Below are positions 1 to 64,000 of a DNA stretch of 64,000 bases, piece by piece. Under the pieces are notes generated by a model that saw only the letters and a list, made by a program, of their open reading frames with translations, had not been told where the DNA came from and did no database searches. Every line of letters starts with the position of its first letter. Positions within the stretch are counted from its first letter, which is position 1. The translations under genes and the position numbers were made by a program. Source of the stretch: Bugula neritina (taxonomy: Eukaryota > Animalia > Bryozoa); assembly GCA_964035545.1 (NCBI GenBank), contig OZ037772.1, forward strand, positions 3,439,538 to 3,503,537, written 5' to 3'.

Positions 1-769
1 ATAAAGAAATAGATATAGAGATTGAAGTATCGCTATTTTTGAGGCAGTGCCCTTATCAACTGGGAGGGGATAAGTTTAAAAAGACAAGTTTGCAAGATGA
101 GGTAAAGCTATACGATTATTGCAGTTATAGACTTGAACTGCTTGAACTGACTCGTATTTAAAAATGGCTATAATTGGCTTTAAATTGGTTTACAAATATT
201 AAACTGAAATTAATAATTTTAGGTTGTACTGCACATTCAATTTACTACTTTATTTACGCTTCATTTTGATCATGGCGCTGAAGCTGCAGCAGGGTATATA
301 CTATTTTTTGATCAAATGTAAATAAGTAATCTTTCGAAATTTGTCTAGCTATAGCACCAGAATGTAATCAATAATGAATATTAACATTTCCTAGTGAAAA
401 AATATCTTCAAAGTGTTTTTTAGCCCCAAATGTAAATTAAAATTAATTAATGATCAGTGGTTTTACGTGAATGCTTATATTGAACACTTTTTCTTTCATA
501 GATTGATTCCCTTTCATCTTCAGAAGATGAGGACAGCTGAACCAATGACTTTTTTATATCATTTTATTATTAAATTAGAAGAGTTGAAGGCTTCTAATGA
601 AAAGCTAAATTTAATATTTACTTATATTTTGTACTAGTTAATAGAACATACAATTAGTGCTGACAGTCTTGATTTTATTGTAAATTATATCTCATGAGCG
701 TTTGCAAAAAAAGATACTTTTGCACTGTTTTTGTTCTGTTGTTTTTCATTTTTCTTAACAAAATAAAAT

Positions 770-975
770 AGCCATTACAGAGATCGGTGTAAGATCGCAA
801 ACCTTTCACCAATGTTGTATGAAAACCATTTATGCAACGTTTATATGCAACACAACGTTTATGGAACGTCGGTGAAAGTTTTGCGATAAACGTTTGTTTT
901 AAAAGTTGTATATAGTACAAAAATGTGTCGACATTTAAACGTTTATTAAACAATTTGTAAATTGTTGGTGGAGTG
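770..975 (+). mobile_element. Probable right terminus of a CACTA/EnSpm-like DNA transposon
   Basis: Cluster of AACGTT-type subterminal repeats ending in ...TTGTTGGTGGAGTG (reverse complement begins CACT). Lies downstream of the DUF4806-like last exon. No left end seen. Confidence 0.45.
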
Positions 976-1304
976 ATTGTTAAAGAACTAGGGGGATGTT
1001 TTGATGGCTCTATAACTGAACCTGAAGAATCAGCTAGTGCTATACTAGACTGACTATACAAAGATATCAAGCAAGGCTATGTCAATTATTGTACTCGCGA
1101 TAATTTGCTATATCTCATAACGAGCTGCACAAAACCAAAGCAAGCAAGGGGCACTTTACAAAAACACAGAACCAGAAAGCAAGTCAGGAAACTGACAGTG
1201 CCTTCCTCCTATCAAAAAGGGAGACAACCAACTACTAACCAAAAAAATACTTAAACGGACACTTGATCTAAATTTGTCAAAATAAAAAAATAGTTGTTGT
1301 AAAC

Positions 1305-2101
1305 ATGGCAACTGCACAAGATGGTGCAGAGTTGTCCACCCAATGGTCCTGCTTCAAGGAAGAGTTCAACTATTCTTTAATAGCATCAGAAAAATCTGAT
1401 AAGGAGGATAAAATAAAAATGGCCATTCTAATGCGGACCATTAGACCGAGAGGTGTGGACATATTCAAAAGTTTCAAGTTTGGGGAAGGAGAATATAAAG
1501 ATGTTTACAAGGATGTCCTATATAGGAAAATTTGACAACTTTTGTAAAATGACCTCTAACAAAATAATCAAAAGACATCAACTGCTATCGACAAAACAGG
1601 AATGCTTATCAATAGATGAGTATGTCACCCACTTACATAGGATCGCCAGAAAATGTGACCTTGGTGACATGTATGATGTCTTTTTTATGCAGGCCTTTCT
1701 TCTTGGCATCAATGACACGGACAACTTTGGAGAAAATTGTTCAAGGAGTCAGAAAACATAGACCTCTAAAAAGCTATTAAAAGTGCAAAGTGGCTGAGAG
1801 CTCTCAGAGTGATATGAAGACTATTAAAGCGGAAGGAGAATCAATTCATACACTTGGTCTCAAGGCCACTAAAGCAAACAAAAGTGCCAAACTGTACTTA
1901 CGCACAACTGACAAGGAAGCGAATAATCCTGCCAAGTCTAACTGTGGAAACTGTGGCAACTCTCATCCTCCCGAAAATGCTTACGGCAAACAGTGTAGTA
2001 ACTGCAAGAAATCCAACCACTTCAGAGCAGTCTGCAGATCCAGGAAAATTGGCAGAATAAATGCAGTCACTGAACACATAGCTAAAACATTAAAGCTTTA
2101 A
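1305..2101 (+). pseudogene. Degenerate Ty3/Gypsy gag relic
   Basis: Three frameshifted ORF pieces: W..FKEEF..Y..AS...K.AIL, then SIDEYVT.L...A.KCD.G...LLGIND, then a zinc-knuckle region CGNCG.SH...AYGKQCSNCKKSNHFRAVCRS. No pol follows. Confidence 0.85.
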
Positions 2102-5100
2102 CTGCAACCGTTTTACCTTTTTTAGGTTAAATGCAATAAAAAGAAGTGCAGTGTCAAATATAGCTTCAAGTAAACTTGCATTCATGGCAACTGAAATTCA
2201 TGGACAATAATAGTTCTATACTCAAAGTACGTGCAGATAAGTCATTAATAAGTCTAAAGTTGTGTTTATACCTCTCCTGAACAAAGTACTTATGTTTCAG
2301 TTAATAACACTCTTCAGAGTGCACCCTTATATAGTCTTACTGAAACTCGGTGACATTTCAACTTGAATTTAAATGCTGACTAAAAATTTGGAAGGTATAA
2401 ATACAACTTAGCAAATATTACCTAAAAACCCCATCTAATAAAATAGTTGTGAAGTTTTAGCTACATGTAACATTTTAATAGACAAAATTACAATCACCCA
2501 CCCTAGTGCTTACAAACTACAAAACCTGGTTTGATAACCGGGAATTTTAAATAACAATTCATTTCATCAAGATTAGAATTAAAGTAATTTTTTTATGGCA
2601 TTCTCACCAAATAAAGATTTGCTGTCATTGTCCAACTTTGCTTTTTTAATCAAATTATTAAAAGCACTTTGAACTATAGAAGCTGAGTCTACAAAAGAAG
2701 GAAGATGCATGTAAATACAATTTTATATCTGAGTGTTAGTCCGTGCATTCAATCCAAAAATGTTAATAAGAAAAACTGAAGGCTACTGAGTGTGTGTTAC
2801 AAAAATGTTATATAAAGCCTGAGATCATGCTTTAAAACACTTTAAATATTACATAATATATATTAAATCAAATAAGTATACTTTTAATATTGCATAATAC
2901 ATATTAAATCAAATAAGTACAAGATCAAAATATATATAGATACTATAATTTATTATATGTATAAATATACAGGAAGTGCTAGCATAATGTAGCTAATATT
3001 TTATATTATGATAAGCCATAAGTGATCATTATAATTTTAAACAATGTATATGTTTGCAGTCTAAATACAATAAATAGATAGCTGTTGTCCATATTTTCAA
3101 TGCAAGCTGATTAAAAATTGCCAGTGCAGAGTGTGACAGCCAATACTGGTTGCTGTATCAGCTGATAATTGTTGCTGCGTCAGCACGGGTGCTGTTTGGC
3201 ACGGATGCCTATGTATTATGATTCACCTAACAAAGGGTGAATGGATGGAGGACACAGATGCAGGCCCCAACTCTATTTGTTGTTTATTGCCAACAGTATA
3301 TTTTCTAAGTTAGACTTAGACTCGAACTCATACTGATACTCATACTGTAACCTATAACCATGAGAATTACAAACATCATGTTAACTCAACATTAATTACA
3401 CAGCTGACAAAACATTTAGTTAATGGAGTTCAAAACAAAAGATAATATAATACTTGATACTTACAATTAAGTATAGATTGCCTGCATCTTTAGCAGGAGG
3501 AAAATTGAGCTGCACTGACTCATTGAATAAAAATAGGCAGCAAATAGCTATCGCGAAAGCTTTCACAAATAGCTTTCATTTCACAATGGTTTTTGGAAAG
3601 CTGCCAAAACTCCTGCAACACGAGATCTATATGGCCTTCAAAGCTGTTAAAATATATTTTATAAAGTTTCAATCACCATTAAAACAAAGTTTGAGTATAG
3701 TAGGCAAAAGAAGTTAGTTATATAGTGTTTAAAAGTACTATGGTTTCCCAGCAAGCTTTACCTTGCTGAAATGTAACTTTCCAGTGTCGGGATAGCAGGT
3801 TTGACAAAATTTCTTATTTATATACTGCTATAATAGTAACAAAAAAATTATCTGTTCCTGCAATTACTTCTACTAAGGTCTAGAGGGAGACTGCATCCCT
3901 ATAATTATGCAAAAGATAATAGACCCTTTGTAGTTCTGGGCCAAGTTTCTTTTTATCTTCATAATAATCAGGAAGCTTAAGTAAGCTTAAAACTTTTTAA
4001 TTAACCAAAAATGGCTGTCAAGAGTTGTACTTTAGTTTGAACCTCATAAAGAAATCCTGGAATTAGCCTATTTGGCAGCAACTTCAAAAGCACTGTCATA
4101 ATTATAAATTCGTTTGAAGAAGTTTATCCTCAAATACTGTACAATAAAAAAAATCTTTAAGCTAGCTGTTCTATTTTTCTTGGTTTTGTGCTATCTCAGT
4201 ACATGCAGAGTTTATAGTCTCTATGAGAGAGCTTTTTCAACTGACTGAGCATATAATTGCTAAAAATTTTGTCCGCTGTCATGAACTTTTATAATAGTAT
4301 AGGAGATGTTAAGAAATGCTTGCAGCTTACTTTTGCTACTAAATATTAGACCCTGTAGCATACAATACACCAAGTTTCATTCACAATAAACCTAATGGGA
4401 ATCAAGAGATAATAACTTATTAACACATGTTATTGAAAACTATCTATGCATGTCTTACTCTTTTTTTGTGTAGGTAGTCAAATTATATGACTAGCATGGA
4501 GTTTAGATTTTGATATTCACCCATTGCGTGAACAATATTTTTTCTAACTGAATTATATTACTTGTAGAATTTTCAAAACAGGGAAGCCAATTTAGCAACT
4601 AATTTTAAAGTTTGTAAAAGGCATGTAGCACCAGTGCTACACTGGTCGTCTGTCTCTAAGAGTAACAATTCATTTTAATTCCAATTGGCAACTCCCCTCC
4701 GTATAAACTCCAAACAATATATTCTACTTGAACTGCTATATTTAAAAACATTAGAAAATAAAAATCATACTTTTTATAAATAATATGTATAGTAACTTTC
4801 ATAAAATAAGCAAGCACTTTGCTGGGAATATTTTGTTGCATGCAATTAATAGAAACTGGGGGAACTCTGAGTATGTCTCGTGTAAACACAGTGGGAGCAA
4901 ATACACCAGCTAACTGTAGAATGGCTAAACATTTGCAGCTGTAATACCTCTAAACAACTCAACTAAAAAGTAGACATGAATGTGGACATTGTAGCTATTT
5001 GGTAATTAGTATAATAGCTAAGCTGTGAATTTGCTCTTATCCTTACTAAGTGACAGGCAAAGTAAGAATTTGAAAGTAAGAATTTAAAGAATAAAATCTT

Positions 5101-8100
5101 TTATTAACCTCATATCCCAATACATTAGGCCAGGAACTACGACAAATTAAAACAAATGATGGCTGTCTTTAATTTTCCTATAACATTTTTGCAGCTACTT
5201 ACATTTTTCTTTCATATATTGAAGAAGACACAATCATTTAGTTTAGAATTAGCAAAGGCTAGCAACTGTAAGACATGTAGTAATAATCAAGTAGCTAACC
5301 TATTACATAGGAAACTTAACAAATAAAATTTTCTGCCTCAGCAAGAGATGTTTAAGTTTTTTACCACCATGTCTCATTAAATGCTTGAATATTTTATGTG
5401 TATAAACACTTAAAGTAAGTTTGTGATTTGAAATTACTGTCAAAAGGTTAGATTCAAGTAATTGACTATTGCCTTTCTTGGCCTGAGTCAAGGCTAAGTA
5501 ACTTAATTAACTATTAAAAGTTTGTGGAGAACTCGAACAGCTGACAAATTAAGTAATTTTAGAGGTAATGGTTTTCATTATAGAGTTAATAACAGGTTCC
5601 AACCTGATAGAGATACACAGAGGGCTACATAAGGGCAATGACAACTACAATAAGTATAACATAGGACATGAAGTTTGAAGTAATTCTGATGGCAATTCCC
5701 TAAGAATCAACATTATACCTAACAAATGTAAACTTTAAACACATCTCTTTAACTTGCTGAAACTGCATACCAGCAAGAAATCTTTTAATGAAGATAAATT
5801 GCATTTTGTAAAACTGTTCACTGTTACCGTGCAGCTGTGACTAAATAAGGAAACATAAAGCAAGCCATTTTTTGTAAAACTAATCATCGATAAAGTACAG
5901 AATAAGTCATGAAAAGTTGTATAATTTTGTATTTTATACCGAAAAAAGTTTTCTTTAGTTAAATTATTATTTTAGTTGTTGAAAGAACAACTGTTATATT
6001 GACTCTAATAGTTTCACTTGAAGCTTTCCTGCAGTGTAGCAGTGCTTTTTCTATCCATTCAGTCAGTTACTTAATTGTTACTTAAAGTCAGTCAACAACT
6101 AAAGTTACTAATCTGTAGGCTGTTCTATTTACTCTAGGGCCTAGGCTTTAAAAATAAAGAACTTCATTCTTTACCATCTAACACTTGTAACCTATTGATA
6201 GTCCAGGGTGCTTTGCTTGCCATACTCTGACTTACAGACAGAGGATTAAAATAGCTTTTTATTACTGGGTACCTGTTATATTTTGCTCTTACAAGTTAAA
6301 TAAGTTTTAACATATGCTAAAAGTATAAAAAGTATAAAAACATTTTTAATGGTAGCACCGTACATTGTTGTCCAGTTCGTATCTCTACCCTAATATTTTG
6401 CGTTATTAATTTTTTCTATCAATTTGTGAAAATAGCTACTGAAAGAGCTTTTTATGAAACTTAAAACAAATTGAAACATTTACCCCATACACACTGGATT
6501 GCTCTGTATCACCGTAGGCTAGCGGCAAAGCTAGCCAAAATTGCTTATTCTGAAGTCTAGCTTTTGTGAAAATTGGCAAGCTTTAGTTAATAACCTGTAA
6601 TTATATGGCCAAGTTGTTTAATTAAGATTTAAAGTAGCATTGCGTTACACACAATAGTTTCGGAAAACAATTGAAAGAAAAGTTCAATAATATATTACTA
6701 AAATAGCAGGAAAATCTTGCTGATGTTTATAAAGCATGCATTAAACGGTCTGTATTTCAATGGAAGATGTCTTACACATTGTAGAAGAAAAGTTGTCTAC
6801 TTGCCTTAGTTTACAAGGCTATAGCATAACGATAGTAGTAGACTGTTACTCAAACAAGAAAATTAGGAAGAAATTTGGTGCTTGTCATAAATATTATGTT
6901 AATTTGTCTCTCTAGCATTAGGACAAAAAGAGAGATAAACCAGTTGCCTAAATTGTGCATAAACTGCTATACTAGCTTACAAATTGTTGAGTGCCAATAT
7001 TTAAATTATCAATATATTTATGCTAGGTAAGGCCAGTAAGAAAATTTAGTTTACCAGTAGTAACTTATATATTTTGACTGCTAGAAAGTTCAACTGCATT
7101 AACAAATAAGCCTCCTTATGCTGTGTAAGATTAAATAAAAAGTACATAAAAGCAGTAACAAAGACGAGTTCTGAAACGTCTGCTCTTGCAAACAAAATGC
7201 CCAATTGCTAAGTGTTGGGAGCAGTTTCGAAGAAGCTTGTATATTATACCACTAATTATTAACATTCAATCTATAAGTTACTGCTGAAAATTGAAAAAAA
7301 ATCCAAGGCACATTCAGAAGCTTGCTAATATATTTCTTTTAAAGCTATTGCAATTAAAGAGTAATTTGTAGTGTAACGGCTGGATTTCTAGCCCACAAAA
7401 AGTTTCAATAGCTTATAAAAGGGGAGGCAACAGATGTGCCTCACCTGCCTGCCACAGACCTGTGTCACTTGCAGTAAATGGTAAATAATATTATAATGAG
7501 TGTTAATGAGAGATGAGCTCCATTACATAATATGAATGTTATTAATTACATTTAATTAGGTTCTCACAAGGGATAAATAGAAGTTATAAAATCTTACTCC
7601 TGGGGTCCAACTATGTGAGGCAATTCTAACATTGGCGAATCTCCTTTGTTCTCAGCAGTAATTACTAATAGATACAATACTGCATTGAATTATACTGAAC
7701 TTGTTTAATTAAATACTTGGTATGGTAGAACAAGTATGAATTTTGTTTTAAGATTTAAACTTTGAAATATAAAAGATATGCAACTCTAAAACCGATTACA
7801 TTTCTAGATGTGTAATATATGTTCTACAATTATAGTTTTATACATATGTAACAAATTACATTCAATTACTTGAAAAAAATTAATTGATCACAACTAATTA
7901 CAAATTACAATTTCTCAAACCATGGTGGTAATGGTTAATAACTGGCAGACTCAAATATCCTGTGTGCAGAAGTTTTTAGGGTTAGGTATTGATAATATTT
8001 AAAAATATTTTTAATTTGTTTTTTCATATTTCTAATTTTGTCCCCAAAATTTGAGGGCTGAGAGTATGAAAGCTGTTGAAGGTGAATGGAATATTCTTAG

Positions 8101-8489
8101 CCTTTTGAACTGAGTTATCCTGCATGTACTGCACAATTTGTTAGATAATTTCCCAGAGTACACAGGTATGTAAATGTTGTATACAAGGGCTTTAGATGTC
8201 TTGAGTATTGGTTTGTCTATTAGTTATTTTCGAGTTTACGAAAGAAGATTCTAGTAAGTTAACTGCTTGGTGACTTCCTCTCTAAGAATCAATAAGAATA
8301 TTTTGGTCATGAATCATTCATTTAATATCTCAGTTTTTTTTATATGTTAGAAATAAAGATTAAATTGGCTCGCTATAGTTAACATGGTAGTTTATTTAGT
8401 GGTAAATGAGCATCAGACTCTACTTATGAACCAGAATTGGTCACAAGTCTTGAGAAGGTGAAGTGAAAACCTCATATATACTACTAGCT

Positions 8490-9268
8490 GTAGTAGGACA
8501 AAACTACTGCTACTGTTGCAGGCACACTCAGCTCTCATGTGCCTCACAGACGTCTCAAACATAAGACAGTGAACAAGGGTATGATGCTGACGGAGACAAC
8601 TCTCGAGTCTATCCATCTATTCCTCACTACCTCTCACACGCTGCTCAGCACAAGGTCACACAGGTGTGAGCCATCACTTCCAGTGCCAACTTAACATATC
8701 CATTTCATTCCTCAGCCAATCAGATCAGCTCAAGTGATGCACCAATAATATATCACACTGTTGACTTGAGAAAGCAGGTGCTACAGCAGGAGCCCTGCAC
8801 CATCACTGGGCAATCTGACATGAGCTCACGGGTTTCCTCTTGCACTGCTATGTGTAAAGTAACAGTCTTCTTTTATACAATATTAAGCTAATAGTTTAGC
8901 ATATAACTTGTCTCTATGGTTTTATATTATAGTTTATAAGACCATGCCTCTCATGTATGTTTCCAACATGGAGATAATTTGGCATGTAATAATATGCTCC
9001 TGGCTTTTTTGGCATCACCAGGAATGCTGACAGGCTTTGATATATTATATTATTAATCCATTTATTGCAAGACATAATAACCTGTACACCTTTTGTTTTG
9101 AGTATATTATTACAAGAACAAGTTGTGTTTTTGATTGCATTTTATTTGACTTATTTGTAAATTCAACAATAAATACCAATTGGTGCCATGTTAATGATGT
9201 TGAGCTTCCTTGTAAGTCTTTTTGTCTGTAAAGGAAAAGAATTATAATGATATATATATATATATATA

Positions 9269-9349
<81 letters not shown>

Positions 9350-9375
9350 CTGCTGTCCACAGATTGAGATATATA

Positions 9376-9448
<73 letters not shown>

Positions 9449-9472
9449 CTGCTGTCCACAGATTGAGATATA

Positions 9473-9530
<58 letters not shown>

Positions 9531-12500
9531 CTATAAACATGCACGTACATAAAGAAAATAACATTCATGCGACTAGTAGTAAATACTGTTTAGTATAAGC
9601 TTCTACTAATTTCACTGTGGCATGTAGCTGCATTATAATAAATAGCGAGTCATTATACACTACTAAATGAATTGGTGGAGATCACAAAGCACTTTATAGT
9701 CGTTTATGCAGAATTTTTCTTTCAGTCCAATATATGAAAGTTATAAAAATTATTTTAGAGAGAACACACACTAACCGAAAGCCAATTTGTTTTCAATAAA
9801 GTATATCATAGACCTGCATACTTTGTGCAGGAAAGAAGAGAGAGCCACAAAGGAAGAGCCACGCCTATCATGTCGAATGAAAACAGACCTGTCATACTAA
9901 GTAGCTACAGACCTGCTATACCAGATAGAAACAAACCTGCCATATTGCACAAAACTGAACCTGCAGTACTGAGCAAAGAGCAACCAATCAAATATTCCAA
10001 GCAAAGAGGAAACAATTCAGCATTGTGGAAAAACCTCTCCAGGCAGGATCAGCAAACTCCGACAGCTGGTCAAAGTTTTAGTTACAGAAAAGGAAGAATT
10101 GCCGAGTATAGTGATGATTCAGTGAGGAAAACCACATGCTTACCTTGTTCTGGTAACCACTACACAACTGTGAAGAGAAAAGGGCTGGAGAGCTGCACAA
10201 CTTTGAGAGATTTCTCATACAGACAGCTGTTCTATAAGAAGTGTTACACAAGAGTTGTGACTATTGACTATTATATACAGGGTTGTAAGGATGGGGACAC
10301 AGTTTTAGGATTTATTATTTTAGGAATCCAATACTTTAGTTATGTTATGATAGCATTAACTTAGCAGAAGCTTTGTTGGAATTTGATATAATGCTTAATT
10401 ACTACTCAAAGCAGAATAGCTTAGTATTTTTTTTAAAAAGAACATAATATTATATCAGTATTTTCTCATAATTAATGTTTATTATACACACCAATCATGA
10501 AAGTCAATTCATTATATGGTATACAAAATTATATCTGTAAATAAACATGTGCATGCTGCAGCTGAAGAATAAAAATAAAATGAGAAGGAAACAAAACGTA
10601 TTCAACTGGATGAGTCATCAGATGACATTGCTGTATAAAATGACGAATTAGGAAAGAGAAAGCCTGTCGAAACAAAGCAACACTGAGCTACAATGTGGCT
10701 AACAAATACTAGGTCAGCAGAAATAATATCAAAATCAGTAAATAAAATAACAAGAAGTGTAAAATGTCAATATAAAAAGTAACAGTTTAATATTGATAAA
10801 GCTTTTCATTTTCACACAAACATCTTTACAAGGCATTATTGTATATATAACTATTTGTATTAGAAGAGAGAAACAATATAATTTAGTATGCTCACACGGA
10901 ACTATAGAAGGAAATGTCAGCTAGAAGAGGAAGGAAATGGAGGTCAAGGCCAGCACGCAATGTCAAGGTCAACTGGAAAAAAGTAGTTTTAGGTCACGAC
11001 TTGTCATTCTCAATTTGATCAAAAATGAACAGATATTATTAAAAAGAATTTCCACAGATTTTAAAGCTGCTATTCCAGGACAACTATAGCATATTATAAT
11101 TACATTATCACCTCACTATATAATAATCATATTACATAATGTATTATACTGTTTATATGCCACATTATCATTATATTTAATGGTAACCATACTATATTAT
11201 AAATATGGTATATTATTATATTATACTATCAGTGTACATGACTTGCACCAAGTAGATGCTAAACGTTACCTTTTCTGTGTTGGCAACTTGGGGCAGAACT
11301 CTTTTGGGTGGAAGGTCTGAAATAGATGGGGAAGAGATGATTCACCGCCCCTAGCAGAGGCGTGATGTCAAGAGAAGAACCCGAGGCTATGTTACGACAA
11401 CTTCTTCTCATGGTGTTGGCGGCTTTGAGAAAGATAGCTCTGTCGCACTCCTTGCCTGAAGACAGGAAACGGTCATTGTACTTCTATAAAGGAAACGTAC
11501 ATGAACTGTATCAGAAAGCAATACAAAGAGAATTAACAGTCAGAGTATGAAGCTGGTACTCACCAGTTTGAAAGTGTTCCCAATACCATCTCTATAACTG
11601 GTTAGAAAGGATTGCACTTGGTTGAAGACTCTGTTAACAGCACCACAAATATCCTTTTTGCATAGCAGTTGCCGGCACCTGCACAACATGAAATAACTAC
11701 CACCTGCTATCCGTTGACATATGTGAGACCAGTTGCTAGTGACATCAAATGACAGGTACTTGGTTAGCAAATTTATACAAAGATGAGAGTTCTACTGTCA
11801 CTTGATCAAAGGTTGCGACACTCTTCGCCTAGTGTGACTCATAAATTATATATGACTTAGGCTAGCAGGTGAGCATGAGCTCATTTTATAAGCTATGTAC
11901 CTCAAAACTATGCAAGCATCCTACCATAAAGAGACACCACTACACCGCACCATTGGTATGAGAGTCTTCATAAGAACTAAAGCTACACTCAAGCCCCACA
12001 AACATGATAGAATATATCACATACACTTACTATTGTACATATAGTCTATAGATGAGAAGGTTGCAGTCAGCTTCTCTGTAGATGTATGGATACATTGAGC
12101 AAGGGCACCTTGGGCACATGCCATGGGCACATCTGTTGACAGCTGTCAAGTACATGGCAGTACATATTGATGCACTGCCTTATCTATGTTACCCAGCAGT
12201 GCCTGCAAACAAATATGGATATATTACTTAGGAAATGAGCAGAATTCTTTTTATTTCAGAGATTTTTACATATATTCTTACATTAACAAAGGCATAAATT
12301 TTGAACATCTACATAAAATATTGGAGATATGTTAACTTTTTCTGCAAAATCTGTAAGTTGAACACCAAAAAAAAGTTTCGGCCCAACATAAAATGTCAAC
12401 CATTGGACAATCACCTGCATGAATTGAATGATGAGCCTGGATATCTTATTGCTGAGCTGTGACATCCTCTGCACAGTGTCTGCAAGGTGCTCGAGTCAAT

Positions 12501-13310
12501 ATCATCACACATACTGGAGCACAGCTGGCACTGTTCCAACAACACCTCCGATGAGGTCACCAGTTGCAGACAACACGCCCCTGTAGCTTCTTGACACTGG
12601 GAATCTTCTGGCTCTATAAGTTTGTATCATGAGGGTGTATTTAATACGATGTAATGTGATTATATGGAGTTGTCACCACAATACAAAATAGTGATAGTTT
12701 TGAGCAACATATCTTATATTATTATATGAACTTATTGAGAAATAGCATCCTGGGAACATAGGCTTTACATTACTACATTACAATACATACACATGTATAA
12801 CAGAAGTTGATTAAAATATTTGTATATTCCTATCCTAAAGATTTAAATATTTTTCAAGTCAGTTGGGTTTTACCTTTTATATGTACACTGTTCAGTGGAA
12901 TGCTTCTTTTAAACAAACAAAGTGTTATTTAAACTCATTAATTTTAGTTGCCAAGGGAGATAAAGTTGCAGATAGTTTCTTTCCTTTCAGATAAGATGTG
13001 TTACATCTGCACATGAATATGTTCAATTGATGATATCAATTAAAATACAAAAACCTTGCAACATAAAATAACACACAACACCTGCAAAATACTGCTTACA
13101 ATCGAATTTGCAGCTCAAACTGTAATATTGAGTCTACCCTGTGGTACTGTAGTGTAATGGTAGCACGCCAGCGGGTGGAAAAGTTTTTAATCAAGTTTTG
13201 GGTTTGAAAAGAAATTAGGACTCACCTGCTTACACTGCCTTGTAGCGGAGATTCTACACAACTCACACTGTTGAAGTTAAACACCTTCCTGCTCCCTGCA
13301 TTGGTTGCTA
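8490..13310 (-). pseudogene. Unidentified multi-exon gene relic
   Basis: GC-richer exon-like blocks, several with GT/AG borders (~8490-8850, 11270-11460, 11562-11830, 12030-12205, 12414-12620, 13226-13310), containing stops and frameshifts. Confidence 0.5.
9250..9529. repeat. (TA)n microsatellite interrupted by two ACAGCTGCTGTCCACAGATTGAGA units
   Basis: Seen directly. The units at 9346-9369 and 9445-9468 match the 3' half of the hammerhead at 24.56 kb. Confidence 0.95.
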
Positions 13311-13352
13311 TAAACAGTACAGAGTTACACATATGAGATAAAAGTGAACTAC

Positions 13353-13484
13353 CAGAGAGAGAGAGAGGGAGAGAGAGGGAAGGAGAGGGGGAGGGGGGAG
13401 GGGGAGGGGGGAGGGGGAGGGGAGGGGGAGAGATGGAGAGAGAGGGGGAGAGGGGAAGGGGGGAGGGGGAGAGAGGGGGAGAAA
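13353..13484. repeat. Polypurine (GA)n/(GGGGGA)n tract with G-quadruplex or triplex potential
   Basis: ~130 bp almost entirely G and A. Confidence 0.9.
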
Positions 13485-14296
13485 GGTTCTGATAACCTCT
13501 AAATTTGTGATAGCTGTCATTATATTATCATACTTGCAAAAACATAATATTCAATAGTATCATGATTATATTAGCTAAGAATGTACCTGTGGTATTGTTT
13601 GGAGTTTAGAGCTTTGACATCAAAGAGGCTTTACTAATTTATATTTGTTTGATCAATGAATCATAGCACTTACTATCATGCAGTCCAAATTTCTGTTCTG
13701 CATGCATCTTCAAATGAGATTTAAATGTTCAATTAGAATTACTTATTTAATGTTTTGTTTATTTTTAGTTAGAAATGTTGAAAATATTGAAGAGGTACCA
13801 GTTCAACAAGCCATGGAAGGTTTGTGTTGACACTTTGAAAATGTTTTATGGTTACAATTGGCATAACATACAATTACTTTAATGTGATGATGATTGTATT
13901 AAATTATCAGTATGACAAGACACTTTTATCTATGATATTTTTCCTGTTTTAAAGTACAAGAAATAGATGAAAATAACAGCTCCAGCGCCGGACCAGCTGA
14001 TCCTATTGAAGCACTCAAGAAAGACATATAGAAGGTGCTTAGTAATGTACTATAATCAAATTTCTGTATATATACAAGTTTTCAGCCAAGGAGTTGCAAT
14101 CACATGTTCTCCTGTAGTTTTCAAAACAAAAGGATGCTTTTGTTGAGCAGAGTCTTGAGCTTGGTGACTTGACGAAATTGCTTTGGTCTTAGATAAGTCA
14201 CAAAAGCATTTATTTGTAGTTAATCTAAATACTAATATAAGACAGTTATAAACTAGATCTTAGTTTTAGGTCATATATAGTATGAAATTTTACAGA

Positions 14297-15161
14297 CATG
14301 AAGAAACAACTAAAGGAGGTGCTGGATGGGCAGAAAAAACTGATGGCTATAATCACTGATAGCCATAGTGGCAAAGACAATATAACTGAGCAGCTGGAGG
14401 AGCCGCTAAAAACAATACAAGAGTTTGAATCTCTTGAAGAACTTCTCCAATCCTCAAGAGAAAAACGTTCTGCTCTGGTACATAGTATACTACTATATAA
14501 TATAGATTGTATAGCTAGTTTAAAAACTTTTGGTGTATAACATGCAATATATAACATCCTGGCGTAGTTGATATTAGAATACAATTTCTAGTGAACTGTA
14601 GATTTTCAAGCTATAAAGTGTGTTTCTCTTATGAAATGTTTCTCATTAAAGTGTTAGAAAAAATATTTGCCCCACTGCAATAGCACATTGAATGTATTCA
14701 CGTAAATTCATGCTATGAAATATAGGTGCAATAATGTTGTAAACAAAGTTTCTTTTCCAACTGGGAGGAAAAAACTGCGCAGATATGGTGAAAAGAGCCA
14801 TGAGAAGAATTGGCACCAATGGGCTGTGGAGCCAATTCAGTATGAAGGGCAAAGCCCATAAACAACATAAAAAGCTGTCTCTAAAAATATATTGAAATAA
14901 AATCTGTATCAAAACTTATCAAATCTCTGGGGCTGCATCAGCAGTTAGAATAGTTGTTGAGTTGTTGAGTTTAGAATAATTGCTCATCTAAAAATTTACT
15001 GCATTCACTAAGTTTTACTTTCTAATTATATTTCAGAAGCTCTGCTGAAAAGTAAAAGTAATAAAGAAATAGACATAGAGATTGAAGTATCGCTATTTTT
15101 GCCGCAGTGCCCTTATCAACTGGGAGGGGATAAGTATAAAAAGACAAGTTTGCAAGATGAG
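14297..15161 (+). pseudogene. DUF4806-like protein relic (transposon accessory ORF); last exon also at 1-101
   Basis: Exon 14297-14477: MKKQLKEVLDGQKK...PLKTIQEFESLEELL. Exon ~14745-14910: LGGKNCADMVKRAMRRIGTNGLWSQFSMKGK..K, a DUF4806-like pattern with a stop. Exon 15037-15161: ...EIEVSLFL.QCP..LGG. Confidence 0.6.
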
Positions 15162-15202
15162 GTTTTTGTTCTGTTGTTTTTCATTTTTCTTAACAAAATA
15201 AA

Positions 15203-15407
15203 GTAGCCATTACAGAGATCGGTGTAGGATCGCCAACCTTTCACCAACGTTGTATGAAAACCATTTATGCAACGTTATGCAACACAACGATTATGGAACG
15301 TCGGTGAAAATTTTGCGATAAACGTTTGTTTTAAAAGTTGTATATAGTACAAAAATGTGTCGAAATTTAAACGTTTATTAAACAATTTGTAAATTGTTGG
15401 TGGAGTG
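15203..15407 (+). mobile_element. Second copy of the CACTA/EnSpm-like terminus
   Basis: Duplicate of 770-975. Confidence 0.45.
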
Positions 15408-15737
15408 ATTGTTAAAGAACTAGGGGGATGTTTTGATGGCTCTATAACTGAACCTGAAGAATCAGCTAGTGCTATACTAGACTGACTATACAAAGATATT
15501 AAGCAAGGCTATGTCAATTATTGTACTCGCGATAATTTGCTATATCTCATAACCAGCTGCACAGAACCAAAGCAAGCAAGGGGCACTTTACAAAAACACA
15601 GAATCAGAAAGCAAGTCAGGAAACTGACAGTGCCTTCCTCCTATCAAAAAGGGAGACAATCAACTATACTAACCAAAAAAATACTTAAACTGACACTTCA
15701 TCTAAATTCGTCAAAATAAAAAATAGTTGTTGTAAAC

Positions 15738-16558
15738 ATGACAACTGCACAAGATGGTGCAGAGTTGTCCACCCAATGGTCTTGCTTCAAGGAAGAGTTC
15801 AACTATTATCTAATAGCCTCAAAAAAATCTGATAAAGAGGATAAAATAAAAATGGCCATTCTAATGCGGACTATTAGACCGAGAGGTGTGGACATATTCA
15901 AAAGTTTCAAGTTTGGGGAAGGAGAATATAAAGATGTTTACAAGGATGTCCTATATAGGAAAATTTGACAACTTTTGTAAAATGACCTCTAACAAAATAA
16001 TCAAAAGACATCAACTGCTATCGACAAAACAGGAATGCTTATCAATAGATGAGTATGTCACCAACTTACATAGGATCGTCAGAAAATGTGACTTTGGTGA
16101 CATGTATGCTGATTTTTTTATGCAGGCCTTTCTTCTTGGCATCAACGACACGAACAACTTTGTGGAAAATTGTTTGAGGAGTCAGAAAACATAGACCTCA
16201 AAAAAGCTATTACAAGTGCAAAGTGGCTGAGAGCTCTCAGAGTGATATGAAGACTATCAAATCGGAAGGAGAATCAATTCATACACTTGGTCTCAAGGCC
16301 GCTAAGGCAAACAAAAGTGCCAAACTGTACTCACGCACAACTGACAAGGAAGCGAATAATCCTGCCAAGTCTAACTGTAGAAACTGTGGCAACTCTCATC
16401 CTTCCGAAAATGCTTACGGTAAACAGTGTAGTAACTGCAAGAAATCCAACCACTTCAGAGCAGTCTGCAGATCCAGGAAAAACGGCAGAATAAATGCAGG
16501 CACTGGACACATAGCTAAAACATTAAAGGTTTACCTGCAATGTTTTTACCTTTTTTAG
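15738..16558 (+). pseudogene. Degenerate Ty3/Gypsy gag relic (duplicate)
   Basis: Same sequence and same frameshifts as 1305-2101. Confidence 0.85.
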
Positions 16559-19500
16559 GTTAAATGCAATAAAAAGAAGTGCAGTGTCAAATATACATGT
16601 AGCTTCAAATAGACTTGCACTCATGGCAACTGAAATTCATGGACAATAATAGTTCTATACTCAAAATACGTGCAGATAAGTCAGTAATAAGTCTAAAGTT
16701 GTGTTTATACCTCTCCTGAACAAAGTATTTGTGTTTCAGTTAATAACACTCTTCAGAGTGCACCCTTATATAGTCTTACTGAAACTTGGTGACATTTCAA
16801 CTTGAATTTAATTGCTGACTAAAAATTTGGAAGGTATAAATGCAACTTAGCAAATATTACCTAAAAACCCTATCTAATAAAATAGTTGTGAAGTTTTAGC
16901 TACATGTAACATTTTAATAGACAAAATTACAATCACCCACCCTAGTGCTTACAAACTACAAAACCTGGTTTGATAACCGGAATTTTAAATAACAATTCAT
17001 TTCATCAAGATTAGAATTAAAATAAATTTTTTATGGCATTCTCACCAAATAAAGATTCGCTGTCATTGTCCAACTTTGCTCTTTTAATCAAATTATTAAA
17101 AGCACTTTGAACGATAGAAGCTGAGTCTACAAAAGAAGGAAGATGCATGTAAATACAATTTTATATCTGAGTGTTATTCCGTGCATTTAATCCAAAAATG
17201 TTAATAAGAAAAACTGAAGGCTACTGAGTGTGTGTTACAAAAATGTTATATAAAGCCTGAGATCATGCTTTAAAACACTTTAAATATTGCATAATATATA
17301 TTAAATCAAATAAGTACAGGATCAAAATATATATAGATATTATAATTTATTATATGTATAAATATACATGAAGTGCTAGCATAATGTAGCTAATATTTTA
17401 TATTATGATAAGCCATAAGTGATCATTATAATTTTAAACAGTGTATAAGTTCGCAGTCTAAATACAATAAATAGATAGCTGTTGTCCATATTTTCAATGC
17501 AAGCTGATTAGAAATTGCCAGTGCAGAGTGTGACAGCTGATACTGGTTGCTGTATCAGCTGATAATTGTTGCTGCGTCAGCACGGGTGCTGTTTGGCACG
17601 GATGCCTATGTATTATGATTCACTTAACAAAGGGTGAATGAATTGAGGACACAGATGCAGGCCACAACTGTATTTTTTGTTTATTGCCAACAGTATATTT
17701 TCTAAGTTAGACTTAGACTCGAACTCATACTGATGCTCATACTGTAACCTATAACCATGAGAATTACAAACATCATGTCAACTCAACATTGATTACACAG
17801 CTGACAAAACATTTAGTTGATGAAGTTCAAAACAAAAGATAATATAATACTTGATACTCACAATTAAGTACAGATTGCCTGCATCTTTAGCAGGAGGAAA
17901 ATTGAGCTACACTGACTCATTGAATAAAAACAGCCAGCAAATAGCTATCTCGAAAGCTTTCACAAATAGCTTTCATTTCACAATGGTTTTTGGAAAGCTG
18001 CCAAAACTCCTGCAACACAGAGATCTATATATGGCCTTCAAAGCTATTAAAATATATTTTATAGAGTTTCCAATCACCATTAAAGCAAAGTTTGAGTATA
18101 GTAGGCAATATAATTACTGAACAGACTAACTTTAAATATATATTAACGTAAGAGGTCTAACATTATTCTTAAAAACAAAGTAACAAAAGTAACAATTAGC
18201 TAAAGTTGCTTTCAAAATAAAATAATTATTGACAGGTATACATTATTAAATTAAAATGTTTGGTATTAGATTACATCATATAGTTTTTTTGTAAGCATTA
18301 TGCATGATTGTCTCCCCAATCAACAAGAAGTCATATTATGCAGTTTGATGATTTTAATTATTTAAAAAAGATAATTGTATTTTCAGTAAATTGTTACATA
18401 AAACAAAATTGCACATTTCCTCATAAATTTAACTACAGTTGAAACAACATTATTATTTTTTGGTAAGACTGGAAGAAATTAAAATAATACTCGACCTAAG
18501 AAGATACATACCTTTTGCTGTCTCCAACTTGCTGCTCAACTTTTCATTTTTGCTTTTGGTAAAAACAAGCATTTTTTCTAAGAACTTGGTTATATAGTGG
18601 TTAAAAGTACTATATGGTTTCCCAGCAAGTTTTACTTTGCTGAAATGTAATTTTCCAGTGTCAGAATAGCAGGTTTGACAAAATTTCTTATTTATATACT
18701 GCTATAATAGTAACAGAGAAGATTATCTGTTCCTGCAATTACTTCTACTAAGGTCTAGAGAGAGAGTGCATCCCTATAATTATGCAAAAGATAATAAACC
18801 CTTTGTAGTTCTGTAGTTTCTTTTCATCATCATAATAATCAGGAAGCTTAAGTAAGCTTAAAAGTTTTTAATGTACTAAAAATGGCTGCCAAGAGTTGTA
18901 CTTTAGTTTGAGCCTTATAAAAAAAACCCTGGAATTAGCCTATTTGGCCGCAACTTCAAAAGCACTGTCATAATTATAAATTCTTTTGAAGAAGTTTACC
19001 CTCAAATACTGTATACAATAAAGAAAAATCTTCAAGCTAGGTGTTCTATTTTTCTTGGTTTTGTGTTATCTCAGTACATGCAAAGTTTATAGTTTCTATG
19101 AGAGACCTTTTTCAACTGGCTGAGCATAATAGCTGAAGATTTTGTCTGCTGTCACTACAACGTGAACTTTTATAATAGGAGATGTTAAGAAATGCTTGCA
19201 GCTTACTTTTGCGACTATAAATATTAGACCCTGTAGCATATAAGATACACCAAGTTTCATTCACAATAAACCTAATGGGAATCAAGAGATAATAAATTCA
19301 AAGTTATTACCACATATTATTGAAAATTATCTATACATGTCTTACTTTTTTTTTGTGTAAGTAATCATATTATATGACTAGCAAGAAATTTAGATTTTGA
19401 TATTCACCCATTGCGTGAACAATATTTTTTCTAACTGAATTATTTTACTTGAAAAATTTTCAAAACAGGTAAACCAATTCAGCAACTAGTTTTAAAGTTT

Positions 19501-22500
19501 GAAAAAGGCATGTAGCACCAGTGCTACACTGGTCGTCTGTCTCTAAGAGTAACAATTCAGTTTAATTCCAATTGGCAACTCCCCTCCATATAAACTCCAA
19601 ACAATATATTCTACTTGAACTGCTATATTTAAAAACATTAGAAAATGAAAATCATACTTTTTATAAATAGTATGTATAGTAACTTTCATAAAATAAGCAA
19701 GCGCTTTGCTGGGAATATTTTGTTGCATGCAATTAATAGAAACTGGGGGAACCCTGAGTATGTCTCATGTAAACACAGTTGGAGCAAATACACCAGTTAA
19801 CTGTAGAATGGCTAAATATTTGCAGCTATAATAACGCCTCTAAACAATTCAACTAAAAAGTAGACATGAATGTGGACATTGTAGCTATTTGGTTATAATT
19901 AGTATAATAGCTAAGCTGTGAATTTGCTCTTATCCTTACTAATTGACAGACAAAGTAAGAATTTAAAAGTAAAAATTCAAAGAATAAAATCTTTTAATAA
20001 CCCCATACCCCAATACATTAGGCCAGGAACTACGACAAATTAAAACAAATAATGGCTGTCTTAAATTTGCCTATAAATTTTTTGCGGCTACTTACATTTT
20101 TCTTTCATATATTGAAGAAGACACAATTAGTGACAGTTTAGAATTAGCAAAAGCTAGCAACTGTAAGACATGTAGTATTAATCAAGTAGCTAACCTATTA
20201 CACAGGAAACTTGACAAATAAAATTTTCTGCTTCAGCAAGAGAAGTTTAAGTTTTTTACCACCTTGTCTCATTAAATGCTTGAATATTTTATGTGTATAA
20301 ACACCTAAAGTAAGTTTGTGATTTGAAATTAATGGCAAAAGTTTAGACTCAACTAATTGACTATTGCCTTTTTTGGCCTGGGCCAAGGCTAAACAACTTA
20401 ATTAACTACTAAAAGTTTGTGGAGAACTCGAACAGCTGACAAATTAAGTAATTTTAGAGGTAATGGTTTTCATTATAGAGTTAATAACAGGTTTCAACCT
20501 TATAGAGATACACAGAGGGCGACATAAGGGCAATGACAACTATAATAAGTATAACATAGGACATGAAGTTTGAAGTAATTCTGATGACAACTCCCCAAGA
20601 ATCAATATTATACTTAACAAATGTAAACTTTGAACACATCTCTTTAACTTGCTGAAACTGCATACCAGCATACCAGCAAGAAATCTTTCAATGAAGATTA
20701 ATTGCATTTTGTAAAACTGTTTGATGTTGCCGTGCAACTGTGACTGAATAAGGAAACATAGAGCAAGCCATTTTTTGTAAAACTAATCATCGATAAAGTA
20801 CAGAATAAGTCATGAAAAGTTGTATAATTTTGTATTTTATACCGAAAAAAGTTTTCTTTACAGGTAGTTAAATTATTATTTTGGTTGTTGAAAGGACAAC
20901 TGTTATATTGACTCTAATAGTTTCACTTGAAGCTTTCCTGCAGTGTAGCAGTGCTTGTTCTATCCATTCAGCCAGTTACCTAATTGTTACTTAAAGTCAG
21001 TCAACAACTAAAGTTACTAGTCTGTAGGCTGTTCTATTTACTCTAGGGCCTAGGCTTTAAAAATGAAGAACTTCATTCTCCACCATCCAACACTTGTAAC
21101 CTATTGATAGTCCAGGGTGCTTTGCTTGCCATACTCTGGCTTACAGACAGAGAATTAAAATTGCTTTTTATTACTGGGTACCTGTTATATTTTGCTCTCA
21201 CGAGATAAATAAGTTTTAAAATATGCTAAAAGTATAAAAAGTATAGAAACATTTTTAATGGTAGCACCATACTTTGTTGTCCAGTTCGTATCTCTATCCT
21301 AATATTTTGCGTTATTATTATTATTATCAATTTGTGAAAAGAGGTACTGAAAGAGCTTTTTATGAAACTTTGAAACATTTACCCCATACACAACTTACTG
21401 GATTGCTCTGTATCACAGTAGGCTAGCGGCAAAGCTAGCCAAAATTGCCTATTCTGAAGTCTAGCTTTTGTGAAAATTGGCAAGCTTTAGTTAATAACCT
21501 GTAATTATATAGCCAAGTTGTTTAATTAAGATTTAAAGTAGCATTGTGTTACACACAATAGTTTCAGAAAACAATTGAAAGAAAAGTTCAATAATATATT
21601 ACTAAAATACCAGGAAAGTCTTGCTGATGTTTATAAAGCATGCATTAAACATTCTCTATTTCAATGGAAGATGTCTTACACATTGTAGAAGAAAAGTTGT
21701 CTACTTGCCTTAGTTTACAAGGCTATAGCATAATGATAGTAGTAGACTGATACTCAAACAAATTAATTAGGAGGAAATTTGGTGCTTGTCATAAATATTA
21801 TGTTAATTTGGCCCTCTAGCATTAGGACAAAAAGAGAGATAAACCAGTTGCCTATATTGCGAGATTGTGTATAAACTGCTATATACTAGCTTACAAATTG
21901 TTGAGTGCCAATATTTAAATTATCAATATATTTATGCTAGGTAAGGCCAGTAAGAAAATTTAGTTTACCAGTGGTAACTTATATATTTTGACTGCTAGAA
22001 AGTTCAACTGCATTAACAAATAAGCCTCCTTATGCTGTGTAAGATTAAATAAAAAGTACATAAAAGCAGTAACAAAGACAAGTTCTGAAACGTCTGCTCT
22101 TGCAAACAAAATGCCCAATTGCTAAGTGTTGGGAGCAGTTTCGAAGAAGCGTGTATATTATACCACTAATTGTTAACATTCAACCTATAAGTTACCGCTA
22201 AAAATTGAAAAAAAATCCAAGGCACATTCAGAAGCTTGCTAATATATTTCTTTCAAAACAATTGCAATTATAGAGTAATTTGTAGTGTAACGGCTGGATT
22301 TCTAGCCTACAAAAAGTTTCAATAGCTTATAAAATGGGAGACAACAGACGTGCCTCACCTGCCTGCCACAGACGTGTGTCACTTGCAGTAAATGGTAAAT
22401 AATATTATAATGAGTGTTAATGAAAGATGAGCTCTATTACATATTAATGTTATTTTTTACATTTAATTTGGTTCTCACAAGGGATAAATAGAAATTATAA

Positions 22501-23010
22501 AATCTTACTCCTGGGGTCCAACTATGTGAGGCAATTCTAACATTGGCGAATCTCCTTTTGTTCTCAAAAGTGATTACTAGTGGATACAACACTGCATTGA
22601 ATTATTCTGAACTCGTTTAATTAAATACTTGGTATGGTAGAACAAGTATAAATTTTGTTTTAGGATTTAAACTTTGAAATATAATAGATATGCAATTCTA
22701 AAACCCGATTTCATTTCTAGATGTGTAATATATGTTCTACAATTACAGTTTTATACATATGTAACAAATTACATTCAATTACTTGAAAAAAATTAATTGA
22801 TCACAACTAATTACAAATTACAATTTCTCAAACTCTGGTGGTAATGGTTAATAACTGGCAGACTCAAATATCCTGTGTGCAGAAGTTTTCAGGGCTACTG
22901 ATGATATTTAAAAATATTTTCTATTTGGTTTTTCACATTTCTAACTTTTGTCCCCCATATTTAAGGGATAAGAGTATGAAAGCTGGTGTGTACTAAATGA
23001 AGTAAACTGA

Positions 23011-23143
<133 letters not shown>

Positions 23144-24534
23144 CTATAAACATGCGAGTACATAAAGAAAATAACATTCATGCAATTCCACTACAACAAC
23201 TAGTAGTAAATACTGTTTAGTATGAGCTTCTACTAATTTTGCTACGGCATGTAGCTGCATTATAATAAATAGCGAGTTTAGAAGATCCTAAAGCACTTTA
23301 TAGTCGTTTATGCAGAATTTTTCTTTCAGTCCAATATATTAAAGTTATAAAAATTATTTTAGAGAGAACACACACTAACTGAAAGCCAATTCGTTTTCAA
23401 TAAAGTATATCATAGACCTGCATACTTTGTTCAGGAAAGAAGAGAGAGCCACAAAGGAAGAGCCACGCCTACCATGTCTAATGAAAACAGACCTGTCATA
23501 CTAAGTATATAGCTATACAGACCTGCTATACCAAATCAAACTAAAACCTGCCATATTGCACAAAACTGAACCTGCAGTATTGAGCAAAGAGCAACCAATC
23601 AAATATTCCAAGCAAAGAGAAAACAATTCAGCATTGTGGGAAAACCTCCCCAGGGGGATCAGCAAACTCCAACAGCTGGTCAAAGTTTTAGCTACAGAAA
23701 AGGAAGAATTGCCGAGTATTGTGATGATTCAGTGAGGAAAACCGCATGCTTACCTTGTTCTGGTAACCACTACACAACTGTGAAGAGAAAAGGGCTGGAA
23801 AGCTACACAACTTTGAGACATTTCTCATACAGACAGCTGCTCTATAAGAAGTGTTACATAAGAGTTGTGACTATTGACTATTATAGACAGGGTTGTAGGA
23901 ATGTGGACACAGCTTTAGGATTTCTTATTTTAGGAATCCAATACTTTAGTTATGTTATGATAGCATTAATTTAGCAGAAGCATTGGTGGAACTTGATATA
24001 ATGCTTAATTACTACTCAAAGCAGAATAGCTTAGTATTTTTTTTAAAAAGAACATAATATTATTTTAGTATTTTCTTATAAATAAATGTTTATTGTACAC
24101 ACCAATCATGAAAGTCAATTCATTATATGGTATACAAAATTATATCTGTAAATAAACATGTGCATGCTGCAGCTGAAGAATTACAAATAAAATGAGAAGG
24201 AAACAAAACGTATTCAACTGAATGGGTGATCAAATGACATTGCTGTATAAAATGCCGAATCAGGAAAAAGAAAGTATGTGGAAACAAAGCAATACTGAAC
24301 TACAATGTGGCTAACACATACCAGGTCAGCAGAAATAATATCATATTCAATAAATAAAATACCAAGAGGTGTAAAATGTCAATATAAGTACACATAGAAA
24401 AAATAGGTGATATACAGAATAAAAAGTAACAGTTTAATATTGATAAAGCTTTTCATTTTCACACAAACATAATATCTTTACAAGGCATTATTGTATATAT
24501 ATATATTGCAAAGGTGTGGGCCATGGTACTCTGT

Positions 24535-24581
24535 TCTGTGCTGATGAGGGGACAAATCCTGAAACAGCTGCTGTCCACAGA
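24535..24581 (+). ncRNA. Minimal type I hammerhead ribozyme
   Basis: UCUGUG-[CUGAUGA]-GGGGacaaaUCCU-[GAAA]-CAGcugCUG-[UC]-CACAGA. All conserved core bases and stems I, II and III are present. Predicted cleavage is after the GUC at 24573-24575. Confidence 0.85.
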
Positions 24582-24585
24582 GATT

Positions 24586-24589
<4 letters not shown>

Positions 24590-24638
<49 letters not shown>
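24590..24638. repeat. (TA)n tract flanking the hammerhead cassette
   Basis: Seen directly. A shorter TA run (24494-24505) precedes the cassette. Confidence 0.9.
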
Positions 24639-24643
<5 letters not shown>

Positions 24644-25179
24644 CGTATGCTCACGTGGAACTATAGAAGGAAATGTCAGCTAGAAGGAGAAGGAAATGGA
24701 GGTCAAGGCCAGCAAAACAATGTCAAGGTCAACTGGGAAAAAGTAGTTTTAGGTCACGAATTGTCATTCTCAAACATGGCGGCTAGTTTGAGCACACTTC
24801 TGGACTAGAAGAGGAAGGATACGAGGAGACCACAGAGCTCTCTTGGGAGGGAGGTAAAACACGTTTCAGCTACAAAGCGAGAGTTGAAAAGAGAAATAAT
24901 TGGAAAAAGTTGAAATTTTACTCAATTTGATCAAAAATGAACAGATATTATTAAAAAAAAATTCCAGAGATTTTAAAGCTGCTATTCCAGGACAACTATA
25001 GCATATTATAATTATATTATCACCTCAATTATATAATAATCATATTACATGATATATTATATTGTTTATATGCCATATTATAATTATATTATATTATAAT
25101 CATACTATATTATAAATATGGTATATTATTATATTATACTATCAATGTACATGACTTGCACCAAGTAGATGCCAAACGT

Positions 25180-27560
25180 TAACTTTTCTGTGTTGGCAAC
25201 TTGGGGCAGAACTCTTTTGGGTGGAAGGTCTGTAATAGATGGGAAAGAGATGATTTACCGCCCCTAGCAGAGGCGTGATGTCAAGAGAAGAACCCGAGGC
25301 TAAGTTACGACAACTTCTTCTTATGGTGTTGGCGGCTTTGAGAAAGAAAGCTCTGTCGTACTCCTTCCCTGAAGACAGGAAACGGGTCATTGTACTTCCA
25401 TAAACAAAGCATACATGAACTGTATAAGAAGCTCAAACTAACGTCTGTTAATAGTAATGGAAGATATAACAATCCTAATGAGAATTAAAGGCTCTATTAA
25501 TAGTAATCATTAGATATCTGAATTTGAATTGTGGGAGGCTAACGCACTCACCCTGAGTAAACATCAGTTAGAACAGAGCACTGAGGTTATCTCCAATACT
25601 GTTGAGACTAGCTATAGCCTGGGAGCACATATCATATTGCAGCCACGGGTCTACCTTAGTAAGTTTCATACCTTCCAACTGTAAAAAGACGACAGAGCGA
25701 ATAAAAAAGAATAACTGAACAGAGAATACATTCAACAACAGGTGGTTGTCAGGTGGGTGATATTCCTTACTGCTTCTCTCTGATCGCGTGATGTAACAGT
25801 CAAATATGACATCACATGTCAACTCACTATGCACTGCGGGTGGCTGTGACAAGCAGTGCTCCATACTCAGACCACCCACAGTCCAAGCACCTGGAGCACT
25901 GCCCACATATGGACAAGTGACAAGACAAAGTGCTGGGGATAACTAGCAATACAAAGATAATTAACAGTCAGAGTATGAAGCTGGTACTCACCAGTTTGAA
26001 GGTGTTCCCAATATAAACTTTCTAACTGGTTAGAAAGGATTGCACTTGGTTGAGGACTCTGTTAACAGCACCATAAATATCCTCTTTAGCGTGGCAGTTG
26101 CCGGCACCTGCACAACATGAAATAACTACCACCTGCTATTCGTTGACATATGTGAGACCAGTTGCTAGTGACATCAAATGACAAGTACTTGGTTAGCAAA
26201 TTTATACAAAGATGAGAGTTCTACTGTCACTTGATCAAAGGTTGCGACACTCTTCGCCTAGTGTGACTCATAAATTATATATGACTTAGGCTAGCAGGTG
26301 AGCATGAGCTCATTTTATAAGCTATGTAGCTCAAAACTATGCAAGCATCCTACCATAAAGAGACACCACTATACACCGCACCATTGGTATGAGAGTCTTC
26401 ATAAGAACTAAAGCTACACTCAAGCCCAACCAGCATGATAGAATATATCGCAGACACTTACTATTGCACATATAGTCTATGGATGAGAGGGTTGCAGTTG
26501 GCTTCTCTGTAGATGTATGGATACATTGAGCAAGGGCACCTTGGGCACATGCCATGGGCACATCTGTTGACAGCTGTCAAGTACATGACAGTACATATTA
26601 ATGCACTGCCTTATCTATGTTACCCAGTAGTGCCTGCAAACAAATATGGAAATATTACTTAGGAAATGAGCAGAATTCTTTTTATTTTAGAGATTTTACA
26701 TATTCTTACATTAACAAAGGCATAAATTTTGAACATCTACATAAAATATTAGAGATATCTTAAATTTTTCTGCAAAATCTGTAAGCTGAACACCAAAAAA
26801 AAAAGTTTTGGCCCAACATAAAATGTCAACCATTGGAGAATCTTCTGGCTCTATAAGTTTGTATCATGAGGATGTATTTAATACGATGTTACGTGATTAT
26901 ATGGAGTTGTAACCACAATACAAAATAGTGATAGTTTTGAGCAATAAGTCTTATATTATTATATGAACTTATGGAGAAACAGCATCTTGGGAACATAGGC
27001 TTTACATTACTATATTACAATACATACACATGTATAACAGAAGTTGAACAAAATATTTTTAGATTCCTATCCTAAAAATCTCAAATTTCAAGTCAGTTGG
27101 TTCTACACTGTTCAGTGGAATGCTTTTTTTTAAACAAACAAAGTGTTATTTACATTCATTAATTTTAGTTGCTAAGAGAGCTAAGGTTGCAGATAGTTCT
27201 TTTCCTTTCAGATAAAACGTGTTACATATGCATATAAATATGTTCAACTGATGATAGCAATTAAAATACAAATACCTTGCAACATAAAATAACACAACAC
27301 CTGCAAAATACTGCTTACAATAGAATTTGCAGCTCAAACTGTAATACTGAGTTTACCCTGTGGCCCCTGTAGTGTAATGGTAGCACGCTAGCGGGTGGAA
27401 AAGTTTTTAATTAAGTTCTGGGTTTGCAATGCAATTATAGGACTCACCTGCTGACGCTGCTTTGTAGCTCTCCAGAATGCTGCCAGCAGAGATTCTACAC
27501 AACTCACACTGCCGCAGTATGCAGTCAAACACCTTCCTGCTCCCTGCATTGGTTGCTATA
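25180..27560 (-). pseudogene. Unidentified multi-exon gene relic (duplicate with two extra exons)
   Basis: Paralog of the 11270-13310 exons, plus exons at ~25530-25680 (LEGMKLTKVDPWLQYDMCSQ...) and ~25780-25935. Confidence 0.5.
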
Positions 27561-27691
27561 AACAGTACAGAGCTATACGTATGAGATAAGAGTGGACTAA
27601 CAGAGTAGTCTCTGAGAATATATACAAGGTATATGATCAGAGAGGAGATTACTCCAAAACAGCCGAAACTAGGTTGGTGTGAAAATAACAC

Positions 27692-27890
27692 GACTTAATT
27701 AATGACTTTAGTAGCAATGACTTCATTAGCAATGACTCAATTAGCAATGACTCAATTAGTAATGACTTAAATAGTAATGACCTAAATAGTAATTACTTAA
27801 TTAGTGACGACTGCAACTTATATAGTAATGGCAGTATTAGTAATGATTTAATGAGTAACAGCAGTAATAGCAATGACTTTTGCTTTAGTA
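27692..27890. repeat. Degenerate ~15-bp tandem repeat (TAGYAATGACT...)
   Basis: Repeated AATGACT units. Confidence 0.7.
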
Positions 27891-28823
27891 ATTGAATTTT
27901 TTGTAAAAACGGTGACAAACAATTGAGTGAAGACAAAAAAACAGAAACATAACCAGTACCTTTATTTTTTTGTAGACTGTAGGAGACGAAATCTTTGCAC
28001 ATGGAGAACATGGTACTGGAAGACATGAGTTTTGACCTTGACCTGCTTCTGACCTTCATAGATGGACACTAGCTGTTGATTGGCTGAAGCAGAGTTGAAG
28101 ACTAACTTCTACACACGATAATTAAAAAACTAAAATGAAAATGCATATTTTCAATATCGTCTGGTACATGCTTTAATTATGGCAGACACAAGGCATGCAC
28201 AGAGAAAGATAATTTCTTAAGTAGATACTGTGGGTAATGTTGATGTGGACACTATGAACAATGCAAGTATTATACAGGAGTTGTCTACTCTTTGAAAACA
28301 GATAACTTGCTGTAGGCATTGACTTGAGTTGACTGAGTTTATTGCCTTCCCTTATAAGAAGAGCGACCTTATAAAGGTCAGTTTTACCCCGCTCTACAAA
28401 AAATAGGAGTAAATTAGACTAACATTATACTGGGTTATTTTATCATGTAGTTTTCTTATCATATACGATACAACTCATTAGGATCTGGTAGTAGAAAAAT
28501 ATAAAAAAGATATTTTAATTTAGGAGGAAAAACTGAAAAGTCACCAAAACCGAAGATGAGGTCGATCTAGCCGTATATTAAGAAAATTCTCACAACAAAG
28601 TAATTCGCAATGAAGGGTCAGAGGTCAGGCATACACCAAGTCTAGCAAATTTATTATCTTTAACAGCCTCTCAATGCCAAAATGCTATGGTAGTTGACTT
28701 GAATACAACTATCGCTGAATTGATTTTACAATGTTGGACAAATATTTCATACAACAATCATTCAATTTTTTGTAAAAAAGATACATCAATAAGTCAAGCA
28801 TTAAGTTACTTCTTGTTAGATAT

Positions 28824-29115
28824 TGTGGTGGCTCGTGGAGCTACCAGCAGCGAAATACACAGGGTCACGTAATTGACCCGGAACAACGGACAGCCAATTA
28901 GCGACACTGATAGTTAGTAGCAGTAGTTAGTTTTCCCGCTGTTAGTCAGTCGAAGATAAAGTGCTAATTGATATAGATGTGTGGAATTACTGAATGTACT
29001 TGTATAGTTTTTGTAATGTATTCTTGTGTTTAGAAATATACTCGTATTCACTCGACTTATCCTGGTGAAGTTCTCTAGCAAGTAAATAGACTCTTTGGAT
29101 TGCATATCAACCTTG
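28824..29115 (+). mobile_element. Solo or truncated LTR related to the LTR of Gypsy element B
   Basis: TGTGGTGGCTCGTGGAGCTACCAGCAGC...GTAATTGACCCGGAACAA...GCATATCAACC aligns with the reverse complement of 43120-43425. The 3' end and TSD are not resolved. Confidence 0.85.
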
Positions 29116-29323
29116 ATTTTTACTGGCCAGATCTTGTAAATTTAGTGTTAATTGTGCTTATAACACACTGCATTAGTAAGTCAGTAGTTATTGTTTATGA
29201 AATGAGTTTGTGAAATAAGTTAACCTAATTAGTCTTCAGTGTGAAAGTTTGCCAGTTCTGTTTTAATTTAATTTACAAAGCTTTGGTTATATGATTTTTA
29301 ATTAAACAAAGTTTCAATTTATG

Positions 29324-30110
29324 GAATAAGTGCTTCATGTGTTTATAGATTAATGAAGTGTACTGAATCGACTAGATTCAAAAGGCAAGAGCTGTCTCTT
29401 AGCTCTAAACACAAAGGAGCTGTTAGTACCACTGATAAAAAGGCCCCAAAAACTCCCAAGAGCACAGCACCACAATCGCCATCGTTTTTGAGGCAAGATA
29501 TACTTATATGTAAATGGGTAACCACTCCCTGTAAACATCCAGTTTTATAGAACTATGGTCCCTTTGCATGGTTATATGACTTTCTACACTGTATTTTTAG
29601 GAGACTTTGCAATCGAGTGAAGTCGATAAAATCTTCTGAGCAGCTTGAGCTCGAGCAAGTTAAAACAGAAATACAATAAATTGAAAGTCTTAGGAAGATA
29701 AACAATGCAGCCGTGAGAAACTATGTGAGTGGTTCAACAAAGCGCTTCACAAGGAGTGCTACTCCTGGTAACACAGGCTCTCAGGTTAACCTCGAAATTA
29801 TTTTGTGCCAACTGTTTGTACATGACTACATGATCTGTGCATGAATAAGTGCTTCACGTGTTCATAGATTAATGAAGTGTACTGAATCGACCAGATTCAA
29901 AAGGCAAGAGCTGTCTCTTAGCTCTAAACACAAATGAGCTGTTAGTACTACTGAAAAATTTTTTTTTAGGAGACCTTGCAATCGAGTGAAGTCGATAAAA
30001 TCTTCTGAGCAGCTTGAGCTCAAGCAAGTTAAAAGAGAAATACAAGAACTGGAAAGTCTTAAGAAGATAAACGATGCAGCCGTGAGAAACTAGGTGAGTG
30101 GTTCAACAAA
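29324..30110 (+). pseudogene. Locally duplicated two-exon fragment, tentatively TPX2-like
   Basis: 29324-29435 = 29843-29955 and 29595-29738 = 29964-30108. Translation PKTPKSTAPQSPSFLR / NRVKSIKSSEQLELEQVK.EIQE.ESL.KIN resembles the TPX2 KS.E..ELE...KKNE segment. Stops are present. Confidence 0.35.
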
Positions 30111-30183
30111 ACATGGTGGCAGTGCTTTGAGTAACCCATTATAGGCCTTTGTTATTGTGTGACTGGTGAAGTTTGAGTAATAA

Positions 30184-30741
30184 TGTAATGGATTCTCATC
30201 CTCTATTGTTCTGAAATAACTGCGTGCATCAGTATACTATAAATACTGTTGCGTATCGTTCTTAATGCTGTAATTATAGTTAAGTAAGCTAGCTTGCTAA
30301 TGCCTAAGTATGGTGATTACTGTTAAGCTTTCAGCATAATGTAATTTTACTGAAATACGCATTCTGAAGTTATGTAATATTTCTTTTACTAATGTTGCTT
30401 TCTTTTGTGTGTGTCCTTTGTTGCTGAGATCGGCATTTCGGTCTTCCGAAATGCCGATATGCCGAAAATCGCCGTTTGGGCATTTCGGAGTCCCGAAATG
30501 CCGATATTCGGCATTTCGGAACCTCGATCTCGGCAACAAAGGAATGTCTTTGTCTCGCTTGTATATAAAAGCCAGCGTGTTCCAGTGTAGTTCAGACTAC
30601 TACTGGAGCTCGCTGGTAGTAGGACCACATAAGCTGTATTTGATGCTAATAAAGTTATCTTCATTCGTATTCAGATACTTGGCTTATTCTCTCTAGAGCA
30701 TGTAGGCACTAGTTGCATTCAAAACCCACAAGTTTACTACA
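30184..30741 (+). repeat. 5' LTR of element A (558 bp, TGTAAT...TACTACA)
   Basis: TG...CA ends, followed by the PBS. Repeated from 35968. Confidence 0.92.
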
Positions 30742-30742
30742 T

Positions 30743-30760
30743 TGGTGGCAGCGGTGGGAT
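30743..30760 (+). promoter_or_regulatory. Primer binding site (tRNA-Leu)
   Basis: TGGTGGCAGCGGTGGGAT, complementary to the 3' end ...AUCCCACCGCUGCCACCA of tRNA-Leu(AAG/UAG type). Confidence 0.9.
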
Positions 30761-30791
30761 TTTCGAATAACTAGTTGCCGAGCGGCGCGCA

Positions 30792-31427
30792 ATGGCCCCA
30801 GGGGACACAGCCCCTGAGGCAGCAACACCACCAGCCCTCACTGTTGAGGCGCTGGTCACAGCCCTCCAGGGATTGCGGGGGCAAGGACAGGCATCACCTG
30901 GTGACAGGTATCGCCTCCAGCCCCCGAATTTCGGAGGAGAAGGAGACGTAGAGCAATTCATCAGGGAGTTCCAGGATGTGGCCACCATCGCTGAATGGCC
31001 AGTACGGGTGCGCATCCTCCAACTTCGGGCCTGTCTGACAGGCCGGGCCAAGAGCTTCGCTCTTGGGCCTGATGAAGAGCACATCATGCGGGCTCTCAGA
31101 GCCCGGTTCGGCCTAACAGCCGAAGAAGCAGCTGATCGTTTGCAGATCATGAGGAGGGACCGGAGGACTCCCCTGGAAGACCACGCAAACGAGGTAGAGC
31201 GCCTGGCTCAGGCTGCTTTCGGTCACGCCACTGGCAATGACCGGAAGCGCCTCGTTTACAACGCGTTCTTCCGGAGCGTGAATCACCCGGACCTGCAGCG
31301 ATACTTTCTGGCCGCCAAGGTCAACAGTATAGAGGAAGCGCTGGAAATGGGGAAGGCTTACTTCCAGGTGGAAGAGCCTAGGCGACCGAGCTATACAGCC
31401 CGCCAGTACGAGCCTCGAGCCGTATGA
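30792..31427 (+). CDS. gag: Gag of element A, C-terminally truncated by an internal deletion
   Basis: Homologous to the gag of element B (DRYRL.PP.F.GE..VEQFI.EF). Lacks the CCHC knuckle. Confidence 0.88.
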   Translation: MAPGDTAPEAATPPALTVEALVTALQGLRGQGQASPGDRYRLQPPNFGGEGDVEQFIREFQDVATIAEWPVRVRILQLRACLTGRAKSFALGPDEEHIMRALRARFGLTAEEAADRLQIMRRDRRTPLEDHANEVERLAQAAFGHATGNDRKRLVYNAFFRSVNHPDLQRYFLAAKVNSIEEALEMGKAYFQVEEPRRPSYTARQYEPRAV

Positions 31428-34400
31428 AGGCGCGCATGGTACGTTGGCGGACGGATCATGCATCCCTTTCTACGGCGTCATTTCACTACCTGGACGCGTC
31501 CGTGATCAAGCAATTCACGAGACGTTCATAGTCAGCCAGCTGAAGGAGGACGCCATCCTGGGAATGCCGTTTCTGGAGAAACACCAGTGTCACATGGATT
31601 TCCAGAAGTCAGTGGTGGTGATGGCTGGGAAGGAGCTTGTCTGCGTCGACAAGTTCGGAAGGCCCTTGGTGGGCGGAGTCCAGGTAGTGCGGGACTGCAC
31701 GGTTCCGGGGAGATCCCAGGCGACTCTTCGCTGCAGAGTCAACTGCAAGGGGATCGCCGGCCTGGGGGTGGTTGAGGGAACGCACGGAGCGATCTGACTA
31801 GCAAACAGCCTAAATCGGCTAGATTGTCGGCAGGAGCTCCTCGTGCAGTGCATCAACCCCTTCACGGAACCTGTCCGATTATCGGCTGGAGCGCTGGTGG
31901 GGAAGTACCACTTCATCCAGGAAGCGGATGTGGGTCCGGCACTGGAGACAGTGGCCGACACCCAGGGGAACCCCCCTCACACCAGACGAGGAGCAGTCCC
32001 GGAGCATATGGCTGACCTATACGATGGAGCGTGCGGAAACTGTACAAGTAGTACTGAACGCCAAGTACTGGCTCAACTACTTGCAGAGTACAGTGATGTC
32101 TTCAGTCGTGGCGATGGAGACATGGGGCTGACCAAGGTCATCTCCCACGAGATACCCCTGGCAGCCGGCACCACTCCCATCAGGCAGCCTACCCGGCGTC
32201 TAGGCCCGGAGAAGGAGAAGGAGGTGAGCCGACAGGTACAGGATCTTCTCGACCGGGATCTGATTGAGCCTGCCCACGGTGCGTGGAGCTCTCCAGTAGT
32301 CCTGGTCAAGAAGAAGGATGGTAGCTGGAGATTCTGCGTGGACTACCGCAGACTCAACAGCGTTACCATCCAGGACGCCTACCCTCTCCCACGGATAGAT
32401 GAGTCTCTAGATGCCCTCGCGGGTAGCAAGTACTTCAGTACTTTGGATCTGCTTAGCGGGTACTGGCAAGTACCCCTCAGTCCTGATGCCCAGGACAAAG
32501 CAGCATTCATCACCCGCGACGGGCTCTGGAAGTGGAAAGTACTGCCATTTGGATTAACGTCCGCTCCGGCAACTTTCCAACGGCTCATGGAGCAGGTCCT
32601 CAGTGGGTTACACTGGAAGACCCTCCTCATCTATCTGGACAACGTCATTGTCATCTCCCCAGACTTCTCGACTCATGTCAGTCGTCTGCGGGAGGTCTTT
32701 GACCGTCTCCGGGCAGCTGGACTGAAGCTGAAGCCCTCCAAGTGTGCACTCCTGCAGCCGGAAGTCACGTACCTGGGCCATGTGGTTGGCCGTGATGGGG
32801 TCGCTACCGACCCGGAGAAGGTACAGGCTGTGAAGGAGTGGACTGTCCCCCGTAACCTCCCTGAGTTGCGCGCGTTCCTGGGCCTAGCAGGGTACTACCG
32901 GCAGTACATACCTGGCTTCGCAGGAGTGGCTCAGCCGTTGAATCGGCTGACCGCAAAGGGGGTCCGGTGGCAGTGGACACAGGAGGAGCAGCAGGCATTT
33001 GACCACCTTAAGCAGCGGCTAATGGAGGCGCCAATTCTGGCGTATCCTGACCCAGCCCAAGAGTACATCCTGGACACCGACGCCAGCGACCACAGCGTGG
33101 GAGCTGTCCTGTCTCAAGTCCAGGGTGGAAGTGAGGTGGTCGTGGCTTACTACAGCAAGACTCTCGCGGCCGCCGAGAAAAACTACTGCACCACTAGGAA
33201 GGAACTCCTAGCAGTAGTCAAGGCGGTCAAGCACTTTCGGCCATATCTGTATGGGAGAACGTTCCGTTTGCGAACAGACCATGCATCACTGATATGGCTG
33301 TGTAAACGTGCAGAGCCCTCGAGCCAGGTGGCTCGTTGGCTGGAGATTCTTGCCGAGTTCTCCTACCGGATAGAGCACCGTGCTGGCCGGAAGCACGGGA
33401 ACGCCGACGGCATAAGCCGCCGGCCGGTAGGAGACTGTAAGCAGTGCCTGCACATTGAGAAGCGGGACGGGGGACCCGCTCGCCTTGACGTGGAAACAGA
33501 GTTAGGGGAGGGCGCCGTCTATCGATGGGAGCACGGCCATCTTCGGACCGAAACCCACTCAGACGACGTCCAGGCGCTTCACGCCAACCCCACTCTGTAC
33601 CAGAACGTCAAGGAGTTGTGCCGACTCCAGGAGACGCTACCCGGCGCGGTAGCGGACATCTTCCGGGCTAAGAAGGAGGGCCAACGACCTAGCGAGGAAC
33701 AGCAGCGGCAGGGAGACGTTGAGTTCCAACTCCTCTGTCGTCGCTGGGATGCCCTCAAGGTCAGTCCTGATGGCCTCCTGATGATAACGTTAGCAGCAGA
33801 CAACCGTCAGCAGGAGAGGGACCGCGTCGTCTGTCCACGCGCCCTCCGACGGGAACTGATCTGGGACACCCATAAGCAGGCTCACTCTGGAGTCAGTCGG
33901 GTCATCAGGTGTCTGCGGCTGCGTTGGTATTGGCCCGGAATGACTCGGGACGTACGACTGCGGGTACGGCAATGCGAGGTCTGCCAAGCTAGCAAGCATG
34001 GCCGCCCCACGGAAACCACTGGTCGACGCCGGCTATACGCTGGTCGACCGTGGCAGGTAGTGGCGGTGGACCTCGTCGGGCCTATGCCGTTATCCGCCAG
34101 AAGGAACACCTGGATACTGGTGCTCACGGACCACTTTACCCGGTGGGCAGATGCTCTGGCTATTCCAGATGCAACAGCCCCCACGGTGGCCCGTACCCTG
34201 GACCAACATGTGTTCTGTTACCTCGGTTTACCCGAGCAGATACATACGGACCAGGGTGCCCAGTTCCAGTCCCAGCTCATGGGAGACCTCTGCCGGATAT
34301 GGGGGGTGAACCAGAGTCGGACCACCCCATATCACCCGCAAGGGAACGGAGTCGTCGAGCGGAACAACAGGATGTTGGGTGACGCCCTCAGGAGCCTGCT

Positions 34401-35745
34401 CCTTGGCCGAGGTCAGGAAGAATGGGACGTGGTGCTGCCGCAAATCATGCGGGCTTACCGCAGCACACCACACTCCGCCACGCAGGAGACCCCAAACTTC
34501 CTGGTGCTAGGCCGAGAGACGCGGGTTCCGGAACACCTGACATACCATGTTCCTGCCCCCGAGTCACCGGTACACAAATATGTGGAGGGTCTGATAGACA
34601 TCATGGGCAAAGCTCATGATGCACTGCGTACCCAGCAGTGGCAGACCCGCACAGAGGACTCGGAGGAGCCCCCGTTGTACCAGGTGGGAGACTGGGTCTG
34701 GATGGTGAGCTATCGTAGGCGACGCGGACAGTCGGCTAAGCTTCAGCCCAAGTTTGTCGGTCCCTACTGCGTGGTAGAGGTGCTGCCAAACCATACATAC
34801 CGTGTGGAGCGCTCTGGACAGGTCTCAGTCCAGAGCGAGCAGCGCCTGAAGCCGTACCAGGCCAGCCCAGACGCGGTGGGTCAAGCCCCACCCCTCCTGG
34901 AGCCCCACCGCCAGCCCAGCCGTCGAGTACAGGCCACCCGCCCTCGAGAGGTGGAAATTGTGTTCCCCAGAGAGATGGACCAGGAGCAAACCGCCCTGTT
35001 GGAGCAGCTAGAGCGACAACAGAGAGAGGAGCGGGAACAAGAACGACAGCAAGCCCTAGGACCACCACCCCTCCAGGGGGAGGACACCCCCACCCGTGTT
35101 ACGGGTGAAGGCGGGGACCCCCCTTCAGCGGTAGCTGAGGAGCCACCGGCACCAGCAGCACCTATACAGCAGGAACGGAGTCAGAGGGCCAGAAGGCCCC
35201 CCAGATATCTGGCGGACTACCACGTGGGACACATGGAGATGTCCCAACAGAGGAGTGGTACACCCAGTACGGGTAAAAACTCCGAGCCTAAGTTGCAGAA
35301 CAGCCCTGGCAGTACCGGACTTCTCCAAAAGCAATTACCCCCAGACCAGCACAGTCACCTGGACAACAGGTACCCAGCTCTTTCGGGTAATGTTGGCCGA
35401 GGTAGGTGGCGATACCCCATACCTATGGCTAACTTGGACCCCCCTCCAGAAGAAGAGGACGAGGCCACGACCCTACTACCCGCCCAGCTGATTGGAGATG
35501 GCGCTACCGCAGCCACCACCCAGCCTCTACGGGTAGCGCTGGCAAGACTGGGCAAGGAGCCTGGAGCACCAGGCAGCCAGATAGAAGAGAAAACCCAGCC
35601 GACCCACTCACAATTGCCCCGTCACGGGCAGAGTATGGCACTTCCTTATCGAGAGTGCGTCCTAGATAGTGCAATCCAGGCCTGGTCCGGTACCCTTGAC
35701 CGTTGTACAGAAGGGATAGAAAGCCTGGTGCACCACCTCAAATAA
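31408..35745 (+). pseudogene. pol: Pol of element A (partial protease, RT, RNaseH, integrase with GPY motif)
   Basis: RT motifs (WRFCVDYR, LPFGL) with YLDD mutated to YLDN at 32641. RNaseH DTDAS. Integrase HHCC, D-D-E and GPY. Stop at 31795-31797. Protease DSG motif missing. Confidence 0.95.
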
Positions 35746-35957
35746 CTGAACCGGACAATTGGGAGCCGCCAGCATTGGCCAGCCGGACTGTATATATTAC
35801 GGGTACTACTATCGTTTATATTATTGTGATACGTGTGACTAATCATAATACTTTCTGTTAATCGCATATTTTTCTACTTTTGTGTTTTATTTTTTTGTTT
35901 TCTTTTTGTTTTGTGTGAAATGATTGTTCTGTTATCGAAAAGAGGATGCTTTTCGAT

Positions 35958-35967
35958 GGGGGGAGAA
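35958..35967 (+). promoter_or_regulatory. Polypurine tract of element A
   Basis: GGGGGGAGAA immediately before the 3' LTR TGT. Confidence 0.85.
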
Positions 35968-36323
35968 TGTAATGGATTCTCATCCTCTATTGTTCTGAAA
36001 TAACTGCGTGCATCAGTATACTATAAATACTGTTGCGTATCGTATAATTACAGCATTAAGAACGATACGCAACAGTATTTATAGTTAGGTAAGCTAGCTT
36101 GCTAATGCCTAAGTATGGTGATTACTGTTAAGCTTTCAGCATAATGTAATTTTACTGAAATACGCATTCTGAAGTTATGTAATATTTTTTTTACTAATGT
36201 TGCTTTCTTTTGTGTGTGTCCTTTGTTGCTGAGATCGGCATTTCGGTTTTCCGAAATGCCGATATGCCGAAAATCGGCGTTTTGGCATTTCGGAGTCCCG
36301 AAATGCCGATATTCGGCATTTCG
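35968..36323 (+). repeat. Truncated 3' LTR of element A
   Basis: Matches 30184-30519 with a few substitutions and one inverted duplication. Similarity stops abruptly at 36323. Confidence 0.92.
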
Positions 36324-36932
36324 AGTGCACTCAATATCTCATGTTTACTCACGACAACCTGTTTGCTTAGCAGAATATTGGATATCCCATTCCTAACCTA
36401 GACTACACAATGTTCTCCAACCTATCACATGACACTAGTAAAACTATACAATTCAAGAAAATCAATGATGTATTTAAACATGAAAAATAACCCAATGTTG
36501 AGTCGACCGGCCTTTTAATTTGCAGTGAAATTTACTTGCACTCAATTCCCATAAAATAATGTTAAAATTGCATTTGAAATAGTCCGGCAGCCATACAGGC
36601 TCATCTGGTAATGTACGTCATTCGAAACATCAACAATTATATGTCCCAGATGTTGCAGCAGATAAATATTTCCAGGCTCATGGAGGTACCAGAAAAAATA
36701 GTAGGTAAATAAAAACTGTATGACCAGCAGCGTAAATAAATAAACTAATGTCTGGCAGATAAATGTAAGTAAAGTTTCAGATACGGACGCTGTACTGTTA
36801 GCATACATACTACACATAATATGTTGAGTTGAGTAAATAAGCAGGAAATAGTCATACAGGAAGTAGTTGCACAGAAAGTGATGAAACAGGAAGTGATGAA
36901 ACAGGAAGTAGTTGCACAGGAAGTACTGATAC

Positions 36933-37840
36933 CCTTCTCTGAGTGAGATAGAGTGTGAACACCGAGTGTGACCTTGAACTCTTGTCATGCATGCCGGTAC
37001 TGACAGTGGCACGCTGCCGATTACCCAGAGTCAGCAGTTTCTACGGAACATGAAACACATTTGATTACCAGCTGCAGAAGTCTTGAGATGTTCTCTTAAG
37101 TGAAATTAGTCCACAATTCTTTTCAAATAGATATAAAACATATATAAAAGTTTGAGAGTTGAAGTTTGAAGGCTATAATAATGCATACATTCTGTTTGTT
37201 GCTCGAGAAAGCTTTATTATTTGCCAGCAGATCGGGAATCTTCTCGTTGTAGATCTCAAAGAAAGATGTCTCCACATTCACAGAACACTGAAACATGAAG
37301 TAGACGACATAATGGCACTGCTGAAATATAATGCAGACATAAAACCATCACAACAAAGTCAAGGTAAAAAGATATTGTTGCTAAAAAGTTATGTATATAA
37401 TAATTTATTTCAGATTTGTGCAATTATTATGAAATAACACTCTATACTAGTCTATCGTCATCAAAACATAACTCTGATTAGCTACTCTGTGATAATGTTC
37501 CCTCTAATCTGTAGCTCAAAAAGAGTAAATAATAGCCTCAGTACCATCAGACTCACCACATTATTATTGGCGAACTGTAGCTTGTTGACCCTGTGAAACA
37601 GCTCTTCGGAGAATCTTGGTATAACTCCATCACCGCTGCTGTGTCCCATAATGCTGTAACTCTTCCCAGACCCTGTCTGGCCGTACACAAACAGACAAGT
37701 GTTGTAACCTTGAAACGCTCTCGTCAAAATGGGTTGGGCAACGCATCCATACAACCTCTGATGACTGGAGAATCCCGGGCTATGCGAGTCAAAAGAGTCG
37801 AACGAGCAGTCGTACTGAGACGTGTGTGCCGGACTGCTAT
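36933..37840 (-). pseudogene. KIF14: Kinesin-3 (KIF14-like) motor-domain fragment
   Basis: Exon 37557-37840: AFQGYNTCLFVYGQTGSGKSYSIMG, P-loop. Exon 37189-37287: SFFEIYNEKI.DLL. Exon 36933-37040: LGNRQRAT.STGM.DKSSRSHSVF, switch I. The LRVREHP..GPYV segment and switch II (DLAGSE) were not found. Confidence 0.75.
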
Positions 37841-40034
37841 CTGAAAGAATATGGGAAAGGCTACAAACAGCACAGCTAAACAGAGGTCAAAGGACATTCA
37901 AACAGGTGAAATACACTTTAATACAGCCGAACAGTAACTCAAATGAGTTTATGGAAGCTATATAAATGTTCATATTTCCTCTTAAGTGAAGAGGGGACAA
38001 CTCCACTGATTAGTTTAATAAACAAGTATTCCTTGTGAGACGCAGTGTTTGAGTGTATACTTGTGCTGGTTAAAGCAGAGTGTGAACAAAAGTATTTCAA
38101 ATACGTGGTCGCAGTGTCGTACTGACTAGGTGGAGTCCCCTACAACAGAAGCAGGGTGCTCTGTTGCAGATGAGACTGTTCATGTTGAGGAACTAAAAGA
38201 CCTGCCCTCACCACCACCAGCCATACAGTTGCCCCCCCCCCCCCCGACACTCATTTGGACTACTTCTACTGCTAGTATTTTGTGGAGCCTGATCCATGTA
38301 TAATAGAGTGACCTAGACCCACCGACTATCTTCTTCTCTCATCTCTCCGCCCTTCTCACCCTCCCGTCATAATAAGAGGAAGAGTTGCATTAGTCGGCTA
38401 CCAGTAATATAGAGGAGAGAGATTCAGACGCCGCGATCTCCAGCACTGATCACACAGCAATTAGGTCACTGCTATTATCAGTACATGCTATATTAGAAGT
38501 AGCAACATGGCTACCAACAACATAGCAATGTGCACTTCTTTCAACTCACCTGAGTGAACAGGAAGAGAAGTAAATGCTCTGCTTTGAGCTGATTGACTTC
38601 TGGTGCCATTACTAAATACTAGTTGAGTCACAGAATCTGGTAGTTTACTAAAACATACAAAGAAACAGTCAGACTTGCTTTTCAAGGTTTCTATATCAAA
38701 AATCATATTAATGTGAAGCATGATAAAAATAACTCAGTGTACATACTGTAAGTGAAAACAACATTTAAAGCAAGTGGGCTTATATGGTCAGAATTTGAGT
38801 AAAATACTCTTTAAGAAATCCTATGCCAACAAACACTGCGTGATAGATAACTTCTATTTAATTTTATAATCATTATTCTACAAAATTATATTTATTTTAC
38901 AAGCAAATTCAATAACTTTATCAAAAAAGTTCTATGATTATATGATCGATCAAAATCTCAGTAAAGATACAACTAATATACATAGTACTAAGATGTTATG
39001 AAGAGTAACTCAAATAATTCTAACATAGCTGTGTTTTATTACTTTGAGTTACAACAACAGTTGTGCTCAGACTAGACTGCGGATGTGTAAGATCGTTGTG
39101 CAGACAAAGCATCACAGTAAACATGCCTACTGTCACTGCCTTGACAAAACCTCATGTTACCCTGTATGCTAATCATATTGATAAAAGTTATTTTTAGTTG
39201 AATTAATTTTCCGGCTTATAGTATGAATCTGCACTTACGCCACATATTGGTTACTAGAGGGCGCTCCAGGTAGGCCAGTCTCATGCGCAGCGACAGAACC
39301 ATATTGATAACTTGACTGTGTGATAGGACTTTTATTACTGCAGCACGGTTAGGAAATTATGTCTATTAAAGTAAAGTCCGAAAAATTACAAAGAAATACA
39401 GTGATTGACTAGTTAGATATACATTAAATAAACATAATAAAACGCAGATAATAAATTATATACATGTTATTAAATTAAATTTTGTGACTAAAACAAAATC
39501 CTTGTAGCTATCCATGCTGATCTTTTGACAGCGGTATAAAAACAAGCACCTGTCACACATCCGGATTGGGCATTGTCTCCCCCGCCATGACTGACTCGCT
39601 TCTTAGACTGATCTGAAAATGCATCAATTGAGTAAAAAACAGGTTTGCATATTGCATAATAATATAAATGTTGACAAAAAGACATAAATTGAAAGTTAAA
39701 AGTTAAACTAATTATTGATAAGAAAGACTGGGTTCTTACAGCACCTACTTGAAAGGCACACTATTATATATAACTATATTTTTGTTGTACAGATCAACAT
39801 CTGCAGTTTTTCAGAGAAACTAAACTGAATTATGTTGTAAGGCTATTCATGCTATAGTTAACCACTACTATCAATCAATAAAAACAGAAACTGAAAATAT
39901 CTCTAGTTACTGTGACATTTCAAAAATGTTGTAAGAAAAATTATTCCAACTGGTAGAAATTGAAAAATTATATTTATAAAAATATTGCAACCTGTAGAAA
40001 ATTTCAAAAATGTTTTCAAACAAATCTAAATTTA

Positions 40035-41532
<1,498 letters not shown>

Positions 41533-43119
41533 GACATCATTTCCTTCCATATTACAACAGTAAGTAGATATATTATGATCAATACCAAAACTATGCCAAC
41601 CCAATTTCCAAACTACCATTCAGATTTGGCATGTAAGCCAATAAATTAATATGAATAGACTCATTTCAAACTATCACAAGAGTTTGCTATTTTATGATGC
41701 TGTAAGTAAACTGTGGTATAAAAATTAATGTAAAACACGCTTTTTAGTGACTGTAGTACATGTAGAACTAGTAGTTTCTCAAAATTTTATAATGCAAAAA
41801 ACTCTAAAATTTTATGCTGATTCATCAACTTATATTTTAATGTAGAATACCTCTATCCTCTTTTCTAACTGTAGATCACTCACTATCTATGTTTGTATAC
41901 ATATCATTTGTTAAAAGACTCTCAATTTATCAGATTATTTAAAACTACATTTTTCTCTTTATTTCACTTAAATTTCAACATAAAAATTCAATTGAGTATG
42001 AAATAACGTTAAAATTAACTTCAAGAATCTTGGTATGTTTTTAAAAATATAAAACCCTATTTCAAACTTTGATAATTTAGAAAAAATTAGTTTAAAATCA
42101 TTTGTATATAATTGCAGCAACAATTACTATTAGTTAATTGAAAAAGGTTTTGATTTAGCTGACCTATGGCTAATAATAAATTGTTCAAATTTTTGTACAC
42201 GTGTCACCAACTTTAAATTACTTAGTTTACAAATACTTTTGCTGGTCTTAAGAGTCTATCGATGATAAAAATAGTCTTTCCTTCCACAAGTGAGCTAACA
42301 TTGAAATCAACATTTATTTGATCTTGTCTTCAGCTTCTGCCCAGATATGGCAATTTCAACTTGCTAAACCAAAATTGAAAAGTTCATTTCTATCATTATT
42401 GCATATGAAATGAGCATTTCGCAGTTGAACTCATCAGAAATGACAGAATTAATATGAAAAAAATGAAATACAGTTTAAATTAGATCAAATTTGTTTGCAG
42501 TTTTACTGCATTGTCATGGCCCATGAGCATAATATCAACATGTATACAGCTAATAGCATGACTGTTTTACTACTAATATTATAAGTTTTTACTTTCAGCA
42601 TAATCGACTATTACACTTACTATAGCAATAGGCATGGTCAATGACCATAAATTAAGTGTTAGCATGGCTATCAGTAATAAGTACAGCATAATAGATTATT
42701 ATTATAAATGTATTTATACAAATAGTAACGGTAATACTAAAAGTAATATTTTTAGCTATAATTGGTATCCACCAGTTTGCACTACAATTTTAAATTACAT
42801 ACAGCTTCAACTTGAAAGTAAGAGTGAAACGTTTAATAGTTATTACTATAACTATGACTAATAAGATTAGTATAATATGGTAAACCTGATACTTAACCTA
42901 TTTGTAGATTCTAAACTTTTAAATTAGACCTAATAGTAATAGTAATAGTAGTAGCAGCAACCTTGCGGTAACTCCTACAGTTAATCCTAGTTCTATCATC
43001 TATCAGTATCATTATGATTATCATTATGATTATTACTATCAGTATCAGTACCACCATCACCATGACTTCAAGTCTAAAACTATTACTATGAGTATCAGTA
43101 TGACTGACTGTGAGAGTAT

Positions 43120-43425
43120 TGTTATAGTTTTCAGATTTAGGGTTGATATGCTATCCAGAGAGTCTATTTATCTAGTATAGAACTACACCAGGCTAAGTCG
43201 AGTGAACGAGTATATTTTATACACAACTATACATTATAAAAACACGATACATTATTTCTAACAAGTTACACATCTAATCTATTTCACACTCTAGCTTCGA
43301 CTGAGTTAGCAGCGGGAAACTACAATTGCTGCTAACTATCAACTACGCTAATTGGCTATCCATTGTTCCGGGTCAATTACGCGACCCTACATGTTGTGCT
43401 GCTGGTAGTTCCACGAACCACCACA
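43120..43425 (-). repeat. 3' LTR of element B
   Basis: Preceded on the minus strand by a G-rich PPT, GGTGGGGGCGG (43426-43436). Confidence 0.95.
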
Positions 43426-43714
43426 CCGCCCCCACCAGCAGAAAGCCATCTTTCTGATATATATATAAAAAAAAACATTCAATAGTAATTGCATACATCA
43501 GTGGACAAAAATAATACATAATATACAGGAAGAGACATAATAATAGACAGAGTCACTGTAACGATCCGTTGCATACAATTGGCCAGCTGTAGATAGACGA
43601 GGAATACTAGCTAGCTGTGGTATTAGACAAGGAATAACCTGTCTAGCAGTTAAGCATTTGCACGATTTTGGTTCCTCACCAAATGTGGAGTTGTGGAGTA
43701 TTCTGGGTAGCATA

Positions 43715-44502
43715 CTAGAGTCCTTGTTGGGCACGCCGGTGCTTGGCTTGGCATGTACGCAGTTTCCGTTTCATACGGCATACAGATCCCTTGAGCTGGA
43801 AGAGTCCTGTGGTAGTGTTGAGTAGATCTGGTGCCAGCTGGGTGAACTCTTCTTGTAATCGTAGGAGGCGTTCTTCTACTGTAGCTAGTCGTACCGGGTC
43901 TGGGGATGGTGTCCGTCTGCGGCGTAAGGGTGGACTGGGGGACCTGGTCCGTCTCTTCGCCGGGGTAGGGGAGATCTCTCCTTCTTCTGGATATGTAGTT
44001 TCCTCGGGGGTGTATGTAATTGGAGGGCGGTCAGATACCAGCGGGGATTGTTGGCGGGCGTTGTCTAACACACGTTGGAACCCCGAGGATAGAACGGCTA
44101 ATAGCATGGCCTTCTTTACCAGAGGTCGTATATATGTGAGGAACTCCGGGTACAGCTTAGCGTCGACCACATAGTTTTCTCCAGGGAAACAGCCCGCCGC
44201 TCTGTGTCTGGTGACGGGGTAGGGATACACATCATTGTACCCGCAGGGGCAGAAGGTCAGTAGGAGATGAGCATTGACGTGTAGTTTAAGGGAGCGGTGA
44301 GAGGCGCAATCTTCACCACAGATCTGGCATCTCGTCCGTCCTCTGGACCCCCAGGCTGTTTCTATTTCTTCTTCGGTTTGTGGAGACACCCACCGCCAAC
44401 GGCGGCGTAGTGGCTCAGGCCGGTCACCACTAGCATAGTCCTCCGGATACGGAGCGGGAAGTGTTCTATCCCGTACCCTGGTTGTAGCGGGTCGAGTGTA
44501 AT
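43715..44502 (-). CDS. ORF3 of element B: C2H2 zinc-finger, Arg/Ser/Pro-rich and coiled-coil protein, probably spliced
   Basis: Stop-free GC-rich frame with C-X2-C-X12-H-X3-H, then C-X-C-X12-H-X4-C, KRRTRSPSPPLRRRRTPSP and a heptad-like C-terminus. Starts after a TTTTTCAG acceptor. Confidence 0.75.
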
Positions 44503-44815
44503 CTGAAAAAGTTTCAATAGTGTTAGTACAGTACACTGCTGTGTTGTCAGCTTGAACAGCTTGGCAACTCCTAATTCAGTTACCTCGTAGAGATTAATGA
44601 TAGTGAATAGTCAGATAGAACCGTATTGCAATGAGATTATAAAAATCTCTAAGTCAAACTGAGTTCTTACTACGGTATTTCACTAACCTATCTCCAGCTC
44701 GATTGACTCAGTGAGTCAGAGCTGAGCGATGCAATCTAGTTTCGTATTAAGATATAGTTAACTCACCCCACGATCTGTTGTCGTAAGACATACTGAATAT
44801 GTGAAATGGTTTGAA

Positions 44816-47800
44816 CTACTGCTTAGAAACACGTCTACTCTTGACTGCATCAGCGTATGAAAAGATCGAGCAACGTGGTTGGGGTGCGTGATTAAGACTT
44901 TGTGCACCCGGCGGATGAATTTTATTTCTATTTCCGCCGATGTAAAAGTTGATATTTCCGTGGTGTTGACAACTCCCACATTTGCTCGAATCTTTTCTCG
45001 TACGGCTTTCCCCTAGACTTTTATGCGTGCCGCTTTTAACGCAGTCACATACGAAGTCCTTCAAGTATGCGGGGGGTTGCCTCGTACGCTGTCCCCTTTC
45101 TAGGGGGGGTGACACGCTTGCCGGTTCGTTAGTAGGGGCCTCTAATGGCGTCTCTACTTCACCGTCAGCGGTCACCTCTTCTTGTTCTCCGGATGGAGCC
45201 CCTCCCTCCGTGGGGGTTTGCACTTCCGGAACCGGCTCGGTTTCCGGAAGTGATGGAATTAGACTTGGCGGTGGCGGACACGCTTCTGTTGGTAGAAGCT
45301 GCCGCTCCTCTCTCACCAAGTTTTCTTCCCGCGGTATGACCACTTCGTATTCAGGTCCATGCCGCCGTCGCCCGCGCGTTGTTGTCTGCCTCCTGGGCTC
45401 TAACAACGGGGGGGCTTATCCCACTCCGCCGGGGCTAGCCCAATACGGTTTCAAGCGAGACTCATTCTGGACAGATACCTGTCCTGAGCGCTCGATCTTG
45501 TACGTATGATTGGGCATAGCCTTGATGACCACGTAGGGGCCTACGAACTTAGGCTTCAGCTTATCAGCCTGTCCGCGGCGCCTACGGTAATTGACCATCC
45601 ACACCTTATCTCCCCTTTGATAGAGAGGGGGTTCATCGGAATCTTCGTGCCGCACCTTCCACTGCTGTTGACGCAGTATCTCGTGTGCGGCCTTCATCCG
45701 TTCCACTAGTTCACTGGCATACTCGTGGACTGAGTTATCCTGCTCTGGAACGTGATAGGTGAGATGGTCAGGGACACGAGTCTCCCTCCCGAGCATCAAG
45801 AGGTTTGGGGTCTCACCAGTACTGGTGTGTGGGGTGATACGGTATGCACGCATGACTTGCGGCAACACCGTATCCCATTCCTCTTGACCTCGTCTAAGGA
45901 GGAGACTCCGGAGCGCATCACCTAGCATCCGGTTGTTGCGCTCCACCACCCCGTTACCTTGAGGGTGGTAGGGGGTGGTCCTGCTCTGATTTACTCCCCA
46001 GAGGTGGCAAAGGTCGCTCATCAGTTGAGACTGGAATTGAGCGCCTTGATTAGAGTGTATCTGTTCGGGAAGCCCAAAATAACAGAATACATGTTGGTCT
46101 AGTGCCCTGGCCACTGTTGGGGCTGATGCATCTGGGATAGCCAGAGCATCCGACCACCTAGTAAAGTGGTCGGTTAGTACTAGGATCCAATTATTGCCTC
46201 TGGGGGTCAGGGGCATGGGTCCGACCAGGTCTACAGCGACTACCTGCCAGGGCCTACCAGCATATAGCCTCCGCCGTCCTGCTTCACCAGGGGGGCGGCT
46301 ATGCTTACTGGCCTGGCAGATCTCACACTGTTTGACTCTGAGCCGGACGTCACGCTCCATCTGCGGCCAATACCACCGGAGTCGTAATTTGGACATCACT
46401 CGCTTGACCCCTGCGTGGGCCTGCTTGTGAGTATCCCAAATCAACTCACGGCGGATGGCTGTGGGGCAGACTACCCTCTTCCTTTCCGGGTGTCTGCCGC
46501 TGGCAGCTAGAGAGATGGTTAGCAACCCATCCTGCCCGATCCGCAGCGAGTCCCAACGCTGACAGTATAGCCGGAACTCGGCGCATCCCTGTCGTATGCG
46601 TTCCTCGCTGGGTCGTCGCCCTTCCCGTTTGGCCCGGTATATGTCTGCCACGACTCCAGGCAGCTCTTCTTGGAGCTTCTTCAGCTCTCGAACATTACCG
46701 GCCAGTACAGGGTTGGCGCGGAGGTTTTGTACATCCTCCGGGGACTCATCAACTCTTTGCCTGAGTTGACCTTGATCCCAGTCAAACGATGCTCCGTGAT
46801 GAGCCAGCGTCTCCAACTCGCATCGCGGGGGACCTCCATCCCTCCTCTCGATGTTGAGACACTGTTTGCAACCTCCGTCAGGTCGGCGACTCAACCCATC
46901 CGCATTGCTGTGTCTCTTGCCCGGTCGATGTTCGATCCGGTATGAGAATTCAGCTAGGATTTCGAGCCACCGGGCGACCTGACTAGAGGGCTCTGCTCTC
47001 CTGCACAACCAGATCAGCGAGGCATGATCTGTACGCAGCCGGAACTTCCTGCCATATATGTATGGTCTGAAGTGCTTCACTGACTTGATTACTGCCAGCA
47101 GCTCCTTGCGGGTAGTGCAGTAATTTCGTTCAGCGGGAGAGAGAGACTTGCTGTAGTAGGCTACTACTACCTCTCGGCCTTCCTGCACTTGTGACAACAC
47201 AGCGCCAACATTCTGGTCACTGGCGTCCGTGTCTAGGATGTACTCCAGAGTGGGGTCTGGGTAGGCCAAGATGGGCGCCGTTAGTAGGCAGCCCTTGAGG
47301 CGGTCGAACGCTTCTTGTTCGACTGGAGTCCACTGCCACGTCACTCCCTTTGCGGTGAGCCAGTTTAACGGCTGGGCTATGCCCGCAAAGTCTGGTATGT
47401 ATTGCCTGTAATACCCTACCAGCCCCAAGAAAGCCCGGAGTCCGGTCAAGTCTTGGGGGGTGACCCAGTCTTCTACTGCCCGTACCTTTTCGGGATCCGT
47501 TGCCACGCCGTTTCGACCGACAACGTGCCCCAGGTACTTGACCTCCGGCTGCAACAGAGCGCACTTGGAAGGTTTGAGCTTAAGACCGGCACCTCGGAGT
47601 CTCTCGAAAACCTCCTGCAGACGACTGACATGTGTCTCGAAGTCTGGAGAGATTACGATGACATCATCGAGGTAGACCAGCAGTGTCTTCCAATGGAGTC
47701 CGCTAAGGACTTGTTCCATCAGCCTCTGGAAGGTGGCTGGGGCGGAGGTTAACCCGAAGGGCAGCACCTTCCACTTCCACAAACCGTCCCGTGTGATAAA

Positions 47801-49383
47801 CGCCGCTTTCTCCTGGGCGTCGGGACTCAGAGGAACCTGCCAATAGCCGCTTAGCAAGTCTAACGTACTGAAGTACTTGCTGCCGGCTAGGGCGTCCAAT
47901 GACTCGTCAATACGAGGTAGAGGGTAGGCGTCCTGTATAGTTACGCTATTGAGTTTGCGGTAGTCCACACAGAACCGTTAACTGCCGTCTTTCTTCCGGA
48001 CCAGTACGACTGGCGAGCTCCACGCACTATGGGCGGGCTCTATCAGTCCCCGGTCCAGAAGATCCCGTACTTGTCGGCTAACCTCCTTCTCTTTCTCCGG
48101 CCCCAGCCTGCGCGTAGGCTGCCGGACAGGGACTGTCCCTGCAGTCAGCGGTATTTCGTGTCTGACAACTCCAGTCAGTCCCACGTCATGCTCTCCGCTG
48201 CTGAACACATCACCGTAGTCGCGTAGTAACTTGGCCATAGCTTGGCGCTCTCTGTTATTGCGCAGCCGCTACTGGCTGTTTCGTATAACTCCCGGAGATG
48301 TGTTGGGACTGCCCCTCGTCCCTGAATAGGGTGTCGAGGGAGTGCCTCTGTCGCATCACCCAGCGACGGGCCTACGTCTCCCTCCTGAACAGAGTGAAAA
48401 CGGCCCAGCATCGACCCAGCCGGGAGCTTGATAAGCTCGGTAAAGGGGTCGACGCACTGCACTAAGATCTCCCCTTGCTCAGTCAGCTGATTCAGACTGC
48501 TGGCAAGTTGGATCTTTTCGTGCGCGCCTTCAACCACCCCGAGTCCAGAGATCCGGCTACTATTCACCCTGCAGTGAATTGTAGCCCGGGAGCGGCCTGG
48601 TATGGTACGGTTGCGTACCACTTGCACACCTCCCACTAAAGGGCAGCCGAACTTGTCGACGCAGGCGAGTTCCCGCCCGGACATCATCATTGCAGATCTG
48701 CTAAAATCTATGTGACATCCGTGCCGTTTAAGGAACGGCATCCCGAGGATAGCATCCTCCTTGAGCTGACTGACGATGAACGTCTCTTGGATCGTTTGAT
48801 CGCGGACTCGTCCCGTCAGCTCAATTATACCATAGAAGGGAAGGCACGACCCGTCAGCTAGGGTGCCGTATTCCCCTTCGTATGCTTCCATCTCGCCCCT
48901 GACCCTAGCGCTGAGGGTGTCGAAGAGTTGGCGGCTTAAGAGGTTTGTGGTACAGCCCGAATCAATGAGAAAAGTAACAGCTTTGCCTTCCAGTTTACCG
49001 GGCAAGAAATAGCTGTTCCCATGGGGCTGCACCTGAACTCTCCCTTCAGGCCTTACTCTCGCAGGGAGTACCTCCCTCGCTTTGGGTCGCGAAGGAGGTC
49101 TCTTGGGGCGGTGATAGGTAGGCCTCGGGGGTGCCGAGGCTAGATTCTCAGCTACCTTTGTGTGCTCCCATCCAGATTCTTGGACTTGTAGCCCTGTGAA
49201 TCTGTTGTGAAGGGGCACAGAAAAGGCAGCCGCGGGGCGAAGCCCCTTGCTGGTCCGTCGTGGCTGTTGCCACTGTTGGTTGCCAGTACGCGGTACCCGT
49301 CTGGGTGACCTGCGTTTCTTCTTCCCTAGAGGTTTCGTCGGCCCGCGGAAGGTGGGAACATCTGCGGGCCGCGGTAGTTTAAC
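44816..49383 (-). pseudogene. pol: Pol of element B (protease, RT, RNaseH, integrase), disrupted
   Basis: Protease FLIDSG, RT YLDD, RNaseH DTDAS, integrase HHCC and GPY. Lesions: 1-bp frameshift ~48260, TAA at 47978-47980, integrase D-to-N at 46049-46051, TAA at 45416-45418. Confidence 0.95.
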
Positions 49384-50285
49384 CCCTGATTTAGGAAGGG
49401 ACAATATCGGCGGAAATGTCCTTGATTTCCGCACTCCCAGCAAAAACTGACTGTTTCTCCCTGTGGCGGCGCCGATGGCCGCATGGGCTCAGGGGCGGTA
49501 CTCACTGGGTTTGGTGGTGTCAGTGTTGCTATCAGCTTGGCTAGCATGTCCGTCAGTTGAGTGACTTTTGATGCCGTCGCCAACTGGGACACGGCAGCCG
49601 CGGCGGGGGTTTCCTCCCCTTGTCCCGCGGCCGTGTCTGCGCGGTCTATCTCCACTTGGCGGGAGTTTCCGCGGCTTTTATGCATTTGGTTAGCTAGGAG
49701 GTAAGCTTCCCCCTCAGTCAGAGCATCTTCAACGGTGGTGACTCCCCTAGCTAGAAACTGATGGTGGAGACCCAGATCGTCGACAGATGCTATGAAAGCG
49801 TCGAGGGTGTACCTCTCGCGGTTGACTGGGGGCAAGTCGCTGTACGCGATCTGTGCCAGCTTCATGACCGCGGCGGCATGCTCCCGCAGCGGGGTGCGGG
49901 GATCACGCCGCAACCTCTGCAATCGGGCCCTGGCATCTGTAGCAGAGAGGCCAAAGCGGGCCCGCAGAGAAGCAAAGATATTATCAATGTCTACGCCCAG
50001 CCCATAGGGCTTGGCTTTGTCCATCAATGCCATTCTAAGCTTCAACAGGGCCACCCTAGGGGGCCACTGAGCGACGTCCATTACGTCGCTAAACTCTTGG
50101 ATAAATTGTTCCACCTCCTCCTCACCCGTGAAGGTGGGCGCCTTTAACCTGTAGCGGTCTTCAGCTAGTTCTCGCGGAACCCTTCGCTCTTCTACTACAT
50201 GGTTAACAGGCATTGTCTCTACAGCATTGTCTCTACGCTCACCTTCGATTGCCGGTGGTTGAGTTCCAGCATTTTCAGTCTCCAT
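49326..50285 (-). CDS. gag: Gag of element B (319 aa)
   Basis: Intact ORF starting at ATG, with a capsid-like region and CCHC knuckle CWECGNQGHFRRYC. Confidence 0.93.
   Translation of the reverse strand: METENAGTQPPAIEGERRDNAVETMPVNHVVEERRVPRELAEDRYRLKAPTFTGEEEVEQFIQEFSDVMDVAQWPPRVALLKLRMALMDKAKPYGLGVDIDNIFASLRARFGLSATDARARLQRLRRDPRTPLREHAAAVMKLAQIAYSDLPPVNRERYTLDAFIASVDDLGLHHQFLARGVTTVEDALTEGEAYLLANQMHKSRGNSRQVEIDRADTAAGQGEETPAAAAVSQLATASKVTQLTDMLAKLIATLTPPNPVSTAPEPMRPSAPPQGETVSFCWECGNQGHFRRYCPFLNQGLNYRGPQMFPPSAGRRNL
49339..49383 (-). promoter_or_regulatory. Putative -1 ribosomal frameshift signal (gag-pol)
   Basis: G_UUA_AAC in the gag frame (49383-49377), a 5-nt spacer, then a GC-rich stem CGGCCCGC/GCGGGCCG. 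Pol overlaps in the -1 frame. Confidence 0.7.
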
Positions 50286-50297
50286 CTTGGATGCACT

Positions 50298-50315
50298 ATC
50301 CCACCGCTGCCACCA
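50298..50315 (-). promoter_or_regulatory. Primer binding site (tRNA-Leu) of element B
   Basis: Minus strand reads TGGTGGCAGCGGTGGGAT, identical to the PBS of element A. Confidence 0.9.
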
Positions 50316-50316
50316 C

Positions 50317-50622
50317 TGTTATAGTTTTCAGATTTAGGGTTGATATGCTATCCAGAGAGTCTATTTATCTAGTATAGAACTACACCAGGCTAAGTCGAGT
50401 GAACGAGTATATTTTATACACAACTATACATTATAAAAACACGATACATTATTTCTAACAAGTTACACATCTAATCTATTTCACACTCTAGCTTCGACTG
50501 AGTTAGCAGCGGGAAACTACAATTGCTGCTAACTATCAACTACGCTAATTGGCTATCCATTGTTCCGGGTCAATTACGCGACCCTACATGTTGTGCTGCT
50601 GGTAGTTCCACGAACCACCACA
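50317..50622 (-). repeat. 5' LTR of element B
   Basis: Adjacent to the PBS. No difference from 43120-43425 seen. Confidence 0.95.
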
Positions 50623-51572
50623 GTATCACCACCACTATGAGTGGTGGTGATAGTGAGTATCACTATCACTACAATACTTAATTAGTTACTTATAGTTATA
50701 CTTATACTGTGAGTTATACTACTATCACTATCAGTATCACTACGACTATCACTATCACTATCAGTATAACATTAACTATGACTATCAGTATCAGTATCCG
50801 TCTTCTTGGGTTAGGCAAATTTTCAACTTCTGCGCTGGGATGAAAATTCAACTAATTTTATTTTCAAAGCTCACGTTTAAGGAACTACAGTGCAAGCAAA
50901 AATTATCTAATATCGATGCTTAAAAACAAAAAGAAAACCTATCCATTTCAATTCAACTAATGCCTTGGGCTTGTAGCTTACTCAATGTTGCCTAACAATT
51001 CACAACATCCGCTGCGTCTTTATTGTTAGCTAGGGAACCAAAAATTCGAACGGCCTACATAACGTTTTTCAGACTAGGGGGCTTGTTTTTTGTGTTATGT
51101 ATTATAATCTTTTCCACCGATCTTCTCAATTTGTTTTTATGACCATGGGCAAGGCCAAGGTTTCTCCCGCGGATCTGCAGCAAAAATGAAGAGGAATGTT
51201 GTGAAACAGAAGTTGCATTTGTGTAGTTTATCATTAATATTATTATTAATGATATTAGTTATTGATAATATTAATTATTATTAATAATTTCTTGAATTTT
51301 ATACTCATAATGATATGATTATGTCTATTTATTATTATATCCATATAATTACCATAATATCAATTATAATGATAATCATAATCATAATGATAGTTACCTC
51401 CAGTTACCTCCAGATTACGATCATGCTAGACCACTAGGTAGCAGAAGCGGCATGCCTCATATGTTTACGGTTGGTCAGAAAGTAAAATGCATACAATAGA
51501 TCATAAATTGGTTGCAGTGTGTGTTGCAGTATTGTTTATTAGTACGGGTAAGTTAACCTGTCAATATTTAGA

Positions 51573-51845
51573 TTATTCCGTGTGTAAATTAGTCTTGCAA
51601 GGATTGGTCCCTTTAACTTTAAGATCACGGATTGTCCGTGGCAAAAAGCTGTTATAATAGCAGTTATTATTGGTGCTGACTGATCTTGGCTGTCCTAGTG
51701 TTTGGGCCCTAGTTTGGATAAAACTTTCCGGGGTATTTATTAGTTCATCATACGCTGCAGAGAGTGCTGGGTGATATTCTTCCTTTTGGAGTATCCTCAT
51801 AAGGAGTCTTAGTCGTTGAGTTCTTCTTCTTTCATCGAGGGCGGC
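51573..51845 (-). mobile_element. 3' fragment of a non-LTR retrotransposon ORF2
   Basis: L.ERR...RL.LL.RI...TR...YYNSFLPRTIRDL resembles the typical LINE ORF2 C-terminus. 5'-truncated. Confidence 0.7.
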
Positions 51846-52748
51846 CTCGTTAATGATAATGTCAATCACCAATGATAATCATAATCATAACGATTATTAT
51901 TTATATTTATAAATTATTATTAATATTGATATTATAATTTTATGTTTATATTTTTGAGTTATACTTTAATAACAATATAACTATAATGATTGTCATATAT
52001 CATTGAATTTGACATTTGATTTGTCATTTGATCAATTTTGACATCGATAAGTTGATAATAAATATTATTAACATAATGATAATGTTCCTGTTGGTGTATT
52101 TTAAATAATAAAATCTCAATAGTAATAGTTGTAGCATAAGTATAAGTTTAAGTTAACGTCTAGGCACGTCTTGAGTTTGTGATGTAACTAAATCAATATC
52201 AAGTTCAAGTTGTGATACCCTCATGATTATGATTATAATGATCTTTGTACTTTATAGAGCATGATTACTCGATATTTCTTACTCTTATTCTAAAACAAAT
52301 GTTCATTTTCATACTTGTGTTGTTATTAAACTATATCAATAGCTAAAGGCCTGATTGTAGTTATGAATGTTTAAAACGTACTTAACATACTGCACTTGCA
52401 GCTCTATTTTTCAAAATTCATCCTTTAGTTGATAATGCTATATTAATAGTAACTTCTGCTACTTAGTAAGAATTTGCATACCATGCACTAAATCAACTTC
52501 ATTGCAACTTTGAGCAAAGTAAAGCTACATCTGTTATACTAATACCTTGGTGATGTTTTCTGGCATATCACTTTTTTTGCTAAGAAAGTTTCTACAGCCC
52601 CTTAATTCCCAACTTGTAGAAGGCATGCAGTACTAACTTTTCTCTTTCGTTTATTACAGGAATATTTGACACTATCTTCCTATTGCTTTCAATTTTTTGT
52701 ATTCATATTTTTTTAGATTTGTAATTACGACTACACTACTGTTGATAG

Positions 52749-53917
52749 GTTTGGATTTTCTCCCACATTTACAATGACGAAGATGGATTTGATTTTCACA
52801 CGGAGTCTTATATGCTGTTTAGCTGTGAAGGAACTGTTAGCTGCGGCACGAAACCACTTGAGGAAATTCTTCTGGCAGATGCACACTCAAGGCAGATGGA
52901 AAATCGTCTCGAATCAAACAAGTCGTTGTGAAACGATTTGAATTTTTCAAACAAGTGTGGTAACCAAACCTTGCACCTACTCAATGAAGTGTCCAATGGA
53001 TCCATGTGGGCCTTCAAAGTGAGTTGGCTAATTTATTTGATATTTATTTTTATTCATTTGATATCTAGTGAAGCTATTTGCAGTATGATTTGGTGGCCAT
53101 GTTGCAACTTAGAGTAACTATAACTTTGAGATTGTAAGCTAAAATTTACACAATATGTTCATTAAAACTGTTCTCTGCTTGTCACCAATTGCAATATTAA
53201 CTTTCTCTATAACCCTGGATTATATTAGCTCAGTATAATTTTTTAGGCTCAGTTCTTTAGAATATAGTGTTTTAAGGTTAATTCAACTTAGCATGTTATG
53301 CAACGTCTGCTAATTTTTAGATACGTGAGACATTTTTAGAGGTGTAAGCTATGATCAAACAGTCAATCTTTTTTTTACTTTGCTCTCTGCTATTCTTTCA
53401 CCATATTCTACACTATTTTACCTTATTCTTGCACACCATTTTTTACATTACATTACATTTTTATTTTTTACCTACTCCTACACCACATTCTACCTTATTT
53501 CACCTTATTCTTGCACCATATTCTACATTATTCTACCTTATTCTTGCACCATATTCTACATTATTCTACCTTATTCTTGCATCATATTATACATTATTTC
53601 ACCTTATTCTTGCACTATATTTTATATTATTTTACCTCATTCTTACACCATATTCTACCTTATTCTTACACCATATTCTACCTTATTTTTGCACCATATT
53701 CTACATTATTTTTACACCATATTCTATTGAAGTGTTGGATGCTTGGGGAAATCCACCAACCGGATTTTTCACTGGAATACTCAACTGGGCTGGTGACTAC
53801 CAGGAGTGTGTTGCCATCAGATCTACCTACGGAGAGAATGATGACCCGAGTATGTTGCTCTATCAGGGGAGGTACTGTTCCGAGATACACCCTAACATGG
53901 CGGCCAATGACGGACAG
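52749..53917 (+). pseudogene. NRF-6/OACYL-like N-terminal (NRF) domain relic
   Basis: ...C.NQT..LL......WA / LDAWGNPPTGFFTG.LNW.GDYQEC...YQGRYC. There is an upstream TGA and a phase mismatch across the intron. No acyltransferase exons recognised. Confidence 0.75.
53395..53726. repeat. 11/33-bp minisatellite (CACCATATTCTACATTATTCTACCTTATTCTTG)
   Basis: Seen directly. Intronic, abutting the NRF exon acceptor. Confidence 0.9.
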
Positions 53918-54597
53918 GTACTAAGTCTATTTTAAGGTCACATCAGGTTTCTAAATCCAATTGCAGCTGCAAATTCCTTTTCAACTTTCAGTGTTTACAG
54001 GATGATTTGAGTTTTGGCAGCCTTCGCTGTCGGTATTTTAACCTTGATAAAAATTAGGTGGTGGAAAAATGAATAGCTCCAATATATGAGATGTTTTGTA
54101 GCTTCAGTATATGAGATTTTTGTGTGTCATAAATATGAAAGGTTAAATCTTACATCAGTAGACTGGATAGTTGATGCTGTCAGATTTTGAAACATAAATA
54201 AATAAGCCATGATGGTGTAAAGTTTAGACTATACTAAAATTTATGTTAGATTTCTTCCAGGCTACGTTACATCCAGAGCCTTTGCAGACACGCTGCCTGT
54301 AGCTCAGACACATGCAGACACTTGGCAATAGCTGCCAGTGAACTGATTCACTAGTGAAATAATATTGATAGTGTCATCCATGTGTCATGTTAGATTATTG
54401 GTATAATGAGGTTACATCAGTGATGATTAAAATTACTAGTCAGCCTAGTTCACAATAATGCCTTTGCTGTCTATTTCTCTACATTCTTTACATTCCACAA
54501 CATTGCTTGTCTATTTCTTTAAACCTCTACATTATAGCCTACGGCATTCCTAGTTTACTGCATTAGATATGAAGTCATAGAATAAAAAAGTACCACG

Positions 54598-54692
54598 TTC
54601 TCATGAGTCTCACACAAGTTCTGATTGGTTCTCGTGAATCTCACACAACCTCTGATTGGTTCTCATGAGTCTCACACAACCACTGATTGGTC
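54598..54692. repeat. Three ~31-bp tandem copies (TTCTCATGAGTCTCACACAA..CTGATTGG)
   Basis: Seen directly. Confidence 0.8.
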
Positions 54693-55220
54693 TCACTATA
54701 CCTGTCTAATTACAAATATTGACAGAAGAAGACTTTAGTATTGTAAACAAGTGTAGAGTTTTATTTACTGGGAAGTGGTTTGTTTTACCCCCTCATAAGT
54801 GCAGAGAGGTGAATTTTCAGTTTCATGGAAACAGTTGATTTAGTTTATACAAAACACTCTCAATGCACTCTTCTAGAATACAAAGTTACAAGCTACAGGC
54901 TACAAAGTTATATAAGACATGCGTTATTGGAGGTGAAAAAGGTTTTATTTTCTCTTTTTATTTTTCTTTATTTACTGATTATAGATATTTATTTTAAAAA
55001 GTTTTTGTCAACCACTGGGATTTTCTGTCCAATGCCATGCTAACATGTTTATCTGATTGACAGGTGGGCGTGGCTTGGGTAGATGTGGGCGGAGTTGAAC
55101 ACAGGTTCCGGTGCGATACGGAAGGAAACAGATATGGTGTGAATGACGAAGAGTATTTAACTTTCAACCGGATGGAGTACTTGAATCAGGATAACCAATC
55201 AGTGTATGCTAACATCAGGT

Positions 55221-56233
55221 ATGATAATACTAGTAATACACATGATAATACTAGTAATACACATGATAATACTAGTGATACACATGATAATACTAGTAAC
55301 ACACATGATAATACTAGTAATACACATGATAATACTAGTAATACACATGATAATACTAGTAATACACATGATACTACTAGTAATACATATGATAATACTA
55401 GTAATACACATGATAATACTAGTAATACACATGATACTACTAGTAATACATATGATAATACTAGTAATACACATGATAATACTAGTAATACATATGATAC
55501 TACTAGTAATACACATGATAATACTAGTGATACACATGATAATACTAGTAACACACATGATAATACTAGTAATACACATGATAATACTAGTAATACACAT
55601 GATACTACTAGTAATACATATGATAATACTAGTAATACACATGATAATACTAGTAATACACATGATAATACTAGTAATACATATGATAATACTAGTAATA
55701 CACATGATAATACTAGTAATACACATGATAATACTAGTAATACACATGATAATACTAGTAATACATATGATAATACTAGTAATACACATGATAATACTAG
55801 TAATACATATGATACTACTAGTAATACACATGATAATACTAGTGATACACATGATAATACTAGTAACACACATGATAATACTAGTAATACACATGATAAT
55901 ACTAGTAATACACATGATAATACTAGTAATACACATGATAATACTAGTAATACATATGATAATACTAGTAATACACATGATAATACTAGTAATACACATG
56001 ATAATACTAGTAATACATATGATAATACTAGTAATACACATGATAATACTAGTAATACACATGATAATACTAGTAATACACATGATACTACTAGTAATAC
56101 ACATAACAATACTAGTAATACACATGATACTACTAGTAACACATATGATACTACTAGTAATACACATGATAATACTAGTAATACACATGATAATACTAGT
56201 AATACACATGATAATACTAGTAACACATATGAT
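55221..56233. repeat. 21-bp minisatellite (ATGATAATACTAGTAATACAC)n, ~48 copies
   Basis: Seen directly. Explains the repetitive ORFs on both strands. Confidence 0.98.
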
Positions 56234-57009
56234 AGGGCTAATAATAAATATTATGCCCAAAGCTTGAGGAGAAATCTTTGAACAAGTCAACAGTAGACAT
56301 TGTGACATCCTTGGCAATTAAAATAACAAACTTCTTTATACCAACACTAGCTTGTCCTATTCTACTTTGAATACTCATATTATGAATATCTGACGTATGT
56401 TTTACTAGGAAACAGAGGACTGTGTGGTGGTCTATGGAGTAGAATACGTCTGACTGAGAGTCCCAAACACTGATGCGGGCGGTGACTTTTAGCAGTGTTA
56501 CAAGTTCTGTACCTCTGAGGCTCAATGTCAAGGGATTCCAGGGTTCACCTGCCACCTTAGTGAGTTGTCTTCTCACAGCATACAGTTTATTAGTTTGTGT
56601 GAAGCAAAAGGAATATTCCTTGAAGTATGCTTATCAACTACCTAGTATGCTGAAACAAATGTGGGTTTTTAGTGTATAAGTGCTTTCTGACTCTCATCAG
56701 TTTGTATAATACAAGAACACAGTAGAATCACTAAATTGGTATAACATAGAGATATGTTCATCAGAAATGTACATGATGTAGCAGTGCAGCTCAATGAAGT
56801 CATTCGGAAAATTAAATGATGTTCTTTTAGACATTGCTCTGTAGAACTCAGACTGAGCATGTGACATCCAGGTTCCGAGTGTATTACCATCAGTGGTGGA
56901 GAGGAAGGAGGTTGTTGGTGTACAGGGGGTACTCACTACTGCAACGGAGCTTGTGTACCTGACATGACTAGTAAGTGTGTATCTACAGACAAGCAGAGTG
57001 ACAGATGAA

Positions 57010-57158
57010 CTGACTGACTCACTGACTCACTGACTGACTGACTGACTGACTGACTGACTGACTGACTGACTGACTGACTGACTGACTGACTGACTGACTC
57101 ACTGACTCACTGACTGACTGACTGGCTGGCTGACTGACTGACTGACTGGACTGACTGA
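57010..57158. repeat. (TGAC)n microsatellite
   Basis: Seen directly. Confidence 0.95.
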
Positions 57159-60100
57159 CAGGTAAACAGATAGGTAAATATTGATCACATATATAGTGAA
57201 GCTACCAACTGAGACCCAGACTGTGTTTTGATTTAGCATATACTGGTATATGATATCTTTCTAAAATGTGTTTACAGTTTACTGTACAAAGTATAGTTCC
57301 ATCAGATGGACTCACTCTACTCATGTGTAAGACTCATCAAGAATGTCTACCCAATCAGATCTGTGTTAACGAGGTGTGCACACTGACGTGTAAAAGTGAC
57401 TCTGAGTGTACAACCAACCAGGTTAGATACTGTATACATGTCTCTATCATAGCAGCTAATTGTACGACCGTATATGGAAGTATGCAATTCTATGTCTATA
57501 TATGGGAGTATTTATCTTTGTGGCCATATATGGTAGCGAATGTCCTTGTGCATGTCCATATTTGGCAATATGTATATCCGCGACCATATATGGTATGAAC
57601 ATATTTTATGACAAACTGTTTCTATGATGCATGTAGTTGTATGCGTCTTTGTGACCATATTATATAACAGCAATGCGAATAACAGTTGATGAATGTATGC
57701 ATTTCTTCATGACTGTATTTAGTAGTAAACTATCTCTATGATCATGATATATCTATTAGGCAGATTTTCTATTACACATCAGGTCTACTCTGACAGTAGC
57801 CTGTATACATATAGATATCATTTACTGACTGAATGTTTTTCCTAACATTGCCCATAGCCTTTTTCGTGGCTTGAACCTATTATTTCGTGTTTACTAGGCA
57901 AATCCTCGAACCCCTAGACTATGTCTGCCACATGTTATTTATTTATGTGGGTGTCAGTGTGAAGTTCCAGTTTGTAAGGGAACCTGGTTAAATTGGACCA
58001 CAGGGACCCAGCGGACGAGACGGAGAAGATGGAGCTCCTGGTTTACAGGTATTTTACAAACTATTCTGAAACTCATACTTTTATTGTTCATTGTCATTGT
58101 ATTCTCCACCATGTTTTTACTAGAAGAAATTTTGTGTTCCAGAATTAATAAATGACCACTTGTAATGCATACTGGTGCTGCTTGGCTCATAGGACAAGCC
58201 GGACAAGCTGGAGAACCTGGTCTGCATGGCAAAAATGGGAAAACAGGAGAAACTGGACCAGCTGGTATGCCTGGTCCAACTGGCTCAAGGGGATTCACAG
58301 GAGAACCCGGATTTGATGGAAGGTATTTTTTTGTGCTTTACTCTACCCTATTCAGCTTCTTGGAACTTTTTATTTGATTTAGTTTTTATAATTTGTTGTC
58401 AATTTTTTCAGAGACGGTTTACCTGGAGTACTGGGTGCTGATGGTAGATCTGGGGAGCAGGGTGATCAAGGACCTCCTGGCCCCATGGGTTCAGTGGGAA
58501 TCCCCGGTAACCAGGGACCTGAAGGTGCTCAAGGAGACAAGGATGATAAGGCAGGAACAAGTTTATTTATGTTAATACTAAAGTTGCTTCAGTGACACCA
58601 CATCATGTAATATATTACATAACAGTGCAGTATAATACACCATAATATAATATGTTATACAATACAATATTATTACAGAAAATATAATTCACTAATATCT
58701 CACAGCTAAGTTGTGTCTCCTAAATATATTCATGACTATAGGGGCCAGCTGGGCCACAGGGTGCTTCTGGACCAACTGGATTGTCCGGGCCAACTGGTCC
58801 TCAGGGACCCCACAGAGCTTCCGGGAATTCCCGGCGAACAAGGACCTAAAGGTATGAATGAAGTTGAACCAATCTTTGTCCTTAGTTATTGGCCATCAAC
58901 AGAATCTTGACTCTAAGAGTTATCCTTCTTGGTAAGAAGGTAAGGCAATTCCTAACTCATGATAATATGAATATCATCTGCTGTTGTAAGACCCACTGGT
59001 TTCCAGGGACCTCAGGGATTCCTCGGAGCTCCTGGTGTTGATGGTGAAAGGGGAGGTGTTGGATCAGTTGGCATTGCTGGACCACCCGGGCTACTGGGTG
59101 CTGACGGCAAACAAGGAATAACTGGTTCTTCTGGTGCTATGGGTGCTATGGGACCACCTGGACCTGATGGTGCTAAGGTAAACACTTGCACTCACGCATG
59201 ACTTACACTGTTAACAGGTTATTGTTATTCATCTTGTTAGTTTAGTGGTAATAAACCAATAGTCTGTATTTCTAGGGTGAGCAAAGGAGAGATGGGGAAA
59301 TGGGTAGTCCCGGCAGACCTGGACCTCCTGGTGAAGCCCCAGTATTTGGTTAGTTATTAGCAAAACCAAGTTATCGTTCATCACTTGTATCTTTTTCATT
59401 CTCTTCCAACTGTGTATTGGTAATATTTTGGGAATTTCATCCATAGCCTGTGATTGAAGCTTTATTTGATTCTACCATGGGTTATGTTAGGTGCTCCCCC
59501 TATGATGATGAGTGCAATGATGTCCAACAGTAAAGGTGTACAAGCTGATGATGCAGGCGCCAACAATGAGCTCTATAATATGTACCTCAGTGAGTAATGG
59601 CCATGATGTGCTTTGATGTTGCCCGATTTGTAGTGGAGAGGGCTTTTTGAATGCTGTTTTGGAACTCAAATGACAGACTCGTTTCAAATTGTTTATGTTT
59701 TTGCAGACAAACATTTTTATAATTAACTGCTAGAAACTATTGTAATAAAAATAGAGACAGCTGTTATAATGTGTTTCTCCTCCTAGCATTGATGATTGAC
59801 ATTCTTGTTTGATGAGTCACCTATTTAGTTCGTTTCTCCAGTTAAATGTTGCTACATTCTGACATATTATATAATGTTGATTTTATTGCTGTTAGCTTAC
59901 ATCACTACTTCCACCTTATTTTTCTAGAAACAAAAGTAAGGGACGGGTCCAAAGACAGCCCTGTTAGAGACTGTAGAGAACTCTTTACTGAAAATCCAGA
60001 GTTTAAGAGTGGAACTTATTGGGTGAGAGAAGATGCTGATATGTTTCTATTTTCTCTGCTCAGAGGAAATCTGCATCCAAGTCTGATGACTGAAATTCTG

Positions 60101-61713
60101 TGAACATGTTTTATATTCTACAATTACTACTCCTGAGGTGTCAATATCATGTCATGTGAAGTTTCCACAGATATTTAATGTTTAAGAATAAGAGTTTTCC
60201 CATGAGTTGCCTGTATTATATAATTCTGTATATTTAACAGCTGAACAGGTTTTAGAAGTTTTATGTGATGTTTGTATTGTGTTAGTGTGAAATGGAGAAG
60301 TTGTATTCTCTATTGTTTGTTGTCAGGTGGATCCAGGTGGTGGCTCCATAGCTAATGCTATCCAGGCTTACTGTCGCAAGGAAATGAAGAGCACTTGTAT
60401 CAATGTCAAGACCTCTGAGTTCGCCACCAAATCGTACGTCACCCAGCAGCTAGATAATCAGCCATTTGTTGCTAAACACATGGGAACAGCACTCGTAAGT
60501 GTTTATCTTGTATCAACCATGACTTTCTCAGTATTATTTTAGAATATCCAAAAGTTTTTTGTTGATAATTGTCGCTATAGTAACATATTGGTTTCCTGTA
60601 TGAATGTTGATAAGTGTTGCTATAGTAACATGTTGGTTTCCTGTATGGATTGTAGTTTGAGTATCTGGCAGAGTTTTCCTAACTCAACGTTCTTCAAATT
60701 CACTCTGAGAGAGCAAACCCTGACTTACAGGTAATAGTCACTGCTAGCAGCTTATCAAATAGTCACTAGTTGCTAGTCACCAGATATTAGTCCTCTACTA
60801 TGTTGCTAGTCACTTGATAATCTGAACGATCACAGGCTTTTTTAAAGCTGAGCAAGTTGTTGGTATGACTATTCCATTTGCTGATTGTAGATGTATAAAC
60901 TCAGTGGCAGTAGAGGACGCATATGGTAGGAAGAATAAGTCAGTCATTTTATATACAGCTGGTGATAAAGAATACACAGCAACAGATAGCAGGTTCCAAT
61001 ATTCTGTGCTGCAGGATGATTGCAAGGTATGTAAATCTGACCTATATACTGCAAATCTGACCTATAAAGTGTAAATCTAATTTATATGGTGTAATTTTGA
61101 TCTGCGTATGAACATGATTGCGATAGTTGCATCTTTTTTCTGTTAATATGCAATATAGCTTGCCTTTGAGTATTTTTAATAACTACTTATGACTTCAACC
61201 CAAAAGCCACTTTGAGTGCTGTACGAGTTTAGAGTTTTGAGTTTGCCTTCTGCCATTTTGTAGTATTCCAAATACCATCAGAAGCTCAGACAGAGATTGA
61301 CACCAAGACCGCCACCCACTTGCCTATTATCGACATTGCTCCTGGTGACATCGGGACCACCCACAAAGAGTTTGGGGTTCAGCTAGGGAGGGTGTTATGC
61401 CCCTCCCTGTGACTTTATATATTTAGAAACTGTTGTTAATTTAGTAATTCTGTTGGTGCATTTAACAGGCGCTAGTTAGACATTCCAGCATAGCAATACA
61501 TAAATAATGTAAATTTCATAACAAAATCACTCAGCCATACACAAGTAGCTTGCACTACGTGAAACAATATTGTAGTCAATAAAATGAATATATAAGTTTA
61601 TTATTATATCCGAAATTGTATCAGTACCAAATATAAATACTCTACTTTTCAAAATATTGAGTCCTTTTGATTAATTTTTCAATCGTAGAAACTAAACATA
61701 TATATATAATTAT

Positions 61714-61717
<4 letters not shown>

Positions 61718-61773
<56 letters not shown>
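61718..61773. repeat. (TA)n microsatellite
   Basis: Seen directly. Confidence 0.95.
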
Positions 61774-61777
<4 letters not shown>

Positions 61778-62059
61778 TTATCCTTATGCAGCCCAGAGAG
61801 AAACTCAGTCATCATGAACTTCAATGTAAATAATTTTAATATAAAATAATACATATTATGATATAATATAATATTATATTACTCTTTCGGGATAATCATT
61901 CTATTTATATTAACACCTGTTTATTTGAAGTACTTTAATAAGTTTTACTTTAAATTTATTTCTCAAACCAGCATGTCAGTTAAATATAAAAGTACAATCA
62001 CACATACAACATGTAGACATGTAGTGATATACATTATAAAGCATATCATGTTGGTGAAT

Positions 62060-63168
62060 TGCTATACAGTATATTATGTTATACATTATATTATGTTATA
62101 CAGTATATTATGCTATACAGTATATTATGCTATACAGTATACTATGTTATACAGTATAATATGTTATACAGTGTATTATGTTATACAGTATACTATGTTA
62201 TACAGTATATTATGTTATACAGTATACTATGTTATACAGTATAATATTTTATACAGTGTATTATGTTATACAGTATACTATGTTATACAGTATATTATGT
62301 TATACAGTATACTATGTTATACAGTATACTATGTTATACAGTATAATATTTTATACAGTGTATTATGTTATACAGTATACTATGTTATACAGTATATTAT
62401 GTTATACAGTATACTATGTTATACAGTATATTATGTTATACAGTATATTGTGTTATACAGTATATTATGTTATACAGTATACTATGCTATACAGTATATT
62501 ATGTTATACAGTATACTATATTATACAGTATACTATGTTATACAGTATATTATGTTATACAGTATACTATGTTATACAGTATACTATGTTATACAGTATA
62601 TTGTGTTATACAGTATATTGTGTTATACAGTATATTATGTCATACAGTATATGCTATGTTATACAGTATATTATGTTATACAGTAAACTATATTATACAG
62701 TATACTATGTTATACAGTATACTATGTTATACAGTATACTATGTTATACAGTATACTATGTTATACAGTATACTATGTTATACAGTATATTGTGTTATAC
62801 AGTATATTGTGTTATACAGTATACTGTGTTATACAGTATATTATGTTATACAGTATACTATGTTATACAGTATATTATGTTATACAGTATACTATGTTAT
62901 ACAGTATACTATGTTATACAGTATACTATGTTATACAGTATATTATGTCATACAGTATATTATGTTATACAGTGTATTATGTTATACAGTATATTATGTT
63001 ATACAGTATACTATGTTATACAGTATACTATGTTATACAGTATACTATGTTATACAGTATACTATGTTATACAGTATATGCTATGTTATACAGTATATGC
63101 TATGTTATACAGTATATTATGTTATACAGTATACTATGTTTTACAGTATATTTTGTCATACAGTATAC
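62060..63168. repeat. 17-bp minisatellite (GTTATACAGTATAYTAT)n, ~65 copies
   Basis: Seen directly. The 17-aa periodicity of the overlapping ORFs equals 3 x 17 bp. Confidence 0.98.
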
Positions 63169-64000
63169 AATCATTCACCACCATGTCAGTCAAAGAATAT
63201 AATATAAAGTATATTATGTAGCAACAGCTGGGCTGTGGTGAAACTCTACCAGTCTAAATTCTTACACGCAGACATGCATATTTAATTAATTCAAACATTT
63301 TAAAAATGAACTTAAAACTCAAGAATTTAAAATATGAAACAAAATAATGTGTCCTATAAAAATAGCACAGCTTCTTAGAAGCAAGTATTTTACACTTGAA
63401 CATGCAGAATTTGTATAGAGTATAATGGTGACATTGTTGAATTGATACACACCTCTGATTGGATGTGTTTTACATAATAAAATAATTGTTAATCACTTTT
63501 ATTATTAGTCTAAGGTTGACAATAATTTACACTGTTAGTTATTGGTTGTAAACTGATTAATTCATCATTAAGTACTTGTTTGCTGCTGCCTGGTTTATAA
63601 CTGCTTATCACGACTTTAATAACAAGGAAATTATCTTCTCTTGTTGTCTCCAGGCGCTACTGTATTTGACAGGTTTCCCTGTTAATAAAGTAATCTTAAA
63701 CTGATACTGATGACATCCACAAATACTTGTGTAGGGGAACAATTGACTCTTCTCTACAACAGGGAAAGACTTGGTATAAGACACGTACTAATAATATTGC
63801 ATAGTTTATTTTATCAATTCACTTAATTTTATTGATTAAAAGTTATTTGCATGTAGGCCATTTTATAAATTGTTCCTATAAGACTAATTTGAGTGTACCT
63901 ATACAACACTAGGTTTATATGACTGTGGTATATTGCTGAGTGCACATAGGCAGTGTCAATAATATAGTTATGTTATAGACTTTGCTCACGGTAAGAATTT

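What the first reader, a model, noticed from the sequence alone, without database searches (positions are those of the whole stretch)
43715..50285. Gypsy element with a spliced zinc-finger accessory gene where env would be
Seen: between pol and the PPT, element B has a stop-free ~262-codon frame. It encodes a perfect C2H2 finger (CQICGEDCASHRSLKLHVNAH), a second atypical finger (CPC-X12-H-X4-C), a basic Ser-Pro stretch (KRRTRSPSPPLRRRRTPSP) and a coiled-coil-like end, with no signal peptide or TM segment. It has no usable ATG, but starts after a TTTTTCAG acceptor (44504-44503). A donor AG/GTGAGC lies after codon 14 + 1 nt of gag (exon ends 50243). Joining 50243 to 44502 restores the frame exactly (METENAGTQPPAIE-D-YTRPA...). 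Known: retroviral and errantiviral env is made from such a subgenomic splice, and RRRTPSP occurs in the phosphorylated nucleic-acid-binding tail of hepadnavirus core. Inference: this is a nuclear regulator (transactivator, anti-silencing or RNA-handling factor) encoded by the element. It is open while pol carries several lesions.
Basis: partly seen in the sequence, partly recalled or inferred. Interest (0 to 1): 0.82.

Follow-up and report, generated by a model that had tools for sequence, protein, structure and literature searches.

The report
Spliced zinc-finger gene in a retrotransposon
A virus-like jumping gene carries, where retroviruses keep their envelope gene, a conserved extra gene for a zinc-finger and leucine-zipper protein that is likely made by splicing from the start of gag and would act in the nucleus, most likely helping the element's full-length RNA escape splicing and get out.

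Summary
Observation confirmed; interpretation largely supported. Element B is a young Ty3/gypsy insertion (identical 306-bp LTRs, 4-bp target duplication). ORF3 (261 codons after the acceptor) belongs to an unnamed family: 72 close and about 57 distant relatives. They keep a compact two-finger zinc module, and the close ones a seven-heptad zipper ending in an Arg-rich helix. Best new evidence for the splice: protein P0024 begins with the exact 14-residue Gag start of a sister subfamily, joined to ORF3 at the predicted junction (1 of 166 relatives; its DNA was not seen). The donor-coding E-G-E motif is conserved in Gag relatives, acceptor-coding residues are conserved in ORF3 relatives, and a TACTAAC branch point lies 20 nt upstream of the acceptor. 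No junction read was seen, and dN/dS could not be computed. Closest precedent: CERV of C. elegans Cer1, with the same gene logic but a different protein. Function is inferred: RNA export about 0.4, LTR transcription factor about 0.3.

The parts
50317..50622 (-). 5' LTR, 306 bp, TG...CA
   Evidence: identical to the 3' LTR over 306 bp
50623..50626 (-). target-site duplication, 4 bp (partner 43116-43119)
50298..50315 (-). primer-binding site, 18 nt; read as tRNA-Leu type (assignment recalled, not tested)
   Evidence: same 18-mer follows the 5' LTR of element A; 0 expected by chance
50243..50285 (-). coding part of exon 1: first 14 gag codons plus 1 nt, shared by Gag and the ORF3 product
   Evidence: P0024 carries the equivalent 14 residues
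50237..50245 (-). splice donor AAG|GTGAGC, encoded as E-G-E in Gag
   Evidence: only site scoring 8 of 9 or more in the element; E 56 of 65, G 58 of 66, E 66 of 66 in Gag relatives with an N-terminus
49326..50285 (-). gag, 319 codons, open, with a CCHC knuckle
49337..49383 (-). candidate -1 frameshift signal (G UUA AAC plus downstream hairpin) between gag and pol
   Evidence: pol frame is -1 to gag; hairpin z = -2.0, 4 of 200 shuffles fold as well
44816..49488 (-). pol (protease, RT, RNase H, integrase, tail), three frame breaks in this copy
44503..44815 (-). AT-rich non-coding spacer, the 3' end of the predicted 5,740-nt intron
   Evidence: 38% GC against 54-57% in the coding parts; six stops in the pol/ORF3 frame between 44818 and 44578
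44522..44528 (-). branch-point consensus TACTAAC
   Evidence: found in 378 of 100,000 shuffled spacers at that distance
44503..44511 (-). splice acceptor (C)TTTTTCAG
   Evidence: F/L-S/L residues precede the junction motif in 21 of 24 relatives where the motif was found
43715..44502 (-). exon 2 / ORF3, 788 nt including the stop
44117..44419 (-). zinc module: Trp helix, C-x2-C-x12-H-x3-H finger, C-x-C-x12-H-x4-C finger, V-D strand
   Evidence: ligands conserved in 28-32 of 30-32 close and 52-56 of 55-56 distant relatives, last Cys in 38 of 54 distant; model pLDDT 94, pTM 0.87
43901..44044 (-). variable linker with seven S/T-P sites and, in this subfamily, a basic tract
   Evidence: 28% mean identity among close relatives; low pLDDT; tract in 3 of 61
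43721..43897 (-). leucine-zipper-like helix (heptads at residues 205, 212, 219, 226, 233, 240, 247) ending in an Arg/Lys-rich stretch
   Evidence: 73% mean identity among close relatives; one 59-residue helix in the model; 6-9 K/R in 16 residues in 54 of 56
43426..43436 (-). polypurine tract
43120..43425 (-). 3' LTR

Best explanation
Element B is a Ty3/gypsy retrotransposon with a conserved third gene whose mRNA is likely made by splicing the first 14 gag codons over all of gag-pol onto ORF3, giving a predicted nuclear zinc-finger and zipper protein that most likely works like Rev or CERV, letting unspliced genomic RNA escape splicing and leave the nucleus. Shown: the element anatomy, the open joined frame, the conserved family, and one relative's protein that carries the joined form. 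Inferred step 1: with a strong donor, a perfect branch point and a T-rich acceptor, the spliced RNA would be the default early product. Inferred step 2: the protein enters the nucleus through its basic stretches and oligomerises through the zipper. Inferred step 3: it binds the element's own RNA through the zinc module and/or the Arg-rich helix, which shifts output to the unspliced RNA needed for Gag, frameshifted Gag-Pol and packaging. This copy, with its broken pol, would still make Gag and the ORF3 protein and depend on other copies for its enzymes.
For: Splice: P0024 starts with 14 residues identical to the start of Gag P0127 (14 of 14; 22 of 120 Gag hits match at 11 or more) and continues directly with the ORF3 junction motif. 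The donor-coding E-G-E is the most conserved part of a variable Gag N-terminus: final E 66 of 66, against 35-54% for the six preceding columns. Acceptor-coding residues precede the junction motif in 21 of 24 relatives, and there is a branch point at 44528-44522. Selection on the protein: zinc module 57% and zipper 73% mean identity against linker 28% and N-terminus 21% (32 close relatives); ligands nearly invariant down to about 30% identity; well-supported subfamilies. Linkage: 3 of 12 ORF3 hits on contigs of 5.5 kb or more share their exact contig length with a Gag hit (null mean 0.06, 0 of 20,000). Element A (75% integrase identity) has neither ORF3 nor a donor near its gag start. For RNA rather than DNA: no TGEKP-type linker, a hydrophobic residue at helix position 6, an Arg-rich helix end, and the precedent of CERV, which has the same gene logic, a Cys finger, a zipper, a basic signal and an S-P site and is required for gRNA export (PMC10309623).
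Against: No read or contig across the junction was seen: 15 of 115 and 15 of 176 joints were listed, none of them this one. The DNA behind P0024 was not seen, and it is 1 of 166 relatives. In 29 of 33 close relatives a Met lies within 30 residues before the Trp helix (partly because gene callers start at Met), so sister subfamilies might also start internally. The weak structural matches of the zinc module are DNA-binding tandem C2H2 pairs (Z 2.6-3.6, not significant), and the profile's sequence hits are single fingers of DNA-binding factors. No convincing nuclear export signal: only loose pattern matches inside helices. No strongly structured response element: the spacer folds at z = -2.3 and the LTR at z = 0.3. 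Drosophila gypsy and simple retroviruses splice env without a Rev-like protein (established knowledge, recalled). Element A spread without the gene.
Confidence: 0.4

Rival explanations
1. The spliced gene is real, but its product is a DNA-binding transcription factor for the element's own LTR, like foamy virus Tas or as an autorepressor: a zipper dimer presents two finger pairs to repeated LTR sites.
For: Two adjacent fingers align to tandem C2H2 pairs of Kaiso, SALL4, ZNF524 and CTCF over 50-58 residues at 2.6-4.1 A (Z under 4). Basic residues are conserved at helix positions 2 and 5, and at position 3 in distant members. Bryozoan gene models carry the same module, one of them with a C-terminal coil. 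A DNA-binding module plus coiled coil is a common transcription-factor layout (established knowledge).
Against: Helix position 6 is Leu or Val, and the linker is short and hydrophobic. The module folds as one compact unit with extra helices. No structural hit is significant. The basic stretch follows the zipper, the reverse of bZIP proteins.
Confidence: 0.3
2. The protein is an anti-silencing or host-protein adaptor: the zinc module binds a host chromatin or piRNA-pathway factor, and the zipper acts as a decoy or bridge.
For: The non-canonical recognition helix fits protein binding. Related modules exist in apparent host genes shared by Watersipora and Bugula, which also share an N-terminal domain (E = 2e-8 for that part), so the element's copy could mimic a host protein.
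Against: No partner or target was found. The strong conservation of the zipper and ligands is not what an arms-race interface usually shows (inference).
Confidence: 0.15
3. The protein works in the particle or at integration, for example as a second nucleocapsid-like or integration-targeting factor expressed separately from Pol.
For: Zinc fingers, an Arg-rich helix and a shared Gag N-terminus. ORF3 lies in the same frame as the pol tail, which could be a relic of a former fusion.
Against: Six stops separate the pol tail from ORF3. No fused form was found among proteins of 1044-2980 residues (weak evidence), and none of 57 distant relatives has an RT or integrase domain. The shared Gag part is only 14 residues.
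Confidence: 0.1
4. ORF3 is a passenger captured from a host gene, and the splice is cryptic and without function.
For: No junction read; dN/dS not computed; host-like genes with the module exist; database proteins are open frames by construction.
Against: Region-specific conservation across subfamilies that are about 50% apart; a donor conserved inside Gag and an acceptor conserved before ORF3; the joined form in P0024.
Confidence: 0.05

Closest known systems
CERV of the C. elegans gypsy element Cer1 (PMC10309623; abstract, sections 4, 6, 9, 15 and passages read)
   Same: A gypsy element whose env-position ORF is not an envelope; a spliced mRNA joins Gag-frame exons to that ORF; Cys-rich finger, leucine zipper, basic localisation signal and proline-directed Ser site.
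   Different: CERV has 517 aa, five exons, a C4-type loop, a G-protein-like domain and its zipper in the Gag-shared half, and the paper finds no homology outside nematodes. Here there are two predicted exons, 276 aa, a C2H2 plus CxC-H-C module, a C-terminal zipper and no room for a G domain. CERV's function is shown; this one's is not.
env of Drosophila gypsy (errantiviruses) and simple retroviruses
   Same: Position between pol and the PPT, sense strand, expression by a splice from a donor near the 5' end (PMC10309623 introduction; the rest recalled).
   Different: No signal peptide, no transmembrane stretch, one N-glycosylation sequon inside the zipper; a zinc module instead.
Rev, Rex and Rec export factors and Tas, Tat and Tax transactivators of complex retroviruses (recalled; listed in PMC7264820, passages read)
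   Same: Small regulator from a spliced RNA; Arg-rich helix and oligomerisation helix.
   Different: No sequence or fold match; no clear export signal or response element found.
Additional 3' ORFs of plant gypsy elements (Grande gene23, RIRE2, Retand; PMC7264820, passages read)
   Same: [quoted passage not shown]
   Different: The nuclear ones are antisense with their own promoter, and the sense ones are env-like; this one is sense, soluble and joined to gag.
Uncharacterised bryozoan proteins XP_067940963/4 and XP_067944745 (Watersipora subatra) and KAF6040923 (Bugula neritina)
   Same: Same Trp-helix, C2H2, CxC-H module at about 30% identity; one also ends in a coil.
   Different: Longer, two have tandem modules, and they are annotated as host genes; function unknown; whether they are element-derived or the donors was not determined.

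Membership tests
Ty3/gypsy LTR retrotransposon | LTRs with TG...CA ends, target duplication, PBS and PPT | tested here: met
Ty3/gypsy LTR retrotransposon | gag followed by pol in the order protease, RT, RNase H, integrase | tested here: met
Ty3/gypsy LTR retrotransposon | placement in a named clade by RT phylogeny | not tested
env-bearing gypsy elements (errantiviruses) | third ORF expressed by a subgenomic splice | tested here: inconclusive
   signals and the joined form in P0024 support it; no junction read seen
env-bearing gypsy elements (errantiviruses) | signal peptide and transmembrane anchor | tested here: not met
   highest 19-residue hydropathy 1.24, within an amphipathic helix
CERV (Cer1) | Gag-frame N-terminal exon joined to the env-position ORF | tested here: met
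   predicted join is open and exists as protein P0024
CERV (Cer1) | H, M and G domain architecture of about 517 aa | tested here: not met
   276 aa made of one 130-residue zinc module, a disordered linker and one long helix
CERV (Cer1) | sequence homology to CERV | not tested
CERV (Cer1) | required for export of genomic RNA | not testable with these tools
   needs experiment
classical DNA-binding C2H2 finger arrays | C-x2-C-x12-H-x3-H spacing | tested here: met
   finger 1; below the Pfam cut-off
classical DNA-binding C2H2 finger arrays | TGEKP-type linker and polar base-contact residue at helix position 6 | tested here: not met
   five hydrophobic-rich residues between the fingers; Leu at position 6 in 30 of 31 close relatives, Val in 32 of 56 distant ones
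classical DNA-binding C2H2 finger arrays | fold match to a solved tandem array | tested here: inconclusive
   best Z 3.6, rmsd 3.5, 58 residues; no Foldseek match at E 0.001 or less
hepadnavirus core C-terminal domain | Arg-rich Ser-Pro repeats conserved across the family, on a capsid domain | tested here: not met
   basic tract in 3 of 61 close relatives; no capsid domain in the model

The most novel reading that the evidence does not exclude
Gypsy elements of marine invertebrates (the named relatives are bryozoan) independently evolved complex-retrovirus regulation. A family of zinc-module and zipper proteins, unrelated to Rev or CERV, is made from a default gag-exon splice and switches the element from spliced to genomic RNA. 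The same module has been exchanged with host genes that are conserved between bryozoan genera.
Probability: 0.3. Interest if true: 0.82.

Novelty: new variant of a known kind. Interest (0 to 1): 0.66.

Why it matters
Most ORFs in the env position of LTR retrotransposons have no homology and no known function (PMC10309623, introduction), and among the papers read here CERV is the only such gypsy ORF with a shown regulatory role. This family gives a second, structurally different case with a defined exon structure, a confidently modelled domain and many natural variants. That makes it directly testable whether Rev-like or Tas-like regulation arose repeatedly outside retroviruses. It also defines an unnamed zinc module shared between elements and apparent host genes.

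Tried and rejected
No whole genome is held for this window, so copies could not be counted and dN/dS could not be computed. Locus scans found no DNA of relatives: ORF3 alignment in metagenome contigs (216 pattern matches, none confirmed) and in viral contigs (32, none confirmed); pol in viral contigs (none); integrase alignment in metagenome contigs (248, none confirmed). Alignments of distant relatives had no stretch conserved enough to scan. RNA run X1 holds a small share of the words (0.10): 19-20 short contigs of depth about 2-7, one on ORF3 (44136-44354), no junction among the joints listed, and DNA carry-over not excluded, so it is not used as evidence. The search for long fused forms was empty but weak. 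Fold searches gave no significant match in PDB or the viral library; the ESM Atlas gave only hits under 0.9. The homodimer prediction returned no answer, score 0.10 against a mark of 0.32, with the alignment not used; it counts neither way. Rejected: pol read-through into ORF3 (six stops); env; hepadnavirus-core likeness; the intact-ORF-versus-broken-pol argument; a structured LTR. The branch-point pattern occurs twice in the window against 0.57 expected (15 of 100 shuffles reach 2), so it counts only because the acceptor was named beforehand. Ten paper searches listed no description of this family. Repbase reports, subscription journals and supplements were not seen, and an entry there cannot be excluded.
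Full report
The element. On the minus strand, 50622-43120 is a complete Ty3/gypsy insertion. The LTRs are identical over 306 bp with TG...CA ends, there is a 4-bp target duplication, an 18-nt primer site shared with neighbouring element A and a purine tract before the 3' LTR. gag is open for 319 codons. pol has protease, RT, RNase H and integrase in gypsy order and sits in the -1 frame behind a candidate slippery site and hairpin. pol has three frame breaks in this copy. At the two stops nearly all laid depth in run X2 reads otherwise, so they are features of this copy and not of the family. No genome is held for the window. The host is probably a bryozoan or a related invertebrate, an inference from the only relatives named with an organism: 3 of 30 clusters looked up, from Watersipora subatra and Bugula neritina.

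The observation. The frame is far longer than chance allows (1 of 20,000 shuffles) and has coding-like composition (56% GC, first position 62%) between AT-rich flanks. Its first in-frame Met lies after both fingers. The donor at 50243 is the best in the element, and joining it to 44502 gives 276 open codons; the chance of matching phase alone is one in three. A TACTAAC branch point lies at 44528-44522 (378 of 100,000 shuffled spacers; not significant as a window-wide pattern, 15 of 100 shuffles).

ORF3 is a family. A word-indexed search gave 72 proteins at E 0.001 or less, most at 46-60% identity. An exhaustive HMMER search gave 102, including about 57 at 25-40%. Among 32 close relatives, mean identity is 57% in the zinc module and 73% in the zipper, but 28% in the linker and 21% at the N-terminus. 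The Trp and seven of eight presumed ligands are kept in at least 90% of 90 aligned sequences. A tree of 44 rows (those close hits of 200 aa or more among P0002-P0046, plus seven distant ones) resolves several supported subfamilies. This pattern argues for long selection on the protein, with two caveats: database proteins are open frames by construction, and no DNA was available for dN/dS. In run X2, contigs cover ORF3 throughout at a summed depth of the same order as gag; the tool warns that this is no copy number. Element A, 75% identical in integrase, has no ORF3 (the family profile finds only one hit in six frames of the window) and no donor near its gag start, so the gene is accessory. Whether the distant relatives lie in elements was not shown. 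None of 57 has an RT or integrase domain, and some are annotated as host genes; the Watersipora and Bugula models also share an N-terminal domain.

The splice. Protein P0024 (JGI, contig of 5,320 nt) starts with 14 residues identical to the start of Gag P0127 and close to those of 22 of 120 Gag hits, then continues without a gap into the ORF3 junction motif. Exon length (14 codons) and junction position equal those predicted for the window, in a subfamily only 53-54% identical in ORF3. It is the only such case among 166 relatives examined. The contig is longer than the predicted mRNA, so a retroposed copy of the spliced RNA is the likeliest source; this is inference, as the DNA was not seen, and a deletion at the shared AG cannot be excluded. 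Independently, the residues that spell the donor are the most conserved part of the Gag N-terminus (E 56 of 65, G 58 of 66, E 66 of 66, in the 66 of 120 hits that have an N-terminus). The two residues read through the acceptor are F/L-S/L in 21 of 24 relatives with the junction motif. Against: no junction among the joints listed for two public runs (15 of 115 and 15 of 176 shown), and most sister subfamilies have an internal Met before the module (29 of 33), although P0001, P0002 and P0048, the window's nearest relatives, have none. I put the splice at about 0.9.

The protein. AlphaFold2 gives a confident compact module of about 130 residues (pLDDT 94, pTM 0.87), a disordered linker and one 59-residue helix. 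The helix has seven conserved heptads and ends in 6-9 Lys/Arg within 16 residues in 54 of 56 relatives. There is no signal or transmembrane stretch. No library names the family: Pfam hits are below cut-off, the Atlas has only hits under 0.9, and fold searches give only weak alignments of both fingers to tandem C2H2 pairs (best Z 3.6). The recognition helix is atypical, with Leu or Val at position 6 and no TGEKP linker. The RRRTPSP tract is limited to 3 of 61 close relatives, so the hepadnavirus comparison is superficial, although basic clusters downstream of the module are common (25 of 32 close and 17 of 28 distant).

How it likely works. Strong splice signals that remove the whole gag-pol region would make the ORF3 mRNA the default product, while Gag, Gag-Pol and packaging need the unspliced RNA. 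A nuclear, oligomeric, Arg-rich product that feeds back on that balance is the logic of Rev and of CERV, and I rank it first (0.4). An LTR transcription factor follows (0.3), then an anti-silencing adaptor (0.15), a particle or integration role (0.1) and no function (0.05). None of these steps was tested here.

What is known. CERV of C. elegans Cer1 is encoded by a spliced mRNA that joins Gag-frame exons to the env-position ORF; it has a Cys finger, a zipper, a basic signal and an essential phospho-Ser, and is required for genomic RNA export (PMC10309623: abstract, sections 4, 6, 9, 15 and passages). The present protein works from the same gene logic but is not a CERV by architecture. Plant additional ORFs are env-like when sense and nuclear when antisense (PMC7264820, passages). 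Two annelid LTR surveys, searched by keyword in the main text only, mention no zinc-finger ORF (PMC8556966; PMC8220671). Ten searches listed no description of this family; Repbase, subscription journals and supplements were not seen. The scan's notes hold nothing like this sequence, and related but different accessory ORFs in other genomes.

Verdict. A real, conserved, very probably spliced accessory gene of an unnamed protein family in a gypsy lineage: a new variant of a known kind, interest 0.66.

Noticed in passing
window 30182-36330 (+): Element A, a sister gypsy element with the same primer site and 75% integrase identity, an internal deletion near 31427 that removes the gag end, a long in-frame pol tail and no ORF3; a natural comparison without the accessory gene.
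   Followed up: partly
window 28824-29163 (+): Solo LTR about 80% identical to element B's LTR, in the opposite orientation and with no matching 4-bp flanks.
   Followed up: partly
window 45100-45134 (-): A second TACTAAC plus pyrimidine-AG site in the pol tail, in the same phase as the ORF3 acceptor; it would join gag exon 1 to the last part of the pol tail. May be chance.
   Followed up: no
window 49337-49383 (-): G UUA AAC followed by a GC-rich hairpin at the gag-pol overlap; the same heptamer is recalled as the equine arteritis virus frameshift site (not checked).
   Followed up: partly
window 50597-50622 (-) and 28824-28849 (+): A hairpin at the very start of the LTR is kept between element B and the solo LTR with one compensatory change; two sequences only.
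   Followed up: partly
proteins P0199, P0286, P0247, P0287: Bryozoan gene models carry one or two copies of the same zinc module; the Watersipora P0247 and Bugula P0287 models also share an N-terminal domain, suggesting a host gene family that gave or received the module.
   Followed up: partly
window 844-12229 and 15276-26660: A tandem segmental duplication with a period of about 14.4 kb and 93-99% identity, including a decayed gag-like remnant near 1272-2101 and 15720-16558.
   Followed up: no
window 36852-37886 (-): Exons of a host kinesin motor gene (GQTGSGKS and SSRSH motifs, label recalled) lie between elements A and B.
   Followed up: no
window 42900-43119 and 50623-50800: Element B is inserted in a degenerate array of short GATACT/GATAGT-like repeats, possibly a preferred target.
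   Followed up: no
window 55074-56400 and 61900-63200: Long minisatellites with periods of 21 and 17 bp.
   Followed up: no
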